Below, piece by piece: positions 1 through 64,000 of a stretch of DNA of 64,000 nt. A program made the position numbers and the translations under genes. The DNA is taken from assembly GCA_965612735.1 (NCBI GenBank), contig CBFDSV010000003.1, positions 6,113 to 70,112 of the forward strand. The letters are read 5' to 3'. How positions within the stretch are numbered: the stretch's first letter is position 1; every line of letters begins with the position of its first letter. The DNA is from an uncultured bacterium (lineage in GTDB: Bacteria; Hydrothermota; UBA3072; B12-G15). The notes under the pieces were generated by a model. The model was not told the DNA's origin, made no database searches, and worked only from the letters and a program-made list of their open reading frames with translations.

Positions 1-669
1 AAAGGCAAGTTTCTCAAGTGCAGAGGCAAGATAAAGAGGATTACCACTTATCCTTGCCCCTCCCTCGTCTGCAAGGTACTCCCTTGACCGTGAAACAGCA
101 AGCCTTATGAGGAGTGCAGCAATTGGCAGGAAGATAAGTGCAAGGAAAACAAGCGGGTTTGCCCTGTTATCATCATCACCAAGATACATACCCCACATCC
201 CAAGCCTTGCAAGAAGTGTTATTGCACCTGCGAGTGTTGCAGTGAGTGTTGAGATAAGCGTATCCCTATCCTTAATATGGGTGAGTTCGTGTCCCAGTAC
301 ACCTTTAAGTTCTTCACGTGAGAGAAGGTCAAGGATTCCCTCTGTCACTGCAACTGCTGCATGGTTTGGGTCTCTGCCCGTTGCAAAGGCATTGGGTGTT
401 CTTGTTGGAACGATGTATATACGAGGCTTTGGAATACCTGCCTTGTGTGCCATCTCTTCAACCATCTGATGGAACCAGGGCATCTCATCCGGGGAAACCT
501 CCTTTGCCCTGTACATGGATAGGACAATTCTATCACTGAAAAAGTAGGCAAAGAAGTTCATTAAACCTGCAAATATAAAGGCAAAGATAGCCCCTTCCCT
601 TCCAAATAAACTTCCCAGGAAAACAAGAAGAACAGTGAGGATTATGAGAAGAAGACCAGTCTTCACCTG
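1..669 (-). CDS. htpX: HtpX-like M48 zinc metalloprotease (partial; C-terminus lies beyond the window start)
   Basis: Minus-strand frame translates to ...[19 protein letters not shown]...[27 protein letters not shown] (HExxH plus HtpX C-terminal signature). GTG start at 669 follows AGGAGG and overlaps the tal stop. The gene is missing from the ORF track because its stop is outside the window. Confidence 0.8.
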
Positions 670-670
670 A

Positions 671-1330
671 TTACCCACCCATTACCTCCTTCCAGTCGTT
701 CAAAAACCTTTCAATACCAATATCTGTGAGTGGATGCTTTGATATCTTTTCAAGCACCTTATATGGTGCGGTCACAATGTCAGCCCCAATCCTCGCTGCC
801 TCCACAATGTGCATAGGGTGCCTCACAGAAGCAACAATCACCTCTGTTTCAAATGCATAATTCTCATATATCTCCATGATTTCTTCAACAAGGAGCATGC
901 CCTCGTGCCCAACATCGTCAAGCCTTCCAATAAATGGACTGACAAAGGTTGTCCCTGCCTTTGCAGCCAGGAGTGCCTGATTGGGAGAGAAAACAAGGGT
1001 CATGTTTGTCATTATACCCTCAGAGCGAAGGATTTTTGTGGCCTTCAATCCATCAATGGTCATGGGCACCTTTATGGTGATGTATTCACTCAACTTTGCC
1101 AGTTCCTTTCCTTCCCTGACTATTCCTTCCCAGTCAAGGGCAGTAACCTCTGCACTCACAGGGCCTCTTACAATCTCACAGATCTCTTTCAGGATGTCCT
1201 CTGGTTTTCTTCCTGTCCTCTTAATCTCCCTTGCAAGGAGGGTAGGGTTTGTTGTCACACCGTCAAGTATTCCCCATGATGCAACCTCTTTTATCTCTTC
1301 AACATTCGCAGTGTCTATAAAGATTTTCAT
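671..1330 (-). CDS. tal: Transaldolase / fructose-6-phosphate aldolase family (short Tal type)
   Basis: [15 protein letters not shown]...GVTTNPTLL... is typical of Tal/FSA. GGAGG sits 6 nt upstream of the ATG at 1330; the annotated upstream M at 1363 is unlikely. Confidence 0.85.
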
Positions 1331-1447
1331 TGAGACCTCCTTTTTGGTTAAAATATATCCCAATAAGCATAAAATTCAACAGGTAAAAAAGATGTTGTCT
1401 TTTTTAAATAATTGAATATAATCCTCCAAATCTGAAGGAGGTGAAAT

Positions 1448-3619
1448 GTGATATTCTTAATCATTGCCAGTTTGATTTCAGGAAGGGTATTTGATAGTAA
1501 AGGAGAGCCAATCCCTGGAGCGAATGTTTTTATCCAGGGGACAGAACGTGGTGCTGCAACAGACCAGGATGGTTGGTTTGTGATAAAGGATGTTTCACCT
1601 GGTGTTTACACGGTTGTGGTCAGTTTTATAGGTTACAGAAGAAAGGTTATAACAGATGTGGTGGTAACAGGAAAGAGGCCAGCAGTTCTTGAGGTTCACC
1701 TTGAAGAGGAGGCATTGAACCTTGGAGGGGCTACAATAATAGATGACTACTTTGTGAGGGAGACAGATAATCCTGCAGGAAGTTTTGTTCTTTCCTACGA
1801 AGAGATAAGGAGAACAACAGGTGCAACAGAGGATATATCAAGGATAACCCATCTGTTCCCGGGTGTAACTGCTCCATCAGATGACAGGAATGACCTTGTT
1901 GTCAGGGGAGGGTCTCCACTGGAGAATGGATTTTATGTGGATGGAATAAGGATACCAAACCCAAACCATTTTTCATCACCTGGAAGTGGAGGGGGTCCCA
2001 TAGGTTTTCTCCAGACATACTTTGTTAAGGAACTGGATGTTCTTACAGGTGGATTCCCTGCAAAATTCGGGGATGCCCTTTCTTCAGTAATTGATATAAA
2101 ATGGAGGAATGGAATTTCAGGTGCCAGAATTTACACCTTTGACCTCTCTATGGCAGGGGCGGGAGTGATACTTGACGGCACAATCGGTGATGCTGGATAT
2201 ATGTTTTCTGGAAGAAGGAGTTATCTTTTCCTCCTGGAGAAGATAGGTGTTTTTGACCTTGAGGGTGTTCCTGAGTACTGGGATATTCAGGGTAAACTAA
2301 CCCTGCCATTCTCCAATGGAAGGATTGACCTTGTAGGGATTGATTCAGACAGCTGGATAAACATAACAGGTTTTGGTTCAGGGGAGGGTACCTTTGATAT
2401 ATGGAATAGGTCTTATCAATATGCAGGTGGAGTGTCTTGCAGATGGGGGATTGGAAATGGTGTAATCTCTATTTATCTTTACAGAACACGGAATAATTAT
2501 CATGTTGATACAGAAGTAAGGGACACCCTTGTTTACTTTAACAGGTCTTATGAGGTTAGAAATACAATGCATGCAGAATGGGAGAACAGTTTTGATAAGG
2601 TTAAACTTACTGTGGGATTTGAGCCATCAATACTCAATTTCAGGCACAGGGTATATGTCAGGAATGAAGTGGACATAGATAGTGATACCACAACCTGGTC
2701 GGGTTCATTATTTCTTCAGTCAAACATAAAAAAGGGCAGGTGGGCATTGAATACAGGGATCAGGTTTGACTACCTTGATATTACAGAGAAGTACTCCATA
2801 TCACCAAGGTGCTCCTTCTCATGGGAGATGAACCCTGTAACATACCTGAACCTTTCAGCAGGGCTTTACAGCCAGCATCCTCAGCCTGTATGGCTCACAT
2901 CAAATATAGGGGGTGAGAAACTTGAGGACATCAAGTGTATCCAGTTTGTTGGAGGGATTGAACATTTAATAAAAGAGGATGTGAAGTTAAAGATAGAGGC
3001 TTACACAAAACACTACAGGAACTATCCTGTTGACACTGTTGACTCAACAAGGATTCTTGCAAATGAGGGAGCATCATATGAGGGATTTATAAACTTTCAT
3101 CCCCTTTCCTCTCAGGGGAAGGGCTCTGCCCATGGTATGGACCTGGTTATCCAGAAGAAATTCACACATGGAAACCATTTTATTCTCTCGTACTCATACA
3201 TAAAAACAGGGTTTATCCCCCTTGATGGGAAAACATATCCATCTGTTTATGAAGTGCCACATACCCTTGATTTTGAAGCAGGTTTCACACCTCTCAAGAA
3301 TTTTGAGATTGGCATAAGGTTCGGATTTGGATATGGAAGAAAATACTTCCCGATTGATTCGCTTGCCTCTGCTACACAGGGGTATACTGTACGTGATTAC
3401 TCCCGTATGGAGACCTATCCACCATACCACAGGCTTGATATTAGAATTGAGAGAAGGGAGTTTAAAAAACACTATTCAGTTGTATGGTATTTTGAGATAG
3501 ACAATGTGTACGGGAGGAAGAATATAAGGGACTATTACTGGGATGATACTGATAAAACGATAAAAACAGCGTACCAGTGGGGCTTCATGCCCGTGGGTGG
3601 ATGCAAGATAGAGTTTTAG
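1448..3619 (+). CDS. TonB-dependent receptor-like outer-membrane protein (CarboxypepD_reg-like N-domain, plug, beta-barrel)
   Basis: GTG start after GGAGG. N-terminus GRVFDSKGEPIPGANVFIQGTERGAATDQDGWFVI matches the CarbopepD_reg fold of SusC/RagA-type receptors. The ...GSPLENGFYVDGIRI stretch is plug-like, and the terminal residue is F as in OM beta-barrels. Confidence 0.6.
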   Translation: MIFLIIASLISGRVFDSKGEPIPGANVFIQGTERGAATDQDGWFVIKDVSPGVYTVVVSFIGYRRKVITDVVVTGKRPAVLEVHLEEEALNLGGATIIDDYFVRETDNPAGSFVLSYEEIRRTTGATEDISRITHLFPGVTAPSDDRNDLVVRGGSPLENGFYVDGIRIPNPNHFSSPGSGGGPIGFLQTYFVKELDVLTGGFPAKFGDALSSVIDIKWRNGISGARIYTFDLSMAGAGVILDGTIGDAGYMFSGRRSYLFLLEKIGVFDLEGVPEYWDIQGKLTLPFSNGRIDLVGIDSDSWINITGFGSGEGTFDIWNRSYQYAGGVSCRWGIGNGVISIYLYRTRNNYHVDTEVRDTLVYFNRSYEVRNTMHAEWENSFDKVKLTVGFEPSILNFRHRVYVRNEVDIDSDTTTWSGSLFLQSNIKKGRWALNTGIRFDYLDITEKYSISPRCSFSWEMNPVTYLNLSAGLYSQHPQPVWLTSNIGGEKLEDIKCIQFVGGIEHLIKEDVKLKIEAYTKHYRNYPVDTVDSTRILANEGASYEGFINFHPLSSQGKGSAHGMDLVIQKKFTHGNHFILSYSYIKTGFIPLDGKTYPSVYEVPHTLDFEAGFTPLKNFEIGIRFGFGYGRKYFPIDSLASATQGYTVRDYSRMETYPPYHRLDIRIERREFKKHYSVVWYFEIDNVYGRKNIRDYYWDDTDKTIKTAYQWGFMPVGGCKIEF

Positions 3620-3844
3620 AGTGAGAAAAGCTTTCAGCAATTTTGCATAACTGTTAATTTTGTTGAAATATGGATCGGGATTGGTTGGTAACTTTATCAT
3701 TTCCTCTTTGAATGATTTAATAAATTCTTTTCTGCAAACCAAACCATTATCTGTTTAAATTTCAAAGAGTTGGGAAAAGAAAAAAACACTTGACAAATGA
3801 AAAAAATTTGTTTAACTAACAAAAAACCCAAAAAAGGAGCGCAA

Positions 3845-6800
3845 ATGTTTCTTTTCTTTCTCATTTCTCAAACTTTTAACTGGGTTCATGTTTCAAATGG
3901 AACTGCAAGTGCTGGTTCTTCTTCAGATTGTGATTATGCCTATTCTGTAGTTGTTTCAAACGATACCATTTTTTCTGGTGGTTTTATTGGAAACACCTAT
4001 AAGGCAGGCCACATTGTTGCCCTTGATACATCAGGAACATCTCTATGGACCTATACTGGTACCTATCCAACTTCTGACTGTGAGATATACGACATCGTTA
4101 GTGATGGTGAAGGAAATATCTATGCAACAGGATATTTAATTCAGAGTTCTCCTGATATCTGGATACTGAAGATAAAAGACGGTAGCCTTGTATGGGAAAA
4201 AACCTATGATGGTGGTGTCAGTGGGTTTGATATCGGACATTGTATCACATACGGAACAGATAGTTATATTTACATTGCTGGTGAAAACGAAGCCCCTTCA
4301 GATTCGGGTGCCAATATATGTATTCTGAAGGTGGATACAGCAGGAAATATCTTACACGAAATCACCATTGATGGCGGATACAGTGCAGACAGGCCAAACG
4401 ATATTCTTTACACAGAGGTGAATGGAGAACCCTATATATATGTTGCTGGATACATGATGAAAAAAAATCCTGTCAGTGGAATGCCTGAAAGAAGATTCTA
4501 TGTTTGCAAGTTTGATACTGCTTTATCCCCGACCTCTTTAGAAAGTTACATTTTTACGCAGGTTTCCAACAGCGAAGCCTATGCAATAACAAGATTCCCT
4601 GATGGTAACATCTATGTGGTGGGATACGAGAACAAAAGTTTGCCCTGGGGAGAAGAGATATCGGTCGTAGCACTCACACCAGATACCCTTGGAGAAGTAT
4701 TCCATTATTTCTATCACGGAACAAATGGTGATTCAAATGGAAATTCGGATAGGGGTTATGATATTGTTTCTGATAATTCAGGATACCTTTATTTATGCGG
4801 ATATTCATATTACGATGCACAACAGGTAAATAATGCAGTAATTATCTGTATAGATACCCTTGGAAATCAACAATGGCTATACGAATATAATCCGCATCTA
4901 TACACACCCGACGATATTTTCCGTTCCATTACCATTTATAAAAATTTTGTTTTTGCAACAGGTTATACACTTCCCTATGGCACTGTGTATAGAAAACTTC
5001 TACTTGCAGGATTGACCACTTCTGGAACAGAAATCTTTAACACCTATTACCCTGATGGCGATTCATCTGAAGGATACAATGTTGTTTATAGCAATGGTAA
5101 CCTTTATATTGCAGGAATGGTTGAAGAAACAAATGACCACAAGTTCGCAGTGTTCTCTTACAGTGTGGAGATTGACACCATTCCACCAGCAAAGGTTACA
5201 CTTATCTCTCCTGATAGTGGTATAATTTCTTCTCAGACCGCACAGGTGTTTACATGGAAGAGTGTTACAGATGCCTCTGGAATAAAAGGATACATTTTCC
5301 AGTTAAGTTATGAACCTTCTTTTGCTTCTACTATTATTGATACAATGCTTTCGGACACAGCCTTCTCACAGAACTTTTCCAATGACACAACCTTTTACTG
5401 GAGGGTTCAGGCTTTAGATTCTGCTGGCAATTATGGGGAATGGTCAAATATCTGGGACATAACAATTGACGGAACTGTTCCTACAACCCCTGTGCTTATC
5501 TCACCTGTTAATGACACAATACTTTACCTCTCAAGCGTTCAATTCCAGTGGACATCTTCATCAAAGGGAACACCTGTTCACTATGTAATCAAAATAGATT
5601 CAATAGGTCCAGGGTTTATTTCGCCTTTCCTTGTAGATACAGTGGACACAAACGTTTACAACTATACCTTTACACAGGATGGTGAATTCTGGTGGAGTAT
5701 TCTTGCCTTTGACGATGCAGGAAATACAAGTGGAACCAGTATAGACTCTTTTATTCTGGATAAAACCCCTCCTGTAATAGACTCTGTAACAATCTGGACT
5801 GATACAACCTACAGAGGTCCTTTTGAGGTGCGAATGAAGGTAGTGGATGTTTCACCATTATCAGCGGTTGAATTATATTATCATATTAACAGTGGAACCT
5901 CGGTTACATCCAATCCTGTTTCCATAGGCAACAACTGGTTTGTTGATACAATCCCTGAAATTCCTGGAACCGAAGAAGACACTGTTTATTATTCAATTTA
6001 TGCAGCAGACGCAGGAGGTAATGAATCAGAGTATCCATCTGCAGGTGCAATTTCTTTCCGTGTGCTTGAAGACACGACTTCATATACAATCGTCTGGGAG
6101 AATGACTTTGAATCCGATAGCGGGAATATGGAGGCCGCAGGTGACTGGGAGTGGGGAGACCCTGAATATTCAGGAAGTTACTCAGGTCCCTCTGATTCCC
6201 ACTCTGGAACCCTGTGCTGGGGAACTGTCCTCACAGGGGATTACTCAAATTCCTCCAATTCCATTCTGACAACACCACCTATAACCATACCTGCAACCTT
6301 AGATAGTTTTGTGTATCTTTCCTTCTATATGTGGTTTTACAGTGAAAATTATTATGATGGTGGAAATGTAAAAATCTCACTTGATAATACAACTTTCTCC
6401 GTTATCCAGCCGCTTTTCCCTTCTTATGATACAGTTATATATTCTGGAAACGCAGGAATTCCAGGAGAAAACGCGTGGACTGATACAATTGGTGCACATA
6501 ACTGGATACAAGCAAAGTTTGACCTCTCAAACTATGTGGGTGAGACAGTTTATATAAGATTCCACTTCGGAAGCGATGGAAGTGTTGTCCGTCCAGGATG
6601 GTATATTGATGATGTCACAATATATGGACTCGGACGAACAGGAACTGTGTCAAAGGATATACCTGAAAAAGACTTCTTATGTGTAGACCCCCTAAGTGAG
6701 AAACTTGAAATCACCTTTGGTCTCTCGCATCAGACTGATATCAGTATTAGGATATATGATATTACTGGCAGGCTTGTAAGAAAACCCATAAGAGGCAGTT

Positions 6801-6910
6801 ATCAGGCTGGAATTCATAGAACTGAATTTAAATTGAGACTTGGTGTATACTTTGTTGTTATGGAAGCCCAGGGAAAGATTTACAGGAAAAAGGTTATCAT
6901 TTTGAGGTAA
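3845..6910 (+). CDS. Very large secreted multidomain protein (beta-propeller-like repeats, Ig/FN3-like domains, MAM/anchor-like domain) with T9SS-type C-terminal sorting domain
   Basis: AAGGAG RBS precedes the ATG at 3845 and the N-terminus looks like a signal peptide. Repeated ...GNIYATGY/...YIAGY motifs are present. The C-terminal ~80 aa (ITFGLSHQTDISIRIYDITGRLV...GVYFVVMEAQGKIYRKKVII) resemble the Por/T9SS CTD. Confidence 0.65.
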   Translation: MFLFFLISQTFNWVHVSNGTASAGSSSDCDYAYSVVVSNDTIFSGGFIGNTYKAGHIVALDTSGTSLWTYTGTYPTSDCEIYDIVSDGEGNIYATGYLIQSSPDIWILKIKDGSLVWEKTYDGGVSGFDIGHCITYGTDSYIYIAGENEAPSDSGANICILKVDTAGNILHEITIDGGYSADRPNDILYTEVNGEPYIYVAGYMMKKNPVSGMPERRFYVCKFDTALSPTSLESYIFTQVSNSEAYAITRFPDGNIYVVGYENKSLPWGEEISVVALTPDTLGEVFHYFYHGTNGDSNGNSDRGYDIVSDNSGYLYLCGYSYYDAQQVNNAVIICIDTLGNQQWLYEYNPHLYTPDDIFRSITIYKNFVFATGYTLPYGTVYRKLLLAGLTTSGTEIFNTYYPDGDSSEGYNVVYSNGNLYIAGMVEETNDHKFAVFSYSVEIDTIPPAKVTLISPDSGIISSQTAQVFTWKSVTDASGIKGYIFQLSYEPSFASTIIDTMLSDTAFSQNFSNDTTFYWRVQALDSAGNYGEWSNIWDITIDGTVPTTPVLISPVNDTILYLSSVQFQWTSSSKGTPVHYVIKIDSIGPGFISPFLVDTVDTNVYNYTFTQDGEFWWSILAFDDAGNTSGTSIDSFILDKTPPVIDSVTIWTDTTYRGPFEVRMKVVDVSPLSAVELYYHINSGTSVTSNPVSIGNNWFVDTIPEIPGTEEDTVYYSIYAADAGGNESEYPSAGAISFRVLEDTTSYTIVWENDFESDSGNMEAAGDWEWGDPEYSGSYSGPSDSHSGTLCWGTVLTGDYSNSSNSILTTPPITIPATLDSFVYLSFYMWFYSENYYDGGNVKISLDNTTFSVIQPLFPSYDTVIYSGNAGIPGENAWTDTIGAHNWIQAKFDLSNYVGETVYIRFHFGSDGSVVRPGWYIDDVTIYGLGRTGTVSKDIPEKDFLCVDPLSEKLEITFGLSHQTDISIRIYDITGRLVRKPIRGSYQAGIHRTEFKLRLGVYFVVMEAQGKIYRKKVIILR

Positions 6911-6913
6911 AAA

Positions 6914-6938
6914 GGGGGCATATGCCCCCTTTTTAATT
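6914..6938 (+). terminator. Rho-independent terminator (GGGGGCATATGCCCCC hairpin followed by a T run)
   Basis: Perfect GC-rich hairpin 4 nt after the stop codon, followed by TTTTT. Confidence 0.8.
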
Positions 6939-7530
6939 TATTGCCCTTTCATATTCCATCAAAAGTTCAATGGAACCGTCGTAATCAACAAGCTCCATCC
7001 ACTCAAGTTTTTTCCAGACCCCTTGCTTCAAGGTCTTCTTTAAAGGAGATAAAACTTCATTTCTTTTGATTTCGCATTCTCAACAATCTATTCCATAACA
7101 TCCGGAACCTTCGTTACTATAACAACCCCATACTGTATGAAGGTTATAGCATCACCTTCGTTTGTTTTGCAGGGATGGAGGTTGAAAATTTTACATTTTG
7201 TTGAATTGATAAATTGCTCCTCCGTCGCTATATACTATAGACCACCTTGTGCACGATGTTGCCGCACAAAAAATCTTGGTTTGTGGTGGTACAGGGTGAG
7301 ATGAAGTTCACTTATAGGTCAAGGGAAAATCCCACACGACAAAGCCCAGGAACATATGTTCCCTGTACCCTCTTTATCTTGCATTATATCTTTGTTTTAA
7401 CAGGAAAGAGAAAACCAGCCCCATAATAGTATGAGTCACTATCATGTTTTAATAAAGGTGTTGAGTATTGCAAAGATTGCAGTTCAAAGAAGAAAAGCCC
7501 TTTTACTTTAAAAAGCGCATAGACTTCAAA

Positions 7531-9069
7531 TTATTTTATATACCCCAGAACCTTTTTTATAAGTTTCATGTTCAGGTCTGTTTTGTTTTCAAAAAGGCCC
7601 CTGTATGCAAGGGTTGCCTTATCCAGGTCATAGCATGTTGAATTCTCTATGTTAACAAGAAGACCTTTAAGCCTGCTCTCCCTGAACTCCTCCTGGTGTT
7701 TCACATAGAATGCCTCACAGCAACTCCCTATGTATTCATTTATTCCCTTTTTTTTCATATCCTCAAAATTGTCAAGAAGGTCTTCAAAACTTGTTACAGT
7801 TCTTGGTTCAAGCCCTGCTTCCTCTGTCCATTCATACCCCTCACCGACTTCACAATCACCGCATATTGTACACTCATCCTGGTGTCTGAAGGGACACTTT
7901 GCCTTCTTTGCACAGTACGGAAAGAGGAAGACTTCTGGGGTGAATTTATCACCCGGCCTGAAGTTCACATTGAAAAGGTTGTTGGCCTCATCAGGTGTGA
8001 AACCTTCCTTAACCCACCTCCATTTGTTGAATACCTCAGTGAATGCACCAAGAAAATCTTCAAGGGGGAGTCCGCCTTCCTTTTTTATAAATTTTTCCAC
8101 AGTTGAGATTATCTTCCTTTCATTGAACGGAATATTCTTGAGTAGCCTTTCAAGGTCAAATATTGATTCCCTATTTTCAATGAAAAAATCACCTGTTATA
8201 TATGTTGCCCTGAGCATATTGGTTCTTGCATTCACCACAGCATTCACCTTTATGGTGCCAAAGGAAGACCTGTATGTTCCTGTTAAAAGACCCTGTAATT
8301 CTTCTGGAAGGCTTATTCTGTATATCCATTCTTCAGACTCAAAGTATGGGAGTAATGACTCAATCCTCTTTTTTTCTTCAGGTGTCAACTTTTCAGGTCT
8401 GAATTCCAGACCCAGCACCTCTTCAAGCCCCTTCCTTATAGCATTTTTCAATTCTTCTCTTGTGGGAATCCTTCCAAGTTCATTCTCAATGCAGGTTACC
8501 CTTTCTCTCACAGAGTCAATCTCCTTTGGTTTTAATTTTTCTATGGGAACCTTCAGGGAATAAAGCATTTCCTGTATCCAGTCCTGAACCAGAAGTGTTC
8601 CCTGGAACAGAAAAGCACCCCTGTAAGACACACCACCCATACCGGAAATCTTCCTTCCCCCAACCTCAATGTCATTTCTCTTTTTGAAGACCGCTTTTAT
8701 CCCCAGGGTTCCAAGTCCCCTGGCAACTGCCTCTCCTATAACTGAATACATTTTTTGGGGTGGATAGGGGAACATTGATACAGGTGCAATGATTTCCCAC
8801 CCAATCTGGGATGGGTCAAAGAATATTGCACCACCACCAGTGATTCTTCTGTTTATATGGTATCCCTTTTTCTCACAATACTCCCTTCTTATCTCCTGTT
8901 CAACTGCCTGGAAATATCCAACCAGACATGCAGGTGGAGAGAAGGAGAGGAATCTTAATGTTGGCATTGGTTTTTCTGACTGCACTTCCAGGAGTGCCTG
9001 GTCAGCAGCCATGTTCCATGCACCTGTTCTGTGTCCAGTGTCAATCTCTCTCAGTACCATGTATATCAA
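7531..9069 (-). CDS. lplA: Lipoate-protein ligase A (LplA) fused to a ~180-aa Cys-rich C-terminal extension
   Basis: N-terminal ~330 aa carry the LplA catalytic motifs (NRRITGGGAIFFD; GRKISGMGGVS...GTLLV). The extra C-terminus contains CPFRHQDECTICGDCEVGEGYE...GSCCEAFYVKH. Confidence 0.75.
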   Translation of the reverse strand: MIYMVLREIDTGHRTGAWNMAADQALLEVQSEKPMPTLRFLSFSPPACLVGYFQAVEQEIRREYCEKKGYHINRRITGGGAIFFDPSQIGWEIIAPVSMFPYPPQKMYSVIGEAVARGLGTLGIKAVFKKRNDIEVGGRKISGMGGVSYRGAFLFQGTLLVQDWIQEMLYSLKVPIEKLKPKEIDSVRERVTCIENELGRIPTREELKNAIRKGLEEVLGLEFRPEKLTPEEKKRIESLLPYFESEEWIYRISLPEELQGLLTGTYRSSFGTIKVNAVVNARTNMLRATYITGDFFIENRESIFDLERLLKNIPFNERKIISTVEKFIKKEGGLPLEDFLGAFTEVFNKWRWVKEGFTPDEANNLFNVNFRPGDKFTPEVFLFPYCAKKAKCPFRHQDECTICGDCEVGEGYEWTEEAGLEPRTVTSFEDLLDNFEDMKKKGINEYIGSCCEAFYVKHQEEFRESRLKGLLVNIENSTCYDLDKATLAYRGLFENKTDLNMKLIKKVLGYIK

Positions 9070-9880
9070 CAGAACAACAAGTGTATTTGAAGTTCAATAA
9101 GTACCCTGATTTTTCAGCATGTGATAAAGCATCATCAGACCAGAGCGCCATTCTGTCAATAAGCCCTTCCTCTATCAGTCTTATTTCAAGTTCCCTTCTG
9201 TATCTACCCCTTGGCCTTGCACATCCTAATGAAACCTCCTGGAACCTTTGCCTTGCATACCTGAATACCTCAATAACCTCATCAATTGGTGGGGGTTCTG
9301 CACTCAGTATGTCTGGCATGAGAACAACGAGGACCACCCTTTTATTACTGAAATAATGAATGAGATTCAACGCCTCAAATTCACCTTTTATTTTTCCTCT
9401 ATTCACCCCAATGACAACATGAGGTACTATATCTGGCCCGTACATGTAAAGGTTATCAAGGCTTTTTTTAATAATGGAGTGGTCATTCAGGTGGTATATT
9501 TCTCTGAAGGTTTCTTCATCCCCAATCACATCTATCAGTGCCTGCCTTATCCCCGCCTTCTTTATGGCAGTGGCAAGTTCTCTGTTCACATTTAGCCCTG
9601 CGTGGCATGTAAGATAAAGGTTTGTTTTGAAGGTAGAAAGCCTTTCAAGAAAGGGCATAAGAGGGATTGTGCCATCTAAAAGACATCCTCCAGTTATCAA
9701 TGCACCAAGCATCCCATCCTTTTCAAGCATTTTAAGTGTATCAATCAGTTTTTCCGGTGTTTCACAATGGATCATACCCTGAAGAAGGTATCCCCTGCAG
9801 TGAACACATCCAAGTGCACAACTTCTTCCTGTTATGGAGATGGCAGGAAAGAGCCCTGTTTTTCCGTCAATGGTTATCAT
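9041..9880 (-). CDS. Radical SAM protein, BioB/LipS-like (candidate LipS-type lipoyl synthase subunit)
   Basis: CALGCVHC forms a CxxxCxxC motif. Additional C-terminal Cys residues (LGCARPRG, YTCCSVD) are present. The ATG at 9880 overlaps the upstream stop, although the long form starting at 9934 is also possible. Confidence 0.6.
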   Translation of the reverse strand: MITIDGKTGLFPAISITGRSCALGCVHCRGYLLQGMIHCETPEKLIDTLKMLEKDGMLGALITGGCLLDGTIPLMPFLERLSTFKTNLYLTCHAGLNVNRELATAIKKAGIRQALIDVIGDEETFREIYHLNDHSIIKKSLDNLYMYGPDIVPHVVIGVNRGKIKGEFEALNLIHYFSNKRVVLVVLMPDILSAEPPPIDEVIEVFRYARQRFQEVSLGCARPRGRYRRELEIRLIEEGLIDRMALWSDDALSHAEKSGYLLNFKYTCCSVDIHGTERD

Positions 9881-10809
9881 TCCGGGAAGATAGAAATCCA
9901 GTACCTTTCTACTGTGCTTTTCAGATAATTCCATTGTTCCTCCATGTCCTCTTTTCTTTTTTTTCTTCTCCTTATGAAAGGTATGTATGTTTTATTGAGT
10001 TCTTTCCTGTAATCTTCCATACTGATTGAACCGGTGACGAGTTTTCCTGCAAGTCTTCCAGTATCAATTGCAGAAAGAATACCAGCACCTGTTAAGGGGT
10101 CCGTAAATCCACCAGCGTCACCTACAAAAAGAATCTTTTGTTCCATAAAGGGATGTGGTTCTTCCTGTGGTATCAGACCACCAGTTATTTTGATGGGCTC
10201 ACCTTTTATAAATCCCATTTTCTTAAAAAATTCTATCACCCTGGGTATCATGGAACTGATTCTTCCCCTCATTCCAAGACCTACATTTACCATCTCTCCT
10301 CTGGGGAAGCACCAGGCATAACCGTGTTTTATTTCTTCAGTGAACCATACTATTGTGTATTCAAGTGGTTTTACCAGTTTGAACCTCATATTCACTGCAG
10401 AAAGGTGTTCCTTCTGTGGTATCAGGCCTTCTATTGCCCTGCCTGGACCTGATGCTATGCATATCCATTCTGTCCTGTACTCACCCCTATCTGTTCGCAC
10501 CCTGCCATTTTTTACATACAGTACTTTTTCTCCAGTATGGACATCACACTTCAGTGATGATAACCAGTTCTTCTGCCATGCTTTCCTGTCAATAACCTTT
10601 CCCTTTACTGGAGAAAACTTTTCACCACCAGGATATATGGTAAGCATACCCTCTGTTTTCTGAATACAGGGAATATCAAGGAATGGTGGTATCCATTCCG
10701 CACAGGAAATATTTTCATAGGGTGTTTTTTCTCTCTCCAGGAGCAAAACTCTCCCTTCAACAGTAGAAGCGCAGGACAGTCCTGCGGGACCTGCACCCAC
10801 CACAATCAG
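9877..10809 (-). CDS. FAD-dependent oxidoreductase, geranylgeranyl-reductase-like family
   Basis: VVGAGPAGLSCAS is a GxGxxG dinucleotide fold. The probable GTG start lies 2 nt after the upstream gene's TGA, suggesting translational coupling. Confidence 0.6.
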   Translation of the reverse strand: MIVVGAGPAGLSCASTVEGRVLLLEREKTPYENISCAEWIPPFLDIPCIQKTEGMLTIYPGGEKFSPVKGKVIDRKAWQKNWLSSLKCDVHTGEKVLYVKNGRVRTDRGEYRTEWICIASGPGRAIEGLIPQKEHLSAVNMRFKLVKPLEYTIVWFTEEIKHGYAWCFPRGEMVNVGLGMRGRISSMIPRVIEFFKKMGFIKGEPIKITGGLIPQEEPHPFMEQKILFVGDAGGFTDPLTGAGILSAIDTGRLAGKLVTGSISMEDYRKELNKTYIPFIRRRKKRKEDMEEQWNYLKSTVERYWISIFPE

Positions 10810-11834
10810 TCTATATATACCTTAAGCTCCTTTTTTATAGACTCTATCTCCTCTGGAGAGGGAGGAAAAGGAAAATTTCTAGGTTCCTCGGATGGTTTCT
10901 CATTTGCATAGGGTCTGTTGCAGGCAACCTCTCCGTCTCTTCCAGTGCACCCGGATGTCATGAAGGGTTTTCCAGATGCTATATATGGTCCAATCTCTAC
11001 CCCAAAGTCTATTATCCTGTCCTTTTCATCAAACCTCATTATGTCTGCCCTTGAAATGCCATTATCTATAAGAAACCTTGCAAGTTGTAGTCTTCTATAA
11101 GTGGAGATATGTGGTCTTGGATGTTCCTGAAGTTTTGAAAGGGGTTCTGGAAAAAATGAGAACAGGTGGGTTTCTCCACCCATATCCCTGATTTTCTGGA
11201 TTGCATACACCATTTCCTTCTCTGTTTCTCCAATACCAACGATGAAATGAGAACCCACATTCCCTTTACCAAAGTATTCAAGTGCAATCTCAAATGTTTT
11301 CCAGTATCTTTCCCAGTTGTGTGGTCCATTCACACCCCTTCCCCTGTGGTAATCAAAAAGAGTGTCTGTGGCAGCATCAATTGCAATACCTATTTTGTCT
11401 GCACCTGCTTCCTTGAAAGTGAGAAAGTCCCTTTCAAGGGTCACTGTGGGTGAAATAAGCATGGAGATGGGAACATCTGAAAACATCCTTATCTTTCTTG
11501 CAATCTTCACTGTATCCTCAACAGAGCGTCTTCTTGTCACCATTGATATGCACACCCTTTTAATCTCCTTTTTCTCTTCAAGTTGTGCAATCCTTTCTGC
11601 AATCAGGTCGGTGGGGAACACAGGCCAGTCAACCCTTATGAAGGATTTGTCCTGATACTCACCAGGTCTGATTCTGGATAGACCGCAATATGAACAGTTG
11701 GCAGTACATCCATCCCTGTATGTAACAAGAAGATTGATGCAGTAAAGTTTGGCATCCCTGTAAAATCTTCCAGGAACAAGGTTAAGGGTTATTCCTGCAG
11801 CAAGGCTTGTTCTCACATAATCAGGGCTTTCCAT
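10806..11834 (-). CDS. Radical SAM protein, biotin-synthase-like (candidate LipS-type lipoyl synthase subunit)
   Basis: CTANCSYCGLS forms a CxxxCxxC motif. The BioB-like block GSHFIVGIGETEKE lacks the BioB CSGG cysteine. A C-terminal Cys pair is present (SGCTGRDGEVACNRPY). Confidence 0.6.
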   Translation of the reverse strand: MESPDYVRTSLAAGITLNLVPGRFYRDAKLYCINLLVTYRDGCTANCSYCGLSRIRPGEYQDKSFIRVDWPVFPTDLIAERIAQLEEKKEIKRVCISMVTRRRSVEDTVKIARKIRMFSDVPISMLISPTVTLERDFLTFKEAGADKIGIAIDAATDTLFDYHRGRGVNGPHNWERYWKTFEIALEYFGKGNVGSHFIVGIGETEKEMVYAIQKIRDMGGETHLFSFFPEPLSKLQEHPRPHISTYRRLQLARFLIDNGISRADIMRFDEKDRIIDFGVEIGPYIASGKPFMTSGCTGRDGEVACNRPYANEKPSEEPRNFPFPPSPEEIESIKKELKVYID

Positions 11835-11952
11835 AACTTCCTCCGTGGTTGTTTTCGGTGAATGCTATCAGAAAACTGAAGAAAAATCAAGCGATGAATT
11901 GTTGACTTTTCGGGAAGATAATATTAAACTGTGAAAAAGAAAGGAGGAGGTC

Positions 11953-13197
11953 ATGGTGTTTTTATTTATGCTTTTTTCAGTTACAGTTGAGAAATTGCCA
12001 TTTGATTCAGGAAAGAGTATCTATGTCTGGACATTTTCCTATGAGAAGGATTGTCATCTATTCCCGGAGATTGAAGGTTTCAAAAAGGCAGAAATCTTGA
12101 GGAGGGAGAGGACAATTGTTTTAAGGATTGAGGGGGTGATGAATGGTCAACCTTTTGAGGATGAAAGAAACCTCACAGAGGAGGAATACAGCAATATTGT
12201 GTCAAGGGTTGATGTATACCTTTCAACCCATAAAAAACTCAACAGGGAGGGATGGGGGCTTTACCTGCTGGCCACCCTTGAGGTTGGACTTGTTGAATGG
12301 TCACCAATGGGTGCTATTGTTACAGAGAAGGCAGAACTATATCCCATTTTTGCAGCGGCAAGTTTCTTTGCCCCCATGTTTCTCACCAGGAATGTTGATA
12401 TTACCAATGGACAGGCGTGGTTTTCATGGATAATGGCACACCATGCATATCTATTTGGTGTTTCAACGAGTATGCTCTTGTTGGATTCCACAAACAGTAA
12501 ATTCATAGCAGGTTACATGCTTGGGACTGGAATACTTGGAGAGATAGCAGGGTTCAAACTTGCAAGGAAATGGAACCTATCCATGGGTAGTGCAGAGATG
12601 TACAATCATATACTTTTATCCTCCGAGATTTATGGAGGACTTCTTGCCAATGCACTCTTTTCAGGCAAACAGGATCTCTGGGATTATCTGTGGACAGGTG
12701 CATTGATTGGTGAGATCGCAGGGTTTACAGGATGGTACATGTGGGGAAAGGATGAGTACACATTTGGTGATGCCATTGCGTATGATTCATACGGTTTCCT
12801 TGCCCTGCTCACTTCCTATGCAACCATCTCCTCCATTTCAAACTCTGTGGATGATAAGTGGAAGAGTTTGATAGTGTTGGGGATGCATGCTCCAATGAAC
12901 CTTTACGGACTGAAGATATTCAGAAACAATCAGATACCCTTTACAGGAGGACTGGCAATCATTGGTGGAACAGCCGCTGGTCTACTTTTAGGGATTGGAA
13001 CAGGTGCACTCCTGGGTCTTGACATGAGCCGTGAAGGGTGGTGGGCTCTTGCAGCAGGTGGGTGGATTGGATTCATTCCCTCCTATCTTATGGCAAAGGG
13101 AATGAGTGGTGGTAATACAATGCTTGAGATTCACCCGGAGATAAGGTTTGCTGATTCAAAACCCATTTATGGGCTGGGAATCTCAGCAAGGTTTTAA
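11953..13197 (+). CDS. Hypothetical membrane protein with internal GxxGEIAGF repeats
   Basis: Hydrophobic N-terminus. Duplicated TGILGEIAGFKLARKW and GALIGEIAGFTGWYMWGK segments, plus Gly-rich transmembrane-like stretches. Confidence 0.45.
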   Translation: MVFLFMLFSVTVEKLPFDSGKSIYVWTFSYEKDCHLFPEIEGFKKAEILRRERTIVLRIEGVMNGQPFEDERNLTEEEYSNIVSRVDVYLSTHKKLNREGWGLYLLATLEVGLVEWSPMGAIVTEKAELYPIFAAASFFAPMFLTRNVDITNGQAWFSWIMAHHAYLFGVSTSMLLLDSTNSKFIAGYMLGTGILGEIAGFKLARKWNLSMGSAEMYNHILLSSEIYGGLLANALFSGKQDLWDYLWTGALIGEIAGFTGWYMWGKDEYTFGDAIAYDSYGFLALLTSYATISSISNSVDDKWKSLIVLGMHAPMNLYGLKIFRNNQIPFTGGLAIIGGTAAGLLLGIGTGALLGLDMSREGWWALAAGGWIGFIPSYLMAKGMSGGNTMLEIHPEIRFADSKPIYGLGISARF

Positions 13198-13236
13198 CAG
13201 GGTTTACGAGTTAAGGGTTTTGTATATACTATATGT

Positions 13237-14082
13237 ATGAGAAACTTGTTTATTCTCCTGCTCCTTGCAGGATGTGTTTTACATAAAAGTCCCATTGAGA
13301 ATGTTGATACATCTCCACCAGAAAGGGTAGTGAAACTTGTCTTCATACACCACAGTTGTGGAAGAAACGGGCTTGAAACAGGTAACGGAGATCTTGGTGA
13401 TTCCCTCAATGCAAATAACTATTTTGTGAGTGAATGCTACTATGGGTGGGATGAACATCCTGATACTGCCCATTATTCTGTAATGGGAGACCATACTGAT
13501 ACAGAGGATTGGCCGTACTGGTTCAATGATGTTGTGATGCCCTCTGTATATAAGTCAAATTCACATCCATCCTACGATAACAAAATCCCTGACCCTGGTG
13601 GAGAGAATGAGATAATCATGTTCAAGTCCTGTTTCCCATGCAGTTATGTTGGTGAATCCATTGAGGATGAGAAGGCTATATATAATGCCCTTCTTGACTA
13701 TTTCAGGCAACATCCTGAAAAGATGTTTGTTCTTGTAACCCCACCACCAATGAGAACAATTGAGAATAGCCATCTAACAAGGGAACTCACAAACTGGCTC
13801 TGTGATTATGAGAATGGGTGGCTCAAGGACTATCCATTGAATAATGTTTTTGTTTTTGATTTTTATAATGTGCTTACAGACCCAAACAATCATCATCGTG
13901 TAGAGGATGGAGAGATTCAACATATTGTGAGCGACAACCCTGTTGACCTGGAACATCCCAATGAACTTTACTATTACAGTGGGAGTGATAATCACCCCAC
14001 ACCAGAAGGCAACAGGAAGTCCACAGAGGAGTTTGTCCCCCTTTTGAATGCATACTGCCATATGTGGAAACAGGAGGAATGA
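13237..14082 (+). CDS. Hypothetical lipoprotein
   Basis: Signal peptide with lipobox LLLLAGC. No domain recognised. Confidence 0.5.
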   Translation: MRNLFILLLLAGCVLHKSPIENVDTSPPERVVKLVFIHHSCGRNGLETGNGDLGDSLNANNYFVSECYYGWDEHPDTAHYSVMGDHTDTEDWPYWFNDVVMPSVYKSNSHPSYDNKIPDPGGENEIIMFKSCFPCSYVGESIEDEKAIYNALLDYFRQHPEKMFVLVTPPPMRTIENSHLTRELTNWLCDYENGWLKDYPLNNVFVFDFYNVLTDPNNHHRVEDGEIQHIVSDNPVDLEHPNELYYYSGSDNHPTPEGNRKSTEEFVPLLNAYCHMWKQEE

Positions 14083-15497
14083 GGCAGCGTTCTTTGATTG
14101 AAGAGTATTTAAAGCGGATAAGGAGGCTTGAAAGGGCCGTTAAAAGAATAAACCAGATTAAGACCCCCGAAGCAATCATTAAGAATGTTCTCAAGGAGTG
14201 TAATAACATCCTGAAATCTTCTTCCTGTGCTTTGGTACTTAAAAGGGAAAAAAATCTATGGGATGCATTCGTATATAAAAAGGGTAGAAAAATCCTGAAG
14301 AATGATACGATTGTGTCCATTGAAAAACCAGATATTGTTTCCCTTTTCCCTGGAAGGGGTTTATTTATCGGGGAGATTTCAATAAACATTGATGATAAAG
14401 ATACAGGATATTTTTATGGAGCGTTTGATAACAGGGAAACACTTGAACACGCAGAAAAGTTTATCTTCTCCATTATAGAAACCATTCTGATAAGTGCACT
14501 CTCCAGGATTGAACTGCTGAAGGAGGTTAACTTTGCCCACAGGCATTTGAAGATTGTCTATGATATGAGCCAGTCCATCATATCCACAACAGGATTTGAT
14601 AAACTGATAGATAAACTCTTTAAGGAGATTCAACAGCATTTTGGTTATGAGAATATGGTGCTCTTTGTAAGGGAGGATGATGAAACCATGATCCTGAGAT
14701 ATTCAACCCGTCCGCTCCTTGGGCATATTGGTCTGAAATTCAAGATTGGGAAGGACGGCATCGTTGGGCATGTGGCAAAAACAGGCAAACCCTATTATGC
14801 GCCAGATGTGTGGAAAGACCCTTACTATATTATTGGAAGATTTCCTGCTCGTTCAGAATTCACCATACCACTGGTTCTTAAAGGGAAAGTAATTGGTGTG
14901 CTTGATATAGAGAGCACAAAACCCAATGCATTCCCCTCTGAAACAAGAGAGATTCTCAGTGCACTTGCAGCAAATATTGCAGTTGCCATGGAGAGGGCAA
15001 GACTATATGAGGAGACAGAGAGGCTTTCAATAATGGACCCATTAACAGGGGTTTCCAATAGAAGATTGCTGGAAAAGATGCTCCAGAATGCAATAGACCG
15101 TTCAACACGATACAATCGGAAGTTTGCTGTTCTCTTTATTGATTTTGACAATTTTAAGCCCTTCAATGATAGATATGGGCATGCAGAGGGGGACAAGGTA
15201 CTAATTTCACATGCACAGGTGATCAGGGAGCACCTGAGAAAGAGTGATACAATAGGAAGGTACGGTGGGGATGAATTTATTGTTATACTTTATAATGCAT
15301 CAAGGAAGTATGCAGAAAAGGTGGCAAACCGCATATTGAACAGTATTGCAAAGAGCAGATACAGAGAAGTCACTGTGTCCATAGGGGTATCTGTTTATCC
15401 TGAGGACGGAGAAAATGTTGAAGACCTTATCAGGTCGGCTGATGCTGCTTGCTACAAGGCAAAGAAGTTCGGTGGTCAGAGGGTTGATTTCGCCTGA
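14079..15497 (+). CDS. GAF-domain diguanylate cyclase (GGDEF)
   Basis: C-terminus carries RYGGDEF and DPLTGVSNRR motifs, with a central GAF domain. AGGAGG RBS precedes the ATG at 14079, which overlaps the upstream stop. Confidence 0.8.
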   Translation: MRQRSLIEEYLKRIRRLERAVKRINQIKTPEAIIKNVLKECNNILKSSSCALVLKREKNLWDAFVYKKGRKILKNDTIVSIEKPDIVSLFPGRGLFIGEISINIDDKDTGYFYGAFDNRETLEHAEKFIFSIIETILISALSRIELLKEVNFAHRHLKIVYDMSQSIISTTGFDKLIDKLFKEIQQHFGYENMVLFVREDDETMILRYSTRPLLGHIGLKFKIGKDGIVGHVAKTGKPYYAPDVWKDPYYIIGRFPARSEFTIPLVLKGKVIGVLDIESTKPNAFPSETREILSALAANIAVAMERARLYEETERLSIMDPLTGVSNRRLLEKMLQNAIDRSTRYNRKFAVLFIDFDNFKPFNDRYGHAEGDKVLISHAQVIREHLRKSDTIGRYGGDEFIVILYNASRKYAEKVANRILNSIAKSRYREVTVSIGVSVYPEDGENVEDLIRSADAACYKAKKFGGQRVDFA

Positions 15498-15567
15498 TTG
15501 TTTCATTATAAGACACACTGTTTCAAGTTAAATCATCCAGTAAAATAAACCCCTTTGATTATCAAGG

Positions 15568-15596
15568 TCTTATAACTGGCACAGAATATGTATAAT
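15568..15596 (+). promoter_or_regulatory. Candidate sigma-70 promoter with a perfect -10 TATAAT (15591-15596) preceded by TG
   Basis: TATAAT lies 22 nt upstream of the AGGAGG RBS of the Gly-rich gene. The -35 is weak (TCTTAT). TGGCAC at 15577-15582 also resembles a sigma-54 -24 element. Confidence 0.4.
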
Positions 15597-15618
15597 GTCT
15601 GCAAAAAGGAGGTGTGTT

Positions 15619-15900
15619 ATGTTTGGATATGGATGGTATGGTCCTGGTTTTGGATTTGGTTGGGGTAGAGGCTGGGGTAGAGGTTGGGGTAGAGGTTGGG
15701 GTTTTGGAGCAAGGCTTGGTTATTGCCCCTGGACAGGTCTTCCACGGGGATGGAGGTGGGCCTATGGTGGATTTTATCCCTACTGGGGTGCATATAATCC
15801 CTATTTTTATACAAATCCATATGTAAATCCATATGGATACTGGGGGTATCCACCAGAGCCCTACAACCCACAGCAACCTGAAACTTCAGGGAATAAGTGA
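15619..15900 (+). CDS. Small Gly/Trp/Arg/Tyr-rich low-complexity protein with (GWGR)4 and NPY-type repeats
   Basis: AGGAGG RBS, then MFGYGWYGPGFGFGWGRGWGRGWGRGWGFG...YNPYFYTNPYVNPYGYWGYPPEPYNPQQPE. Minus-strand and alternate-frame ORFs over the same DNA are repeat artefacts. Confidence 0.55.
   Translation: MFGYGWYGPGFGFGWGRGWGRGWGRGWGFGARLGYCPWTGLPRGWRWAYGGFYPYWGAYNPYFYTNPYVNPYGYWGYPPEPYNPQQPETSGNK
15658..15705 (+). repeat. 4x tandem 12-bp coding repeat (GGT/C TGG GGT AGA), encoding GWGR
   Basis: Direct tandem copies visible in the sequence. Confidence 0.9.
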
Positions 15901-15909
15901 GGTGGAGAA

Positions 15910-16515
15910 ATGAAGATACTTGTTACATCCACAGGGCCCACCCTTGATTCCCCTGTGGATATGAGGTTTGGAAGGTGTGCCTACTTCATACTTGTTGACC
16001 CTGAAACAATGGAGTATGAGGCAATCAGTAATCCCTATGCACAGGCACCGGGTGGTGCAGGTATTCAGACTGCACAGATGGCACTCCAGACAGGTGCTTC
16101 TGCGATTATCACTGGTTCTGTTGGTCCAAATGCATCTGGTGTACTTGGAACAACAGGGATAAGGGTCTTTGAAAGCCCGAATGTAAGTGTTGAAGAGGCA
16201 GTGAGGATGTACAAGGAAAATAAATTACAACCTTTAACTGTGGGAGGTGGTTTTATGCCAGGAGGATTTGGAATGGGAGCAGGGTTTGGTGGTGGATACG
16301 GTAGGGGTGGTGGTTTTGGAAGAGGTTATGGTAGAGGCGGAGGTTATGGAGGTTATGGTGCCTATGGTGGCTTTGGTCCAGGATACAATCAATGGACACC
16401 ACCCCAGATGAACCCTGCTGAAGAACTTCAGATATTGAGAACTCAGGCGGAGATGCTTAAAAGGCAACTTGATGCAATAGAAAGAAGAATCAGGGAACTT
16501 GAAAATTCAGGCTGA
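15910..16515 (+). CDS. NifX/NifB-family (dinitrogenase FeMo-cofactor-binding fold, PF02579-like) protein with RGG/YGG low-complexity tail and C-terminal coiled coil
   Basis: MKILVTSTGPTLDSPVDMRFGRCAYFILVD...IITGSVGPNASGVLGTTGIRVF matches the fold. The tail reads GGGYGRGGGFGRGYGRGGGYGGYGAYGG, followed by LQILRTQAEMLKRQLDAIERRIRELE. Confidence 0.7.
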   Translation: MKILVTSTGPTLDSPVDMRFGRCAYFILVDPETMEYEAISNPYAQAPGGAGIQTAQMALQTGASAIITGSVGPNASGVLGTTGIRVFESPNVSVEEAVRMYKENKLQPLTVGGGFMPGGFGMGAGFGGGYGRGGGFGRGYGRGGGYGGYGAYGGFGPGYNQWTPPQMNPAEELQILRTQAEMLKRQLDAIERRIRELENSG

Positions 16516-16546
16516 TGATGTATGATTGTGAAAAAGGAGGTGAAGA

Positions 16547-16861
16547 ATGAGGATAGCAGTGAGTGCTACAGAGGCAGATTATAATGTTGCTGGTGTTGAC
16601 CCGAGATTCGGAAGGTGTTCATTTTTCATAATATACGATACAGAAACAGGTGAATGGAGTTCCTTCCCCAATCCAGCAAAGGATGCAGTGGGTGGTGCTG
16701 CGATAAAGGCTGTGGAATTTCTTAAAAGTAAGAATGTTGATGTTGTTGTTACAGGTAACCTTGGTCCCAATGCAACATCTTCTCTTACAGCAGCAGGGAT
16801 AAGGGCAATAACAGGAGTAACTGGAAAAGTGCTGAATGCGGTGAAGAGGGCGGGTGAATGA
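16547..16861 (+). CDS. NifX/NifB-family small protein
   Basis: MRIAVSATE...DPRFGRCSFFIIYDTETGEW...VVTGNLGPNA matches the fold. Confidence 0.7.
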   Translation: MRIAVSATEADYNVAGVDPRFGRCSFFIIYDTETGEWSSFPNPAKDAVGGAAIKAVEFLKSKNVDVVVTGNLGPNATSSLTAAGIRAITGVTGKVLNAVKRAGE

Positions 16862-17691
16862 AGGTAGCCATTGGAAGTGGAAAGGGGGGGACGGGAAAGA
16901 CGCTGCTTTCAACCTCCCTTGCCCTTTCACTTGAATATGTGAGATACCTTGACCTTGATGTAGAGGAGCCCAATGGTCATATTTTCATAAAACCAGACAT
17001 CAGGGAAAAAATACCATTCTCAATCCCTGTACCAGAAATAGACTTCAACCGCTGTACATATTGTGGTGAGTGTGCAAAGGCATGCGAGTTCGGGGCAATA
17101 TTTGTAGGGACAAACACGGTGAATGTCTTTGAAAAACTCTGCCATGGGTGTGCCTCATGTAAACTTGCATGCCCTGAAAATGCAATAAGTGAAAGGCCAT
17201 ATGTTGTTGGTGAAATATCCATTGGAAGGCGTGACAAGATTGAATACATAATGGGATACCTGAAGTTGACAGAGGCATTATCAACCCCACTTATCAGATA
17301 CATAAAAAAAGAGTATGGAATGGTCTCAGGTGACATTATTATGGACGCTCCACCAGGGACTTCATGTCCATTTGTTCAGTCTATTTCTGACACTGATTTT
17401 GTTATTCTGATCACTGAACCCACCCCCTTTGGGCTCTCAGACCTTGAGATATCTGTTGAAATTGTCAGGGACATGAAATTGAAAGCGGGAATTGTGATAA
17501 ACAGGGCAGACCTTGGTTCAGAAGAAGTGAAGGAGAAGATAAAGGGGCTCGGGCTTCCTGTACTTCTTGAAATTCCATTCAGTAAGGATATTGCAGTGGG
17601 ATATTCAAAGGGTATTCCGCTTGTTGATGTACTGCCAGAATACAGGGAGAAGATGAAAAAACTGTGGGAGAGAATAAGGGAGATGGTATGA
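16858..17691 (+). CDS. MinD/ParA-family P-loop ATPase with inserted 2x[4Fe-4S] ferredoxin domain
   Basis: Deviant Walker A GSGKGGTGKT. Ferredoxin-type motifs CTYCGECAKAC and CHGCASCKLACP. Start overlaps the upstream stop. Confidence 0.75.
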   Translation: MKVAIGSGKGGTGKTLLSTSLALSLEYVRYLDLDVEEPNGHIFIKPDIREKIPFSIPVPEIDFNRCTYCGECAKACEFGAIFVGTNTVNVFEKLCHGCASCKLACPENAISERPYVVGEISIGRRDKIEYIMGYLKLTEALSTPLIRYIKKEYGMVSGDIIMDAPPGTSCPFVQSISDTDFVILITEPTPFGLSDLEISVEIVRDMKLKAGIVINRADLGSEEVKEKIKGLGLPVLLEIPFSKDIAVGYSKGIPLVDVLPEYREKMKKLWERIREMV

Positions 17692-18578
17692 TAAGGGAAG
17701 TTGCCATTGTCAGTGGAAAGGGTGGAACAGGAAAGTCAACAATTACGCTTGGACTTGCTTCTTTACTGAAAGACAAAGCAGTATTTGTTGATGCAGATGT
17801 TGATGCCCCTGATATGTACATTGTTATGGAGCCAGAACTTCTTAAAAAAGAGGATTTTGAAGGACCAAGATTCCCTGTTTATATACCTGATAAGTGTACA
17901 GGATGTGGATTGTGTGAGCAAAATTGCAGGTTTGATGCCATCAAAATAGTGGATATGAAACCTATTTTCAATGAATTTAAGTGCGATGCCTGTGGTGTAT
18001 GCTGGAGGGTCTGTCCATTTGATGCTATTGAGGTGAGGAGGGATATTTCAGGTGAAATATATATTTCCCGTTCAAGATTTGGCCCATTCGTCCATGCAAG
18101 ACTGTTCCCTGGAAGAGAGAATTCTGGAAAACTTGTAAGCAGGTTGAGGGTTGTGGCAAAGGCCGTGGCTGACGATGCAAAGAAAGATCTTATAATACTT
18201 GATGGTCCTCCTGGTGTTGGATGCCCTGTGATTTCAACCATCACAGGGGTGTCACTCACTGTGGGTATTGTGGAACCTACCCTTTCAGGGATACACGACA
18301 TTATCAGGGTTTATGAACTATCAACATTCTTTAATATTCCCTTTACAATTGTGATAAACAAGAGTAATATAAACCCTGATATGGTTCAACGGATAAAGGA
18401 GTTTGCCAGTGAAAATGGCATAAAGATACTTGGAGAGATACCATTTTCAAGGAGGATTGTAGAGGCACTTCTTCAGAGGAAAACCATAATTGAGGGTGAT
18501 GTTGAGGATGGAATTAAGGAGGAATTAAAAAGGATATGGAATGGAATCCAGTCAATGCTCTCGCTGACGGGATTATAA
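17688..18578 (+). CDS. MinD/ParA-family P-loop ATPase with ferredoxin insert (paralog)
   Basis: VSGKGGTGKST, CTGCGLCEQNC and CDACGVCWRVCP motifs. ATG at 17688 overlaps the upstream TGA. Confidence 0.75.
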   Translation: MIREVAIVSGKGGTGKSTITLGLASLLKDKAVFVDADVDAPDMYIVMEPELLKKEDFEGPRFPVYIPDKCTGCGLCEQNCRFDAIKIVDMKPIFNEFKCDACGVCWRVCPFDAIEVRRDISGEIYISRSRFGPFVHARLFPGRENSGKLVSRLRVVAKAVADDAKKDLIILDGPPGVGCPVISTITGVSLTVGIVEPTLSGIHDIIRVYELSTFFNIPFTIVINKSNINPDMVQRIKEFASENGIKILGEIPFSRRIVEALLQRKTIIEGDVEDGIKEELKRIWNGIQSMLSLTGL

Positions 18579-20170
18579 TTACAGATGAACATCTAAAGAT
18601 TATCAATTTTAATCAGGCTATACTAAGAATTACAGGTTTTTCTCCTGATGAATTGATGGGGAAAAATATAAAAGAGATACTACCTTACTTTAAGAAGGTT
18701 GAGAACAAGGTTATTCCTGCTGTTGAGACAGAGATGAAGACCTGGGAAGGAATGACAATCAAGGTTCTTGTTTCTGTGAATCCTGTTAAATCACCAGAAG
18801 GGAAAACAAATCAACACCTTTTTGTTATCAGGAATATTTTTGAGTACCTTTTTCTCCTGAAGCAACTCGTACAGGAAAGAAATTTCAAGGAGGCAATCCT
18901 TGAATCCATACTTGATGGTGTATTCACTATTGATAGTCAATTCAGGATAACTTCTTTTAACAAAGCAGCGGAAAATATCACAGGGTATAAAAAAGAAGAG
19001 GTTCTTGGCAAAAACTGCAGTGAGGTGATGAAGTCACCGGATGCAGATGCCTGCCCACTGAAAAAAACACTTGAGACAGGAGAGAATGTTTCAAATTATG
19101 AGATGGAAATTATAACAAAGAATGGGAAAAGAATCCCTGTATCTGTGAATACTGCAATTCTCTACGATGAAAAGGGTGAGGTGATAGGAGGTGTGGAAAC
19201 ATTCAGGGATATGTCCGAGATTGTGAGACTGAGGAACGAAGTAAGGCACAGATTTTCCTTCGGAAACATTATAGGGAAGTCTGATTGTATGCAGATCATC
19301 TATGACAAACTTGAGGTTATTTCTGTAACGGACTCAAATGTACTTATTGAAGGGGAAACAGGAACTGGTAAGGATTTGATTGCAAGAACAATCCACTACA
19401 ATTCAATGAGAAAGGATAAGCCCTTTGTGAAGATAAACTGTGCTGCAATCCCTGAGAATCTCCTTGAGAGTGAACTCTTTGGTTATAAGAAGGGCGCATT
19501 TACAGGTGCTGTGATGGATAAGATGGGGAAGTTTGAGGCTGCAGATGGTGGAACCATCTTCCTTGATGAGATAGGGGATATGCCACTCTCACTCCAGGCA
19601 AAAATATTGAGGGTGATAGAGGAGAGGGAGTTTGAGAGGCTTGGAGAGGTTGAGACAAGGAAGGTGGATGTGAGGGTGATTGCTGCTACAAACAGACCCC
19701 TTAAAGAACTTGTGGAACAGGGGAAATTCCGAATGGACCTTTATTACAGGTTGAATGTTGTGAGGATAAGGCTTCCTGCTTTGAGGGAAAGGGCAGAGGA
19801 TATACCACTTCTCCTTGACCACTTTATTGAGGTTTTTAATAAAAAATTCAACAAAAAGGTCAAAGGTGTTGAACAGAGGGTTATGGATTTTCTCCTTGAC
19901 TACTCCTGGCCAGGAAATGTAAGGGAACTTGAGAATGTGATTGAACATGCCATGATACATGCCAGGGGAGATTTGATAAGGTTTGATAATCTGCCTGATT
20001 ACCTGTTTGAAGAAGGGGAATCTGGTGCAGTCAGTCTGGTGGATGTTGAAAGGGAGCACATACTCAGGGTATTGAAAAGTGTAAACAATAACAAGACCAG
20101 GGCAAGCAAGATACTTGGTATATCTCGCTCCACACTCTGGAGAAAACTCAAAGAACTGAACATAGAATAA
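18536..20170 (+). CDS. Sigma-54-dependent transcriptional activator (2x PAS, AAA+ sigma-54 interaction domain, Fis-type HTH)
   Basis: GETGTGKDLIAR, ESELFGYKKGAFTGA and a C-terminal HTH (TRASKILGISRSTLWRKLK). Confidence 0.85.
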   Translation: MEWNPVNALADGIIITDEHLKIINFNQAILRITGFSPDELMGKNIKEILPYFKKVENKVIPAVETEMKTWEGMTIKVLVSVNPVKSPEGKTNQHLFVIRNIFEYLFLLKQLVQERNFKEAILESILDGVFTIDSQFRITSFNKAAENITGYKKEEVLGKNCSEVMKSPDADACPLKKTLETGENVSNYEMEIITKNGKRIPVSVNTAILYDEKGEVIGGVETFRDMSEIVRLRNEVRHRFSFGNIIGKSDCMQIIYDKLEVISVTDSNVLIEGETGTGKDLIARTIHYNSMRKDKPFVKINCAAIPENLLESELFGYKKGAFTGAVMDKMGKFEAADGGTIFLDEIGDMPLSLQAKILRVIEEREFERLGEVETRKVDVRVIAATNRPLKELVEQGKFRMDLYYRLNVVRIRLPALRERAEDIPLLLDHFIEVFNKKFNKKVKGVEQRVMDFLLDYSWPGNVRELENVIEHAMIHARGDLIRFDNLPDYLFEEGESGAVSLVDVEREHILRVLKSVNNNKTRASKILGISRSTLWRKLKELNIE

Positions 20171-20172
20171 GC

Positions 20173-21012
20173 GTGTCAGAAAGAAGGGGCATCAGAAGCG
20201 ACATCATACTTCTCACTGCCTCAATCATATGGGGGTTTGCCTTTGCCTTTCAGAAAAAAGGAATGGATTTTATTGGTCCATTTCTCTTCACAGGTTTACG
20301 ATTCCTTCTTGGAAGTCTGGTTGTTTTACCTTTTTTATTCAGAAAAGGAGAACAGGGTGGTTTTAAAGAGTCAATAATACTGGGTTTTCTACTCTTTGCA
20401 GGTGTCTCTCTCCAGCAGGTGGGCATTGTTTATACAACCGCCGGGAAGGCAGGGTTTATAACAGGGCTCTATGTTGTTTTTGTCCCAGTAGCAGGGTATT
20501 TAATGGGTATAAGAACCAGAAGGTTTACCTGGATTGGTGCCGGGCTTGCAATTGTAGGTCTATACCTCTTGAGTATCAGGGGAAGATTTTATCCTGAAAA
20601 GGGTGACCTTCTTGTACTCCTTGGTGCAGTTTTCTGGACCTTTCACGTAATCTACATATCAAAGTTTACAAAAGGGAAAGACCCCTTGAAACTCGCATTC
20701 GGTCAATTCCTTGTTTGTGGTATTCTTGGAATGGGTGTGGCATTTGTCCTTGAGGATATCTCAATGAGTGGAGTGTTTAACACAGGCATCCCTTTACTCT
20801 ATGCAGGTGTTTTGTCATCAGGTATTGCATACACATTACAGGTTGTTGGACAGAAAAGGGCACATCCATCCCATGCTGCTGTGATTTTGAGCCTTGAATC
20901 CCTGTTTGCTGCTATTGGTGGCTTTTTACTCCTCCACGAAGTCATGACCCCCAGAGAAATTCTGGGTGCAGCACTGATGCTCACAGGTATGATGATCTCC
21001 CATTTTTCATAA
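20173..21012 (+). CDS. DMT/EamA-family transporter
   Basis: Ten-TM profile with a duplicated EamA-like pattern. GTG start. Confidence 0.65.
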   Translation: MSERRGIRSDIILLTASIIWGFAFAFQKKGMDFIGPFLFTGLRFLLGSLVVLPFLFRKGEQGGFKESIILGFLLFAGVSLQQVGIVYTTAGKAGFITGLYVVFVPVAGYLMGIRTRRFTWIGAGLAIVGLYLLSIRGRFYPEKGDLLVLLGAVFWTFHVIYISKFTKGKDPLKLAFGQFLVCGILGMGVAFVLEDISMSGVFNTGIPLLYAGVLSSGIAYTLQVVGQKRAHPSHAAVILSLESLFAAIGGFLLLHEVMTPREILGAALMLTGMMISHFS

Positions 21013-21054
21013 CCTTATATTTCTCCTTGCATATGATTGGATTGAATGTAAAAT

Positions 21055-23244
21055 ATGGTTGGTATGGGTAAACTCCTTATTGTGTCCAACAGGCTTCCCC
21101 TTAGTGTTGAGAAGAAAAGGGGAAAGTTATACTTCCATCCGAGTATAGGAGGTCTTGCCACAGGGCTTTCATCCTTCTACAGGGAAAAGAAGGCACTATG
21201 GATTGGATGGCCTGGTGTCTCAACAGATAAGATTTCTGTTGAAGAAAAGGTGGAGATTGAAGAGAGGCTTTTCACTGATAATTGCCTCCCTGTATTTCTT
21301 ACATCCAAGGAGGTGGAAAGGTACTATGCAGGATTTTCAAACAGGACCATCTGGCCATTGTTCCATTATTTTTATCAGTATGCCCAGTTCAGGAAGGAGT
21401 ATTTTGAGGTATACAGATTGGTGAATGAAAAATTCTGTGATGTTATCACAGGGGTTGCAAAACCTGATGATACAATCTGGATTCACGATTACCAGTTGAT
21501 GCTTCTTCCTGGTCTTCTCAGAAAGAAGTTACCTTCAGCAACCATAGGGTTTTTCCTCCACATCCCATTCCCCTCCTTTGAGGTTTTCAGACTCCTTCCT
21601 TGGAGAAGGGAGATACTTGAGGGGTTGCTGGGTGCTGACCTTGTGGGATTCCACACATTTGGATATGCAAGGCACTTTCTATCCAGTGTTTTAAGGATTA
21701 TGGGATACGACAATACCCTTGGAAGAATAAATCTGAAAAACAGGGTGGTTCTTGTTGATGTTTTCCCCATGGGAATTGATTTTGACAGATTCAACAAAGT
21801 CGGTGAGAATAAAGAGGTACAATCAGAGGTTGAAAAGATAAAAAGCAATCTGAAGGCGGAAAAAATCATTATCTCAATAGATAGGCTGGACTATACAAAG
21901 GGAATTATAGAGCGACTTGAGGCATTTGACGATTTTCTGAAAAGGTTCAAGGAATACAGGGAAAGGGTCTCCATGATTTTGATAACTGCACCATCAAGGT
22001 CAGGGCTTGAGCATTACCAGTATCTTGAAAAGAGGGTGAATGAACTTGTTGGTAGCATCAATGGAAGGCATGGAAGGGTTGGATGGATGCCTGTGTGGTA
22101 TATACACAGGTCAATCCCGTTTGAATCAATTGTTGCACTCTACCTTGTTGCAGATGTTGCACTTGTGACACCATTAAGGGATGGTATGAACCTTATTGCC
22201 AAGGAATTTGTTGCATCAAAAAAGGATAAAAGGGGTGTGCTCGTCCTGAGTGAGATGGCAGGTGCAGCTATGGAACTTGGGGAGTCCATAATCGTGAATC
22301 CTAATAGCAGAGAGGAGATGGTCTCAGCAATCAAGCAGGCACTTGAGATGTCACTGGATGAACAGGTTGAAAGAATGGCAAGGATGCAGGAGAGATTGAA
22401 GAGATACAACATTATCCACTGGGCAGAGGACTTTACAAAGAAACTTGAAGAGGCAAGGAACATAAACACAGAACTCCGCTCGCGCAGATTAACAAAGGAT
22501 ATTGAAAAGAAACTTATTGAAGATTTCACTTCAGGGGAAAAGAGGCTTCTTCTCCTTGATTATGATGGAACACTTGTTCCCTTCAATGTGAGGCCTGAGA
22601 GGGCAGGTCCTGACAGGGAACTCCTCTCAATTATTGATTCACTGACATCAATCAATGGGGTATGCCTTGTGATTTCAAGTGGAAGGGACAGACAGACCCT
22701 TGATAGATGGTTTGGCAGGTTCAACATTGGTATAATTGCTGAACATGGGGTATGGATAAAAAAATCAAGGGATACCTGGAAGGAGTTTATACCCTTGAGC
22801 CAGGATTGGAAAAAGGAAATAATACCTGTACTTGAGATGTTCACAGATAGAACACCTGGCTCATTCATTGAAGAGAAGGAGTTCTCCCTTGTATGGCACT
22901 ACAGGGGTGCTGAACCTGGACTTGCTGATGTGAGGGCGAATGAACTCAAGGAGGAACTTATAACACTTATATCAAATCTTGAACTTGAGGTTCTGGAGGG
23001 AAATAAGGTTATAGAAATAAAGAGTGCAGGTATTGACAAGGGAAAGGCTTCCCTTCTATGGGTGGAGGAGGGATGGGATTTTATACTTGCAGCAGGGGAT
23101 GATAATACTGACGAGGATATATTTGCTGTTCTGCCAGAAACAGCTTATACAATCAAGGTGGGGCATGGACTTTCAAAGGCGAGGTTCAGGGTGAATTCCT
23201 ATCTGGAGATAAGGGGGATTTTGAGGAAAATCAAGGAGGTGTAA
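21055..23244 (+). CDS. otsA: Bifunctional trehalose-6-phosphate synthase / trehalose-6-phosphate phosphatase (OtsA-OtsB fusion)
   Basis: N-terminal GT20 motifs (LLIVSNRLP, IWIHDYQLMLLP). C-terminal HAD motif LLLDYDGTLVPF. Confidence 0.85.
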   Translation: MVGMGKLLIVSNRLPLSVEKKRGKLYFHPSIGGLATGLSSFYREKKALWIGWPGVSTDKISVEEKVEIEERLFTDNCLPVFLTSKEVERYYAGFSNRTIWPLFHYFYQYAQFRKEYFEVYRLVNEKFCDVITGVAKPDDTIWIHDYQLMLLPGLLRKKLPSATIGFFLHIPFPSFEVFRLLPWRREILEGLLGADLVGFHTFGYARHFLSSVLRIMGYDNTLGRINLKNRVVLVDVFPMGIDFDRFNKVGENKEVQSEVEKIKSNLKAEKIIISIDRLDYTKGIIERLEAFDDFLKRFKEYRERVSMILITAPSRSGLEHYQYLEKRVNELVGSINGRHGRVGWMPVWYIHRSIPFESIVALYLVADVALVTPLRDGMNLIAKEFVASKKDKRGVLVLSEMAGAAMELGESIIVNPNSREEMVSAIKQALEMSLDEQVERMARMQERLKRYNIIHWAEDFTKKLEEARNINTELRSRRLTKDIEKKLIEDFTSGEKRLLLLDYDGTLVPFNVRPERAGPDRELLSIIDSLTSINGVCLVISSGRDRQTLDRWFGRFNIGIIAEHGVWIKKSRDTWKEFIPLSQDWKKEIIPVLEMFTDRTPGSFIEEKEFSLVWHYRGAEPGLADVRANELKEELITLISNLELEVLEGNKVIEIKSAGIDKGKASLLWVEEGWDFILAAGDDNTDEDIFAVLPETAYTIKVGHGLSKARFRVNSYLEIRGILRKIKEV

Positions 23245-23278
23245 GGTTTATTGCCTATTTTGAATATTCTGTTTTTCA

Positions 23279-23307
23279 TTGACATTTGTTTAATTTTCAT
23301 TTATAAT
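23279..23307 (+). promoter_or_regulatory. Consensus sigma-70 promoter: TTGACA-N17-TATAAT
   Basis: Exact consensus hexamers with a 17-nt spacer, 30 nt upstream of the OMP gene. Confidence 0.7.
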
Positions 23308-23338
23308 CTTTCCACAACATCTAAAAAAGGAGGTGTTT

Positions 23339-23797
23339 ATGAAGAAGTTTCTTGTCCTTATTCTGCTTGTTCTTCCACTTCTGGCGTTCTCCCAGATTGA
23401 AGCAGGAAAACTGAATGTTGGTGTATCAGGAAGTATAATGATTAAACCAGACTTTCATATGAGTCTTGGTGGCCACTTTGGTAAGATGTTCACAGACAAC
23501 ATTGAATTTGGTATCAATGGTTCATTCTACACTGGTGGTGGAAGCACTGGTTTCAGTGCAGGTGTCCTTGCCTACTACCATATGATGCTTGCAGAAGGGA
23601 TTTTTGGTTTTGCTGGTGTTGAGGTTATGTTCCCGATACAGCCTACATTCTCCAATAATGAGAGTTTTAACCTTGGATTTGACTACTTTGTTGGAGATAA
23701 TGTTGCTTTAAGGCTCTACAATCAACTTTACATATCTGAATTTGACTTTGGGAACTTCTACGACTATATAAATATTGGAACAGTTGCCTATTTCTAA
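23339..23797 (+). CDS. Small outer-membrane beta-barrel protein (OmpW/OmpA-like barrel family)
   Basis: Signal peptide, alternating hydrophobic strands and terminal F. A paralog lies at 39209-39664. Confidence 0.55.
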   Translation: MKKFLVLILLVLPLLAFSQIEAGKLNVGVSGSIMIKPDFHMSLGGHFGKMFTDNIEFGINGSFYTGGGSTGFSAGVLAYYHMMLAEGIFGFAGVEVMFPIQPTFSNNESFNLGFDYFVGDNVALRLYNQLYISEFDFGNFYDYINIGTVAYF

Positions 23798-23814
23798 AAC
23801 ATAAACCATTCATG

Positions 23815-23838
23815 AAGGGGGCTTGTCCCCCTTTTTTA
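23815..23838 (+). terminator. Rho-independent terminator (GGGGGCTTGTCCCCC followed by T6)
   Basis: GC hairpin plus TTTTTT after the OMP stop. Confidence 0.8.
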
Positions 23839-23882
23839 ATTAAGACAAAACCCTTCTTCCAGTAACCCCATTGGTTCAAACA

Positions 23883-23911
23883 TTGACAACCCCACGGGTA
23901 AAAGTTATTAT
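23883..23911 (+). promoter_or_regulatory. Sigma-70-like promoter for tRNA-Leu (TTGACA-N17-TATTAT)
   Basis: Perfect -35 hexamer, 17-nt spacer and a near-consensus -10, 8 nt before the tRNA 5' end. Confidence 0.6.
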
Positions 23912-23919
23912 TAGTGCAG

Positions 23920-24002
23920 GCGAGAGTGGCGGAACTGGTATACGCGCTGGATTTAGGATCCAGTGCCCATAGGGCTTGGGGGTTCGAATCCCCCCTCTCG
24001 CA
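23920..24002 (+). tRNA. tRNA-Leu (anticodon UAG), class II with long variable arm
   Basis: Acceptor GCGAGAG/CTCTCGC. Anticodon stem-loop CTGGA-TTTAGGA-TCCAG. T arm GGGGG-TTCGAAT-CCCCC. Discriminator A, with no encoded CCA. Closely parallels E. coli tRNA-Leu. Confidence 0.85.
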
Positions 24003-24021
24003 GAGAATACAGGAAGGAAGG

Positions 24022-25140
24022 ATGGTTATGGCTGAATACACACTTGAGGTAAAGAAAGAAGAACTTGACAAGAAGATTAAAGAACTTGCAGAAAAGTATA
24101 GAAAGGATGTCATGATTCCTGGTTTCAGGAAGGGCAGGGCACCTGTTGAACTGATTAAGGTCAGATTCAGCAGAGAACTTGAGGCAGAGGGCTTTCAGGA
24201 GATTGCAGGTGCAAAACTTGAAGAAATCCTTGAGAAGCATAGACCATTCATTTATGCAGGACCTGATGTGCTTGATGTAAAAAAGGACGAAGAAAAGGGA
24301 AACATAACCCTGAAGGTTGGGCTTGAAGTGCCTCCGGAGATTGGAAAGATTGATTATAAGAAACTATCCAGGGAACTTCCCGGTGGTGAAGTTACAGAGA
24401 AGGATATTGAAAAGGAACTTGAGAAACTCAGGGAGATAAATGCCGAACTTAAACCGGTGAAGAGAAAGATTAAGAAGGGTGATAGTGTTCTTGTAGATAT
24501 TGAGATGGGTGATGTGAAGATGACCAATTATTCACTTGACATAGGGAATGACACACTCTCAAGGTTTATAAAGGGAATGAAGGCAGGTGAGGAGAAGAAG
24601 AAAGAGATAGAGTTCCCCGAGAAATTCTCAATACCCGAACTTGCAGGTAAGAAAGGCGAAATCAAGGTTAAGGTGCTTGATGTGAAGGAGAAGGTATTAC
24701 CAGAGATAGATGATGAGTTCGCAAAAAATATGGGGTTTGAAAACCTTGATGACATGAAGAATGAAATCAGGGCACAACTGGAAGAGGACTTAAAGGAGAA
24801 TCTTGAGAAGAAGATAAGGGAGAAGATTCTGGATAATCTAATTGAACAGTTTGACATTGAACCACCAGAAAGCCTGGTGAGGTCTCTATCTGTGAATATG
24901 ACAAGGGCAGATGCAGAGAAGGAGGCAAAGAGGATTGCAATCCTTGATGCCATCGCATTGAAGGAGAAGATTGAAATCACAGATGAGGATATTGACAGGA
25001 AACTTAATGAGGTGGCTGAAGGAAAGATTGATGAAGAAAAACTTCCCGGATACAGGGACAATTTAAGGCCGGTGTTAATCAGAGAGAAGACCATTGAATT
25101 TCTTATAAAAAAAGTGAGGGGTGAAGATGGAGATAATTGA
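24022..25140 (+). CDS. tig: Trigger factor
   Basis: [13 protein letters not shown] ribosome-binding signature. RBS AGGAAGGA precedes the ATG at 24022. The ORF-track start at 23914 runs through the tRNA and is rejected. Confidence 0.85.
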
Positions 25141-25741
25141 ACAGATACCGTTTGTGATTGAGAAGACTGCCCATGGAGAAAGGGCATACGACATATATTC
25201 AAGGCTTCTTAAGGACAGAATAATATTTCTGGGTTCACTTTTGAATGAGCAGGTTGCCAATGTGATTATAGCACAACTTCTCTTCCTTGAGGCACAGGAC
25301 CCTGACAGGGACATTTACCTTTACATAAACAGTCCTGGTGGTCTGGTGAGTGCAGGACTTGCCATATATGATACAATCCAGTACATAAAACCCGATGTTT
25401 CAACCATATGTATGGGTGTTGCAGCAAGCATGGCAGCGGTTCTACTTGCAGCAGGTGCACCTGGTAAGAGGTATGCCCTTCCCCATTCAAGGGTTCTGCT
25501 CCATCAACCAATGGGAGGTGCACAGGGAACTGCAGAGGATATAAAAATACATGCAGAGGAGATTTTAAAGATAAGAAAGATAATCAATGAGATACTGTCA
25601 CACCATACAAACCAGCCCCTGAAGAGGATTGAGAAGGATACTGACAGGGATTTCTGGATGTCAGCACCTGAAGCAAAGGAATATGGAATTGTTGATGAGG
25701 TGATTGCAAAGAGAGGGGAGATGAATGCCAAAGCAGATTAG
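25121..25741 (+). CDS. clpP: ATP-dependent Clp protease proteolytic subunit
   Basis: [19 protein letters not shown]...INSPGG...[12 protein letters not shown]. Confidence 0.95.
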
Positions 25742-26954
25742 ATGTTCCTTCTGTGGTAAATCATACAGAGAAACAGGAAGGATGTTCCATGGTATTGGGG
25801 ATGCATATATATGCCCTGATTGTGTGGAGTTGCTCCATGAGATTCTGGTGATTGAACCTGGTGCAAGGAAAAAGGGGAAGATAAAACTTCAAACTCCACA
25901 GGAGATAAAGAAAGAACTTGATAAATACATTATAGGTCAGGAGCATGCAAAGAAGGTTCTCTCTGTTGCAGTTTACAACCACTATAAAAGGATACTTAAC
26001 AAGACTAAAAGCGATGTGGATATAGAGAAGAGCAACATACTTTTGATTGGCCCAACAGGGGTTGGGAAAACATACCTTGTCCAGACACTTTCAAAGATAC
26101 TGAATGTTCCACTTGCAATAGGTGATGCAACCGCCCTTACAGAGGCAGGTTATGTGGGTGAGGATGTTGAGAATCTCCTTGTGAGGCTGCTGCAGGCATG
26201 CAACTATGATCTGGGTATGGCAGAGATGGGAATTGTTTATATAGACGAGATTGACAAGATTTCAAGAAAATCAGAGAATCCTTCCATTACAAGGGATGTT
26301 TCAGGTGAAGGTGTTCAGCAGGCACTCCTTAAAATTGTTGAAGGTGATAAGGTGAATGTACCTCCAAAGGGTGGAAGGAAACACCCTGAACAGGACTTCA
26401 TACAGGTTAACACAAAGAATATCCTCTTCATTGGTGGAGGAACATTTGATGGTATAGAGAGTGTTGTGAAACACAGGCTTGGAGAGACTGCTGTGGGTTT
26501 CAATGCACCAATTAAAGCACAGGAAGAAATGAGGAAGTATGAACTTTTGAAGTTGGTTGAACCTGAAGATCTGGTAAAGTATGGAATGATACCAGAACTT
26601 GTTGGAAGATTTCCTGTTATCACCCCACTCCATGACCTGACTGAGGACGACCTTGTAAAAATACTCACAGAACCAAAGAATGCACTTGTGAAGCAGTATC
26701 AGGAACTTATAAAAATGGATGGGGTGAAACTCTATTTTGAGGATGATGCACTCTATGCAATAGCAAAGAAGGCAATGAAATTGAAAACAGGTGCAAGGGG
26801 TTTGAGGGGTGCAATGGAGGATATTATGCTTGATATTATGTACAGGATACCCGGACTTAAAGGGGTTAAGGAATGTATTATAACAAAGTCTGTTGTTGAA
26901 AACAATGAAGAACCCATTTTTGTTTACAGAAAAACAAAAAGAAAGGCAGAATGA
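25725..26954 (+). CDS. clpX: ATP-dependent Clp protease ATP-binding subunit ClpX
   Basis: Zn-finger CSFCGK...CPDCV. Walker A GPTGVGKT. Walker [10 protein letters not shown]. Confidence 0.95.
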
Positions 26955-29212
26955 ACAGGTTTCCAGTCTTATATATTGAGGAAGAGGTTCTTTTCCCATT
27001 AAGTTCCATTCCCTATATTGTGAGCAATGGGCATGAACTTATCACCATTGAAAGAGCAATGGATAAGTTTAAGGGTAAGGTGGTTGTCCTTCCATCAGGT
27101 ATTTCAAATCTGGAAAGGAAATTCTGTACAATAGCAGAGGTTGTTTCACTGAATGAGACTGCAAGGGGCATAAGGATTGTTCTCCAGGGAGAGGATAGGT
27201 GCAGGATTAAATCATTAAGGGATACTGGTGGAATACCTATGGTAGATGTTGAGATTGTTTTTGAGGAAATAGAGAATTACAGGAAGGCACACGCACTCAT
27301 AAGGGCAATAAAGAGGCTTCTTGTGGAGTTTACAGACCTATCAGATGGGGAAAGTGCGCCAGGTATTGAGTCACTTATTCAGGAGAATGACCCTGTAATC
27401 TTTTTGTACAGAACCCTTTCAGCAATTCCACTGAACAACAATGTTAAATGGCATATATATCAACTGGAAGGTATTGAGACAAAACTGGATAAAATACTTG
27501 AGGCAATATCAACAGACCTTGAGGTTGCAAGGCTTGAGAAGGAGATACTTGACAAGGTTAAGGATAGACTGTCAAAGAATCAGAAGCAGTACCTGCTCCA
27601 TGAACAGTTGAAGGTAATACAGAAGGAACTGGGAAGGGAGGAGGATGAGGATATCCAGAAGTTGAAGGATACGATAGAAAAGTCTAATATGCCAGAGGAG
27701 GCAAGGGAGAAGGCGCTCTCTGAACTGGAAAGGCTCAAAAAAATCCCACCCATGTCCCCTGAGAGTGTTGTTATCAGGAATTACCTTGACTGGCTCCTTA
27801 AACTACCATGGAACAATGGAAAACAGGAAGAGATGGATATAAAGAAGGTTCAGGAGGTGCTTGAGAAGAACCACTACGGTCTGGAGAAGGTGAAGGAGAC
27901 CATCATTGAGTACCTGAGTGTTTTGAAACTCACAGGTTCTTCAAAAGGTCACATCCTTTGTTTTGTGGGACCACCAGGTGTTGGTAAGACATCCCTTGGA
28001 AGGTCTATTGCAGAGGCACTTGGGAGGAAGTTTGTCAGGGCATCACTTGGGGGTGTGAAGGATGAGGCTGAGATAAGGGGGCATAGAAGGACCTATGTTG
28101 GGTCTATGCCTGGAAAGATTATACAGGAGATTGCAAGGGCAGGTGTGAACAACCCTGTCTTCCTTCTTGATGAGGTGGATAAGATAGGTGTTGATTACAG
28201 GGGGGACCCTGCAAGTGCACTCCTTGAGGTGCTTGACCCAGAGGTGAACCAATCATTTATGGACCACTACATTGAGATTGGTTATGACCTCTCCCATGTT
28301 CTCTTCATCACCACTGCCAATGTTACTTATTCAATCCCGCCCCCACTCCTTGATAGAATGGAGATAATCAACCTTCCAGGCTACCTTGAGTTTGAAAAAA
28401 TTGAGATTGCAAAGAGGCATCTCATCCCAAAAATAATTGAGGATACAGGTTTAAGGCAGAGGGATTTCAGGGTTTCTGATGGGGTTATAAAGAAGATAAT
28501 AAAGGAGTACACACAGGAGGCAGGTGTCAGGAACCTTGAAAGGTCCCTGAGAAAGATAGCAAGGAAGATAGCAAGAGAGAAGGCATTTGGTTCCAGAAGA
28601 ATACCCAGAATAACCACTAAAAATATAGAGGATTTTCTGGGTGTGCCAAAATTCAAGGGTTTCAAGAAGAAACAGGGAGTTGGTGTTGCCACAGGGCTTG
28701 CATGGACACCTGTGGGAGGAGAAGTTATACAGGTGGAAACAAGGGTGATGGATGGTGAGGGTAATCTTATACTCACGGGACAGATGGGCGATGTGATGAA
28801 GGAGTCTGCAATGGCTGCATTGAGTGTTATAAGGAGCAATTACAAAAGATATGGACTGAACAGGGATTTTTATAGAAAACTGGATGTTCATGTTCATATA
28901 CCTGAGGGTGCTGTTCCAAAGGATGGTCCATCAGCAGGTGTAACCATTTTCTCATCAATACTCAGTGCACTCACAAAGAAACAGACAAGAGGGGATGTTG
29001 CAATGACAGGTGAAATCACATTGAGTGGCAGGGTCCTCGGGGTTGGTGGGCTCACTGCAAAACTAATGGCTGCAAGGAGTGCAGGAATAAAAAAGGTCAT
29101 TCTTCCTATTGATAATGAAAGGGATATAAAAGAGGTTCCAGAGGCTGTAAAGGCAGGGCTCAATCTGATATTTGTAAAAAACACAGAGGATGTAGTGGAG
29201 AATGCCTTCTAA
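26951..29212 (+). CDS. lon: ATP-dependent protease Lon
   Basis: GPPGVGKTS Walker A. C-terminal PKDGPSAG(V) catalytic Ser motif. Confidence 0.95.
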
Positions 29213-30557
29213 GTATCAGGTAAAAAATCCCTCAAGATACATAATATTGGTTTATCTTACAATGATTGTACTTGGAATGATTCTCTTATCTTTGCCCATT
29301 TCCTCAAATGGAATAAGTTCCATTGATGCACTGTTCACTTCAACATCCGCCTTCTGTGTAACAGGTCTGATTGTGAAGGATACTGCGGTTGATTTCACGC
29401 TCTTTGGAAAGATAGTTATTCTTATACTTATACAGATTGGTGGACTGGGATACATGGCTTTTTCCAACCTTCTCCTGATTATGTTCAGGAGGATACCAAA
29501 CCTGAGGCAGAGAATGGTGGCAAAGGAGGAGTATGGTCTTCTTTCCATGGAGGATATTGCCCAATTTTTGAAGTGGATTGTGGTAACAACAATTGTTTTT
29601 GAGGTTTCTGGTATGATTGTGCTATTCTCAGGGTTTTCACAGTTTCTTCCCTTCAAGGAGGCGTTGAATCAGTCTGTGTTCCATTCTGTGAGTGCATTTT
29701 GCAATGCAGGTTTCAGTACTTTTTCAACCAACCTGACAGGGTTTTACAGGTATCCTCTGGTGAGCATAACTGTTGCAGTCCTCGTTATTCTGGGCGGGAT
29801 TGGTTTTATTGTTTTGAGGGACATTGGTATGAGGCTTTCAGGTAGAAAGAGGTTCCTGGATGTGCATACAAGGATTGTACTTCTCACCACTGGCATTCTT
29901 ATCCTTGTTTATACGGGGCTTATTATGTTGACCGAAAGCGGTAACACACTCAAGGGGCTTTCCAGGGGCCATGCCTTCCTTGCTGGATTCTTCACAGCAA
30001 TAACACCAAGAACAGCAGGATTTAACCTTGTTAATACTGGTTCGCTACTTCCCATAACACTGCTTCTTGTGGTACTTGGAATGTACATAGGTGCATCACC
30101 TGGAGGCACAGGTGGAGGGGTTAAGACAACAACCTTTGTGGTTCTCCTTATGTGGTTGAAGAATAGATTGAAAGGTCGTCTCTACACGAATGTCTTTAAG
30201 AGAAGGATTTCAGAACCCACCCTGAACAAGGCATTCCTCCTTCTCTTCCTGTCTGCTCTGTTTATCTTCACAATGACTACCCTGTTGACATACACAGAGA
30301 AAAAGGTGTATAATGAGAGAGGCTTCCTGCCTCTACTTTTTGAAGAGGTTTCTGCCTTTGGGACAGTAGGGTTGTCCATGGGTTCAGGCCAGAGAAGTGA
30401 GGTGAGTCTTGCAGGTGACTTTACTGTTGCAGGGAAACTGATACTGATAGTGACCATGATATTTGGAAGGGCAGGACCACTGGTTATAGCCGCTTCTCTA
30501 TTCAGGCCAAGGGAAGAGGTGATAAAGTATCCTGCCGCAAAAATACTCATAGGATAG
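29202..30557 (+). CDS. trkH: TrkH/KtrB-family potassium uptake membrane subunit
   Basis: Repeated pore-loop architecture with GGLGY- and SAFCNAGFS-type motifs. Confidence 0.8.
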   Translation: MPSKYQVKNPSRYIILVYLTMIVLGMILLSLPISSNGISSIDALFTSTSAFCVTGLIVKDTAVDFTLFGKIVILILIQIGGLGYMAFSNLLLIMFRRIPNLRQRMVAKEEYGLLSMEDIAQFLKWIVVTTIVFEVSGMIVLFSGFSQFLPFKEALNQSVFHSVSAFCNAGFSTFSTNLTGFYRYPLVSITVAVLVILGGIGFIVLRDIGMRLSGRKRFLDVHTRIVLLTTGILILVYTGLIMLTESGNTLKGLSRGHAFLAGFFTAITPRTAGFNLVNTGSLLPITLLLVVLGMYIGASPGGTGGGVKTTTFVVLLMWLKNRLKGRLYTNVFKRRISEPTLNKAFLLLFLSALFIFTMTTLLTYTEKKVYNERGFLPLLFEEVSAFGTVGLSMGSGQRSEVSLAGDFTVAGKLILIVTMIFGRAGPLVIAASLFRPREEVIKYPAAKILIG

Positions 30558-30564
30558 GTGAAGA

Positions 30565-31257
30565 ATGAAGGATGTTGTTGTAATTGGGCTTGGAGCCTTT
30601 GGTTCAACTGTAGCACTTGAACTTGCAAAGAGGGGTTGCAATGTGTTGGTGATTGACAGGGATGAGGAGCAGGTTGAGGCACTCTCCCAGTATGTTGTGA
30701 ACGCCGTTACTGCGGATGCTACAGACCCAAGGGCACTTAAAGAAGCAGGGGTTGAAAACTTCAAGATAGCGGTTGTGAGTGTTGGTGAGGATATTGCATC
30801 AAGCATACTTATCACAATGAACCTTAAGGAACTTGGTGTTGATTATGTTGTTACAAAGGCCACAACAGAACTTCAGGGAAGGATATTGAGGAAGATTGGT
30901 GCGGATAAGGTTATCTTCCCTGAGAGGGATATTGCATTGAGAACTGCTGAGAGCATAGCAAACCCCTCAATCTTTGACTATATTGAACTTTCACCCTCCT
31001 ATGGTATAATTGAGATTGTGGCACCACCGCAGGTGATTGGAAAAACATTGAGAGAGAGCCAGATCAGGTCAAAGTATGGGTTGAATCTGATTGCAATTAA
31101 GAGGGAGGTGCCCATTATTGATGAGGGTGGTAAGACTGTTTTAAGCGAAGAGATAATTGTCTCTCCTGCTGGTGATGAGAAACTTATTGAGGGAGATGTG
31201 CTTGTTTTGATAGGTAAATACGATGATCTGGAGAGATTTAAGAAACTCAGGAGGTGA
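30565..31257 (+). CDS. trkA: TrkA/KtrA RCK-domain regulatory subunit
   Basis: VIGLGAFGSTVALEL Rossmann motif and an RCK C-domain. Confidence 0.8.
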   Translation: MKDVVVIGLGAFGSTVALELAKRGCNVLVIDRDEEQVEALSQYVVNAVTADATDPRALKEAGVENFKIAVVSVGEDIASSILITMNLKELGVDYVVTKATTELQGRILRKIGADKVIFPERDIALRTAESIANPSIFDYIELSPSYGIIEIVAPPQVIGKTLRESQIRSKYGLNLIAIKREVPIIDEGGKTVLSEEIIVSPAGDEKLIEGDVLVLIGKYDDLERFKKLRR

Positions 31258-31267
31258 TAGAGGAATA

Positions 31268-31543
31268 ATGAAGAAAGAAATAGACCCTGGAATCCTTGAT
31301 GACCTGAAGGAGGTGGGAAGGTTTTACCTTCTCCATCAGAGGTTTAAGGAGGCGATTGAGTCATTGAAGAAGGCGGATGAATCCAGTGATGTCCCTGACC
31401 CCGAGATTTATTATCTTCTTGGAATGGCCTATGAGAGTATAAGAAATTATGAGGAGGCAAGGAACTACTACGAGAAGGCCCTTCAGTATGACAAAGATTT
31501 TGCACTTGCTAAGGAAAGGCTTGAAAAGATTGTGGGTAAATAA
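31268..31543 (+). CDS. Small TPR-repeat protein
   Basis: YYLLGMAYESIRNYEEARNYYEKALQYD is a TPR motif. RBS GGAGG precedes the ATG at 31268. Confidence 0.55.
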   Translation: MKKEIDPGILDDLKEVGRFYLLHQRFKEAIESLKKADESSDVPDPEIYYLLGMAYESIRNYEEARNYYEKALQYDKDFALAKERLEKIVGK

Positions 31544-34500
31544 TGAAGATAAAAAGCTGTCCCCTCCCATTAGTGGGACTTGATAATGATGGTAAAATTG
31601 TTGAACACAATGAAATTCTTTCAAATATCCTTGGTTCAGACATAAAGGGAGCATATCTCAAGGATTTTATCCATCCATCTTCATTGAAAACATATGAAAA
31701 TTTGAGGAAAGGAGAAATTTCAAGGGGAATAGTTGTTGTCTATACTGTTGATGGGGAAAGGGACTTCAGGCTTTACCGAATTGAAGAGGAGGGAAGGACT
31801 GCCTTTGTTTTAGTTGACATCTCAACAGAGATAAAACTTACCTCACTCCTTGAGAAACAGAGGGATTATTTCACTGATTTTCTGAACTCACTGGATTACG
31901 GTGTTCTTATTGTTGATAACCGTATTAAACCCATAGGAAGAAACAAACTTTTCAATAGGATGCTTAAATATGGGGATATGGATGAGGAGGGGTTTATTGA
32001 TAAGTACAAGGAAGACCTTGTGCTTGTTAAGGATTCAAGAAAAGGAAAATCATTCTTTGTAAGATTCAAAGGGAATATGATAAAGATTCAATTAATACCA
32101 TTCATTCACAGAGGGGTTATTATACTACTCTCTGATGCAAACCAGTTGATAAGGGTGCAACTCGCTGACAACCTTTTCAGAATAGTTGTATCCCAGCCTT
32201 TCAAAAAGGCAGTTAAAATGATGGTTAAGGAGATAGTGAATACCCTCCAGATAGATTCAATATCCATAACAGTAACCTTCCCCCAGTTTGAATTTGCCGC
32301 TGGTAAAGGTGAACTTGTTTTTGAAAAGTTTGAAACAGACAGGTATTCAGTTATAATAGGTCTGCCCGGATATCTTGATGATGCACTTCTTCAGGGCGTT
32401 TTTGAGGATATAAGACTATCCCTTGGTGCACTTTTGAACTCAACCATCCTTGAATCAGAAAGAAACTTCTTCCACAGGGTGTTCACCCTTTCTGAAAGGC
32501 TTTTAACAGCAGAAAGTATTGAAGAGTTTGGGAAGAGACTTAAAACCGGGCTTGAGAGTATAACGGGTCACAGGGTAGGAATTGTTTTAACAGAAGATAC
32601 GAATAAGGTGAAACTGGGAAAAAGATTGATTGGCTTTGAGAGTTTAAAGTTCAATATTTCTGATTGTGAACTTAATGTCTGGTTAAACTGGGAAGGATTA
32701 ATAACATTTGAAAGAAGGCTGTTGCTTACATTCCTTGAGATTCACTTTTCAAGGTTCGTGCATAATATGAAGGTTCAGAACCTCTACAGGAGGTTTGCAA
32801 GTCTTTATGAAATGACAAACCTTCTCTTTAATAATGAATTCAAGAAGGTTTATAAAAAGGTTCTCAATCTTGCCACAGGTATAGGTGGAGACTATGTCTC
32901 TTTGATAAAATTGAGGGGTGATGGTTCAGGTTACTTTGTTTATTCAACAGGTTATTCAGACAAAGAGATTGAAGAGATAAACAGACAGCTCAAAGAGATA
33001 TACACACCCTTCAACAAATATGCATACAGGTTTTTCAATGAAACAATGAGGAAGGGTATGGTATATAAAAGGGTGAAGAAGGGGACAAACATTGCAAGAT
33101 TTGTTGTGCATAAGGACATAAAACACCTTTACATGTTTGCGATTGGAAGGGGTTCTCCAGAGCCCTACATTTTTACAGTGGGGTTTAAGTCGGAAAAGAA
33201 GCCTTCACAGGAACAGTTGATAATGTTCTCTGACCTCGCACATCAAATTTCCTTTGTTGGGTTCAGGGATGTTTACAAGAATATGAACAGAGGAGTATCA
33301 GTAATACTCAAGACCCTTTCCTCGGTTGATGAGTGGGTGAAGGATGAGGAGGAATTTAGAAAGAACATGATGGGTATTGCAAAGAAATTGGGTGAAATGA
33401 TTTCAGCAAAACAGGGTTATTTCTTTAAGGTTGAAAACAGTTATCTTAGACGTGTATTTTTGACAGAAAAAAGGTATGATGATGTTCCTGAAAGGATAAA
33501 ACTCTCATCTGTACCCACTGTAAAAAGGGCTTTGAAAAGGATGGAAACCCTTGTACTGAAAAAAGCATCTGGTGACCATCCACTTGTTGATGAGACAGAT
33601 TTCAGGCCGTTGATGGTGTTTATTCCTTTAGATATTCCTCTTCTTGGTAAATATGTCCTTGTTTACAAGAAGACGGGCTCAATACCTTTCACAGAGGATT
33701 TGATTAAACTCCTTTCATTGATTGGAATTCTGATAAACACACTGTCCGGGAAATATGCTTCCTTAAGAAAGATACATGAACTCCTTAGGTTTCTAAAAAT
33801 GTATCCAGAGAAATCTTCTTTGAAGAAGAAGGGCAGATTCTTTTACATCAAGAAGATGTCAAGGATAAAGAGCAAGAAGGTTCTTTCTGAGTTGAAACAA
33901 CATAACTGGGTACGCTCAGGAGATACAATATATTTCAAGATTGAACGCAGTAAGGATGATAATGACATTATGGTTCTGAAGGGCTTAAAAGATGAGGAAA
34001 TTAACTGTTTCAGGGAAATTTTAACCCTGTTTGTTAATTCCATATATGAGAAGAGCAGGATTGAGGAATTCAACAGCAAGTTTATCTCCCTTTCCAAATC
34101 ACTGAAATCAGTTTCAAGGATGTCACATACAGAGGCAAAGGAAGAGATTCTGAAGGAGATAGTTTCAGCACTGGACCTTGCTTATGCAGGGCTCTTTATC
34201 CGTGAAAATGACTATCTAAAACTTGATTCATTTTATGCCATGGCACCCCAGTCTGTGAAGGACCTCAGGATTCCATTGAAGAAGGATGCAGTTACAACAA
34301 AGGCATTTAATTCTGATAGGCCAATCCTTGTTCAGGATGTTGAAAGGTGTGATTTTTACTTTGAGGGTATAGTGGGTATAAAGAGTGAACTTGCCATACC
34401 AATAACTTTTGGGGATGAAAAACTTGGGGTTCTTGACCTTGGCAGGGAAACAAAGGAGGGCTTTTCAAACCTTGATATACTCTTTGCTGAGGATGTGAGC

Positions 34501-35550
34501 CATCTTTTGAGCGTGTGGCTCTGGATTTTATTAACAGGAGAAAAGATAATAAAGGAGGAAAGATTAACCTCCCTTATTATGGATAATATAACCACAGGTC
34601 TTATAATAACAGACAGGAGTGGATTGGTGCTCAAATCGAACAGATTTATTGAGGAATGGCTTGGAGAGAACCCTGAAGGAAGGAATATTGTTGAATATTT
34701 TAACCAGGAAACAATGAAGGAGCCACTTGAGGGGAGGTATGTTGACAGGGTTGTTTTCAACTTCAGGGATATGGTATTCGGGTACAGTGGCGCTCCCATG
34801 TATGATGAAAGCGGGAGGATAATAGGTGGGCTCTACATTATCAGAGATCTGACAGAAATCAGGGAAATGGAGGAGAGAATTAAGAGGCAGGAGAGACTTG
34901 CTGCACTTGGTGAGATGTCGGCAGGGATGGCACACGAGATTAAGAATCCTCTGGCAGCAGTAAAGGCAGGTATAGAGTATCTTATGCGTGGTGTTATAGA
35001 AGAGGAAAAGATTGAAAGTTTTAATCTTATAATGAAGGAGATCGACAGGGTTGACAGGATAGTTAAGGGCATGCTTGCATATGCAAGGAGACCCCCATTG
35101 AGGATGAAGGAATTTGACATATGTGAGTGTGTTGAAAAGGTTCTTGCCATCTATGGAATAAACAGCAGGGAGAAGAATATCAGGGTTGAAGTTCATTGTG
35201 TTGGTAATATAATAATGTATGGAGATGAAGACCAGATTACAGAGGTTATAACCAATCTATTCCTGAACGCAGTTGAGGCGACGCCTGAGGGTGGTAAAAT
35301 CTGGATAGAGATTGAAGAAAAGGATGAGCAAGTGGTAATTAGAGTATCAGATAATGGTCCTGGTATTTCAGAAGAGGTGAAGGAAAAAATATTTAATCCG
35401 TTCTTTACCACCAGGAGCCAGGGAACAGGACTTGGTCTTTCAATCACACACAGGATAGTCACCGACCATGGTGGTATGATAAGGGTTGAGAATAACAGAG
35501 AAGGTGGTGCAACATTCATAGTAATACTACCCAGGAGGAAAAATGGATGA
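31543..35550 (+). CDS. Very large sensor histidine kinase (~900-aa N-terminal sensory region, GAF, PAS, HisKA, HATPase_c)
   Basis: H-box GEMSAGMAHEIKNPL. N/G boxes LFLNAVEAT...DNGPGI...GTGLGLSI. An upstream GAF-like domain (LGVLDLGRE). Confidence 0.8.
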   Translation: MKIKSCPLPLVGLDNDGKIVEHNEILSNILGSDIKGAYLKDFIHPSSLKTYENLRKGEISRGIVVVYTVDGERDFRLYRIEEEGRTAFVLVDISTEIKLTSLLEKQRDYFTDFLNSLDYGVLIVDNRIKPIGRNKLFNRMLKYGDMDEEGFIDKYKEDLVLVKDSRKGKSFFVRFKGNMIKIQLIPFIHRGVIILLSDANQLIRVQLADNLFRIVVSQPFKKAVKMMVKEIVNTLQIDSISITVTFPQFEFAAGKGELVFEKFETDRYSVIIGLPGYLDDALLQGVFEDIRLSLGALLNSTILESERNFFHRVFTLSERLLTAESIEEFGKRLKTGLESITGHRVGIVLTEDTNKVKLGKRLIGFESLKFNISDCELNVWLNWEGLITFERRLLLTFLEIHFSRFVHNMKVQNLYRRFASLYEMTNLLFNNEFKKVYKKVLNLATGIGGDYVSLIKLRGDGSGYFVYSTGYSDKEIEEINRQLKEIYTPFNKYAYRFFNETMRKGMVYKRVKKGTNIARFVVHKDIKHLYMFAIGRGSPEPYIFTVGFKSEKKPSQEQLIMFSDLAHQISFVGFRDVYKNMNRGVSVILKTLSSVDEWVKDEEEFRKNMMGIAKKLGEMISAKQGYFFKVENSYLRRVFLTEKRYDDVPERIKLSSVPTVKRALKRMETLVLKKASGDHPLVDETDFRPLMVFIPLDIPLLGKYVLVYKKTGSIPFTEDLIKLLSLIGILINTLSGKYASLRKIHELLRFLKMYPEKSSLKKKGRFFYIKKMSRIKSKKVLSELKQHNWVRSGDTIYFKIERSKDDNDIMVLKGLKDEEINCFREILTLFVNSIYEKSRIEEFNSKFISLSKSLKSVSRMSHTEAKEEILKEIVSALDLAYAGLFIRENDYLKLDSFYAMAPQSVKDLRIPLKKDAVTTKAFNSDRPILVQDVERCDFYFEGIVGIKSELAIPITFGDEKLGVLDLGRETKEGFSNLDILFAEDVSHLLSVWLWILLTGEKIIKEERLTSLIMDNITTGLIITDRSGLVLKSNRFIEEWLGENPEGRNIVEYFNQETMKEPLEGRYVDRVVFNFRDMVFGYSGAPMYDESGRIIGGLYIIRDLTEIREMEERIKRQERLAALGEMSAGMAHEIKNPLAAVKAGIEYLMRGVIEEEKIESFNLIMKEIDRVDRIVKGMLAYARRPPLRMKEFDICECVEKVLAIYGINSREKNIRVEVHCVGNIIMYGDEDQITEVITNLFLNAVEATPEGGKIWIEIEEKDEQVVIRVSDNGPGISEEVKEKIFNPFFTTRSQGTGLGLSITHRIVTDHGGMIRVENNREGGATFIVILPRRKNG

Positions 35551-36970
35551 GGATAAAATCCTGATAATTGATGATGAGGAGGCTCTTGCCCAGTTTATTG
35601 AGAAGATACTCTCTGGTCTTGGAAGTTCTGAGAATCCTGTAACTATACAGGTTGCAAACACTGGTCAGGATGGTATCAACCTTGCAAGGGACATGCAACC
35701 TGATGTTGTTCTACTTGATATCAAACTTCCTGATATATCAGGGATTGATGTTCTCTCACAACTGAAGCAGATGGACTCTGATGTTCAGGTTATCATGATG
35801 ACAGGGTTTGCATCCCTTGAAACAGCAGTTGCCGCTGTGAGAGAGGGTGCATACGATTACATTAGCAAGCCTTTTGATTCCTCAGAGCAGTTGAAGACAA
35901 TAGTAAAGAATGCACTTGAGAGAAGGCACCTGATAATGGAAAAGAGAAGACTGATGACCGAACTCACTGAGGTGAATGAGGCACTTGAGGAGGCCAACAG
36001 GATACTTGAGGAGAAGAAAGCACTGGTTGACAAACAACTTGAGGAGAAGATTCAGGAACTTCAGCGTTTGAATGAGTTTTCAAGAAGACTCTCATCAGAG
36101 ATTGACCTGTCAAAACTCATAGGGATTATCTTTGAGGAAACAAAAAACACAACAGATGCAGATGCCTGTGCACTCCTGCTTATGGACAGGAAACAGAAGA
36201 CGCTTGTTGTGAGAAAAACGGACAGTGCATTTCCACTTGAGGTTGGGGGTGTTGTGGCGATAGGTTCAAAGCCCTTTGGTGAGTTGGATAATAAGGGTGC
36301 ATGGACCTTTGACGAAACCATATGTGCCCCCATAAGGTTTGGGAATGAGGACCTTGGTGTGGTTTGTGTGAAGAAGGAAGGGGTGCAGTCTTTGAGAGAC
36401 CTTTTTGAAACCATTGCATCCTATGTTTCAGTTTCCCTGCACAATGCAATGCTCTTTGAAAGTTTAAAGTCCAGTTACATTGAGGCTGTTCTCTCCCTTA
36501 TGCTTATAGAGGAGACAAAAGACCCTGGCATAAGGGAACATTCACTCCGTGTTTCTGAAATAGCCACAAGGATTGGTGGTGAACTTAAACTGGACGAAAG
36601 TGATTTGAACGATGTAAGATATGCTGCGCTCCTTCATGATATAGGAAAGGTGATCAATGAGAAGGAGAGTTTCATAACAGGTGAAAAGATTCTTGCCCCT
36701 ATTAAGTTTCTCAAGACAGCAAGCAGGTATGTTAGATATATGTCTGAACATTATGATGGTTCAGGAAAACCTGAAGGGCTTAAGGGGAGTGAAATACCCA
36801 TAGGTTCAAGGATTATTGCAGTTGCCAACAGGTTTGATGAGCTGCTCCAGGAAGGCAAGGATGAAGTAGCTGCCTTCAAGGAGATTGAATCTGGTGCAGA
36901 AAAGGAATTTGACCCAGAGATTGTTGAGGCATTGAGGAAAACACTGAGGAAAAAGGGATTAAGTGTTTAA
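35543..36970 (+). CDS. Response regulator with REC, GAF and HD-GYP (c-di-GMP phosphodiesterase-type) domains
   Basis: REC domain (ILIIDDEE...DVVLLDIKLPDISGIDVL). HD-GYP hallmarks (ALLHDIGKV; HYDGSGKPEG). Confidence 0.75.
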   Translation: MDEDKILIIDDEEALAQFIEKILSGLGSSENPVTIQVANTGQDGINLARDMQPDVVLLDIKLPDISGIDVLSQLKQMDSDVQVIMMTGFASLETAVAAVREGAYDYISKPFDSSEQLKTIVKNALERRHLIMEKRRLMTELTEVNEALEEANRILEEKKALVDKQLEEKIQELQRLNEFSRRLSSEIDLSKLIGIIFEETKNTTDADACALLLMDRKQKTLVVRKTDSAFPLEVGGVVAIGSKPFGELDNKGAWTFDETICAPIRFGNEDLGVVCVKKEGVQSLRDLFETIASYVSVSLHNAMLFESLKSSYIEAVLSLMLIEETKDPGIREHSLRVSEIATRIGGELKLDESDLNDVRYAALLHDIGKVINEKESFITGEKILAPIKFLKTASRYVRYMSEHYDGSGKPEGLKGSEIPIGSRIIAVANRFDELLQEGKDEVAAFKEIESGAEKEFDPEIVEALRKTLRKKGLSV

Positions 36971-36979
36971 CAAAGGAGG

Positions 36980-37741
36980 ATGGTTATGGTGTTTTTACTG
37001 CTTTCACTTACCTTATCTGGTTTTGATACACCAGAAAGCATGATTTCTGATGGAGAATTTATCTATGTCTCCTGTATAAATGGTTCTCCGACAAAGAAGG
37101 ATGAGAACGGGTATATTGCAAAACTCAAGATGGATGGAACGATTGTAAAAAAGGATTTTATCACAGGGCTTGATGCACCAAAGGGAATGTGGATAGTGGA
37201 TAGTTTCCTCCTTGTTACTGATATTGACAGGGTGAGAATAATAAATCTAAAAAAGGGAGACCTGATAAAAACAATAGATGTTGATGGTGCGCAGTTTCTC
37301 AACGACATAACAGGTGGAGATGGGAAGATATTCGTTAGTGATACAAAGGGCAATGTTGTATATCAGTTTGATTACACCCCACCATCTGGATTGAAACTTG
37401 AGACAAAGATAATTGTAACAGGTGGACCAAATGGCCTTTATTACAGATCACCGCATCTATATATCGTTACATGGAATAGCGGGAAGGTGATGTTTTACTG
37501 CACAAGGGGTAAGGAGTTTCATCCCCTGACAGATGGCTATAAACAACTTGATGGTGTATGGCTTGAGGGGAATGATATTATTTTCTCCTCCTGGGATGGT
37601 AATATTTACTCATTATCAGGGGATAAAAAGACGGTTCTCTTTAAGAGCCTTGTTTCTCCTGCTGACATTTCCCTTGTGAACCATGTTATCCTTATCCCTG
37701 AATTTATGGAGGACAGAATAAGGATAGAGAAACTGGAGTAA
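36980..37741 (+). CDS. Hypothetical secreted beta-propeller-like protein
   Basis: Signal peptide plus repeated beta-strand blades. No enzymatic motif recognised. Confidence 0.45.
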   Translation: MVMVFLLLSLTLSGFDTPESMISDGEFIYVSCINGSPTKKDENGYIAKLKMDGTIVKKDFITGLDAPKGMWIVDSFLLVTDIDRVRIINLKKGDLIKTIDVDGAQFLNDITGGDGKIFVSDTKGNVVYQFDYTPPSGLKLETKIIVTGGPNGLYYRSPHLYIVTWNSGKVMFYCTRGKEFHPLTDGYKQLDGVWLEGNDIIFSSWDGNIYSLSGDKKTVLFKSLVSPADISLVNHVILIPEFMEDRIRIEKLE

Positions 37742-37743
37742 GG

Positions 37744-39093
37744 TTAGATATTCAGTATTATTTTAGCAATTGAAAAATAGATAAAGAGTCCTGTCCAGTC
37801 AACAAGGGTGGAAAGGAGTGGGCTGGAGACCACTGCAGGGTCTAATTTCATTGTGGAGATTACAATGGGTAGAAGTGCACCTATTATGTTTGCCCAGATA
37901 ACAACAAAAAATATGGCAAGACCTATGACCAGCGAGACTTCAATCCCATAACCACCAAGATAACTTCTGAAGAAGAGGAATACACCAAGTGTAGAACCAA
38001 GAAGCATTCCAACAAGGATTTCCTTCCCAACAATCCTGACCCAGTCCCTCAGGGTAATATCACCAGTGGCAAGTGCCCTTATTATGAGGGTTGATGATTG
38101 GGTCCCTGTATTACCACCGGAACCATTAATAACAGGTATAAAGATTGCAAGAACTATTATGGACTGGAGTATATAAGAGAAATGCTGAATCACTGCAGAT
38201 GACAGGAAACTTGCAATGAGAAGTGCAACCAGCCATATCACCCTCTTCCTGTAAAGGATACCTGGGCCTGCACGAGAGTAATCAATCTGTAATGGTTCAA
38301 CTGAGGCTATCTTCTGGATGTCTTCGGTTGCCTCCTCTTCAACAACGTCCATTATGTCGTCAAAGGTAACAATACCAATAAGTTTACCTTCAGAATCAAC
38401 CACAGGAAGGGCGATTCTGTCGTATAGTTGCATTACCCTTGCTGCCTCTTCCTGGTCCTGATATGCAGAAAGCGCGTGGATGTGGGTATCCATAATGTTT
38501 TCAATCCTCTCCTCAGGGGAGGCAAGAACCAGGTCAGAGAGTTTCACCTCACCAATGAGTTTTCCTTCCCTGTCAACAACATACAGTATATCAATGGTTT
38601 CGGCCTGTGTCCCATAGTTTCTAACATGTTCAATTGCCCTTTCAGATGTCCAGTGAGATTTCACTTTCACATAATCAGGAGTCATCAACCTTCCAACACT
38701 GTCTTCTGGATACCCAAGGAGGCTCAAAGCCTCTTTCCTCTCCTCAGGTGGAAGCATATTTAGTAACTTACTTGTAATCTCTGCAGGGAGTTCTTCAAAC
38801 AGAGCAGTTCTGTCATCAGGGTCAAGTTCCTCAAGTATGTTTCTTATTGATTCCCCCTTCAGCCCCAGAAGAAGGTCTTCCTGTGCATCAGGGTCAAGGT
38901 AAGAGAAAACCTCTGCTGCCATTTTTTTGGGAAGAAGTCGGAATAGGATGGGCTGATCTTCCTCAGGTAACATCATCAGGAGTTCTGCAATGTCTGGTGC
39001 TTCCCAGTCAGAGATTGTCATTTTAAGGCTGGAGAAGTCTTTTGTTCTTATGAGTTCCTGTATCTCAGGTCCCAACAATTTATTAAGGCTCAT
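37744..39093 (-). CDS. mgtE: Magnesium transporter MgtE
   Basis: N-domain ([14 protein letters not shown]), tandem CBS ([23 protein letters not shown]) and a C-terminal TM domain. Preferred start is MSLNKLL at 39093, not the extended M at 39264. Confidence 0.85.
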
Positions 39094-39208
39094 GAACAAA
39101 TCCTTTCTTTTCTTTGAATTTAAGCCACATACCTGATAAGTCAATACAGAATTCCTTTTTCCTTGACTTTTTGTTGGCCTGGTGTAATATAAAACCCTGA
39201 AAAAGGAG

Positions 39209-39664
39209 GTGATGATGAGAAAGTTTTTTGTAATCATTCTTTTATTGAGTTTGCCAGTCTTCATGGGGCAGGCACGTTTTGGTCTTGTTCTTGGTGACCC
39301 TACCGGGATTGATTTCTACCTTCCTCAGGGTCAAAAAGCAGCAATTGATATTCAGGCAGGTTTCAGTTATTACTGGATTGGATACTGGAGACTCTCTGCT
39401 GGATATACCATGGATGTGGCTGAATTTGATCTGGGAAGTGATCTTCCAAAGATTACTGCTTATGGTAGGGGAGCACTTGCAGGGGAACTGGGGATTTTCT
39501 CTTATTATGAGAGGATAAAGGCTGGTGTTGAAGCAAGGATTGGATTTAAGTTTATCTACAATAATAAGTATGAAATCTTTATGGAGAGTGGGCCATGCAT
39601 CTGGCTCATTACAAGCCCCTATTTTGATTGGGGTGGTGTATTAGGGATAAGATTGTATAAGTAG
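39209..39664 (+). CDS. Small outer-membrane beta-barrel protein (paralog of 23339-23797)
   Basis: Signal peptide and a beta-strand pattern similar to the other OMP. Confidence 0.5.
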
Positions 39665-39675
39665 GCTGTTATTTT

Positions 39676-39705
39676 AGAGAGGTGGGATTTTTACTCCACC
39701 TCTCT
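39676..39705 (+). terminator. Hairpin terminator between convergent genes (AGAGAGGTGG...CCACCTCTCT)
   Basis: 10-bp perfect stem followed by a U-rich stretch on the + transcript. Confidence 0.55.
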
Positions 39706-41370
39706 TCCTTTCTGTATAAATAGATACCGCTTTATCTTCTTTGTACTTGTCTTGGGAAATTCCTCTTCTCTGATTACTATTCTTCTTATCCTCTTATAGT
39801 CAGCCATTTTTTCATTCACCTTTTTTATTTCACCCATGAGGATATCATAGATATTCTCTTCACAGGGCATTTCCCCCTTCTTCTGGCAGTACTCGTCAAC
39901 CGCCTCAAAATTCGGATAGATATGTGCTACAAGTTCATCAAGACCAGTATTCGCATTCTTCTCCATCAATACAAGAACCTCTTCAACAAATGGGGATTCC
40001 CCTATCTTTTCCTCTATCTCCTCTGGATATATATTTTTCCCACCTCTGGTCACTATTACGGATTTTGCCCTTCCGGTTATGTATATATACCCTTCGTCAT
40101 CAATATATCCAAGGTCACCTGTCCTGAACCATCCATCCTCTGAGAGGACTTCCCTTGTTGCCTTTGGGTTCTTGTAGTATCCCACCATAACATTGGGTCC
40201 TCTTACAACCAGTTCTCCAACCCCCTCAATCTCATCAATAAGTTTTACTTCCATACCAGGGAGTGGAAGACCAATGGATGCATTTTTAGGTCTTTTTGGT
40301 GGGTTCACAGAAACAACAGGTGAGGTTTCAGTTAGTCCATAACCCTGAAGGATTGGGAATCCCCATATCTCCAGTTTTCTTGACACCCACTCTGGAAGTG
40401 CTGCTCCACCAGATACAAGGTATCTCAGTTGGTCCATCCCCAGTGCCTCCCTTATGGCCTTAAACACCTTTTTTGATAGTCCCCTTATGTTCCTCTTTGT
40501 AAGTGGTGAAGCAATGGCTGAGAACATGCCAATTATCCCTTTTTTCAGTCCTTTCTGGTTCTTCAATTCCCTTTCTATACCCTGAACAATCTTCTCAAGT
40601 AAAAGTGGAACTGCCAGCACAATCAGGGGTTTTGTTGCCTGCATATCCTGTTTCAGTTCATTGGACTTGAATGACCTTGCAATTGTGAGGGTAACACCTG
40701 TAGTGAGTGAAAGTATAAATCCCACTGTGTAAGGGAACACATGGTGGAGAGGGAGAATGAGGAATTGATTATCACCAGGGTAGAATTCAAGTATCATATA
40801 TATCTGGTCAACATTGGACATGATGTTTCTGTGGGACAGCATCACACCCTTTGAGTTCCCTGTTGTTCCAGATGTAAAGAAAAGAACTGCGAGGTCTTCA
40901 AGTGTGAGGGCCTTCTCCCTTTCCATACCTGGACTTTTGTAGTAGTCCTTTATCTCGTCAAACCCCACCTGAGTGCATACCTTTGCAAACTCTTCAGAAG
41001 GTGAATCTGTAATAATGAGTTTTGAATCAGATAGCCTCAAAATGTGTACTGCCTCAGATTCAGTGAGCCTTGCATCTATTGGCACAACAACACCACCAAA
41101 CCAGTGAACAGCAAGTGCAGATATTATCCATTCAGGGCAGTTTGAACCCCTTATGGCAACATGGTCTCCCTTTTTCAATCCAAATGTTTCTGTTAATCCC
41201 TTTGCCAGCATCTTCACAATTGTATAGAGTTCACCATAGGTGTACCTCTCCCAGCCGTACTCCTTTCTCATCTGGAGGGCTGGGATGTCAGGGTGTTCCT
41301 GTGCAATCCTTTCAAACATTTCAGGGATTGGAATAATTCCCCTTGATTCTCTAATGATTTTAAATTCCAT
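39691..41370 (-). CDS. Long-chain-fatty-acid--CoA ligase (AMP-dependent synthetase/ligase)
   Basis: AMP-binding motif FTSGTTGNSKGVMLSHRN. GYGLTETS. C-terminal TGDLGYIDDEGY. Confidence 0.85.
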   Translation of the reverse strand: MEFKIIRESRGIIPIPEMFERIAQEHPDIPALQMRKEYGWERYTYGELYTIVKMLAKGLTETFGLKKGDHVAIRGSNCPEWIISALAVHWFGGVVVPIDARLTESEAVHILRLSDSKLIITDSPSEEFAKVCTQVGFDEIKDYYKSPGMEREKALTLEDLAVLFFTSGTTGNSKGVMLSHRNIMSNVDQIYMILEFYPGDNQFLILPLHHVFPYTVGFILSLTTGVTLTIARSFKSNELKQDMQATKPLIVLAVPLLLEKIVQGIERELKNQKGLKKGIIGMFSAIASPLTKRNIRGLSKKVFKAIREALGMDQLRYLVSGGAALPEWVSRKLEIWGFPILQGYGLTETSPVVSVNPPKRPKNASIGLPLPGMEVKLIDEIEGVGELVVRGPNVMVGYYKNPKATREVLSEDGWFRTGDLGYIDDEGYIYITGRAKSVIVTRGGKNIYPEEIEEKIGESPFVEEVLVLMEKNANTGLDELVAHIYPNFEAVDEYCQKKGEMPCEENIYDILMGEIKKVNEKMADYKRIRRIVIREEEFPKTSTKKIKRYLFIQKGREVE

Positions 41371-42643
41371 AATCTCTCCTCCATTCATCAATGAGTTTTA
41401 TTGCCCTTTCAGAGGCAATCCTCCTCTTTTCTTTACCCTTCCCAGGGGTTGGTGGCAGAAGTCCAAAATTTGCATTCATAGGCTGAAAATCTTTCTTCTC
41501 TTCATGAAGATGGTCAATCAGTCCTCTCATCATGGTTCCTTCTGGTGGAAGTACTGGTTCCTTACCAATCAGTTCTCTATAAATATTAATACCTGTTAGA
41601 AGACCTGTTGCCATGGCCTCCACATATCCTTCAACACCTGTGAGCGTCCCAATCACATAAACATTTTCCATCAATTTCAGGTATCTGTCAAGTACCTTTG
41701 GTGAGTTTATGTATGTGTTTCTGTGTATCTTCCCATACCTCAAAAATTCAGCCTTTTTCAGGCAGGGTATCATTCTAAAAACCCTCTTTTGTTCTCCTAT
41801 CTTCAGCCTTGTCTGGAATCCAACAATGTTCCACATGTTTCCTTCTCTGTTTTCCTTCCTCAGTTGAACAATGGCAAAGGTATTTTTGAATTTTTCAGGG
41901 ATTTTCAGCCCAACGGGTTTCATCAATGAAAAACGGAGTGTTTCTTTGCCTCTCCTTGCCATCTCCTCTATTGGGAGGCAACCTTCAAAAAATAAATCCT
42001 CCTTTATATGTGGTATGTACTTTTCAGCATTCAGGAGTGCCTCCACAAATTGATAGTATTCTTCCTTTGTGAGAGGACAGTTTATGTAGTCCTCTCCTGC
42101 ACCATACCTTGAACCCATAAATGCCCAATCCATATCAATGGATTCAGAAGAAACAATTGGAGAAACAGCATCATAGAAGTAAAGATATTCTCCTGTATAT
42201 TTTTTCAAGGAATGTGTAATTTTTTCAGATGCAAGTGGCCCTCCTGCAATCACAACAATACCATCAAGTTCATCAATCCCCTTTTCTTCCCTTACAACAT
42301 TGCAGACCCTCTCAGTGAATTCTGTTATGTCCCTGCTGAATCTCTCCCTGTCCACCACAAGGGCTTTACCACCAGGCACCCTGTGTTTTTCAGCAAAGGA
42401 AAGAAGGGTTGAACCCAGAATCTTCATTTCCGCCTTGAGCAACCCATGGGCATTTGTAATTTCCTCTGATTTCAAAGAATTGGAGCAAACCAGTTCAGCA
42501 AGATACCCTGTCTTATGGGCTGGGGTCATTTTTTTGGGTCTCATCTCGTAGATGGTTACATCAATCCCTCTATCAGCAAGGTAGAGGGCACATTCAACCC
42601 CTGAAAGACCTCCCCCAATTATGTTAACCCTTTTAGAATGCAT
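41360..42643 (-). CDS. trmFO: Methylenetetrahydrofolate--tRNA-(uracil54-C5)-methyltransferase TrmFO
   Basis: Near-colinear with B. subtilis TrmFO/Gid: VNIIGGGLSG, YEMRP, TPAHKT, AELVCSNSL, LYFYDA, FQPMNANFGLL. Confidence 0.9.
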   Translation of the reverse strand: MHSKRVNIIGGGLSGVECALYLADRGIDVTIYEMRPKKMTPAHKTGYLAELVCSNSLKSEEITNAHGLLKAEMKILGSTLLSFAEKHRVPGGKALVVDRERFSRDITEFTERVCNVVREEKGIDELDGIVVIAGGPLASEKITHSLKKYTGEYLYFYDAVSPIVSSESIDMDWAFMGSRYGAGEDYINCPLTKEEYYQFVEALLNAEKYIPHIKEDLFFEGCLPIEEMARRGKETLRFSLMKPVGLKIPEKFKNTFAIVQLRKENREGNMWNIVGFQTRLKIGEQKRVFRMIPCLKKAEFLRYGKIHRNTYINSPKVLDRYLKLMENVYVIGTLTGVEGYVEAMATGLLTGINIYRELIGKEPVLPPEGTMMRGLIDHLHEEKKDFQPMNANFGLLPPTPGKGKEKRRIASERAIKLIDEWRRDYGI

Positions 42644-45422
42644 AACCCAGATATATGGAGTAGTAGGTTTCCCTTGATATGGTGGCCAGGTCTGTTCTCT
42701 TTGCCACGTAGAAATTTACATCAGTAATCCCCAGATTTAACTTTGCCTCAAACCCTATGCTTGCTACAGGGTCAACAAGTCTGGGGAAACCTGTTGAGAA
42801 GTCAAATATTCTGTATTCATCCATGGAATAGGTTGCACCACCAGCATCAAAGAAGAATGCACCCATTATCCCTGATATGGAAACAGGGGGAAATCCCAGT
42901 TCAAGTTTCTTGACAAATGGGAACCTGAGTTCCATACTGAAAACCCCGGCCTTTGTCCCATACTGTTCGTAATAATCATAGCCCCTGACCCACCCAAGAT
43001 CACCAATTCCAACAGCACCCCCAAGGTGTAGAACATCCCTTCCCCATGAACTGATGAGCATTAACCGTGAGGCAAAACTCCATCTGTTCCCAAAGTAGTG
43101 ATACCACCTTAGATCTGTTGATATGCTCTTCAAATCCCATACATTTTCATAATATACAAGGGGGAAAATGAACTTCACATATCCCCTGAATCCCTTCACA
43201 GGTGCATACCCATACCAGAGGGTATTGTCGTGAACAAGCCATGTTTCACCAAACACACCAAATTCAGATACAGAACCGGTATAAAATAGTGTATCGTGGG
43301 ATGCACGGTAACTATCATATGTGAGGTAATTTGAAAGGGTATAAAAGTCAAACCTTGTGAATGTATCAAAGGGATATCTTATAAGTGTTCCCATTCCCCA
43401 GAGTGTCCCGAAATTGTAGTACAGGTCATTGCCATACTGGGAGAGGAATCCAACCGAATATTTACTTATTGAAAATCCGTAGTCTATTCTCCTTGGAAGA
43501 TACATGTATATAATCTCAAAGTCGCTGTTGATGATATCAGTATTATTGAAGTATGCAAAAATCTGGTGATTCCCGAGCATATCACTTATTCCCAGAAGGA
43601 ATTCTCCCCATAGACCGTAGTATGTATCGTAGAGCACATAAGACTGGAGGTAGTCAATACTCAACTCCACTGGAGCCCTTTTCCCATTCACCGTCTTTTC
43701 AGGTATCAATCTGAACCTGACCTCAGGGAATTCTCTGTATGGAAGGGGTTCTGTAGGTATAAAAGAGGATATGTCGTCCATATAGAATATATCCCATGCA
43801 CCATCAACAAAACATGAGAGGGCACAGGAGGTTCCATTCCTGTCTATTGAGTATCCCTGGATTGATTCAAGGAATCTTGTGAGTTGATAAATTCTACCTG
43901 AATTTACATTGTAAACAAATAGATTTTTGCTACCATCCCTTTCTGAAAGGAAGTATATCAAACTATCCCTTCCATAAGGTGAAAAAACAGAACCATCAAA
44001 GGATAAGAGTTTCTTTATAACCCCGTCCTCTATCACATACAGGTCATATTTATCGTAATCCCATTCATTCCCTGATGGTTTTGAGGAAACAAAGAGTACT
44101 TTATCACCCCAGAAGGAAGGATTCAATTCTGAATAAAAATCATTGGTCAGGTTGAATAAATCTTTATTTTCAAGATTGTAAAGGTAAATGTCAGGAGTCC
44201 CGTCAATAACCCCAGTCAGGACTATTCTTTTACCATCGGGTGAGAATTCTGGCCACATAATCCTGTCAAGTTTGAGTGAAATCCTGTTGATTATCCTTCC
44301 CTTTTTGAAACTGTAGAGGTATAGGACATCCCTTCCCATTTCCTTGGATGTAAAGCATATAGTATCACCAGTGGGAGAGACACCAATGTGACCTTCAAGG
44401 ATATGCAGGGATTCAAACTTCCTGCCTCTCCCCCCCGTTACTACCCTTCCAAGGTCCCTGTTGTTTATGGGACTAACAGCCCTTATCTCTATGTCTCCTT
44501 TTGAGTCTGTGTAGTAAATTATTCTTGAGCCATCCGATGATATAGAAGGTGCATAGTTCAGATAATTTTTCTTTACCCTGTGGTCAACCACCTTACTTGC
44601 GATCTCATCCACATACTCTCTCTCACTGAGTAAAGGCCAGTAATCCTTCTTTATCTTTCTCTGCCACATCTCATCAAGTTTCTGGATGTTTATTCCAAGA
44701 ACCTTCTCAACTGCCCTGTCAAAGGATTTTGTAACCCTGATCGCATTCACAATCTCACCGATTTTCTGTATTCCATACCTATCCTCAATGAACTTCAATA
44801 CACTCTGGCCTTCCTTGTATATCACAAGCCCACCATAGTATTCAAGCCTTGTCAGGGGTATGACATTCTGGTTGATTACAAGGTCCCTCATATAACTGTC
44901 AGATTCTCCATTCCATCCAATGGAATAAAATTCTGCCATTCCCTCTATAAACCACAGAGGAATATTCATTGTGAGCCTCTTGTTTAAAGCATTCAGTCCA
45001 GTTCCAAACCATATCCTGTTCTGGAACACATGGACAAGTTCGTGTGAAAGAACATGCCTCAATGATGACCAGTTTCCATCAAATGGGACAACCACCCTGT
45101 TCTTAAAACTCTCCGTAAACCCTCCAACAGATTCAGGAAGCCTTGAAAGAATAACATTTGTTTCTTCAAACTTGTTATAGGAGTTATAAATGATAACGGG
45201 TATCTTTTCTTCATCCCCCTCTGTCCTGTATGTGAGCCTTTTCCTGAGGTAAACATAGGTGGATTCAAGCACCTGAATAGAAAATCCTGCCATACCCTCA
45301 CTTCCATCCTGATAGTATAGTTTGAAGTGTTCGGATTCAATTATATTCCACTTAATGTTTTCGTACTGCACCTTGTTCTGTCCAAATGGATACTGCGATA
45401 AAAGGAGTAAAAGGTATATCAT
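42633..45422 (-). CDS. Large outer-membrane protein: Peptidase_MA-like HExxH domain, TolB/PD40-like beta-propeller repeats, C-terminal beta-barrel
   Basis: LSHELVHVF...WFIEGMAEFYS is zincin-like. PD40-like repeats (SSDGSRIIYYTD; FSPDGKRIVLTG). C-terminus ...IYLGYAF ends in an aromatic residue. Confidence 0.55.
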   Translation of the reverse strand: MIYLLLLLSQYPFGQNKVQYENIKWNIIESEHFKLYYQDGSEGMAGFSIQVLESTYVYLRKRLTYRTEGDEEKIPVIIYNSYNKFEETNVILSRLPESVGGFTESFKNRVVVPFDGNWSSLRHVLSHELVHVFQNRIWFGTGLNALNKRLTMNIPLWFIEGMAEFYSIGWNGESDSYMRDLVINQNVIPLTRLEYYGGLVIYKEGQSVLKFIEDRYGIQKIGEIVNAIRVTKSFDRAVEKVLGINIQKLDEMWQRKIKKDYWPLLSEREYVDEIASKVVDHRVKKNYLNYAPSISSDGSRIIYYTDSKGDIEIRAVSPINNRDLGRVVTGGRGRKFESLHILEGHIGVSPTGDTICFTSKEMGRDVLYLYSFKKGRIINRISLKLDRIMWPEFSPDGKRIVLTGVIDGTPDIYLYNLENKDLFNLTNDFYSELNPSFWGDKVLFVSSKPSGNEWDYDKYDLYVIEDGVIKKLLSFDGSVFSPYGRDSLIYFLSERDGSKNLFVYNVNSGRIYQLTRFLESIQGYSIDRNGTSCALSCFVDGAWDIFYMDDISSFIPTEPLPYREFPEVRFRLIPEKTVNGKRAPVELSIDYLQSYVLYDTYYGLWGEFLLGISDMLGNHQIFAYFNNTDIINSDFEIIYMYLPRRIDYGFSISKYSVGFLSQYGNDLYYNFGTLWGMGTLIRYPFDTFTRFDFYTLSNYLTYDSYRASHDTLFYTGSVSEFGVFGETWLVHDNTLWYGYAPVKGFRGYVKFIFPLVYYENVWDLKSISTDLRWYHYFGNRWSFASRLMLISSWGRDVLHLGGAVGIGDLGWVRGYDYYEQYGTKAGVFSMELRFPFVKKLELGFPPVSISGIMGAFFFDAGGATYSMDEYRIFDFSTGFPRLVDPVASIGFEAKLNLGITDVNFYVAKRTDLATISRETYYSIYLGYAF

Positions 45423-45859
45423 TTTATCATCTCTGCTATTACAAAGCCCATGAGGAGTCCCATCATGAATGTGATTGAAAGCATCTTTGCGTCAATCAGT
45501 TCCCTCTTATATCCCATTTTTATTGCGAAGAAGGTGAGCAGGTTACCAACACCATTCACAAGGAGAACCAGCGGGATTGCAAAGAACTTTACAATCAATG
45601 GTCCAACACCAGGAACAACGCTTATAGTTCCAAGGAGTGCCTGAATGCCCTGGCTCAAAATCCCTATGAGAAAGACAATAGAACCCACAAGGAATTTATC
45701 CCATCTGAATTTTATTGTGAGGAGTATCATTACAACTGCAAACACAAGCCATAGAACAAAGGAGATTACTTTTTTCTTATTCCTGGGAACCTTTGAAATT
45801 TCAAGTTCCTCAATCTCTTCTTCAAGTTCTTTTTCCAGTTCCTTTATATTTTTAGCCAT
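45419..45859 (-). CDS. Hypothetical small membrane protein (acidic coiled N-terminus plus 3-4 TM helices)
   Basis: ORF overlaps its neighbours by 4 and 16 bp. Hydrophobic helices are present. Confidence 0.4.
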   Translation of the reverse strand: MAKNIKELEKELEEEIEELEISKVPRNKKKVISFVLWLVFAVVMILLTIKFRWDKFLVGSIVFLIGILSQGIQALLGTISVVPGVGPLIVKFFAIPLVLLVNGVGNLLTFFAIKMGYKRELIDAKMLSITFMMGLLMGFVIAEMIK

Positions 45860-47394
45860 AGTTTTCTATCAAGTGTCCTGTACTGCACTGCCTCTGAAAC
45901 ATGCTCAACCTTAATAATATCACTTCCATCAATGTCCGCAATGGTCCTTGAAAGTTTGAGTATCCTGTCATAGGCCCTTGCAGAAAAACCGAATTTTTTC
46001 ATTGCTGTTTCCAGGATTGTCTCAGCATCGGATTGAAGTTTACAGAATTCTTTCATCATCTTTGGTGTGAGCATGCTATTTGTTGATATCCCCATGTCCC
46101 TGTACCTGTTTTTCTGAATCTCCCTTGCCCTTTTGACCCTTTCCCTCATGTCCTTTGAGGATGTTGAAGGTGTATCCCCTTTGAGGTCTTCAAACTTCAC
46201 CCTTGGAACATCAATGTGGATATCTATTCTATCAAGAAGGGGACCTGATATCTTCCCCACATATCTGTCTATCTGACCTGCTGTGCATGTACACTCAACA
46301 TAAGGGTCTCCAAAGTATCCACATGGGCATGGGTTCATTGCTGCAACAAGCATAAATCGTGCAGGGAATGTTGCGTGGTGATGTGCACGGGAAACAGTAA
46401 CAATGCCATCCTCCAGAGGCTGCCTCAAAACCTCAAGCACATCCCTTCTGAATTCAGGGAGTTCATCAAGGAATAAGACACCATTGTGGGCAAGGCTCAC
46501 CTCACCTGGTTTTGGGTGTGTCCCACCACCTATAAGCCCTGCATACGAAACAGTATGGTGAGGTGCCCTGAATGGCCTTGTATATACAATTGGGGTATCA
46601 GAGGGAAGCATACCAGCAGCAGAATGGATCTTTGTTGATTCAATGGCCTCCTCAAGTTCCATCTCTGGAAGTATGGTGGGAATCCTTCTTGCAAGCATGG
46701 TCTTGCCAGACCCTGGAGGACCAATCATCAGGATGTTATGCCCACCTGCTGCAGCAACCTCAATCGCCCTCTTTGCAGGCTCCTGGCCTTTAACATCGGA
46801 AAAATCTATGTGATAGATTGAGGAAATCCTGAAGATATTTTCCCTGTCAATCATAAAAGGCTGGGGGAGTGGAGGAGTGAGTATCTCAACTGCCTCTTTA
46901 AGGTCTCCAGCAGGAAAAACAGGAACCTCCACCATTGATGCCTCAACCGCATTCTTTCTGGGACAGAGTATTCCCTGCAGACCCTCCTCCCTTGCAAGTA
47001 TGGATGAGGCAAGTGCACCCCTGACACCTCTCAATTCACCATCAAGTGCCAGTTCACCAATAATGAGGAATTTCTCAAGATTTTCAGGGGAAATCTGACC
47101 ACTTGCCGCAAGAATACCAAGGGCAATGGAAAGGTCAAGTGCGGTCCCCTCCTTACGTATATCTGCTGGAGCAAGGTTCACTGTTATCCTTTTGTTGTTG
47201 GGGAATGAGAAGCCAGAGTTTTTTATTGCTGTTTCCACCCTCTCCCTTGATTCCTTCACAGCGGTTTCAGGGAGACCAACAATGGTGAATGCTGGAAGTC
47301 CCCTTCCAAGATTTACCTCAACAACAACCTTTTTTGCCTCAACACCATACAGGGTGTATGAATTCAATCTGAAAAACATTTCTGGATTATACAT
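45844..47394 (-). CDS. YifB/ComM-family Mg-chelatase-like AAA+ ATPase
   Basis: ChlI-type Walker A MIGPPGSGKTMLARR. N-terminal Lon-like domain. C-terminal Mg-chelatase domain. Confidence 0.85.
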   Translation of the reverse strand: MYNPEMFFRLNSYTLYGVEAKKVVVEVNLGRGLPAFTIVGLPETAVKESRERVETAIKNSGFSFPNNKRITVNLAPADIRKEGTALDLSIALGILAASGQISPENLEKFLIIGELALDGELRGVRGALASSILAREEGLQGILCPRKNAVEASMVEVPVFPAGDLKEAVEILTPPLPQPFMIDRENIFRISSIYHIDFSDVKGQEPAKRAIEVAAAGGHNILMIGPPGSGKTMLARRIPTILPEMELEEAIESTKIHSAAGMLPSDTPIVYTRPFRAPHHTVSYAGLIGGGTHPKPGEVSLAHNGVLFLDELPEFRRDVLEVLRQPLEDGIVTVSRAHHHATFPARFMLVAAMNPCPCGYFGDPYVECTCTAGQIDRYVGKISGPLLDRIDIHIDVPRVKFEDLKGDTPSTSSKDMRERVKRAREIQKNRYRDMGISTNSMLTPKMMKEFCKLQSDAETILETAMKKFGFSARAYDRILKLSRTIADIDGSDIIKVEHVSEAVQYRTLDRKLWLKI

Positions 47395-47499
47395 GCCTGC
47401 GATGAACAGTCAAGCCTCGCCGCCAGATTTTAGACATCTGGATTTGTCAATAATCATATGGGGTATTATTAAAGTTTCCCAAATTTTTTTGGAAATGGC

Positions 47500-47527
47500 T
47501 TGACTTTTTACTTCTCTTTTCTATAAA
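47500..47527 (+). promoter_or_regulatory. Sigma-70-like promoter TTGACT-N16-TATAAA(AT)
   Basis: Good -35 and -10 hexamers about 55 nt upstream of the HTH ORF. Confidence 0.5.
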
Positions 47528-47583
47528 ATCATTAAGTGATATTAAATGATAAGCTCTGGCAGGTTCAAAAGGAGATAAAAATA

Positions 47584-47759
47584 ATGATCCTTGAAGAGAC
47601 CGCAAGATATCTAAAAAAAGAAAAATTACTCTTTATAAAACGGCAAGAGAAGGTAAAATCCCTACGGAGGTGACAATGTTTATAGTATTAAAAGATTTTG
47701 TTTGTTTTTCCAGAGGATGCACTAAGTGCGGATATAACCACGTTAGACGCAATGGTTAA
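47584..47759 (+). pseudogene. Excisionase/AlpA-type HTH (HTH_17-like) gene disrupted by a -1 frameshift
   Basis: Frame A reads MILEETARYLKKEKLLFIKR... and stops after 28 aa. A -1 shift continues as ...AREGKIPTEVTMF...CTKCGYNHVRRNG*. Joined, this gives the Xis motif (..YLK..K.LY.LI.EGKIP). Confidence 0.45.
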
Positions 47760-48332
47760 ATGGAGAGGATGGCTATGATTAAAATTAGAACGCTAAAGAA
47801 CCTCAATGCTAATGACTTGAGACAACTTTCAAGAAACTATGTTTCAACGGCCAAATATGTCGTCAAAAAGACCGAAACGCACGAACGTACAGTCATCACC
47901 CTCAAACTCACTGCCTTAGATAAGCCTTATGTAAAACATGATGATCTCGATGACACATTGTTGGATCGGTATGAACAAGTTGTTCAGCAGGGGTTATCTC
48001 TGGGAGCATACGATGGTGACCGGCTGGTTGGTATCGTTATTGCGGAGCAGGAGAGTTGGAATCGTAGCCTATGGGTCTGGGAATTCTGTGTTGCCGAGAC
48101 GCATAGGAGGAGGGGCATAGGAAAACAACTTATGGAGGCCCTGGCTGATAAAGCTAAAGAGGTTGGTATGCGAGTCATTGTTTGCGAGACTCAAAATTAT
48201 AATGTGCCTGCAATCGAATTCTATCGCAAGGTTGGTTTCGAGATTGAAGGGATTGACCTTTCCTACTACTCCAATAGAGATATGACGGAAGGGGAAGTGG
48301 CAATTTTCATGAAGAGGAAGCTGGAATCGTAG
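47760..48332 (+). CDS. GNAT-family N-acetyltransferase resembling streptothricin acetyltransferase (Sat/STAT) family
   Basis: WNRSLWVWEFCVAETHRRRGIGKQLMEAL...VIVCETQNYNVPAIEFYRKVGFEIEGIDLSYY aligns block-for-block with Sat/Nat1-type acetyltransferases. Arg/Ala codon choice (CGT, CGC, GCG) differs from the neighbouring genes. Confidence 0.7.
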   Translation: MERMAMIKIRTLKNLNANDLRQLSRNYVSTAKYVVKKTETHERTVITLKLTALDKPYVKHDDLDDTLLDRYEQVVQQGLSLGAYDGDRLVGIVIAEQESWNRSLWVWEFCVAETHRRRGIGKQLMEALADKAKEVGMRVIVCETQNYNVPAIEFYRKVGFEIEGIDLSYYSNRDMTEGEVAIFMKRKLES

Positions 48333-48442
48333 AAATAGGATATCTTCAGATAGTCACTGCGCCTAACAGCATATTTGCGACGCTTCGCTAAATTGCCTAA
48401 AGGCAACTTCGCAAACACGCTTGCCGTTATCGGAAAGAAATG

Positions 48443-48471
48443 GGTGCCGAGCGTTCACAAGTTCACAACTC
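48443..48471. repeat. Left copy of a perfect 29-bp inverted repeat (GGTGCCGAGCGTTCACAAGTTCACAACTC)
   Basis: Exact reverse complement occurs at 48783-48811. Confidence 0.95.
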
Positions 48472-48782
48472 ACATTCTTTATTTTTTTTATCCCCATTTT
48501 TCTAATTTGCTGATTTTTAGACTGATGCAGTTAATTGATATGTATTTTGTCCTTTTTCTTTTTTTGTTTTGCATATATGTTTACAAGTGTTAGGGTGCTT
48601 TTATAGTTGATTTTTTAATTATGATTTTAATAACAGGGGTATTATTTTTGTCAGAGAAATTATTAACAGGGATGATTTTTAAGTTTATTGTGATGAGTAC
48701 CTTAGATGGGTGGTATGGGTTAGTGGAGGCTGTGGTGGTAAGGTATAAATTTCTGGTAAAATGGGAATGGATGATAGGGATA

Positions 48783-48811
48783 GAGTTGTGAACTTGTGAA
48801 CGCTCGGCACC
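48783..48811. repeat. Right copy of the perfect 29-bp inverted repeat
   Basis: GAGTTGTGAACTTGTGAACGCTCGGCACC is the reverse complement of 48443-48471. The 311-bp spacer is AT-rich. Confidence 0.95.
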
Positions 48812-48859
48812 ATGGGGTTTATTGATTGACTAATTCCCTTTTTTTTGTATATTTCTCCT

Positions 48860-50308
48860 ATGGAAAAGGAACTTGACCAGGTAAGAATAAGGAAAGAAAA
48901 GGTGCAGAGATTGAGGGAGATGGGGATTGACCCATTCCCCTATATCTTTTTTAGAACCCATTTTTCTGAGGAGGTCAAAGAAAACTTTGATTCCCTTGAG
49001 GAGAAAGAGGTTGTTGTAGCGGGAAGGCTTGTTTCCAGAAGACTGCATGGCAAGGCAGGTTTTGTGCATATTGAGGATGACAGGGGTAGAATACAGATTT
49101 ACTTCAAGTACGACACCCTTCAGGATAGATACGCACTGGTAAAACTCCTTGACCTGGGAGATTTTATTGGTGTAAAGGGTAAAGTTTTCAGGACAAAGAC
49201 AGGTGAGGTCACTGTCTGGGCAGAGAATGTGGAACTCCTCTCAAAGGCACTCCATCCGCCACCAGAAAAGTATCATGGATTGAAGGATATTGAATTGAGG
49301 TACAGGAACAGACACCTTGACCTCATGGCGAACCCTGAGGTGAGGGATAGATTCAGGATGAGAACAAGGATAATTCAGGGTATCAGAGAATTCTTTGTTA
49401 AGGAAGGATTCCTTGAGGTTGAGACACCCGTTCTCCAGCCAAGGTATGGTGGGGCATTTGCAAGGCCATTCATAACCCATTACAATGCACTTGACAGGGA
49501 TTACTTTCTGAGGATAGCCAATGAGATTTACTTAAAGAGATTAATCATAGGTGGATTTGAGAAGGTTTTTGAGATGGGTAAGATGTTCAGAAACGAAGGG
49601 CTTGACAGATTCCATAATCCTGAATTCACGAACCTTGAGGCATACCAGGCTTATGCGGATTACAATGTGATGATGGAACTAGTGGAAAATCTATTTTTAT
49701 ACCTTTCAAAGGATGTCCTGAAAAAAGATAGTTTCACCTTCCAGGGTATGGAAATCGTGATAAAGGAAAAATGGGAAAGGATTACATACTTTGGTGCACT
49801 TGAGAAGTACACAGGTATTGACTTTTATCCACTTGACAAGGAAGAGACAAAGAGGAAGGCAGAGGAACTGGGTGTTGATACAGAGGGTAAGGTAACAAAG
49901 GGCAAGATACTGGATGCCATCTTTGATAAGTGTGTCCAGCCAGACCTTGTTCAACCTGTGTTTGTTATTGATTATCCTGTTGATATAACACCACTTGCAA
50001 AGAAGAAGAGGGGGGATGACAATCTTGTTGAGAGGTTTGAACCCTTCATGGCAATGACCGAGATAGGTAATGCTTACTCAGAACTGAACAATCCTGAGGA
50101 ACAGAAGGAGAGATTCCTCTTTCAGCAGTCGTTGAGGGAAAAGGGAGACATGGAGGCTACCCCCATAGATGAGGACTTTATTCAGGCAATGATGTATGGT
50201 ATGCCACCCACTGGTGGCCTTGGTCTTGGTGTTGATAGAGTAGTGATGCTTCTCCTTGATGTCCCCAGTATCAGGGATGCAATCCTCTTCCCCCAGTTAA
50301 GGGAATGA
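48860..50308 (+). CDS. lysS: Lysine--tRNA ligase (class II)
   Basis: OB-fold N-domain. Class II motifs (FRNEG; ...GGLGLGVDRVVMLL). Confidence 0.95.
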   Translation: MEKELDQVRIRKEKVQRLREMGIDPFPYIFFRTHFSEEVKENFDSLEEKEVVVAGRLVSRRLHGKAGFVHIEDDRGRIQIYFKYDTLQDRYALVKLLDLGDFIGVKGKVFRTKTGEVTVWAENVELLSKALHPPPEKYHGLKDIELRYRNRHLDLMANPEVRDRFRMRTRIIQGIREFFVKEGFLEVETPVLQPRYGGAFARPFITHYNALDRDYFLRIANEIYLKRLIIGGFEKVFEMGKMFRNEGLDRFHNPEFTNLEAYQAYADYNVMMELVENLFLYLSKDVLKKDSFTFQGMEIVIKEKWERITYFGALEKYTGIDFYPLDKEETKRKAEELGVDTEGKVTKGKILDAIFDKCVQPDLVQPVFVIDYPVDITPLAKKKRGDDNLVERFEPFMAMTEIGNAYSELNNPEEQKERFLFQQSLREKGDMEATPIDEDFIQAMMYGMPPTGGLGLGVDRVVMLLLDVPSIRDAILFPQLRE

Positions 50309-51519
50309 ATTTTATTTTTTTCATAGCAAAGAGATATATAAGGATAAAAAAGGGAGAATTTTTCCGTTCCCTGATAACCATTTTCTCTGTAACGGGAGTA
50401 GCCCTTGGTGTTGCCACACTCATCGTTGTCCTCTCTGTGATGAACGGTATGAGCAATGATTTAAGGGAAAAGATTCTGGGAACAAATGGTCACATCATGG
50501 TATCAAAATTCTACGGTGAGGAGATATACAATGTGAATGCTGTGATTGATAGTATAAAACATAATATACCTGAAGTGGTGGGAGCAACACCCTATATCTT
50601 CTCAAAGATTCTGATAAGGCATGGGAATTTCACAGATGGCGTGATTATAAGAGGGGTGGACACTCTCACAATGGACCAGGTGAGCAACCTTAGAAAGAAG
50701 GTTATCCTTGGAAGGTTTGATGTCTCTGATAATGGGGTTGTGCTGGGGAATTACCTTGCTGATGGTCTCAGGGCACATGTGGGTGATACTGTGGAGATTG
50801 CAGTCCCATTCGGTGGGATACCAACACCCTTTGGTATCCTTCCAAGGGCTGAAAGGTTTATTGTGAAGGGTATCTTTGATGTTGGTATGTATGAATTCAA
50901 TGCAACCCTTGCCCTTGTATCCATTGAGAAGGCAAAGGGACTCCTTGGAAGGAGTGGTGTAACAGGTATAGAACTATCCATAAAGGACATCTACAAGGCA
51001 CCTGAAGTTTCAAGAAAACTTGTCCTTCTGCTGGGTTATCCTTACAGGGTGAGGAACTGGATTGAGATGAACAGAAATCTATTTGCTGCCCTGAAACTTG
51101 AGAAGTTCGCCATGTTCATTATCCTTGCTTTAATTGTTGTTGTGGCTGCTTTCAACATAGCCAGCATCCTTATAATGATAGTGCTTGAGAAGACAAGGGA
51201 AATAGGAATACTAAGGGCAATGGGTGCAACGGGCAGGAAGATAATGAGGATTTTCATGATAGATGGACTCTTTGTTGGAGGTATAGGCACAACAACAGGG
51301 CTTATTATAGGGTATGTCCTTTGCTGGGCACTTGGAAAGTACAAGTTTATATCCCTTCCAGCAGACGTTTACTTCCTTGACAAACTCCCTGTAAAAATGC
51401 AACCCCTTGACTTTGTGATTGTAGGGGTTTCTGCAATCATAATATCCTTTCTTGCCACCATATACCCTGCATTGAGGGCATCAAAAATGGACCCTGTGGA
51501 GGCAATAAGGAATGAGTGA
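50305..51519 (+). CDS. FtsX-like ABC transporter permease of the LolC/LolE type
   Basis: MacB/Lol topology: N-terminal TM, large periplasmic domain, three C-terminal TM helices. Confidence 0.75.
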   Translation: MNFIFFIAKRYIRIKKGEFFRSLITIFSVTGVALGVATLIVVLSVMNGMSNDLREKILGTNGHIMVSKFYGEEIYNVNAVIDSIKHNIPEVVGATPYIFSKILIRHGNFTDGVIIRGVDTLTMDQVSNLRKKVILGRFDVSDNGVVLGNYLADGLRAHVGDTVEIAVPFGGIPTPFGILPRAERFIVKGIFDVGMYEFNATLALVSIEKAKGLLGRSGVTGIELSIKDIYKAPEVSRKLVLLLGYPYRVRNWIEMNRNLFAALKLEKFAMFIILALIVVVAAFNIASILIMIVLEKTREIGILRAMGATGRKIMRIFMIDGLFVGGIGTTTGLIIGYVLCWALGKYKFISLPADVYFLDKLPVKMQPLDFVIVGVSAIIISFLATIYPALRASKMDPVEAIRNE

Positions 51520-52180
51520 AATTTTAAGACTTGTGGATGTGAAAAAGAGTTTCATAACGGATGTGGAGAGAATAGATGTGCTTAAAGGTATAGACCTTAC
51601 AATAAAAAGAGGGAAAAGAATATCAATAACAGGTCCGTCTGGTTCTGGAAAATCAACACTTCTGCATATAATGGGAGGGCTTGAGCATCCAAGTTCAGGC
51701 GATGTAATCTTTCAGGGTTCACCCCTTTACCAGAGGAGTGAAGAAGATATTTCATATATAAGGAATAGGTCATTTGGTTTTGTGTTCCAGTTCCACCATC
51801 TTTTACAGGATTTTACCGCCCTTGAAAATGTAATGATACCAGCACTTATTGCGGGTGAGGGATTGAAAACAGCAGAAGAAAAGGCAAAAGGCCTGCTGGA
51901 GAGGTTTGGGCTTGGTGGTAGATTGAATCACAAACCAGCAAAACTTTCAGGGGGAGAGAGGCAGAGGGTGGCAATAGCAAGGGCACTGATAAATTCGCCT
52001 GATGTTCTTTTCCTTGACGAACCCACAGGTAACCTTGACCCAGAACATTCTCAGGAGGTTCTTGATGTTATCAGAGCCCTGGAGGATGTGAGCATTGTTA
52101 TTGTGACACATGATACTGGGGTTGCCAAATTATGTGAAAACAGGTATAATTTAAAAAACGGAATACTGGAGGAAGTATGA
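51512..52180 (+). CDS. lolD: ABC transporter ATP-binding protein, LolD-like
   Basis: Walker A GPSGSGKST. Signature LSGGERQRVAIARAL. Walker B LFLDEPTGNLD. Confidence 0.8.
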   Translation: MSEILRLVDVKKSFITDVERIDVLKGIDLTIKRGKRISITGPSGSGKSTLLHIMGGLEHPSSGDVIFQGSPLYQRSEEDISYIRNRSFGFVFQFHHLLQDFTALENVMIPALIAGEGLKTAEEKAKGLLERFGLGGRLNHKPAKLSGGERQRVAIARALINSPDVLFLDEPTGNLDPEHSQEVLDVIRALEDVSIVIVTHDTGVAKLCENRYNLKNGILEEV

Positions 52181-52653
52181 AATGCGATAGATGTGGTAAA
52201 AGGGAAGCAGAGTTCAATTACATAGAGATAGAGAGGGATGGTACAAGGAAGGAACATCACCTGTGCAGGAGATGTGCCATAGAAACTGGTATCCTCAAGG
52301 ACCTATCCCATGACAGTCATGAGGGTAAAGAGGCACTCACTGTGTCCAACTGCCCTTCTTGTGGCATGAGTTTTGAGGATTTCAAGAGAGAGGAACTCTT
52401 TGGGTGCGCTGATTGTTATGATGCATTCAGACCAGCACTTTATGCCTACTTCAGGAAAATTCAGGGGAGTGAGAGATACAGGGGGAAGATACTTGCCCAG
52501 AATGAAAAGGTCCTTGCAATAAAGAAGAATTTAAGACTTTTGCGGAAGAAACTTGAAAAGTTTGTTGAAGAGGAGAAGTATGAGGAGGCAATCAAGATAA
52601 GGGATGAGATTGAAAGATATGAAGCGGAGCTCAAAAGTTATGAACAGGGATGA
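52177..52653 (+). CDS. mcsA: McsA-like protein-arginine-kinase activator (Zn-finger and UVR domains)
   Basis: CDRCGK...CRRC and CPSCG...CADCY zinc fingers. UVR motif EEKYEEAIKIRDEIERYEAEL. Confidence 0.75.
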   Translation: MKCDRCGKREAEFNYIEIERDGTRKEHHLCRRCAIETGILKDLSHDSHEGKEALTVSNCPSCGMSFEDFKREELFGCADCYDAFRPALYAYFRKIQGSERYRGKILAQNEKVLAIKKNLRLLRKKLEKFVEEEKYEEAIKIRDEIERYEAELKSYEQG

Positions 52654-53680
52654 TATGATTGAACTGATTCCTTCATTTTTGCAGAAACCCGGTAAGTACA
52701 GTGATATTGTCCTCTTCACAAAGGTTCAGTTGAGAAGGAATGTGAGGGAGTTTCTCTTCATACCAAAGGCTGATGATGATGAGAGAAAGGAGATACTCTC
52801 TTCAATCAGGGCAATGTATTCAGATATAAAGGGTTTTGAATACTCAGGCCTACAGAACATGGATGCTGGAGTGAGGATACTCCTCAGGGAGAAATTCATC
52901 CTTCCATCAAGTGCCACCAATGACCCATTTTTCAAGGGAATGTTTTATACAGAAGGGCTTGATAGGGTGATTATCATAGGTGACCAGGACCATGTGAAAC
53001 TGATAGGTTTCATGCAGGGGCTTGCACCATCAGAGGCTTACACATCCATTGAGGAACTTGACATTATGCTCTCAAAGGAGATGGGGGTTGCATTTGATAA
53101 GGATTTCGGCTACCTCACTGCTTCCCCTCACTTTACAGGCACTGGGCTGACAATATCTGCCTATGTGCACCTTCCTGGTCTTGTGGTAACAGACAGGATT
53201 CGTGAGGTAAAGGATAGAACACTGAGGAGCAACGCAGGGATAAGGCCTGTTTATGAAACAGGAGGAAAGGTTCCTGGTGCACTCTTCATTATAGAGAACA
53301 CAAAAACAATGAACCGTTCTGAGGAGGAACTGATTGATGAAATGAATACACTTGTTCAGGATGTGGTAAAACTTGAGTATGAAGCAAGGTCTTTTCTTAT
53401 GGAAAAGGCAAGGATTGAGATAGAGGACAGAATCTGGAGGGCATACGGTGTGCTCAGGTATGCAATGTGTCTTGATGTGGAGGAGTTTTTGAACCTGATA
53501 TCAGCAATCAGGATGGGAGCAGGATATGGAATACTCAAAGGTATGGATACAGGGGACCTGAACAGGTTACACATTGTTTGCCAGCCTGAGCACATCAGGA
53601 CGTTGATTGATTTGACCTCTGAAGAAACCGATGAGTGTACAAAGAGGGCAGAACTTGTTCATTCCGCCCTGGGAGGTTGA
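52640..53680 (+). CDS. mcsB: Protein arginine kinase McsB (ATP:guanido phosphotransferase family)
   Basis: Phosphagen-kinase C-domain pattern (GTGLTISAYVHLPGL). Confidence 0.8.
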   Translation: MNRDDMIELIPSFLQKPGKYSDIVLFTKVQLRRNVREFLFIPKADDDERKEILSSIRAMYSDIKGFEYSGLQNMDAGVRILLREKFILPSSATNDPFFKGMFYTEGLDRVIIIGDQDHVKLIGFMQGLAPSEAYTSIEELDIMLSKEMGVAFDKDFGYLTASPHFTGTGLTISAYVHLPGLVVTDRIREVKDRTLRSNAGIRPVYETGGKVPGALFIIENTKTMNRSEEELIDEMNTLVQDVVKLEYEARSFLMEKARIEIEDRIWRAYGVLRYAMCLDVEEFLNLISAIRMGAGYGILKGMDTGDLNRLHIVCQPEHIRTLIDLTSEETDECTKRAELVHSALGG

Positions 53681-53682
53681 AA

Positions 53683-56115
53683 ATGTTTGAAAGAAAGGAA
53701 TACACCCCGCAACTGAATAAGATTATCATAATTGCAGAGAGAGAGGCAAGGGCAAGGAATATGGATATTATAACCTCAGAATTGCTCCTGCTTGCCATAA
53801 TCCAGGAGGGTCAAAACCTTGCACTCACAATACTTAAAGAAGCAGAGGTGGATATTCCCCAGTTGAGGAAGGTTCTTGAAGGATACATCATGAGGGATGA
53901 ACTTGTGATGGCAGGCTCATCCCTTGATCTTTCAATGGATGCAAGGGTTAGCCTTGAGAATGCAAGAAAAGAGGCAATTGGATTTGGGGACAACCAGATA
54001 GGTGCTGAACACCTTCTCCTTGGTATCATTGCAAATCAGGATACACGTGCCTCTGAGATACTCCTTGAGGAGTACGACCTTGACCTGATGAGGGCAAGGA
54101 ATATTCTTCTCAGCCTTGGAACAAAGGGAAGGAAGGTTAAGAAGGTAAGGCCTTCTGCATTGAATTTCTACACAAGAGACCTCACCCAGCTGGCAGAAGA
54201 GGGTAAACTTGACCCTATAATTGGAAGGGAAAAGGAGATTGAGAGGGTTATACAGATACTCTCAAGGAGGAAGAAGAATAATCCAGTTCTCATTGGAGAA
54301 CCGGGGGTTGGTAAGACTGCCATTGTTGAAGGGCTTGCCCAGAAGATAGCAAGAAAGGATGTTCCTGACCCGCTGCTGAACAAAAGGGTGTTGAGCCTTG
54401 ACCTTGCAGCAGTGATTGCAGGAACAAAATACAGGGGTCAGTTTGAGGAGAGGCTGAAGGCTATCCTCTCAGAGATACAGGAATCAAAAAACATAATAAT
54501 GTTCATAGACGAACTCCATACAATTGTTGGGGCTGGTGCTGCTGAAGGGGCAATTGATGCCTCAAACATACTGAAACCAGCACTTGCAAGGGGTGAGATT
54601 CAATGTATTGGTGCAACAACCATGGAGGAGTACAGAAAATACATTGAAAAGGACGGGGCACTTGAGAGAAGATTCCAGATAATCATTGTCGACCCACCAT
54701 CTGTTGAAGAAACCATTGACATACTGAAGGGCCTGAAACCTGCATATGAGGCACACCACAGGGTGAGATATACAGATGCTGCAATAGAGGCTGCTGCAAA
54801 ACTTTCAGATAGATACATAAATGACAGATTCCTGCCGGATAAGGCAATTGATGTGATTGATGAAGCAGGTGCAAGGGTTAAACTCCAGAATTCAAGGATT
54901 CCTGAAGAGATACTTGAACTGGAGGATGAACTCAAGAAGATTAAAGAGGAACTTGAAGCAGCAAGGACAAGGGGTGATTTTGAAAAGGCAATAACATTGA
55001 GGGATAGGAAAGAAAAGCTGGATGAGGAACTAACAGAACACCTTGAGGAGTGGAAATCAAGCAGGACAGGTATTGTTGGTGAGGTGACAGAGGAGGATGT
55101 CAGGCATGTGATATCCATGTGGACAGGTATTCCCCTTGTGAAACTTGAGGAGAAGGAAACAGAAAAACTGCTGAGGATGGAGGAAGAATTAAAGAAGAGG
55201 ATTGTGGGTCAGGACGAGGCAATAGAGGTTATCTCCAGGGCAATAAGAAGGGGCAGGACAGGGCTTAAGGACCCGAGAAAGCCCATTGGTTCCTTCCTGT
55301 TCCTCGGACCAACAGGTGTTGGTAAGACAGAACTTGCAAGGCAACTTGCACTATTCCTATTCAACAGTGAGAACTCACTTATAAGGCTTGATATGAGTGA
55401 ATACATGGAGAAGTTCAATGTTTCAAAACTCATAGGTGCACCCCCTGGTTATGTTGGGTATGATGAAGGTGGACAACTCACAGAAAAAGTGAGGAGAAGG
55501 CCTTACAGCGTTGTGCTCCTTGATGAGATTGAGAAGGCGCATCCTGAGGTTTTCAACCTGCTTCTCCAGATACTTGATGATGGAAGCCTCACTGATGCAT
55601 ATGGAAGGAGGGTGAGTTTCAAGAACTGTGTTATTATTATGACTTCAAATATTGGAACACGGGAACTCATGAAGGGAACAGCAATGGGATTCAGGAAAGA
55701 GGACAGGGAGATTACATACCAGCAGATGAAGGAGTATCTCCTTGAAGAGGTGAAAAGGGTGTTCAATCCTGAATTTGTAAACAGGCTTGATGAGGTTGTT
55801 GTATTCAGGCAACTCGGGAAAGAGACAATGAAGAGGATAGTGGAGATTCTGTTTGAGGATATAAGGGAGAGGGTGAAGGAGAAGGGATTTGAGATTTCAC
55901 TCACAGATGAGGCAAAGGAATTTATTATTGAGAAGGGGTTTGACCCTGAATATGGAGCAAGACCACTGCACAGGACATTCCAGAGATACCTTGAGGACCC
56001 ACTTGCAGAAGAGATCCTCAAGGGCAAGTGGAAGTCTGGTATGAAGATTGTTGTTTCAAGAGAGGATGATAAATTGATATTCCTCTCCTCTGAGCCTATC
56101 TCCGTTGAGGTATGA
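53683..56115 (+). CDS. clpC: ATP-dependent Clp protease ATP-binding subunit ClpC
   Basis: Two Clp_N repeats, two AAA+ modules ([10 protein letters not shown]; [12 protein letters not shown]) and a UVR-like linker. RBS GGGAGG precedes the ATG at 53683. Confidence 0.9.
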
Positions 56116-57719
56116 CAAAGATAGGCATTGTTCTCCATTCACACATACCCTATGTAATGGGGCATGGTGTGTGGCCTCATGGTGCAAATTATCTTATGGA
56201 GGCTGTTTCAGAATCATACCTGCCTCTACTTGAGGTCCTTGAATCAATTGATGGAGAGAATCTTCTAACCTTTTCCATTACACCTGTCCTGCTTGAACAA
56301 CTGTTGCATCCGGAATTTGAAGCCACACTCAAATCCTACCTTGAAGAGAGGCTTGATGCTGCCATTGAGGATTATCACTATTTCAGGAGGATTGGGGATG
56401 AACAGGGGGAGGTGCTTTCAAAGTTCTGGATAGACTTTTATGAAAAACAACTTCTCTCAAATCTTGACATAGCAGGCAGGTTCAAAAAACTTTATCTACA
56501 TGGAAAGATTGAGATAATCACCTCTGCTGCAACACATGGCTACCTGCCATTGCTGGGATATGACAGGTGTGTGGATGCACAGATAAAGGTGGGAATTAAG
56601 GCATTTGAGAGGTTCTTTGGTAAAAGAGCTGATGGGATATGGCTACCAGAATGTGCATACAGACCATCCTATGAGTGGGTTAATCCAGTAACAGGTGAGA
56701 AATCAAAGAGAGAGGGAATAGAGTATTTCCTGGCAAAGTACGGTATAAAGTACTTCATTGTTGATTCTCACCTTATTGAGGGGGGTGAAGCAGTTGGTGT
56801 TTATATTGAAAGATTCAATGCACTCAGGCTGCTGTATGAAAGGATGAAGGGTGAGAAAAGGGTGGAGAGGAAGGCCCTTTCTGTTTATACGCCCTACCTT
56901 GTGACCACGCATCCCTCACCTGTTGCTGTTTTTGGCAGGGATAAAAGAACAGGGCTACAGGTGTGGAGTGGTGAGCATGGTTATCCAGGTGATGAGTGGT
57001 ACCTTGAATTCCATAAAAAGAGATTCCCCTCTGGTCATAGATACTGGAGGGTTACACACCCAAAGTGTGACCTGGCTGATAAGAAGATATATGAAAGGAA
57101 AAGGGCGCTTGAAAGGATTAAATCCCATGCCTATCACTTCAGGACACTTGTTGAGGAGATAGCAGGCAGAATAGATGATGGGTTTATACTTGCACCATAT
57201 GATACAGAACTCTTCGGACACTGGTGGTTTGAAGGTCCCCTGTTCATTGGTGAGGTGATAGAGCAATTCAAGGGTTCTGATGTTTCTGTTGACACACCTG
57301 GGAATTATCTGAAGGAACGCATGCCTGAGGAGATTATAAACCTTCCTGAAGGATCATGGGGGAAGGGTGGTTTTCACTGGATATGGTTCAATGAATGGAC
57401 AGAGTGGTGCTGGGATAAAATCTATACATGTGAGAGGATTATGATTGATGTTGCAAATAGTAAAGGGGATGAAAGGATAAAGTCTTTGATGGCAAGGGAA
57501 CTTTTGCTCCTCGAATCATCTGACTGGGAGTTTTTAATAAGCACAATAAGTGCAAAGGACTATGCTGAAAACAGGATAATCCAGCATTATGAGGATTTTA
57601 TGAAGCTTTACGAACTCCTGAAAAAGAAGGAATTGACAGAGCAGGATATAAAATACCTTAATTTTATTGATGAAAGGGACAGGGTATTCACATTTGTGAA
57701 GGCCGATTACTATGTATAG
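56112..57719 (+). CDS. Glycoside hydrolase family 57 protein (archaeal-type alpha-glucan branching enzyme / amylase-like)
   Basis: GH57 N-terminal signature (IVLHSHIPYV), ECAY and DTELFGHWWFEG motifs. Confidence 0.8.
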   Translation: MTKIGIVLHSHIPYVMGHGVWPHGANYLMEAVSESYLPLLEVLESIDGENLLTFSITPVLLEQLLHPEFEATLKSYLEERLDAAIEDYHYFRRIGDEQGEVLSKFWIDFYEKQLLSNLDIAGRFKKLYLHGKIEIITSAATHGYLPLLGYDRCVDAQIKVGIKAFERFFGKRADGIWLPECAYRPSYEWVNPVTGEKSKREGIEYFLAKYGIKYFIVDSHLIEGGEAVGVYIERFNALRLLYERMKGEKRVERKALSVYTPYLVTTHPSPVAVFGRDKRTGLQVWSGEHGYPGDEWYLEFHKKRFPSGHRYWRVTHPKCDLADKKIYERKRALERIKSHAYHFRTLVEEIAGRIDDGFILAPYDTELFGHWWFEGPLFIGEVIEQFKGSDVSVDTPGNYLKERMPEEIINLPEGSWGKGGFHWIWFNEWTEWCWDKIYTCERIMIDVANSKGDERIKSLMARELLLLESSDWEFLISTISAKDYAENRIIQHYEDFMKLYELLKKKELTEQDIKYLNFIDERDRVFTFVKADYYV

Positions 57720-59835
57720 CCTGTATTTTCTCCCTGTTTTTGTACTGATTCCCCATAAGCCCGAAAAAATCAACCTCTCTAAATATTTTACATCACCTGT
57801 TGATAGTATCCAGATTTTATCAACAGATGGGGTGGACATGTATCCTATTATTGAGGGTAAGATAATGGTTCAACTTAAAGGAAATGTGGGGAGCGCAAGA
57901 ATAAATGTCTTTTCTGGAGGGGATTCATTTGTGAAGGATATGCTCTTTGTCAGGTCAAGAAGTAGAAAGATAAAATTCATTTACAGGGGGAGTGGAAGGA
58001 ATGTTTATCTTGCCGGGAGTTTTAATGGATGGAACAGTAATGCTCTCCCCATGATAAAAACAGATTCTGGATTTGTTGCAGAGATTCAGTTGAGTCCGGG
58101 CAGGTATGCGTACAAGTTTGTTGTTGATGGGAAATGGATTCAGGATACGAACAACCCCCTTTCTGAGGATGATGGATACGGTGGAAGGAATTCTATTCTG
58201 ATTGTGAAAGGAGGACATGAATTTATTGATGATATTTCACCCTCCCATTACAGGTTTCCTTTCACCTTGAGCAGGGTTTACATCCTTAATGGTGATAGAC
58301 TTCTTGATGAGGAAAACTATTCAATAAAAGGAAGGGATGTTTTCTTAAAAAATTTAAAAACAGATGTAATAAGGATTGTTGGCATTGGAAGGAAGGGTGA
58401 GATTTCAGGTCCATTTACCTTCAATATAAAACCCGAACCACCCATTGGTGGAATAATGTATTTCCTCTTTGTTGATAGATTCTTTGAGGGTGATGGCAGG
58501 AATATGAGGAAGATAAAAGACCCTGAAGTTCCAGATATTGCAAATTTTATGGGTGGTGATTTGAAGGGTGTTATATTGAAACTTAAGGATGGATATTTTG
58601 ATTCACTTGGTATAAGTGTTCTCTGGATTTCACCTGTATTCCTCTGTCCTGAAGGTGCATACAGGGATGCACTACCTCCCCATAGAAAATTCACAGGTTA
58701 TCATGGCTACTGGCCTGTTGACCTTTACAGGATAGACCCCTCCTTCGGGGATATGGATGACCTTAAAGAACTTGTTCAGGAGTGCCACAAAAGGGGCATA
58801 AAGGTCTTCCTTGATATGGTCTTAAACCATGTGCATGAGAGTTCACGGGTTTACAAAAAACACAGGGACTGGTTTACCTCAATCTATCTCCCTGATGGAC
58901 AAAAGAACATAAGGCTTTTTGATGAGCATCCCTTCACAACATGGTTTGATGAGTTTCTCCCCTCTTTTGATTTCTCAAAGGACAGTGTGGTTGAATATCT
59001 TTCCTCTGCTGCTAAGTTCTGGATTAAGGAAGTGGGTATAGATGGATTCAGGCTTGATGCAGTGAAGCATATTCCCCATGAATTCTGGAGGGTATTAAGG
59101 AGAAGGATGGAGGTAGAAAGACATGTCTGGATGATAGGTGAGACAATATCATCAAGGGAGAAGATAAATGAATGGATATCTCCTTCAGAACTTGATGGTC
59201 AGTTTGACTTTCCTCTTTTCTGGGTGTTGAGGGATGCACTTGCTGGAAGGACTGGCATGGACAGGCTCATGCAGGAGATCGTTCGTTCACAGGATGCCTT
59301 TTCAGATGGGCTCTGGGTCCCATTTATGGACAACCATGACTTCGGAAGGCTTGTCTCCTTTATAAATGGTGACCTTCTGGGGAATGAAAAGGAACTTGCC
59401 TTTGTATCCCCTCCCGGAAAGCCTGAGAAAAAATCCTATCACCTTATGAAGATAGGGTTTGCCATCCTCTACTCCCTGCCAGGACTTCCAATGATTTACT
59501 ATGGTGATGAGATAGGGCTTCCAGGTGCTGGAGACCCTGATAACAGAAGGATGATGAGGTTTAAACATGATTCTGATGAGGAACTGCTTCTCAAAGAGGT
59601 GAAGAAACTCGCAGGTTTAAGAAGGAAGAGCAGGGCCTTAAGATTTGGAAGGGTGGTACCCATAAAGGCAGGGAATGAATACATGGTATATATGAAAAAG
59701 TACTTTTCCGAGAAGGTTGTGTGTGGGTTCAACAGGGGTGAGAAGGATATTGTTGTGGGATTCAAAGACCCATTCACGGGTAAACATATAAAATTAACCA
59801 TACCCGGTGAAGGGTATAGAATGGAGGAGATATGA
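57712..59835 (+). CDS. GH13 alpha-amylase-family enzyme with N-terminal CBM48/E-set glycogen-binding domain
   Basis: CBM48-like (VYLAGSFNGWN...YKFVVDGKW). GH13 regions (DMVLNHV; GFRLDAVKHI; GETI; MDNHD). Confidence 0.8.
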   Translation: MYSLYFLPVFVLIPHKPEKINLSKYFTSPVDSIQILSTDGVDMYPIIEGKIMVQLKGNVGSARINVFSGGDSFVKDMLFVRSRSRKIKFIYRGSGRNVYLAGSFNGWNSNALPMIKTDSGFVAEIQLSPGRYAYKFVVDGKWIQDTNNPLSEDDGYGGRNSILIVKGGHEFIDDISPSHYRFPFTLSRVYILNGDRLLDEENYSIKGRDVFLKNLKTDVIRIVGIGRKGEISGPFTFNIKPEPPIGGIMYFLFVDRFFEGDGRNMRKIKDPEVPDIANFMGGDLKGVILKLKDGYFDSLGISVLWISPVFLCPEGAYRDALPPHRKFTGYHGYWPVDLYRIDPSFGDMDDLKELVQECHKRGIKVFLDMVLNHVHESSRVYKKHRDWFTSIYLPDGQKNIRLFDEHPFTTWFDEFLPSFDFSKDSVVEYLSSAAKFWIKEVGIDGFRLDAVKHIPHEFWRVLRRRMEVERHVWMIGETISSREKINEWISPSELDGQFDFPLFWVLRDALAGRTGMDRLMQEIVRSQDAFSDGLWVPFMDNHDFGRLVSFINGDLLGNEKELAFVSPPGKPEKKSYHLMKIGFAILYSLPGLPMIYYGDEIGLPGAGDPDNRRMMRFKHDSDEELLLKEVKKLAGLRRKSRALRFGRVVPIKAGNEYMVYMKKYFSEKVVCGFNRGEKDIVVGFKDPFTGKHIKLTIPGEGYRMEEI

Positions 59836-60218
59836 TAAGGATTGCTTGTGCAACAGATGATGATGTACACTTTTACCATGGTCATTTTGGTGATGCACCG
59901 TACTACCTTATCTATGAGATGGAGGAGGACGGCAGGTACAGTGTGGCGGAGAGAATAGAGAATACAGCACCAGAGGAAAGGATGCACGGAGACCCTGAGA
60001 AGGCAAAGGGAATAATGGAGATTATGAAAAAGGAATTTGTGGATGTCCTGATAAATATCCAGTTTGGTCCAAACATAAAGAGAATAAGGAAGAACTTTGT
60101 ACCTGTTCTCTCCAATATTAAGGAGATTGAGCCAGCATTAAATCATCTGGCAAACCGCATGGGAGAAATCAAGGAAGAGTTAAAAAACCAGGAAAAAAAG
60201 ATTATTATTCTTCCTTAG
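59832..60218 (+). CDS. NifX/NifB-family domain protein (third copy in window)
   Basis: MIRIACATDDD...HFGDAPYYLIYEMEEDG...INIQFGPN fits the PF02579-like pattern. Confidence 0.55.
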   Translation: MIRIACATDDDVHFYHGHFGDAPYYLIYEMEEDGRYSVAERIENTAPEERMHGDPEKAKGIMEIMKKEFVDVLINIQFGPNIKRIRKNFVPVLSNIKEIEPALNHLANRMGEIKEELKNQEKKIIILP

Positions 60219-60417
60219 GCTCCATGCATGCCTCAAGGCAGCACTCAAGGCACTCCTCGTAGAGTTCCTCAAGTTTATCTATGTGTTCCCTGTAACACTG
60301 AATCTTTTCCTGGTCTTCAACCCCTTTTACTGCCTCAAGCACGTCCTTTGCAGCAAGTATGGCTTCTCCAAGGGAGTTTAAGGCCTTTATTTTTAACTTC
60401 AGAAGTTCTTTGTTCAT
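60205..60417 (-). CDS. Hypothetical small Cys-rich protein (70 aa)
   Basis: ORF only, with a C-terminal CYREH...CLECCLEAC cluster. Convergent with 59832-60218. Confidence 0.3.
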   Translation of the reverse strand: MNKELLKLKIKALNSLGEAILAAKDVLEAVKGVEDQEKIQCYREHIDKLEELYEECLECCLEACMEPKEE

Positions 60418-60483
60418 ATAGCCTCCTTTTTGTCAAAGATTAACACCCTTAAATCTTTAGTCAACCCCTCCCGCCCTCCTGAG

Positions 60484-61450
60484 GGACGGAGGTTGACTCT
60501 ATGACACCCTGCTTTTCTCCTTAGTCCTTATATATATTTTCGCCAGGGAAGAGTATTTTAACGTGCGATACGGAGCAAGTTTAATAATCTCAGAATACTT
60601 CATTCCTGCTTCATCCTTTAATAATACAAGAAGTTTGTTACGTAACTCTTTCCCTTTCATGGTATTGGGATTAATTTGTTCTATCTTTATACCATACTGT
60701 TTTTCAAAATCATTTATAACATCTTCAACTGGTCTCATAATGAAATCCTGTCTCCTTTTACGCATAGAAGTTTCTACTTGCTTTCTTCTGTTAAAGTTCT
60801 TTTCTATCTCTGTTTCAAACCCTGAATTTCCCAGAATAAAGCCAAAGCGAGTTTTTACAGGTTTTAGTTTTTTATCCGTTAAAAGCCATTCCTTAAGCAT
60901 TGTTTGGAACTGAGTCTCGCTTCCATAGATGCTCTCGACGAATTCGTTATCAACGAAATCAGAGTTTTCATCTCTGAAATATATGCCCAGGCTTGTCCAT
61001 GGATAATTATAGGGATTATATACAATACCAGCCCTTACCGGATTAAGGAGTACATATATTATAGCGGTTGTTAAATAGTTTTCTTTCTGAATTAAGGTGG
61101 AGAGAAACCTGTTCTGAAATACATACCCAATTCCACCATGTTGCTTCCTATAATAAATAGCATAGGTTCCGTTGAGATAACGCATAAAATCACTCAATCG
61201 TCCGGAGGAGTTTTGAAGGATTAAATGGTAATGGTTGTCAAGAATAGTGTAAGCCAATAGTCTTATGCGGTACTTTTTTACAGATTCTCTTAGAAGATTT
61301 AAAAAGTATTCTTTTGTTTTCTTCCCGAAAAAGATAAATTCGCCTCTTAAGCCCCGGGACATGACATGATGATATGCTCCTTCGTAGGTTACCCTTGAAC
61401 TTCTCATTTTTCTATTATAGTGGAAGGTGTCATAGAGTCAACCTCCGTCC
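60484..61450 (-). mobile_element. IS200/RAYT-like element: HUH tyrosine-transposase gene flanked by perfect 25-bp inverted repeats (GGACGGAGGTTGACTCTATGACACC)
   Basis: IRs at 60484-60508 and 61426-61450 are exact reverse complements. The left end also forms an imperfect hairpin with 60460-60476. The internal gene carries the HUH motif. The element is AT-rich relative to its flanks. Confidence 0.7.
60499..61407 (-). CDS. IS200-like / REP-associated tyrosine (Y1, HUH) transposase-family protein, 302 aa
   Basis: LLAYTILDNHYHLILQ is the HUH motif. YHHVMSRG N-terminal motif and GYVFQNRFLSTLIQKENYL tyrosine region, typical of Y1_Tnp with a long C-terminal extension. Confidence 0.7.
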   Translation of the reverse strand: MRSSRVTYEGAYHHVMSRGLRGEFIFFGKKTKEYFLNLLRESVKKYRIRLLAYTILDNHYHLILQNSSGRLSDFMRYLNGTYAIYYRKQHGGIGYVFQNRFLSTLIQKENYLTTAIIYVLLNPVRAGIVYNPYNYPWTSLGIYFRDENSDFVDNEFVESIYGSETQFQTMLKEWLLTDKKLKPVKTRFGFILGNSGFETEIEKNFNRRKQVETSMRKRRQDFIMRPVEDVINDFEKQYGIKIEQINPNTMKGKELRNKLLVLLKDEAGMKYSEIIKLAPYRTLKYSSLAKIYIRTKEKSRVS

Positions 61451-62513
61451 TTATGAAGGTGAAGATGTCAATTCTACCTGAATAGCAGGAGACCCATGCT
61501 TCTATTGTGTTTCCATCCTGATAAATTGCCACGCCAACTGGTTCATATCCAGTTTTCAATCTGTATAACCTTTTCAGGTTATCTGCCTGGAACACATCAA
61601 GGATATTATCCCTGTAACTCACAACAAACACATATTTTCCATCCGGTGAAATTGTCAGGGTTCTTGCAAGCCTTCCAGTTTTTGAACTTTTTATCACCTT
61701 ACCTGCTTTAAGGTCAATCTTAGCCACCTTCCCGCCTATATTAATTGATGCGTATAGATAGTTATCCTTTATAACCAGATGTCTGGGATTTACACCTGCA
61801 TGGATAAATCCAGTTGTTTTCCATGTGCCCATCTCAACAATCCTGATAAGGTCACTGCTCATCTCAGCAATATATAGAAGTTTATTGTCCATTGATACGG
61901 CAATACCCCTGGGTATTCTACCAGTTGGAATATCTGTGATTTTTTTCCAAGTGAAGGGGTCTTCAGCAGATATATCAATCACGGATACATTGTTTGAATG
62001 CCAGTTTGCGACAAACAGATACTTTCCATCCCTTGACTTTTCAATGACTTTGGGTGTTTTACCTGTTTCAATAAATAAAAGGTCACCTGTTTTTACATAA
62101 TCTGTTTCCATGTATTTCAGAGAAACCCTTTTGTGGGGATAATTTTCTATTGGTTTAAGTGTATCCTTTAAATCCCAGACAACCACCCCACCAGCATTGT
62201 GTAATGATATCCAGAGGAATCTCCCATTATGGGTGAAGCATGCCTCAACAGGCTTTTCCTGATAAGAATTTATCCATATCTTTTTCCTGTAATTATACCC
62301 TTTACCAGGTGTTTTTTTGAATCTCAGAATCCTTAAAAGTTTCCGTGATTTTCTGTCAAACTCATACACACTCATATCCTCAAGATTCTGGGCATAAACC
62401 CTTTCTCCATCAGGGCTTATCACAATGGATTTTGTTCCTGAACCACTCCTTATTACCTGATGATGTACCATATCAAGTTGTGCCATGGTTATGAATAAAA
62501 GCATAAAACCCAT
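61404..62513 (-). CDS. Secreted YVTN/lactonase-type beta-propeller protein; C-terminal 16 aa encoded by the transposon IR
   Basis: Signal peptide and repeated SPDGKY-type beta-propeller blades. The last codons (...TEVDSMTPSTIIEK*) lie inside the right IR. Confidence 0.55.
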   Translation of the reverse strand: MGFMLLFITMAQLDMVHHQVIRSGSGTKSIVISPDGERVYAQNLEDMSVYEFDRKSRKLLRILRFKKTPGKGYNYRKKIWINSYQEKPVEACFTHNGRFLWISLHNAGGVVVWDLKDTLKPIENYPHKRVSLKYMETDYVKTGDLLFIETGKTPKVIEKSRDGKYLFVANWHSNNVSVIDISAEDPFTWKKITDIPTGRIPRGIAVSMDNKLLYIAEMSSDLIRIVEMGTWKTTGFIHAGVNPRHLVIKDNYLYASINIGGKVAKIDLKAGKVIKSSKTGRLARTLTISPDGKYVFVVSYRDNILDVFQADNLKRLYRLKTGYEPVGVAIYQDGNTIEAWVSCYSGRIDIFTFIRTEVDSMTPSTIIEK

Positions 62514-62590
62514 ATATCCTCCTTGTTTATGAACCTGATTATATGTTCATCAATAGAGATGTCAATCAAACAAAAAATTCTGCTTGACTT

Positions 62591-63523
62591 GTGAAGAAAT
62601 ATGTATATAATAACATCATGAAAAGATGGTCAATCGTTGTCTACAGGGGTGAAAGGTCCTCATGTATGGGGTTTTCTGTCTCTGATTCCTTTCTGACTGC
62701 AGGGGTTGTATTCCTTTCCCTGTTCTTTGCATTTTTTGCTTACCTTGCAGTGGAGGGATACAGGAACAGAAGCATGCTATCCCATATTATCAGACTGAAA
62801 ATGGAGAGGGATAAACTTCTCAGGGAGACTGAATGTATAATGTCCAGCCTTGAAAAACTCAATACCGAGATACAGGAAACAATTTCAAGGACAAGCCTCC
62901 TTGCTTCACTTGCCAGAAGGCCTATACCAGATAGATACACACTTATGATGGGTACCGGTGGTTTTCCTGAAAAGATGCCATTTCATGACCAGACTGTTTC
63001 CAGCAATGTCTTGAAGTTAAAGAATGAAACAGAAAAACTGAAGAATATACTTGCCTTTGAAAATAAAGAGACTGATAGGGCAATCAGAAAGTTGAGGGAG
63101 AAGGAGAGACTCCTTATGGCCACCCCCTCAATATGGCCAACATATGGCCGAGTGACTGCAACCTTTGGATGGAGAAGGCATCCCATTCTTAAAAGGCGTG
63201 AATTCCATAAAGGGCTGGATATTGCCAATTTCCGAGGAACCCCAATTTATGCCACTGCCTATGGAAGGGTTACATTCACCGGTGTAAGGAATGGATATGG
63301 CTACACTGTGGAGATAGACCACGGTTATGGATTCTCTACCAGATATGCTCATCTGAAAAAAATCCTTGTAAGAAAGGGTGAGTATGTTAAGAGGGGTCAA
63401 CTCATAGGACTTATGGGTGCAACAGGGCTTGCAACAGGCCCCCACCTCCATTACGAGGTCAGAATTCTTGGAAAGGCAGTCAATCCCATAAGGTATCTTG
63501 ATAATTCACCTGTAGTTTATTGA
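62591..63523 (+). CDS. M23-family (LytM-like) metallo-endopeptidase with N-terminal TM segment and coiled coil
   Basis: HKGLDIA...GTPIYATAYGRV...GYTVEIDHGYGFSTRYAHL...GATGLATGPHLHYEV matches the HxxxD / HxH M23 motifs. Confidence 0.85.
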   Translation: MKKYVYNNIMKRWSIVVYRGERSSCMGFSVSDSFLTAGVVFLSLFFAFFAYLAVEGYRNRSMLSHIIRLKMERDKLLRETECIMSSLEKLNTEIQETISRTSLLASLARRPIPDRYTLMMGTGGFPEKMPFHDQTVSSNVLKLKNETEKLKNILAFENKETDRAIRKLREKERLLMATPSIWPTYGRVTATFGWRRHPILKRREFHKGLDIANFRGTPIYATAYGRVTFTGVRNGYGYTVEIDHGYGFSTRYAHLKKILVRKGEYVKRGQLIGLMGATGLATGPHLHYEVRILGKAVNPIRYLDNSPVVY

Positions 63524-64000
63524 TGTTTCCATATCTCTTTCTTGCTCCCCTTGCTGGATACACAACCTCCTCTGTGAGGCTTTTTTTTCGCCTCCATGGT
63601 GCTGATATGGTGTTCACAGAGATGGTCTCTGCAAAGGCAATCCTTCTTGGGAGCAAAAAGACCCTTTCCCTTGCTGCCTTTAAGGAGAAAGAGAGACCCA
63701 TTGGTGTACAGATTTTTGGGGGTGACCCGATTCTTTTATCAGAGGCTGCACAGGTTATTGAAGAAAATCTTAAACCTGATATGATTGATATTAACATGGG
63801 TTGTCCTGTTCGTAAGGTGATAAAACAGGGTTATGGTGCTGCCCTGCTTGAGAACAAGGAGACGGCTCTGAGGATTGCACATGATGTTTCAAGGGCTGTA
63901 AAAATACCTGTCTCTGTTAAAACAAGAACGGGTTTTGATAGACCCATTGGTCTCGGTTTCTTCCTTGAACTTGCAAGTACAGGGATAAGCCTGCTCACCA
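63523..64000 (+). CDS. tRNA-dihydrouridine synthase (Dus family), N-terminal part; continues beyond window
   Basis: LAPLAGYTTSSVRLFFRLHGADMVFTEMVSAK...IGVQIFGGDP...DINMGCPVRKV is a Dus TIM-barrel with the catalytic Cys. ATG overlaps the upstream TGA by 1 nt. Confidence 0.85.
   Translation, partial: MFPYLFLAPLAGYTTSSVRLFFRLHGADMVFTEMVSAKAILLGSKKTLSLAAFKEKERPIGVQIFGGDPILLSEAAQVIEENLKPDMIDINMGCPVRKVIKQGYGAALLENKETALRIAHDVSRAVKIPVSVKTRTGFDRPIGLGFFLELASTGISLLT

Follow-up and report, generated by a model that had tools for sequence, protein, structure and literature searches.

Four genes lie in the same direction on the minus strand between positions 7531 and 11834 of the window, the 64-kb stretch of DNA from an uncultivated bacterium that was analysed as a whole. 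They are assigned as lipS2, lipT, lipS1 and the gene for an Lpl(AB)-type ligase with an additional C-terminal cysteine-rich domain (Table 1). The preliminary description of this DNA had reported such a co-directional set, and all four open reading frames were found.

Table 1. Features of the lipS2-lipT-lipS1-ligase locus, with positions given within the window
Feature	Position	Strand	Remarks
lipS2	10806..11834	-	342 aa, putative radical-SAM sulfur insertase; CTANCSYC and GIGETEKE block
lipT	9877..10818	-	GGR-family FAD oxidoreductase; ORF as listed 9877-10803
lipS1	9041..9880	-	279 aa, putative radical-SAM sulfur insertase; CALGCVHC; ORF as listed 9041-9934, 297 aa
Lpl(AB) part of ligase	8041..9060	-	Pfam and TIGR00545 matches
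Helical linker and DUF116 domain of ligase	7534..8040	-	linker ~aa 341-375, DUF116 ~aa 376-509
Shine-Dalgarno-like hexamer AAGGAG	10827..10832	-	within 3' end of lipS2; read from sequence
Divergent intergenic region, 118 nt	11835..11952	.	upstream of lipS2; presumed operon promoter region (ORF map)

Several of the gene starts probably differ from those of the listed reading frames. The ligase frame (7531-9069) encodes 512 aa, and translation likely begins at ATG 9060 to give a product of 509 aa. For lipS1 the likely start is ATG 9880, yielding the 279-aa form that is chosen by some gene callers. The probable start of lipT is an ATA codon (10818-10816; 313 aa), the listed alternative being GTG 10803 (308 aa); the AAGGAG hexamer is found 8 nt upstream of this ATA and is identical in three independent contigs. 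A GGAGG sequence is located 5 nt ahead of the lipS2 ATG. Genes lipT and lipS1 overlap by 4 nt (ATGA) and lipS1 and the ligase gene by 20 nt, while lipS2 and lipT are either separated by 2 nt (GTG start) or overlap by 13 nt (the probable ATA start). The sole sigma-70-like match in the 118-nt region is weak and lies on the opposite strand, so that the promoter function of the region is presumed.

All six frames of the 64-kb window lack the canonical LipA motifs (N-terminal Cx4Cx5C / CEEAxCPN, and CTRxCxFC), as had been noted before, and none contains a GcvH or E2 lipoyl-lysine motif or a LipB motif. LipA often co-occurs with LipS1/S2 in bacteria (PMC10332631), so that lipA or lipB elsewhere in the genome would not be decisive.

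Radical-SAM proteins, flavoprotein and ligase

The two BioB-like radical-SAM genes had been put forward as LipS1/LipS2 relatives adjoining a lipoate-protein ligase, and both NCBIfam scores and conserved ligands support that assignment. LipS2 matches NF053743 with 211.6 bits (E 1.6e-62, model positions 2-292 of 292); its next-best families are variant_rSAM (54 bits), MSMEG_0568 (49) and BioB (32). LipS1 matches NF053742 with 184.6 bits (E 2.6e-54, model positions 7-268 of 268) and no other NCBIfam family. Clustering with BioB or another family, which would have spoken against the assignment, was examined by these profile scores: the LipS2 and LipS1 models are best, and against BioB TIGR00433 (cut-off 225 bits) the LipS2-like protein scores 32.3 bits and the LipS1-like protein gives no hit. 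Both proteins are below the equivalog cut-offs (270 bits for LipS2, 230 for LipS1). In four other fused-ligase loci the two radical-SAM genes likewise match the LipS2 and LipS1 models from end to end and much better than BioB; their LipS2 scores are 225-256 bits, so that LipS2 in every fused-ligase cluster tested, this one included, lies at 211-256 bits and under 270. LipS1 homologues from the same type of cluster (188, 222, 231 and 242 bits) straddle the cut-off. In public annotation both proteins appear as 'radical SAM protein' or 'hypothetical protein'.

In LipS2 the radical-SAM cysteines (Cx3Cx2C) are C43/C47/C50 and the putative auxiliary-cluster cysteines are C95, C296 and C305; all six are conserved in 100% of 55 homologues. 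In LipS1 (279-aa numbering) the radical-SAM cysteines (Cx3Cx2C) are C21/C25/C28 and the auxiliary ligand equivalents C220, C268/C269 and H154, with 98-100% conservation in 56 homologues. The extra C-terminal cysteine pairs mentioned in the preliminary description are thus real and conserved: C268/C269 in LipS1 and C296/C305 in LipS2. Auxiliary ligands have been mapped experimentally in Thermococcus kodakarensis, C230/C276/C277/H159 in LipS1 and C85/C276/C279 in LipS2 (PMC9585515); equivalence to the latter three was set by position in the chain. By analogy with that organism, LipS2 would act at C8 and LipS1 at C6 of the octanoyl chain.

The flavoprotein gene between lipS2 and lipS1 encodes a member of the geranylgeranyl reductase family (TIGR02032, E 1.1e-28) that also matches Pfam GGR_cat; there is no LipT-named model among its NCBIfam matches. 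It has the GxGxxG sequence and an invariant cysteine, in 'SCAEW', near the flavin site, and it aligns with the flavoprotein gene of five other loci. By family and gene position it matches LipT. The suggestion that this flavoprotein is foreign to the described system does not hold, since the LipT FAD oxidoreductase is an explicit component of bacterial lipS1-slpl(AB)-lipT-lipS2 clusters (Tanabe 2023, PMC10332631). The helper plasmid with which the pathway was proven carried its gene, and clusters containing lipT lipoylated LbpA in E. coli (PMC10332631).

The ligase consists of a catalytic domain (~aa 1-250), a putative LplB-like accessory domain (~aa 251-340), a type of domain required for adenylation, and the C-terminal appendage. 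The first is recognised by Pfam LplA-B_cat (PF21948, 142 bits). The putative accessory domain gives 22.3 bits with Lip_prot_lig_C (PF10437; E 1.3e-4, aa 267-340 of the 512-aa ORF; gathering score 24), and many homologues have a precomputed PF10437 match; the score with NCBIfam LplB is 23.5 bits (cut-off 65). With TIGR00545 the ligase scores 163.7 bits, under the equivalog cut-off of 280. Lysine 137 in 'GRKISG', which we take to be the equivalent of E. coli LplA K133, is invariant in 37 homologues. The model for bifunctional lipoate-protein ligase/lipoyl synthase, NF053790, is matched by the ligase part only (109 bits, cut-off 800).

Homology, conserved ligands and synteny together indicate that the genes very probably constitute a self-contained lipoyl-cofactor operon of the LipS1/LipS2/LipT route. 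The same four functions are clustered in the sLpl(AB)-LipS1-LipT-LipS2 pathway of sulfur oxidisers such as Thioalkalivibrio, Thiorhodospira and Hyphomicrobium (Cao 2018, PMC6067878; Tanabe 2023, PMC10332631), where an Lpl(AB)-type ligase, two BioB-like radical-SAM proteins and an FAD oxidoreductase are likewise found, the likeness being one of family and position; gene order varies among those clusters too (PMC10332631). In contrast to sLpl(AB), the ligase here has a ~170-aa C-terminal extension (the helical linker and a ~135-aa DUF116 domain) that is unmentioned in PMC6067878 and PMC10332631, and the host is an uncultivated relative of WOR-3 bacteria with no shdr or lbpA genes in the window. 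The two-enzyme lipoyl synthase of T. kodakarensis, LipS1 (TK2109) and LipS2 (TK2248) with a bipartite LplAB (Neti 2022, PMC9585515), is also comparable, and its radical-SAM motifs and auxiliary ligand sets have positional equivalents here. However, T. kodakarensis has a C-x2-C pair in LipS2 where the present protein has C-x8-C, and a split ligase in place of the fused one; its lipS1 and lipS2 genes are more than 130 genes apart, with neither LipT nor DUF116 described with them (PMC9585515).

The DUF116 domain and its occurrence

The only undescribed feature of the operon is the eight-cysteine domain fused to the ligase. The cysteine-rich appendage had been called an addition to the described system, and it is indeed absent from that system in the literature consulted; it is not an orphan, since it belongs to Pfam DUF116 (PF01976) and the fusion is widespread. 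The match is 28.5 bits (aa 378-481, model positions 40-143 of 155), above the gathering score of 25, and homologues give 32-42 bits. Eight cysteines are invariant (C383, C389, C397, C400, C403, C447, C448 and C476). They include the CxxCxxC run (C397-x2-C400-x2-C403) that the family shows among its at least six conserved cysteines (PMC5898192). The predicted structure is a confident model with a flavodoxin-like fold for which PDB searches gave no specific relative; the domain has no Pfam CCG match and the same searches gave no specific structural match to HdrB. Such a fold agrees with the earlier, purely computational proposal that DUF116 is a metal-binding electron-transfer domain (PMC5898192). 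The model of the full-length ligase-DUF116 protein has a pTM of 0.74.

Stand-alone members of the family (COG1852, arCOG02078; e.g., MMP0162; Makarova 2015, PMC5898192) share with the ligase domain the conserved cysteines with CxxCxxC and the predicted flavodoxin-like fold. They differ in having two N-terminal transmembrane helices, which are absent here; a soluble ligase and the helical linker precede the domain in place of the membrane anchor. The stand-alone proteins have sulfite/nitrite reductase or ArsA-like genes as genomic neighbours or, in other cases, are joined to polyprenyl synthetase (PMC5898192). No link between DUF116 and lipoate was found in the literature, and the ligase fusion gives the domain its first clear pathway context.

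The four-gene block recurs on independent contigs from other samples and in dozens of other species, and is therefore not a chance arrangement. A relative of the domain is encoded in 336 GTDB species genomes, bacterial as well as archaeal and nearly all of them MAGs. All 120 homologues listed are near full length (423-573 aa, 43-100% identity), and ligase and DUF116 are fused in 77 of the 80 retained loci. A search with the ligase DUF116 as single sequence found 173 representatives in 1.84 billion, almost only ligase fusions. LipT is directly adjacent in 52/80 loci and within 10 kb in 68/80, as compared to only 16/80 for GcvH. Of the 40 loci with full flanks, 38 have a LipT homologue and 26 have all three partners; two (L018 and L031) have a fused ligase without any partner nearby. 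Scaffold genes of the suf, isc or nif type are not a conserved neighbour of the ligase in the retained loci. In several lineages the module is found beside GcvH, a GlcD-like flavoprotein and a CCG iron-sulfur protein.

Rare variants extend the fusion. In one protein (P0222), LplA, DUF116 and LipT form a single chain; because the DUF116-ligase and LipT genes usually overlap, an assembly error or a frameshift could have produced it. Three cluster representatives (P0292, P0296 and P0273) are LplA-DUF116-CdhB-like fusions. CdhB is the epsilon subunit of CO dehydrogenase, where it is packed onto a [4Fe-4S] cluster (PMC11493965).

Possible roles of DUF116 in lipoyl assembly

In the proposed pathway, the ligase would activate free octanoate (or lipoate) with ATP and attach it to a lysine of a lipoyl carrier, for example GcvH, presumably encoded elsewhere in the genome. 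LipS2 would then introduce the C8 sulfur and LipS1 the C6 sulfur, each using its own auxiliary [4Fe-4S] cluster, with LipT supplying electrons as the literature already proposes. Radical-SAM clusters must receive single electrons from a low-potential donor, a task for which a flavoprotein, handling two electrons, normally depends on a mediator. We tentatively infer that DUF116 might be that mediator, an iron-sulfur relay that would connect LipT with the LipS1/LipS2 radical-SAM clusters, although this assignment falls somewhat short of an even chance; the explanation as a whole, a LipS1/LipS2 lipoyl operon with DUF116 as relay, is considered likely. The flavodoxin-fold domain would probably hold two clusters, one at C389/C397/C400/C403 (C-x7-C-x2-C-x2-C) and the other at C383, C447/C448 and C476, at the C-terminal ends of strands 1, 3 and 4, an assignment based on the topology of the predicted model. 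It could pass one electron at a time from LipT, and its tether to the ligase would hold the steps of reduction, octanoylation and sulfur insertion together in a single assembly. T. kodakarensis LipS1/S2 supplied with a generic ferredoxin system completed only 1-1.5 turnovers (PMC9585515).

A redox role is suggested by the eight invariant cysteines, the flavodoxin-like model and the fusions with LipT and CdhB-like proteins. Against a relay, a pure electron carrier would seem more naturally fused to LipT or to a radical-SAM enzyme than to the ligase. DUF116 is also not universally required, since proteobacterial clusters, apparently without the domain, function in E. coli (PMC10332631).

The position on the ligase would suit an unlikely role for DUF116 as a carrier of iron-sulfur clusters or sulfur, placed where the substrate protein is held. 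For E. coli LipA, the auxiliary cluster is rebuilt by NfuA or IscU. LipS1 and LipS2 are thought to consume their auxiliary [4Fe-4S] clusters, with about one turnover supported by a physiological reductant (PMC9585515), and would therefore need a regenerating factor; DUF116 would rebuild the sacrificial clusters at each turnover with LipT giving reducing equivalents for reassembly. The adjacent CC pair among the invariant cysteines, as in the LipS1 auxiliary site, fits this. However, in PDB searches the fold is unlike known cluster carriers (Nfu, IscU, A-type), the extra fusions are with flavin- or nucleotide-type redox modules rather than cysteine desulfurases or scaffolds, and scaffold genes are not conserved alongside.

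A thiol/disulfide redox module of DUF116 and LipT is improbable; it would oxidise or reduce the nascent dihydrolipoyl/lipoyl group on the product, by analogy with CCG-domain (HdrB-like) iron-sulfur proteins or as a substitute for dihydrolipoyl dehydrogenase. The CC-plus-CxxC cysteine pattern loosely recalls CCG domains, the invariant LipT cysteine is near the flavin, and the neighbourhoods with GcvH, GlcD-like and CCG proteins would be accounted for. The closest and widest linkage, however, is to the biosynthetic lipS1/lipS2 and not to GcvH, as the 10-kb counts for LipT and GcvH illustrate, and neither the CCG profile nor the HdrB structure is matched. Still less probable is that DUF116 binds zinc in a structural or regulatory capacity and takes no part in redox or cluster chemistry, perhaps serving LipS1/LipS2 or the acceptor protein as a docking platform. 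Two zinc ions would fit eight cysteines equally well, and the pTM suggests a fairly fixed arrangement of DUF116 on the ligase; yet a purely structural role leaves the steady partnership and occasional fusion with flavoproteins and redox modules unexplained, and cubane cluster sites typically show CxxCxxC within such a C-x7-C-x2-C-x2-C run (PMC5898192). That the radical-SAM genes encode biotin synthase-type or other sulfur or maturase enzymes merely beside a ligase is highly improbable: the sub-cut-off scores and uninformative public annotation would allow it, but LipS2/LipS1 lead any alternative by more than 150 bits, two same-cluster-type LipS1 homologues (231 and 242 bits) reach or pass the cut-off, the ligand residues are conserved, and so is linkage to the lipoate ligase and, in relatives, to GcvH.

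For the relay, human FDX1-LIAS (PMC10470009) offers a conceptual analogy, a specific iron-sulfur one-electron carrier for lipoyl synthesis. FDX1 differs from DUF116 in that it has an unrelated [2Fe-2S] fold, is a separate protein and serves a LipA-type synthase (PMC10470009). A precedent for joining a ligase to a sulfur-insertion component is found in the LplA-LipA fusions (NF053790), where, unlike DUF116 here, the fused partner is the synthase itself.

Four lipoyl-assembly genes in one operon

The ORF map of the window shows four closely packed open reading frames on the minus strand at 7531-11834, and with the family scans it confirms the overlapping, co-directional arrangement first noticed in the sequence. 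The lipS1 gene likely starts at ATG 9880, which gives a protein of 279 residues and a 4-nt ATGA overlap with lipT. The ligase gene likely starts at ATG 9060, which gives 509 residues and a 20-nt overlap with lipS1. Both starts are those chosen by gene callers on other contigs, and the identical four-gene block is found on contigs of several independent samples. On one side the operon is flanked by a convergent gene for a T9SS-tailed secreted protein (protease), on the other by a divergent membrane protein gene and a GGDEF protein gene. Since these neighbors are unrelated, the four genes form a stand-alone operon. A motif search of the 64 kb detected no canonical LipA motif, as the preliminary description had stated, nor any LipB, GcvH or E2 lipoyl-domain motif; a client lipoyl protein, sought by motif over the same 64 kb, was not found.

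Genes of the operon, with family matches and, for the radical-SAM proteins, residues equivalent to the mapped Thermococcus kodakarensis ligands
Gene	Position	Strand	Family matches	Equivalent residues
lipS2, radical SAM	10806-11834	-	NCBIfam LipS2 211.6 bits, E 1.6e-62, full model length	C43/C47/C50; C95, C296, C305
lipT, flavoprotein	9877-10803	-	geranylgeranyl-reductase family TIGR02032 E 1.1e-28; Pfam GGR_cat	
lipS1, radical SAM	9041-9934	-	NCBIfam LipS1 184.6 bits, E 2.6e-54; no match to other families	C21/C25/C28; C220, C268/C269, H154
ligase with extra domain	7531-9069	-	LplA-B_cat 142 bits; LplB-like domain 22 bits; DUF116	

The two radical-SAM genes had been read as LipS1 and LipS2, and correctly so: the family matches are full-length, the LipS2 protein scores only 32 bits against BioB, and the cluster ligands are conserved. 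Each protein aligns with its own model over the whole length and beats every alternative by more than 150 bits. Both scores are under the NCBIfam equivalog cut-offs (270 bits for LipS2, 230 bits for LipS1), and NCBI would not automatically name either protein. In four other loci with a fused ligase, both radical-SAM genes also classify as LipS1 and LipS2; there LipS1 scores 188-242 bits, on both sides of its cut-off, and LipS2 225-256 bits, under it every time. The ligands of the T. kodakarensis enzymes have been mapped by mutagenesis (Neti et al., PMC9585515). For LipS1 these are the radical-SAM C27/C31/C34, with C230, C276/C277 and the conserved H159 as further ligands; for LipS2 they are C39/C43/C46, with C85, C276 and C279. 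Their equivalents are conserved at 98-100% in 55-56 homologues from related loci. The sole ligand difference is in the LipS2 cysteine pair, C-x8-C in the window versus C-x2-C in T. kodakarensis. From these comparisons the two proteins are judged to be true orthologues of LipS1 and LipS2, in a clade that has diverged somewhat.

From its position and family, the geranylgeranyl-reductase-like gene is assigned as LipT. Its family is that given by the family scans; the wording 'geranylgeranyl reductase-like' was not found for LipT in the searched main text of Cao 2018. Tanabe et al. describe LipT as an oxidoreductase that binds FAD, 'possibly delivering electrons' to the insertion of sulfur, and report it in about 53% of bacteria with LipS1/S2; in their experiments the four genes lipS1, slpl(AB), lipT and lipS2 from Thioalkalivibrio, expressed in E. 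coli, gave lipoylated LbpA (PMC10332631). LipT is thus a known member of bacterial LipS1/LipS2 clusters (PMC10332631), and the earlier placement of the flavoprotein outside the described system was wrong. That a bacterium has a LipS1/LipS2/LipT operon is by now textbook knowledge in this field and adds little by itself. The pathway, flavoprotein included, had been described from bacteria before. What is new is the DUF116 domain on the ligase, a variant that is widespread and seems to have gone undescribed.

The ligase-DUF116 fusion

Searched against DUF families, the ligase C-terminus matches Pfam DUF116 (PF01976) at residues 378-481, with 28.5 bits against a gathering score of 25. An alignment of 37 full-length homologues (43-67% identity) shows eight invariant cysteines within the final 130 residues: C383, C389, C397, C400, C403, C447, C448 and C476. 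Y382, K385 and R392 do not vary there either; K454 and H455 are nearly invariant. The AlphaFold2 model of the region is confident (pLDDT 90, pTM 0.87) and consists of a parallel β-sheet with helices on its flanks. Strand 1 leads into a cysteine-rich loop with no regular structure; the CC pair is found where strand 3 ends, and C476 comes after strand 4.

The only substantive DUF116 literature among that searched is a comparative-genomics note (PMC5898192), which gives the family two transmembrane helices and six or more conserved cysteines, CxxCxxC among them, predicts a flavodoxin-like fold and guesses at electron transfer. Searches with DUF116, COG1852, PF01976, arCOG02078 and IPR002829 returned no link to lipoate in that literature, and 'DUF116', 'cysteine-rich' and 'additional domain' are all absent from the text of Tanabe 2023 (PMC10332631); as far as this literature goes, the cysteine-rich appendage does stand outside the described system, as first proposed. 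The large survey in that paper classed ligases solely by catalytic domain and PF10437 (the LplB domain), so the extension would have escaped it (PMC10332631). Nearly every organism with the fusion is an uncultivated anaerobe (WOR-3, Caldisericia, Desulfomonilaceae, Thermoplasmatota and Asgard archaea), and this too may be why it was overlooked.

The best 120 ligase homologues listed are all 423-573 residues long and cover 79-100% of the query. They come from Caldisericia, Actinomycetota, Chloroflexota, Desulfobacterota, Planctomycetota, Bacillota, WOR-3, Odinarchaeia and Promethearchaeota. Among named organisms, candidate division WOR-3 MAGs have the nearest relatives of the ligase domain (65-66% identity). 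Scanning GTDB with one genome for each species gave 336 loci with a relative of the DUF116 domain, nearly all in MAGs. ORFs were called in the 80 retained loci and searched with HMMs made from five reference loci and the window. Ligase and DUF116 are fused in 77 of the 80; contig ends truncate two of the others, and in the last the two parts are adjacent ORFs. In the 40 loci with 5 kb or more of flank on each side, LipT lies within 6 kb in 38, LipS1 in 32, LipS2 in 31 and the full trio in 26, and only two have none of the three nearby. LipT is the immediate neighbor, often overlapping, in 52 of the 80. When the domain by itself was searched against the full library, 173 representatives were found among 1.84 billion, nearly all of about 500-570 residues with DUF116 at the C-terminus.

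Further fusions also occur. Protein P0222 is LplA-DUF116-LipT in a single chain, its C-terminal part sharing 29% identity with LipT of the window (E 1e-27); it could be a frameshift artefact, since the lplA and lipT genes normally overlap. In the rare P0292, P0296 and P0273, LplA-DUF116 is followed by a CdhB-like domain (PF02552), a CO-dehydrogenase epsilon subunit that packs beside a [4Fe-4S] cluster (PMC11493965). P0292 has two LplA catalytic domains.

Gene content varies around the fusion. In five Caldisericia/Caldisericales loci (L013, L015, L019, L021, L023) the order is lipS2-lipT-lplA::DUF116, with lipS1 absent and no room for one. The fused ligase has no partner gene within 10 kb in L018, a 2.2-Mb Caldisericia chromosome, and in L031. 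In ten loci of Desulfobacterota, Actinomycetota, Thermoplasmatota and Terraquivivens archaea (L005 1275-7998, L007 4007-7865, L032, L033, L058, L059, L061, L070, L071, L080) the module adjoins a conserved set of genes, for a GcvH-type lipoyl carrier, an FAD oxidase resembling GlcD, and an iron-sulfur protein with a CCG domain whose best match is TfrB/HdrD-like. An unannotated protein of about 265 residues joins it in the four bacterial loci L005, L007, L032 and L033. This set is absent from the window. It has the look of a redox system that depends on lipoyl groups, and in those lineages it is probably what the module serves.

Possible roles of the DUF116 domain

By homology, the ligase attaches octanoate or lipoate to a carrier lysine, and LipS2 and LipS1 insert sulfur at C8 and C6, respectively, each with an auxiliary cluster. 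Electrons would come from LipT, as already hypothesized in the literature. The DUF116 domain would hold iron-sulfur clusters and carry electrons one at a time from the flavin to the clusters of the radical-SAM enzymes. Radical-SAM enzymes require a one-electron donor of low potential; this general need, with the arrangement of the cysteines, the predicted fold, the almost obligatory partnership with LipT and the additional fusions to redox modules, points to such a relay, an assignment that is tentative and somewhat short of an even chance. Human lipoyl synthase offers a functional analogy in its reliance on a dedicated ferredoxin, FDX1 (PMC10470009).

It is unlikely that the domain instead donates clusters or sulfur. 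Such a role would address the limit of a single turnover under a physiological reductant: T. kodakarensis LipS1/LipS2 achieve only about one turnover with a generic ferredoxin system (PMC9585515). Action on the product thiol/disulfide is quite improbable, and a purely structural zinc domain very improbable indeed.

Extended to LipT, the relay reading would make DUF116 an unrecognised multi-cluster iron-sulfur domain that forms, with the flavoprotein, a dedicated NAD(P)H-to-radical-SAM reducing system built into the ligase, possibly with cluster repair; this is plausible, with the balance slightly against it. Octanoylation and both sulfur insertions would then occur on one complex. If true, the built-in system would allow catalytic turnover of LipS1/LipS2, and the whole DUF116/COG1852 family, conserved in archaea and bacteria, would have its first biochemical function. 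Being conserved, cysteine-rich, welded to the ligase and almost always beside LipT, the domain is an obvious candidate for one of two missing parts, either the in vivo reductant of the radical-SAM clusters or the renewer of the sacrificial auxiliary clusters, and this candidacy is open to ordinary biochemistry. DUF116, its function so far only guessed computationally, gains a first pathway assignment.

The lipT start and the surroundings of the operon

At 10798-10840 (minus strand), lipT apparently lacks a canonical start codon. A TAA (10824-10822) sits exactly where the lipT of close relatives starts with ATG, GTG or TTG. The codons after it, G-I-Y-R-L-I-V-V, encode the Rossmann β1 strand in frame, which would be lost from the listed GTG at 10803. 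The sequence is the same in three independent contigs, and for this reason initiation at the in-frame ATA (10818-10816) is probably genuine rather than a sequence error. A programmed -1 frameshift from LipS2 into LipT was also considered. The LipS2 C-terminus 'KVYID' followed by 'LIVVGAGPAG' resembles a Rossmann N-terminus, and a dnaX-type slippery heptamer, A_AAA_AAG (10837-10831, minus strand), lies in frame near the lipS2 3' end. It was rejected because a TAA comes two codons past the slip, the relatives have their own lipT start at the aligned position, and an AAGGAG (10832-10827) lies 8 nt ahead of the ATA; the heptamer most likely merely reflects the A-rich Shine-Dalgarno region of lipT.

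Rfam and promoter/terminator scans of 6.5-12.5 kb gave nothing meaningful. The 620-nt gap between the ligase stop and the convergent upstream gene (6908-7530) holds no convincing ORFs or Rfam matches. At its start (6908-6935) is a perfect 12-bp palindromic hairpin, AAAAAGGGGGCATATGCCCCCTTTTT, which could terminate transcription in either direction. About 4 kb from the operon, at 15562-18578, is a Nitro_FeMo-Co cluster of small NifX/NifB-type proteins, one with a DUF5320 glycine-rich tail; the ORFs at 15562-15900 are of low complexity, G/W/R/P-rich on both strands. Two CbiA/ParA-type ATPases with ferredoxin motifs follow. These are genes of iron-sulfur or cofactor handling that in other species are not kept beside the lipoyl module. 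An additional Nitro_FeMo-Co gene lies at 59832-60218.

Follow-up and report, generated by a model that had tools for sequence, protein, structure and literature searches.

A 64,000-nt stretch of DNA (the window) was analysed, and six tightly packed forward-strand genes were found between its positions 15619 and 20170. The genes are separated, in order, by a 9-nt gap and a 31-nt gap, and then joined by two 4-nt overlaps and a 43-nt overlap. Purifying selection acts on all of the genes tested (dN/dS 0.04-0.15). A preliminary description of this DNA had counted five genes; it missed the 93-residue reading frame at 15619-15900 as well as the DUF5320 part. The proteins that it did report, namely two NifX-like proteins, two ferredoxin-bearing MinD ATPases and a sigma-54 activator with two PAS domains, agree with the Pfam domain assignments. 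It had also proposed that the module and the activator belong together functionally, and had suggested a gene-neighbourhood analysis as a check. We found the same six-gene unit in relatives at 72% and 96% identity, where it is flanked by other genes, and this recurrence amid differing flanks supports the proposed pairing.

Table 1. Positions of the six genes and of the candidate regulatory features upstream of them.
Feature	Position	Strand	Description
Upstream activator site 1 (proposed)	15500-15514	+	GTTTCATTATAAGAC; the activator encoded in the operon is proposed to bind here
Upstream activator site 2 (putative)	15520-15534	+	GTTTCAAGTTAAATC; 20 nt downstream of site 1
Palindrome	15555-15572	+	TTGATTATCAA; overlaps an exact IHF core consensus, TATCAAGGTCTTA, at 15560-15572
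Sigma-54-type promoter core (candidate)	15577-15592	+	TGGCAC-AGAAT-ATGTA; -24 GG present, -12 is GT instead of GC
TATAAT hexamer	15591-15596	+	May be a sigma-70 -10, or no more than the A/T-rich stretch from -12 to -7 of the sigma-54 promoter
Gene 1	15619-15900	+	93-aa Gly/Tyr/Pro/Trp-rich protein with conserved GARLGYCPWTGLPRGWRW motif; opens the operon
Gene 2	15910-16515	+	ORP-type NifX-fold domain (residues 1-107), Gly-rich linker, DUF5320 coiled coil
Gene 3	16547-16861	+	Second NifX-fold protein, 104 aa; PF02579 (Nitro_FeMo-Co) 1.1e-22
Gene 4	16858-17691	+	MinD/ParA-class ATPase with inserted 2x[4Fe-4S] ferredoxin domain (Orp3/Orp4 type)
Gene 5	17688-18578	+	Paralogous MinD-ferredoxin ATPase, 296 aa from ATG at 17688
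Gene 6	18536-20170	+	OrpR-family sigma-54 activator: PAS1, OrpR-type PAS2, AAA+ with GAFTGA, HTH_8

The ATG of gene 1 has an AGGAGG sequence 6 nt upstream, and the encoded protein consists of 25% G, 15% Y, 13% P and 11% W. Homologues also stand first in the operon in loci L001-4, L082, L086-89, L102, L143 and L169. The one in L102 has a coiled coil and matches Pfam DUF5320 at 30.1 bits (cut-off 27). Sequence comparison places gene 1 and the C-terminal part of gene 2 in DUF5320; gene 1 is a related form without the C-terminal coiled coil. Gene 2 itself matches both PF02579 (Nitro_FeMo-Co, 1.5e-21) and DUF5320 (PF17253, 2.8e-11), and the linker between the two domains is of Gly/Arg/aromatic composition. 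Searches of the PDB with its N-terminal domain retrieved Desulfovibrio gigas ORP (2wfb, 9e-18) and MTH1175 (6e-21). The gene 3 product matches the same ORP structure at 6e-10 and shares 37% identity with the gene 2 domain. A third NifX-like gene is present at 59832-60218 (PF02579, 2e-8). It had been put forward as possibly co-regulated, but we saw no sign of this: the gene overlaps the end of a run of glycogen genes and has no upstream site.

Genes 4 and 5 each contain a CbiA/ParA P-loop domain and two Fer4 stretches according to Pfam, and each carries a GKGGTGK[TS] motif together with two CxxCxxCxxxC motifs. In gene 4, GKGGTGKT is found at residue 8 and the cysteine motifs at residues 66 and 95. 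For gene 5 the most likely start codon is the ATG at 17688, which forms an ATGA overlap with gene 4 and is the start called in relatives, rather than the GTG at 17664. The predicted model of gene 4 (pLDDT 91.7) has archaeal MinD, HypB, FleN, ApbC and NifH as its nearest solved folds, and Foldseek comparisons of the ATPase model with MinD/ParA-class folds gave E values of 1e-11 to 1e-8 and TM-scores of about 0.6. The likeness to SIMIBI ATPases of this class (archaeal MinD, Mrp/MinD-type HypB, ApbC/Nbp35 and NifH) lies in the deviant Walker A motif and the overall fold; with MinD, it extends to a C-terminal amphipathic helix, also seen in the ATPases here (PMC6345978). The two proteins differ from these ATPases in having a ferredoxin domain of ~70 residues inserted after the first strand-helix unit. 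Structure searches, including Foldseek, found this type of insert in no solved structure.

As the reference for orthology we used the orp locus of Desulfovibrio sp. X2. The ORP encoded there shares 74% identity with the D. gigas protein that has been characterised. The comparison with D. vulgaris used published motif descriptions. The ORP domain of gene 2 is 44% identical to the X2 protein. Gene 4 is 39% identical to the first X2 MinD-ferredoxin ATPase and gene 5 is 41% identical to the second, whereas the cross-comparisons gave just 29-32%. By this pattern of identities, each of genes 4 and 5 has its own 1:1 orthologue among the two Desulfovibrio orp ATPases (Orp3/Orp4 type), and their order is conserved. 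The preliminary description had presented a system of unknown function, but the Orp cluster and its OrpR-type regulator have been studied in D. vulgaris since 2011, and regulation by sigma-54, IHF and OrpR has been demonstrated experimentally (PMC3897727, PMC8359166). Its broader suggestion, a regulated system for Fe-S clusters or metallocofactors, agrees with what has been published on the Orp proteins (PMC6345978).

The locus shares with the D. vulgaris Hildenborough cluster (DVU2103-DVU2109) and related orp loci an ORP-type NifX-fold protein and a Gly-rich small protein ahead of it. Also shared is a pair of paralogous MinD-type ATPases (32% identical here; Orp3 and Orp4 are reported to be 41% similar), each with two [4Fe-4S] motifs and a C-terminal amphipathic helix, as well as a dedicated PAS-AAA+-HTH activator and a candidate promoter of the -24/-12 type with an upstream activator site and an IHF-type site (PMC6345978, PMC3897727, PMC8359166). 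In contrast to the two divergent operons that flank orpR in D. vulgaris, there is one operon here, with the activator gene last and overlapping gene 5. Other differences are that the ORP carries a fused DUF5320 coiled coil, that a MrpORP (Orp9) maturation gene is absent, that the upstream sites are of the GTTTCA type rather than GGGCGYRTTTTGCGCCC, that the -12 element is GT, and that the host belongs to candidate division WOR-3. We consider it likely that 15619-20170 constitutes a single operon of a WOR-3 bacterium, and that it is the local version of the Desulfovibrio Orp ("orange protein complex") cluster with its own OrpR-family activator.

Among 80 GTDB loci from bacteria and archaea, the tandem ATPase pair is present in 73 and a NifX gene lies within 4 kb of the pair in 70; DUF5320 is found in 26, and a sigma-54 enhancer-binding protein (EBP) is encoded within 5 kb in 16. 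The sequence comparisons place the module in an already described kind that is widespread in anaerobes, and whose cellular role is unsettled even in D. vulgaris (PMC8359166). Although the naming of PF02579 in Pfam (Dinitrogenase iron-molybdenum cofactor), a weak Fer4_NifH similarity in gene 5 and the presence of NifH among the structural neighbours could suggest NifX/NafY-like carriers and NifH-like ATPases under a NifA-like activator, nifHDK, nifEN and nifB are absent from the window and from related loci, and the small proteins have ORP and MTH1175 as their nearest relatives of solved structure. A nifA model was among the NCBIfam matches, but its score of 358 bits falls short of the 528.85 cut-off, and where NifA has a GAF domain the activator has PAS domains. 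The 1:1 correspondence with Desulfovibrio orp loci and the occurrence of the module in many lineages, including Asgard archaea and Bathyarchaeia, also make a nitrogenase-type cofactor maturation set highly improbable.

The Pfam matches of gene 6 comprise two PAS stretches, Sigma54_activat (5e-74), AAA_lid_14 and HTH_8, and its dN/dS is 0.087. Aligned with the EBP encoded next to orp in Desulfovibrio sp. X2, its residues 120-540 show 48% identity. Module-adjacent EBPs in other loci have a C-x8-C-x3-C triad, with the first Cys at residues 52-67, and a GAFTDA loop. This spacing matches C52/C61/C65 of OrpR (PMC8359166) and the loop matches the motif listed for DVU2106 (PMC4641369), which identifies the regulator family as OrpR. 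Gene 6 resembles OrpR (DVU2106) in its PAS2, which shares 48% identity with the PAS domain of a Desulfovibrio EBP encoded beside orp genes, in its AAA+/HTH_8 architecture, in its linkage to orp genes, and in retaining the first and third Cys as well as a Glu two residues past the first. It differs in having an additional N-terminal PAS with no Cys at all, and GAFTGA instead of GAFTDA. The triad is reduced to C161 and C173, with the OrpR pattern changed to C-x11-C by loss of the middle Cys (the C61 equivalent) and a one-residue deletion, and strains about 95% identical lack the third Cys as well. Because the triad is cut down in this manner, OrpR-type [4Fe-4S] redox sensing is probably altered or lost in this lineage. 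In D. vulgaris, a triple Cys-to-Ser mutant of OrpR is constitutively active (PMC8359166).

Upstream of gene 1, the preliminary description had correctly located TGGCAC (15577-15582) and TATAAT, reading the former as a sigma-54 -24 element with a poor -12. As an isolated pattern this is at chance level: TGGCAC-N5-TTGC with up to two mismatches occurs 46 times in the window versus 44.9 expected. The reading gains its support from relatives. The window promoter aligns with that of WOR-3 locus L169, which has the canonical AACTGGCACGGATTTTGCATA (TGGCAC-N5-TTGCA) at the homologous position; L086 has a core identical to that of the window, and L082 has CTGGCACGGAGGTGGTATA. Canonical sigma-54 promoters also lie 120-210 nt past the stop codon of the EBP gene in 10 loci (in L008, divergent from that gene), in L169 and in the X2 locus. 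It is therefore comparative evidence, not the pattern, that argues for a real site. At -12, the window shares GT with L086 and L082, and L002 and L088 have TT. Because the near-invariant -12 C is missing and the formation of sigma-54 closed complexes depends to a major extent on the -12 site (PMC5095919), we can only infer that the window promoter depends on sigma-54. The GT in place of GC and the reduced Fe-S triad are what is specific to this lineage. No rpoN or ihf gene lies within the 64-kb window.

The putative activator sites are also conserved. The distance from the start of GTTTCA in site 1 down to TGG is 77-78 nt in the window, L086, L082, L002 and L088, and in L082 the site is a full palindrome, GTTTCA-TTG-TGAAAC. 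A GTTTCA-like half-site corresponding to site 2 is found at -57 (-55 in L082) in all five lineages. In L086, homology resumes at window position 15492 despite deletion of the upstream gene there. TGrTTAT is invariant in the five lineages and ends 11-12 nt before TGG. The IHF-like site is placed between the two GTTTCA sites and the promoter, in relatives as well, and WATCAANNNNTTR has just two copies in the 64 kb, one of them at this site. The orp promoters of D. vulgaris require IHF (PMC3897727).

We considered the possibility that the operon now uses a sigma-70 promoter with TATAAT at 15591 as its -10, as the preliminary description had proposed for this hexamer. TGGCAC would then be what is left of an earlier sigma-54 promoter, and the activator would have its target elsewhere or only modulate expression. 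The -12 C is absent from all five close lineages, with TGGAAT-N5-TTTTA in the L002/L088 clade, and the EBP-less relatives L102 and L143 have a canonical TTGACA-17-TATATT type promoter instead. Moreover, the activator gene lies downstream in its own operon and so needs activator-independent transcription, for which no source was identified with confidence. TATAAT-like hexamers are found in the window, L002 (TATAAT) and L082 (TATAAA), but the closest relative, L086, has TATACA, without the critical last T, while its TGGCACAGAATATGTA is unchanged. There is no -35 at 16-18 nt from TATAAT, and a promoter scan lists no promoter-like site there. In addition, TGG, the palindrome and the two upstream sites are kept at fixed spacing between lineages whose proteins are just 50-70% identical, the activator is intact, retains GAFTGA and is under purifying selection, and no other tandem GTTTCA pair was seen upstream of any gene in the window. 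Together, these observations make a switch to sigma-70 rather unlikely.

With sigma-54 as the preferred reading, dimers of the activator would bind the two sites of GTTTCA type, of which one lies about 100 bp and the other about 80 bp before the start point, and the IHF-like site between them and the promoter would bend the DNA. The AAA+ ring could then open the promoter at 15577-15592 through its GAFTGA loop. This promoter would drive all six genes, and because the activator's own gene is among its targets, the circuit would be positively autoregulated. We expect the products to assemble into an ATP-driven Fe-S complex, in which a MinD-like heterodimer with ferredoxin inserts would work alongside small ORP-fold cluster carriers, one of them tethered to the Gly/Arg/aromatic linker and coiled coil. 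By analogy with D. vulgaris, such a complex would be made under reducing conditions and would act in metal-sulfur cluster handling and/or cell division.

Open reading frame and Pfam analysis bore out the gene content of the preliminary description, which had listed two NifX-family proteins, two MinD-type ATPases with ferredoxin motifs and a sigma-54 activator, and it added gene 1, whose ATG is preceded by AGGAGG at 6 nt. The six genes are separated by gaps of 9 and 31 nt and then by overlaps of 4, 4 and 43 nt. The run contains no convincing terminator, and the minus-strand ORFs of the region are all contained in plus-strand genes. By Pfam, the operon is flanked by a GAF-GGDEF cyclase gene upstream and an EamA transporter gene downstream. 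The cyclase gene is intact in the window and reads as a pseudogene in the 95%-identical strain of L086 (L-numbers denote related loci in other genomes), where 3178-3569 aligns to window 14302-15492 with two deletions (about 636 and 173 nt) and in-frame stops. A search of 14000-21500 returned no Rfam family. A defence-system reading was rejected, as the PADLOC similarity to RtcR-type models is confined to the AAA+ domain.

Features of the window discussed in the text
Feature	Position	Strand	Description
Gene 1	15619-15900	+	93 aa; G 25%, Y 15%, P 13%, W 11%; no Pfam match
Gene 2	15910-16515	+	Nitro_FeMo-Co (1.5e-21), Gly-rich linker, DUF5320 (2.8e-11) (Pfam)
Gene 3	16547-16861	+	Nitro_FeMo-Co (1.1e-22) (Pfam)
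Gene 4	16858-17691	+	CbiA/ParA P-loop ATPase with two Fer4 stretches (Pfam)
Gene 5	17688-18578	+	CbiA/ParA P-loop ATPase with two Fer4 stretches, gene 4 type (Pfam)
Gene 6	18536-20170	+	Two PAS, Sigma54_activat (5e-74), AAA_lid_14, HTH_8 (Pfam)
TGGCAC	15577-15582		Putative -24 element
TATAAT	15591-15596		-10-like hexamer
lon	26951-29212		Contains a near-perfect palindrome and a sigma-54-like match at 28659-28701 (+)
GH57 gene	56112-57719		Branching enzyme
Alpha-amylase gene	57712-59835		Follows the GH57 gene
Third NifX-fold gene	59832-60218	+	Divergent; PF02579, 2e-8
Transposase ORF	60499-61407	-	302 aa; IS200-like Y1 transposase (PF01797, 1.7e-9)
Lactonase-like gene	61404-62513		Beta-propeller/lactonase-like

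Work with Desulfovibrio has described a gene cluster of this layout. In D. vulgaris, Orp3 and Orp4 resemble MinD and each carry two [4Fe-4S] motifs, and the "orange protein" (ORP) Orp8 has the NifX-type fold; the Desulfovibrio Orp proteins are reported to associate physically, with ORP holding a Mo-Cu-S cluster (PMC6345978). The regulator OrpR (DVU2106) has a PAS-AAA+-HTH organization and works with sigma-54 and IHF (PMC3897727, PMC8359166). Genes 2-6 match this arrangement of Orp3/Orp4, Orp8 and OrpR. The NifX-fold domain of gene 2 is of the ORP type and matches the D. gigas orange protein (2wfb; 9e-18 for the N-terminal domain), to which gene 3 is also related (6e-10). Genes 4 and 5 encode adjacent paralogous MinD-type ATPases with two [4Fe-4S] motifs each, as in Orp3/Orp4. 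Gene 6, which overlaps gene 5, has the OrpR-family architecture of PAS, AAA+ (sigma-54 interaction) and HTH_8 domains.

We made the sequence comparison against the orp locus of Desulfovibrio sp. X2 (L170) and likened D. vulgaris through its published descriptions. The X2 locus was reached from the 2wfb sequence, and its ORP is 74% identical to that of D. gigas. Identity to the X2 counterpart is 44% for the ORP domain of gene 2, 39% for gene 4 against the first X2 ATPase and 41% for gene 5 against the second, compared to 29-32% when each ATPase is paired with the opposite one. Residues 120-540 of gene 6 are 48% identical to the orp-adjacent enhancer-binding protein (EBP) of X2, and gene 6 is 38% identical to the second EBP of that locus. 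MrpORP (Orp9, a fusion of Mrp/NBP35 and Di-Nase domains) is missing: the NCBIfam model gave partial matches of 27-40 bits against a cut-off of 450, and the window showed no additional P-loop or NifX fusion. The 18-kb X2 locus also lacks MrpORP, and therefore this protein probably lies outside the Orp core. Judged by sequence, the module is an Orp cluster, a system already known, and the window appears to hold its WOR-3 member with a variant regulator and promoter. The preliminary interpretation was thus partly right, and its proposal of a system of unknown function gives way to the match with the Desulfovibrio orp cluster and the orthology with X2. That the module is instead a nif-type maturation set is highly improbable; NifA and the nif regulon were rejected, as gene 6 has PAS rather than GAF domains, it scores 358 bits with TIGR01817 against a cut-off of 528.85, and no nif genes lie nearby.

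The two ATPases are 32% identical to one another. Each has GKGGTGK[TS], two CxxCxxCxxxC motifs, an extra invariant Cys in PPGTSCP and a C-terminal amphipathic helix. Because they are one-to-one orthologues of the X2 ATPases in the same order, the duplication is older than the split of the two phyla, and a heterodimer of genes 4 and 5 is likely. The closest structural matches to a confident ATPase prediction (pLDDT 91.7) are archaeal MinD, Mrp/MinD-type HypB, FleN, ApbC and NifH, with a TM-score of about 0.6; our search found no solved structure covering the ATPase plus its ferredoxin insert. The invariant Cys of DAPPGTSCP lies seven residues past the Walker B/switch II Asp (D163-C170, with a matching C179), the spacing of the cluster-ligand Cys132 in NifH. 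By this analogy, the residue could be a ligand of an inter-subunit metal site.

Residues 114-197 of gene 2 match DUF5320 (PF17253) with 44.9 bits against a cut-off of 27; its coil is present and follows the linker. Gene 1 itself has no match to the Pfam DUF5320 model. Its homologues share the motif MFG[FY]G...GARLGYCPWTGLPRGWRW, and in two loci, L102 and L143, the gene 1-like N-terminal region runs on into a coiled coil (LKAQA..L.EEIRRIEERI.QLEE). Because these homologues continue into the coil and the full-length one of L102 passes the DUF5320 gathering score with 30.1 bits, we infer that gene 1 is a DUF5320 relative without the coil. The X2 locus likewise has a Gly-rich small protein directly ahead of ORP. 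At 15658-15700, three head-to-tail 12-nt units (GGTTGGGGTAGA) encode the (GWGR)3 of gene 1. Gly makes up 49% of the gene 2 linker (residues 109-165), which has RGG/YG/FG repeats; such a composition is unusual in bacterial proteins. A search for DUF5320 found no paper in the literature collection covered. These Gly/Arg/aromatic-rich parts, gene 1 together with the gene 2 linker and coil, might bring the Orp proteins together in a higher-order scaffold.

Searching databases at E <= 1e-10 yields more than 8000 relatives of the ATPase family. We surveyed 80 loci drawn from one-genome-per-species contigs. The tandem ATPase pair occurs in 73 of the 80, a NifX-fold gene no more than 4 kb away in 70 and DUF5320 in 26. 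A sigma-54 EBP lies within 5 kb in 16 loci, 15 of which encode a PAS domain in that protein. These counts are lower bounds because many contigs are short. The bacterial loci come from Desulfobacterota, Chloroflexota, Planctomycetota, Omnitrophota and others, and the archaeal loci from Bathyarchaeia, Thor- and Heimdallarchaeota and methanogens; in the literature, the Orp complex is anaerobe-specific. The host of the window is a candidate-division WOR-3 bacterium, a name borne by a partial EBP that is 100% identical. Relatives at 96% (L005, L086) and 72% (L001-L004, L089, L166) keep the six-gene unit, and the neighbours in the 72% group are entirely unlike those in the window. The activator thus travels with the structural genes. 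Although the window adds no new kind of system, it shows that the unit of ORP, two ATPases and OrpR-type activator is also found in candidate division WOR-3, compactly arranged in one operon. Two other WOR-3 loci, L168 and L169, carry bigger orp-like clusters with an ArsP_2 permease, a Lactamase_B protein, a methyltransferase, a radical SAM protein and an Mrp-like ParA. Their position close to Fur-FeoAB genes hints that they may be connected with metal uptake.

OrpR holds a [4Fe-4S] cluster through C52, C61 and C65 (PMC8359166). The orp-adjacent EBPs of other phyla (about 445-495 aa, with a single PAS domain) have C-x8-C-x3-C, the same spacing, starting from residues 52-67, together with an unusual GAFTDA loop, the motif tabulated for DVU2106 (PMC4641369). 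Nearly all listed gene 6 homologues P0140-P0240 contain the triad, as do L001, L082 and X2. The full triad is absent from gene 6, which has C161-x11-C173 only and no Cys in PAS1. In gene 6 and its close relatives (83-100% identity), the sequence is GKNCSEVMKSPDADACPL, with loss of the middle Cys and deletion of one residue; the outer two Cys are retained, as is the Glu two positions past the first of them. A sister set about 95% identical, reading ...ADARPL, lacks the last Cys too. Gene 6 is not decaying and its PAS2 is under purifying selection, with dN/dS against L086 of 0.087 overall, 0.086 in PAS2 and 0.038 in AAA+. In D. vulgaris, triple Cys-to-Ser substitution abolishes redox sensing and leaves OrpR constitutively active (PMC8359166). 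By analogy, Fe-S redox sensing in gene 6 is probably altered or lost. Several two-PAS EBPs (P0147, P0156, P0158, P0161, P0162, P0173, P0174 and P0177), ~50% identical to gene 6 and in the range of the hits that bear the WOR-3 name, have C-x8-C-x3-C in both PAS domains and are candidate double Fe-S PAS sensors. One of these proteins, at L167, does not adjoin orp genes.

Upstream of gene 1, TGGCAC and TATAAT were located where the preliminary description had placed them. Its reading of TGGCAC as a sigma-54 element is at chance level when taken alone: the whole window holds 46 copies of TGGCAC-N5-TTGC when two mismatches are allowed, against 44.9 expected, and none is perfect. The best other matches, at 28687 and 52265, were treated as chance because both lie inside genes. 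Comparison with relatives backs the element. The promoter position reads AACTGGCACAGAATATGTATA in the window and its close relative L086, TTCTGGCACGGAGGTGGTATA in L082 (a 52% relative), TGGAAT-AATAA-TTTTA in L002 and L088, and AACTGGCACGGATTTTGCATA, a perfect consensus, in L169, where it lies between the OrpR-like gene and the gene 1 homologue. The register of L002 and L088 was set by fixed-distance measurements, as MAFFT misplaced both owing to indels. Canonical sigma-54 promoters also occur just past the EBP gene in ten loci with an OrpR-like gene upstream, in the divergent L008 and in the X2 locus. L102 and L143, which have no EBP in the locus, instead have a canonical TTGACA-17-TATATT type promoter before the gene 1 homologue.

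The flanking sites are conserved in position as well. All five close lineages have GTTTCA half-sites starting at -77/-78 and -57 (-55 in L082) from TGG. In L082, the first belongs to a perfect palindrome, GTTTCA-TTG-TGAAAC, and L169 has GTTTCA-N4-TGAAAT and ATTTCA-N4-TGAAAC farther upstream. A conserved TTGATTATCAA between these sites and TGG overlaps an exact WATCAANNNNTTR, the predicted IHF core, of which the 64 kb contain two against 6.15 expected by chance anywhere in the window. Homology between L086 and the window resumes at 15492, 8 nt ahead of the first GTTTCA site. The OrpR binding site GGGCGYRTTTTGCGCCC is absent upstream of the operon, where GTTTCA-type sites occupy the equivalent place, and the recognition helix of Desulfobacterota EBPs is unlike that of gene 6. 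A possible FNR box, TTGAT-T-ATCAA, was rejected: its spacer is 1 nt, and the consensus requires 4.

The window core, TGGCAC-AGAAT-ATGTA, keeps GG and has GT in place of GC at -12, and so departs from GG-N10-GC. The sigma-54 closed complex depends to a large extent on the -12 site (PMC5095919), and the strength and tightness of control may therefore differ. The operon could instead be driven by a sigma-70 promoter through TATAAT, leaving the -24 element as a relic; we consider this unlikely, since no -35 element lies at 16-18 nt from TATAAT and L086 reads TATACA at that position. The comparisons suggest that 15577-15592 descends from a sigma-54 promoter and probably still is one.

In the best-supported reading, the operon would be auto-activated through this sigma-54/IHF-type promoter and would produce an Orp complex composed of a MinD-like Fe-S ATPase heterodimer and ORP-fold carriers. 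By analogy with Desulfovibrio only, the complex may act in cell division or in the handling of Fe-S or Mo-Cu-S clusters, the roles that have been proposed there (PMC6345978, PMC8359166). The Fe-S cysteines number three in relatives, two in the window and one in strains about 95% identical, and the -12 C has been replaced meanwhile. A further, quite unlikely possibility is that the regulatory circuit is being rewired in this particular WOR-3 lineage, with stepwise loss of Fe-S ligands, a new or constitutive activator state and a weakened -12 "lock". The activator would then no longer sense redox through [4Fe-4S], being constitutive or answering a new signal, perhaps via the added PAS1, and the weakened lock would permit the basal expression that an auto-activated operon requires. 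OrpR-like sensors with three, two and one Fe-S cysteines, together with the -12 variant promoter, offer a natural series on Fe-S PAS control of the AAA+ ring.

Co-regulation of the third NifX-like gene, raised in the preliminary description, was rejected: the gene overlaps by 4 nt the end of the alpha-amylase gene of a glycogen gene run and has neither a GTTTCA pair nor a -24/-12 element upstream. A NifX-fold protein is an odd partner for glycogen genes. The transposase ORF adjoins the lactonase-like gene. Within lon, the near-perfect palindrome GTTTCAAGAAGAAAC has half-sites of the type found upstream of the operon and lies 14 nt ahead of TGCCACAGGGCTTGC. That sequence departs from the sigma-54 consensus at a single position, but the change disrupts the GG, and the arrangement is probably due to chance.

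What the first reader, a model, noticed from the sequence alone, without database searches (positions are those of the whole stretch)
15619..15900. Tiny (GWGR)4 / NPY-repeat Gly-Trp-Arg-Tyr protein under a strong promoter
A 93-aa ORF with a perfect RBS encodes a protein made almost entirely of G, W, R, Y, P and F. It contains four exact GWGR repeats from a 12-bp DNA tandem repeat, then a Tyr/Pro-rich tail (YNPYFYTNPYVNPYGYWGYPPEPYNPQQPE). There is no signal peptide. It is immediately followed by a NifX-like protein that itself carries an RGG/YGG tail, so the two low-complexity proteins may co-assemble into a condensate, amyloid-like or mineral/metal-binding scaffold. Tandem repeats also make the locus prone to copy-number variation. 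I do not recognise this as a described family.
Basis: seen in the sequence. Interest (0 to 1): 0.7.

Follow-up and report, generated by a model that had tools for sequence, protein, structure and literature searches.

The report
Free-standing tail of iron-sulfur storage protein

Summary
The 93-aa ORF (15619-15900, +) exists as described, with two corrections. It has three exact GWGR units plus one GWGF, not four. The upstream element looks like a sigma-54 -24/-12 promoter, not a strong sigma-70 one.

It is a real, conserved gene. Relatives share an invariant core, LGYCPWTGLPRGWRW, with a single Cys. They occur in 60 genome loci from hydrothermal anaerobes: WOR-3, Aminicenantes, Caldisericota, Thermoplasmata and DHVE2. 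In 50 of 51 testable loci a NifX-like gene follows immediately, often with overlapping stop and start codons.

The key result is that the repeat plus core is homologous to the C-terminal tail of Pyrococcus furiosus IssA:
- BLASTP gives 30/49 identities.
- The family HMM scores IssA 11.9 SD above composition-matched shuffles.
- An HMM built only from IssA tails hits this ORF alone in the window, at E 2e-8.

IssA is a NifX-like domain plus a cationic W/G/R tail that is proposed to wrap anionic thioferrate. Here the tail is a separate gene, upstream of a NifX-like protein with its own low-complexity region and coiled coil. The operon also carries two MinD-ferredoxin ATPases and a PAS/sigma-54 activator, so it resembles the Desulfovibrio orp cluster.

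The most likely function is to bind an anionic iron-sulfide polymer in trans. That function is inferred, not shown. I rate it a new variant of a known kind, of moderate to high interest.

The parts
15499..15525 (+). Two direct TGTTTCA repeats 20 nt apart. Candidate binding sites (UAS) for the sigma-54 activator.
   Evidence: Read from the sequence. The first copy is invariant in the close relatives; in the second copy (15519-15525) the leading T is C in L006 and L003, so only GTTTCA is kept there. Their position relative to the -24 element is typical of enhancer sites. This is inference only.
15560..15572 (+). IHF-consensus site, TATCAAGGTCTTA (WATCAANNNNTTR).
   Evidence: One of only 2 matches in the 64 kb. 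It lies between the candidate UAS and the -24 element, as in the D. vulgaris orp promoters (PMC3897727). Inference.
15577..15592 (+). Sigma-54-type -24/-12 promoter element, TGGCAC-agaat-ATGTA.
   Evidence: It is the only match to TGGCACNNNNNWTGY in the window (expected 0.65). It lies 27 nt upstream of the ATG (element end 15591, ATG 15619). Similar elements head related operons: L011 TGGCACaataaTTGT and L034 TGGCATgaaaaTTGC. An activator with a GAFTGA motif lies in the same gene string. The -12 element reads TGT rather than TGC, so the match is imperfect.
15607..15612 (+). Ribosome-binding site, AGGAGG.
   Evidence: Read from the sequence. It lies 6 nt before the ATG.
15619..15900 (+). Small ORF of 93 aa: a free-standing homologue of the IssA tail. 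It consists of the (GWGR)3-GWGF repeat, the LGYCPWTGLPRGWRW core, and a Tyr/Pro-rich C-terminal half.
15658..15702 (+). 12-bp tandem repeat (GGTTGGGGTAGA x3.8) encoding the GWGR units. This is the cationic segment.
   Evidence: TRF. Residues 1-47 carry a net charge of +5.5 and have pI 11.4.
15715..15759 (+). Core motif LGYCPWTGLPRGWRW (residues 33-47), containing the only cysteine.
   Evidence: C36, P37, W38, P42, R43, G44 and R46 are invariant in the 33-member alignment. G[YF]CP.TG.P..R is invariant when IssA tails are added. C, P and P are invariant in 87 Thermococcales IssA sequences.
15760..15897 (+). Tyr/Pro/Asn-rich, slightly acidic C-terminal half with NPY repeats. It has no coiled coil.
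   Evidence: Composition. Most relatives carry a DUF5320 coiled coil after this region, and this ORF does not.
15910..16515 (+). Partner gene: a NifX-like (Nitro_FeMo-Co) domain, then a Gly/Tyr/Phe/Arg low-complexity region, then a DUF5320 coiled coil.
   Evidence: Pfam PF02579 at 1.5e-21 and PF17253 at 2.8e-11. The domain is 32% identical to the IssA domain. The best PDB hits are MTH1175 and the orange protein. The gap to the small ORF is 9 nt.
16547..16861 (+). Second NifX-like protein, 104 aa, with no tail.
   Evidence: Pfam PF02579 at 1.1e-22.
16858..17691 (+). MinD/CbiA P-loop ATPase with an inserted 2x[4Fe-4S] ferredoxin domain (Orp3/Orp4-like).
   Evidence: Pfam and NCBIfam. It overlaps the previous gene by 4 nt.
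17664..18578 (+). Second MinD/CbiA+Fer4 ATPase. Gene callers start it at 17688, giving 296 aa.
   Evidence: Pfam and the gene calls.
18536..20170 (+). PAS-PAS sigma-54 enhancer-binding protein with a GAFTGA motif and a Fis-type HTH.
   Evidence: Pfam Sigma54_activat at 5e-74, plus PAS and HTH_8. GAFTGA is visible in the translation.

Best explanation
The ORF encodes an intrinsically disordered, cationic, Gly/Trp/Arg/Tyr-rich protein. It is the free-standing counterpart of the C-terminal tail of IssA, the iron-sulfur storage protein of Pyrococcus furiosus.

In IssA, a NifX-like domain nucleates an anionic iron-sulfide polymer (thioferrate, (FeS2-)n). The tail is proposed to wrap that polymer electrostatically, with aromatic residues stacking around it, and this drives assembly into nanoparticles.

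Here the two functions are split between adjacent genes that are probably co-translated:
- The small protein supplies the (GWGR)n polycation and the single-Cys LGYCPWTG.P motif.
- The downstream gene supplies the NifX-like nucleating domain, a second low-complexity stretch, and a coiled coil for oligomerisation.

Two MinD-ferredoxin ATPases probably load or unload Fe-S species. A PAS-domain sigma-54 activator probably switches the operon on.

Shown: the gene is real, it is homologous to the IssA tail, it is obligately paired with a NifX-like gene, and it is predicted to be disordered and positively charged.

Inferred: binding of thioferrate-like iron sulfide, assembly in trans, the role of the Cys, and sigma-54 control.
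For: 1. Homology to the characterised IssA tail.
- BLASTP of ORF residues 5-50 against P. furiosus IssA residues 129-177 gives 30/49 identities, E 6e-5.
- An HMM of the family's N-terminus plus core scores IssA at 34.7 bits. 2000 composition-preserving shuffles of the tail give mean -15.9, sd 4.2 and maximum 1.3, so z is 11.9.
- Six metagenomic Thermococcales IssA proteins score 19-38 bits, against a shuffle maximum of 6.
- In the reverse direction, an HMM built only from 84 IssA tails hits this ORF alone in the window (E 2.2e-8), plus 68 family ORFs elsewhere.
- The joint alignment has the invariant pattern G[YF]CP.TG.P..R.

2. IssA biochemistry (PMC5524996). The IPR003731 domain binds Fe and S. 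The tail is cationic, aromatic and Gly-rich with a repeating W/G/R pattern, contains the only Cys, and is proposed to bind thioferrate.

3. Synteny. 50 of 51 non-redundant testable loci have a NifX-like gene starting within 600 nt downstream on the same strand, frequently overlapping by 1, 4 or 8 nt. 25 of 46 also have two MinD-Fer4 genes.

4. Fused and split forms. In Thermococcales the same tail is fused to a NifX-like domain. This Rosetta-stone relationship implies that the split partners interact.

5. Physical character. The N-terminal half has pI 11.4 and a charge of +5.5. AF2 predicts disorder for the ORF (mean pLDDT 48.6) and for the IssA tail (block means 38-57). This matches the published disordered-until-bound model.

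6. Partner tails. The NifX-like partners carry their own G/R-rich tails or coiled coils. All 11 coil-less small proteins are paired with a coil-bearing NifX partner.

7. Operon precedent. The Desulfovibrio orp cluster has Orp3/Orp4 MinD-Fer4 proteins, the NifX-like Orp8, and sigma-54 plus activator plus IHF control. A matching -24/-12 element and an IHF site lie upstream of the ORF.
Against: - No expression, binding or localisation data exist for this protein or any free-standing relative.
- The NifX-like partner is acidic (pI 5.6) and ends in a coiled coil. It therefore fails the published IssA-clade criteria of pI >= 9 and >= 20% Gly in the last 40 residues.
- In P. furiosus, thioferrate-like iron still forms without IssA (PMC8219758). 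Even for IssA, the tail's role in mineral formation is a model, not a demonstrated mechanism.
- The gene order is reversed relative to the fusion: tail gene first, then the NifX-like gene.
- The operon resembles the orp cluster as much as the issA locus. Thermococcales issA loci have no MinD-Fer4 genes nearby.
- AF2 gives no confident docked conformation of the motif on the NifX-like domain.
- The sigma-54 -12 element is imperfect (TGT instead of TGC).
Confidence: 0.55

Rival explanations
1. It is an accessory subunit of an ORP-type (orange protein) complex, not a storage system. The cationic tail would bind a discrete anionic metal-sulfide cluster (for example a Mo/W-Cu-S or small Fe-S cluster) held non-covalently by the NifX-like Orp8-type proteins. 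Alternatively, it would tether the MinD-like ATPase complex to a cellular site such as the membrane, a pole or the septum.
For: - The gene string (two NifX-like genes, two MinD-Fer4 genes, a PAS sigma-54 activator) matches the D. vulgaris orp cluster, where Orp3, Orp4 and Orp8 co-purify and sigma-54, the activator and IHF control transcription.
- The partner's NifX-like domain hits the orange protein structure 2wfb at E 2.4e-17.
- Upstream of the ORF are a -24/-12 element and an IHF site.
- Thermococcales issA loci lack MinD-Fer4 genes, so the window's operon is not simply an issA locus.
Against: - The only characterised homologue of the small protein itself is the IssA tail.
- About half of the family loci (21 of 46 with 3 kb or more of downstream sequence) have no MinD-Fer4 genes next to the pair. 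The conserved partner is the NifX-like protein, not the ATPases.
- No Orp5 or MrpORP (Orp9) equivalent is present. NF041136 scores 27-40 bits against a cut-off of 450.
- This rival overlaps with the best explanation, since both involve binding an anionic metal sulfide.
Confidence: 0.2
2. It is a metal-independent scaffold. Arg/Tyr/Trp/Gly 'sticker' sequences in the small protein and in the neighbour's RGG/YGG tail drive phase separation or fibril formation, which concentrates the NifX-like and MinD-Fer4 proteins.
For: - The composition is 32% aromatic and 25% Gly with regularly spaced Arg.
- Disorder is predicted.
- Both partners have low-complexity regions.
- Three family members give weak compositional hits to keratin head domains and sulfur-globule proteins.
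Against: - A strictly conserved, non-repetitive motif with an invariant Cys is not expected of a purely compositional scaffold.
- The homologous IssA tail is monomeric in the apo form and oligomerises only with Fe-S bound.
- The number of repeat units ranges from 0 to 5 while the core stays fixed.
Confidence: 0.1
3. It is a nucleic-acid-binding RGG/GW-type peptide, or a Trp/Arg-rich membrane-active or secreted peptide (antimicrobial or RiPP-like).
For: RGG/GW repeats bind RNA in other systems, and RW-rich peptides are membrane-active (general knowledge). The protein has a high pI.
Against: - The obligate pairing with NifX-like genes is unexplained by this idea.
- There is no signal peptide, leader or cleavage motif.
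- No modification, export or immunity genes are conserved nearby. The radical-SAM genes upstream are divergent, and the flanking genes differ between the related loci examined.
- The same sequence is fused to a cytoplasmic metal-binding domain in Thermococcales.
Confidence: 0.05
4. It is not a functional gene: an open frame created by a G-rich tandem repeat, or a mis-called frame or strand.
For: The region also has open frames on the minus strand (104 and 84 aa) and in another plus frame (70 aa). GGN-rich sequence keeps its complement free of stop codons.
Against: - A perfect RBS sits at the right spacing.
- The substitution pattern is 12 synonymous to 3 non-synonymous against the WOR-3 orthologue.
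- The plus-frame product is conserved from Bacteria to Archaea with an invariant motif.
- It is homologous to part of a purified protein.
Confidence: 0.02

Closest known systems
IssA (iron-sulfur storage protein A, PF2025/Q8TZG9) of Pyrococcus furiosus; Vaccaro et al. 2017, PMC5524996
   Same: The ORF aligns with the last ~50 residues of IssA. Both have FGWGRGWG.G.GWGRGWG..LGYCPWTG.P...RW.YG, the single Cys, a cationic/aromatic/Gly character and predicted disorder. In both cases the tail is associated with a NifX-like (IPR003731) domain of the MTH1175/IssA type. The source organisms are hydrothermal anaerobes.
   Different: - Here the tail is a separate polypeptide encoded upstream of the NifX-like gene, not its C-terminus.
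- It carries an extra 46-residue Tyr/Pro-rich half and lacks the terminal YGWW.
- The NifX-like partner is acidic and has its own low-complexity region plus a coiled coil.
- The operon contains MinD-Fer4 ATPases and a sigma-54 activator, which are absent from Thermococcales issA loci.
- The host is a bacterium (WOR-3-like).
- No biochemistry exists for the split form.
Pfam DUF5320 (PF17253), an uncharacterised family of small Gly/Arg-rich proteins with a C-terminal coiled coil
   Same: 24 of 33 aligned members of the LGYCPWTGLPRGWRW family (the ORF plus 32 relatives) match PF17253. Canonical DUF5320 proteins also have a single Cys in a G.G[YF]C context followed by G/R/aromatic low complexity. 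DUF5320 is very often fused to, or adjacent to, NifX-like domains, with more than 2000 fusions found. The ORF's own neighbour carries DUF5320.
   Different: The ORF has no coiled coil and gives no PF17253 hit even at E <= 10. Profile-profile comparison of the family with canonical DUF5320 aligns only the coiled coil. The canonical N-terminal MP.GD.TGP.G.GP.TGR motif is absent.
ORP (orange protein) gene cluster of Desulfovibrio vulgaris Hildenborough (DVU2103-DVU2109); PMC6345978, PMC3897727, PMC4641369
   Same: Both have two paralogous MinD-like ATPases with 2x[4Fe-4S] motifs (Orp3/Orp4), a single-domain NifX-like protein (Orp8), an adjacent PAS-type sigma-54 activator, and a sigma-54 promoter with an IHF site between the enhancer and the promoter.
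   Different: No Orp5 or MrpORP equivalent is present. The genes run in one direction rather than as divergent operons. Whether the orp cluster has a counterpart of the small protein (DVU2107) could not be checked here. The proposed ORP function (cell division, Mo-Cu cluster) differs from storage.
Sulfur globule proteins (SgpA/B/C, PF17228) and other mineral- or inclusion-coating low-complexity proteins
   Same: These are Gly/aromatic-rich repetitive small proteins associated with inorganic sulfur deposits. Three family members give weak hits (best E 0.037).
   Different: The hits are below threshold and compositional. Sgp proteins are exported with signal peptides and lack the Cys core motif. 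There is no NifX association.

Membership tests
IssA (iron-sulfur storage protein A) | N-terminal IPR003731 / Nitro_FeMo-Co (NifX-like) domain in the same polypeptide | tested here: not met
   The ORF has no Pfam or NCBIfam domain. The domain is encoded by the next gene, 15910-16515.
IssA (iron-sulfur storage protein A) | Cationic, aromatic, Gly-rich tail with a repeating W/G/R pattern and the protein's single Cys | tested here: met
   30/49 identities to IssA residues 129-177. The HMM z-score is 11.9 against shuffles. The reciprocal IssA-tail HMM gives E 2.2e-8. The ORF has one Cys, and its N-terminal half has pI 11.4.
IssA (iron-sulfur storage protein A) | Clade criteria of Vaccaro et al.: pI >= 9, fewer than 5 Cys, and >= 20% Gly in the C-terminal 40 residues | tested here: not met
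   The ORF has pI 9.44 and 1 Cys, but only 4 of its last 40 residues are Gly, because the Gly-rich part is N-terminal. The NifX-like neighbour has pI 5.57 and ends in a coiled coil (criteria).
IssA (iron-sulfur storage protein A) | Binds thioferrate and forms Fe-S nanoparticles; expression responds to sulfur and iron | not testable with these tools
   This needs anaerobic reconstitution, EPR/EXAFS/TEM, or expression data from the source organism.
DUF5320 (PF17253) | Match to the Pfam model, whose conserved part is the C-terminal coiled coil | tested here: not met
   There is no hit for the ORF at E <= 10, while 24 of 33 aligned family members match. hhalign aligns only the coiled coil, which the ORF lacks.
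LGYCPWTGLPRGWRW-core family (unnamed; free-standing IssA-tail proteins) | N-terminal G[WF]GR repeats, the invariant core G[YF]CPWTG.PRGWR, then a Tyr/Pro-rich region | tested here: met
   Alignment A1 has C36, P37, W38, P42, R43, G44 and R46 invariant. There are 82 representative clusters at E <= 1e-3 and 60 genome loci.
LGYCPWTGLPRGWRW-core family (unnamed; free-standing IssA-tail proteins) | Gene lies immediately upstream of a NifX-like gene on the same strand | tested here: met
   The gap is 9 nt in the window. The arrangement holds in 50 of 51 testable non-redundant loci.
ORP (orange protein) cluster | Orp3/Orp4-type MinD-Fer4 pair plus an Orp8-type NifX-like protein | tested here: met
   Pfam CbiA plus Fer4 in two adjacent genes. 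The NifX-like domain hits PDB 2wfb (ORP) at E 2.4e-17.
ORP (orange protein) cluster | Sigma-54 promoter with a cognate activator (and IHF) | tested here: inconclusive
   An activator with GAFTGA is present. There is a single TGGCAC-N5-ATGT match in the right place and an IHF consensus site. The -12 element is imperfect and there is no transcript data.
ORP (orange protein) cluster | Orp5 and MrpORP (Orp9) components | tested here: not met
   The NF041136 MrpORP model scores 27-40 bits against a cut-off of 450. No such genes are found among the annotated neighbours.

The most novel reading that the evidence does not exclude
Thioferrate-type iron-sulfur mineral storage is not confined to Thermococcales-type IssA. 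It would exist in Bacteria (WOR-3, Aminicenantes, Caldisericota, Hydrothermota) and in Thermoplasmata/DHVE2 as a modular, multi-gene system. In that system the mineral-binding polycation is a separate disordered protein supplied in trans to a NifX-like nucleator. DUF5320 as a whole would be the mineral-binding and oligomerising module of the system. The orp-type MinD-ferredoxin ATPases and a sigma-54 sensor would be its loading and regulatory machinery. This reading would unify IssA, DUF5320 and the ORP complex as one family of Fe-S mineral organelles.
Probability: 0.35. Interest if true: 0.7.

Novelty: new variant of a known kind. Interest (0 to 1): 0.58.

Why it matters
[quoted passage not shown] The papers read here identify its homologues only through the NifX-like domain, and they describe the tail sequence as conserved only within Thermococcales.

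The tail's core motif turns out to be an independent, strongly conserved gene in at least 60 bacterial and archaeal genomes, always paired with a NifX-like gene. This has four consequences:
1. It points to the LGYCPWTG.P motif with its Cys, and not only bulk charge, as functionally important.
2. It gives a first functional lead for Pfam DUF5320, which was mentioned in only two unrelated papers in the full-text library searched.
3. It suggests that bacteria of hydrothermal, sulfidic habitats may also sequester iron sulfide.
4. It provides a naturally split system, in which tail and nucleating domain can be mixed and titrated, for testing how a disordered protein templates an inorganic polymer.

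It also links two literatures (IssA and the ORP complex) that have been treated separately.

Tried and rejected
- Pfam and NCBIfam scans of the ORF gave no hits, even at permissive thresholds.
- An exhaustive profile search of 1.84 billion representative proteins found 82 family clusters but no IssA. Re-scoring showed why: IssA tails reach only E 1.6e-4 to 0.19 at that database size after bias correction. I initially, and wrongly, took the absence to mean compositional similarity only.
- hhalign of the family against canonical DUF5320 aligned only the coiled coil. It therefore says nothing about the ORF itself.
- AF2 of the ORF (mean pLDDT 48.6) and of IssA with an 87-sequence alignment (tail block means 38-57) gave no structure and no docked motif. 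I therefore ran no fold searches.
- The supplements of two papers did not contain the IssA sequence. I recovered it by back-translating the published cloning primer's peptide into a degenerate DNA pattern, scanning metagenomes with it, and then running a protein search.
- Fievet et al. 2011, the paper describing the orp operons, is not held. I could not check whether DVU2107 is a relative.
- The RiPP or antimicrobial-peptide idea was rejected. No modification, export or immunity genes are conserved nearby, and the flanking genes differ between the related loci examined.
- Antisense and alternative-frame ORFs were rejected as by-products of GGN-rich sequence.
- The synonymous-only differences among L001-L010 were not used as evidence of selection, because those loci were retrieved by exact protein identity.
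- I tested a complementarity rule, that the coiled coil sits on either the small protein or the NifX-like partner. All 11 coil-less small proteins have coil-bearing partners, but 28 of 39 coil-bearing ones do too. The rule is only that at least one coiled coil is present in these loci, and Thermococcales has none.
- A survey of ten further genes in the window found ordinary housekeeping and signalling genes and no additional Fe/S genes.
Full report
OBSERVATION

ATG is at 15619 and the TGA stop ends at 15900, giving 93 codons. AGGAGG lies at 15607-15612, six bases before the start. The product is MFGYGWYGPGFGFGWGRGWGRGWGRGWGFGARLGYCPWTGLPRGWRWAYGGFYPYWGAYNPYFYTNPYVNPYGYWGYPPEPYNPQQPETSGNK.

76% of the residues are G, W, R, Y, P or F. 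There is one Cys, and the pI is 9.44. Tandem Repeats Finder reports a 12-bp repeat (GGTTGGGGTAGA, 3.8 copies, 93% match) at 15658-15702 and a second 12-bp repeat at 15813-15835.

Two details need correcting:
- There are three exact GWGR units followed by GWGF, not four exact units.
- The consensus scan finds no sigma-70-type promoter upstream on the + strand.

Pfam confirms the downstream genes: NifX-like plus DUF5320 (15910-16515), NifX-like (16547-16861), two CbiA/MinD ATPases with inserted 4Fe-4S ferredoxin domains, and a PAS/sigma-54 activator.

IS IT A GENE?

- Exactly this protein is a called gene on at least 21 contigs from ENA, NCBI, JGI and Logan assemblies, always in the same gene string.
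- Those loci were found by exact protein identity, so their purely synonymous differences are not independent evidence of selection.
- The 89%-identical orthologue in a WOR-3 MAG (L016) is independent. Outside the repeat, where the register shifts, it differs at 12 synonymous and 3 non-synonymous sites.
- A protein search found 32 relatives. A scan of one genome per species found 60 loci.
- All share an N-terminal run of G[WF]GR units, an almost invariant core G-A-x-L-G-Y-C-P-W-T-G-L-P-R-G-W-R-W, and a Tyr/Pro-rich region. C36, P37, W38, P42, R43, G44 and R46 are invariant in 33 sequences.
- The long antisense and alternative-frame ORFs are what GGN-rich sequence produces. They are not what is conserved.
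- The family is small: 82 representative clusters at E <= 1e-3 among 1.84 billion.
- It is confined to hydrothermal anaerobes of both domains: WOR-3, Hydrothermota, Aminicenantes, Caldisericota and a Clostridia MAG among Bacteria, and Thermoplasmata, DHVE2/Aciduliprofundum and related Archaea.
- The window itself most likely comes from a WOR-3 relative.

CONTEXT

I called ORFs in all loci and built HMMs for the NifX-like domain, the MinD-Fer4 ATPases, the sigma-54 AAA domain and the coiled coil.

- Of 51 non-redundant loci with at least 450 nt of sequence downstream, 50 have a NifX-like domain starting within 600 nt on the same strand. The remaining one has a NifX-like gene slightly further away.
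- The two genes often overlap by 1, 4 or 8 nt, which suggests translational coupling.
- 25 of 46 loci with at least 3 kb downstream also have the two MinD-Fer4 genes.
- The NifX-like partner almost always has a tail of its own. It is either a (GRGMG)n-type Gly/Arg run ending in an aromatic residue, or a low-complexity stretch followed by a short coiled coil.
- Most small proteins of the family also end in that coiled coil, which is what Pfam DUF5320 recognises. 24 of 33 aligned family members match PF17253.
- The window's protein is one of the coil-less minority. It gives no PF17253 hit, and profile-profile comparison with canonical DUF5320 aligns only the coiled coil.
- All 11 coil-less small proteins are paired with a coil-bearing NifX partner, as in the window.
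- DUF5320 appears in only two unrelated papers in the full-text library searched.

THE KEY LINK: IssA

A literature search for NifX-like proteins led to IssA of Pyrococcus furiosus (PMC5524996). IssA has a 109-residue IPR003731 (NifX-like) domain that binds Fe and S. This is followed by a 70-residue tail with a Pro-rich stretch and then a cationic, aromatic, Gly-rich region with a repeating W/G/R pattern and the protein's only Cys. [quoted passage not shown] The authors propose that the tail wraps the polymer electrostatically, stabilised by its aromatic residues.

The paper does not print the sequence. I back-translated the peptide encoded by the published cloning primer (MKIAIPTNGGG) into a degenerate DNA pattern and scanned metagenome contigs with it. 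Nine loci encode IssA-type proteins whose tails read ...GWGRGWGRG...GRGWGA[RQ]LGYCPWTG[QM]P.RR...[FY]GWW.

A protein search from one of them returned the P. furiosus DSM 3638 protein itself, P0308. It is 179 aa, as the paper states, and it contains both primer-encoded peptides. Its tail is ...APAMYGPVYPPFGWGRGWGKGRGWGRGWGSILGYCPWTGMPSRRALRWYYGWW.

The evidence that this is homology and not shared composition:
- BLASTP of the ORF against IssA aligns residues 5-50 with 129-177 at 30/49 identities, E 6e-5 with composition adjustment.
- An HMM of the family's N-terminus plus core scores IssA at 34.7 bits. 2000 shuffles of the tail that preserve composition give mean -15.9, sd 4.2 and maximum 1.3, so z is 11.9.
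- Six metagenomic IssA proteins behave the same way.
- In the reverse direction, an HMM built only from 84 Thermococcales IssA tails was searched against 7,185 ORFs (the six frames of the window plus 75 loci). It hits this ORF and nothing else in the window (E 2.2e-8), together with 68 family ORFs elsewhere.
- A joint alignment keeps G[YF]CP.TG.P..R invariant.
- Within 87 Thermococcales IssA sequences, the tail's C, P and P are invariant and the surrounding motif is above 90% conserved.

The similarity is therefore order-specific. The big profile search missed IssA only because these short, biased matches reach E 1.6e-4 to 0.19 at that database size.

WHAT THIS MEANS

The ORF is a free-standing version of the IssA tail. 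In Thermococcales the tail is fused to a NifX-like domain, and a second NifX-like gene with a (GRGMG)n tail follows about 300 nt downstream. In Thermoplasmata and in the bacteria, the tail is its own gene in front of a NifX-like gene with a Gly/Arg or low-complexity tail.

The window's NifX-like partner is 38% identical to that second Thermococcales protein and 32% identical to the IssA domain. Its best solved relatives are MTH1175, which was the template used to model IssA, and the Desulfovibrio orange protein. Fused and split forms of the same two modules are the classic sign that the split partners work together.

PROPOSED MECHANISM

Shown:
- Homology to the IssA tail.
- Obligate pairing with a NifX-like gene.
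- A strongly cationic N-terminal half (pI 11.4, net charge +5.5).
- Predicted disorder, both for the ORF (mean pLDDT 48.6) and for the IssA tail in a deep alignment (domain above 90, tail block means 38-57).

Inferred from the IssA model:
- The NifX-like domain nucleates an anionic iron-sulfide species.
- The small protein binds it in trans through its spaced arginines.
- The invariant Cys-containing motif acts as an anchor or ligand, and the aromatic residues pack around the polymer.
- The partner's coiled coil multimerises the assembly.
- The MinD-ferredoxin ATPases would load or mobilise Fe-S.

Caveats:
- The partner is acidic and fails the published IssA-clade criteria.
- Thioferrate-like iron still forms in P. 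furiosus without IssA, so IssA may organise or detoxify the mineral rather than create it (PMC8219758).
- Nothing is known about expression of the split form.

REGULATION AND THE orp PARALLEL

The gene string resembles the orp cluster of Desulfovibrio vulgaris. There, Orp3 and Orp4 (MinD-like, 2x[4Fe-4S]) and Orp8 (NifX-like orange protein) form a complex. Two operons are driven by sigma-54, the activator DVU2106 and IHF (PMC6345978, PMC3897727, PMC4641369).

Upstream of the ORF:
- TGGCACagaatATGT at 15577-15591 is the only match to TGGCACNNNNNWTGY in 64 kb (expected 0.65).
- An exact IHF consensus, TATCAAGGTCTTA, lies at 15560-15572. It is one of two matches in the window.
- Two TGTTTCA repeats lie 75-95 nt further upstream than the -24 element.
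- Related operons next to sigma-54 activators carry TGGCACaataaTTGT (L011) and TGGCATgaaaaTTGC (L034).
- The activator has a GAFTGA motif.

I regard sigma-54 control as likely but unproven, because the -12 element is imperfect.

RIVALS

- The ORP-type reading has the protein as an accessory of a complex that handles a discrete metal-sulfide cluster, or that positions the MinD-like ATPases. It is the main alternative and partly overlaps with the best explanation.
- A purely compositional condensate or amyloid scaffold fits poorly with an invariant non-repetitive Cys motif, and with the fact that apo-IssA is monomeric.
- Nucleic-acid-binding or secreted-peptide ideas do not explain the NifX pairing.
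- The artefact hypothesis is refuted by conservation.

NOVELTY

IssA is known, and so is the proposed role of its tail. In the papers read here, homologues are recognised only through the NifX-like domain, and the tail sequence is described as conserved only within Thermococcales.

What appears to be new:
- The tail's core motif exists as an independent, conserved gene in many bacteria and archaea.
- It is usually joined to the DUF5320 coiled coil.
- In bacteria it sits in sigma-54-associated, orp-like operons.

I rate this as a new variant of a known kind. It gives DUF5320 its first functional lead and offers a naturally split system for testing how a disordered protein templates an inorganic polymer.

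Noticed in passing
window 15499-15592: The layout upstream of the ORF resembles a sigma-54 enhancer-dependent promoter. Two TGTTTCA direct repeats lie 20 nt apart (15499-15505 and 15519-15525). An exact IHF consensus, TATCAAGGTCTTA, lies at 15560-15572. TGGCAC-N5-ATGT lies at 15577-15591. The Desulfovibrio orp promoters have the same order of elements.
   Followed up: partly
window 15910-16515, and L003-L010 and L016: The Gly/Tyr/Phe/Arg tail of the NifX-like neighbour differs by whole GGGFGR-type units between strains that carry an identical small ORF (198, 201 and 207 aa). At strain level, copy number varies in the neighbour rather than in the flagged gene.
   Followed up: partly
window 15661-15704: The coding strand carries four GGGG runs, each separated by 8 nt (the GWGR repeat). 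This could form a G-quadruplex in DNA or mRNA. One of the only two papers that mention DUF5320 is a survey of archaeal G-quadruplexes.
   Followed up: no
L076-L084 (for example L079 2796-3287): In Thermococcales loci, issA is followed about 300 nt downstream by a second NifX-like gene with a (GRGMG)n...RGGW tail. The partners of the free-standing tail genes in Thermoplasmata carry the same tail type. IssA may therefore normally work with a second tailed NifX-like protein.
   Followed up: partly
proteins P0037-P0098: Sister sub-families have different single-Cys cores (GNPYPFCR.FPWLPRGWW and SPPWPYVG.GRGGLPRC), flanked by the same G/R repeats and coiled coil. P0054 combines the canonical DUF5320 N-terminus (MPYGDCTGPDGQGPMTGR) with the LGYCPWTGMPRGWRW core in one protein.
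   Followed up: no
proteins P0109-P0228: Fusions of a NifX-like domain, a (GRGMG)n run and a DUF5320 coiled coil are very common. More than 2000 proteins match at E <= 1e-5, from Methanosarcinales, Hecatellales, Actinomycetota, Desulfobacteria and Dehalococcoidia.
   Followed up: no
L011, L023 and L037: In some related operons a ~450-aa Pyr_redox_2 flavoprotein disulfide-reductase-like gene and an extra NifX-like gene lie between the sigma-54 activator and the small tail gene. This hints at a redox step in the system.
   Followed up: no
L068-L075 and P0013/P0014/P0021/P0022: The archaeal coil-less variants end in ...YPWW or PWWW. This resembles the ...YGWW C-terminus of IssA, which the window's protein lacks.
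   Followed up: no
window 16858-20170: Gene overlaps point to a single transcription unit. The second NifX-like gene and the first MinD-Fer4 gene overlap by 4 nt. The second MinD-Fer4 gene and the sigma-54 activator overlap by 43 nt. The activator may therefore be co-transcribed with its own targets.
   Followed up: no
window 11953-15497: Directly upstream are two genes with no significant Pfam match: a 414-aa protein with none at all, probably membrane-bound judging by its hydrophobic sequence, and a 281-aa protein with only a weak GDSL-lipase hit. A GAF-GGDEF diguanylate cyclase follows. This arrangement is conserved only in the closest relatives.
   Followed up: no
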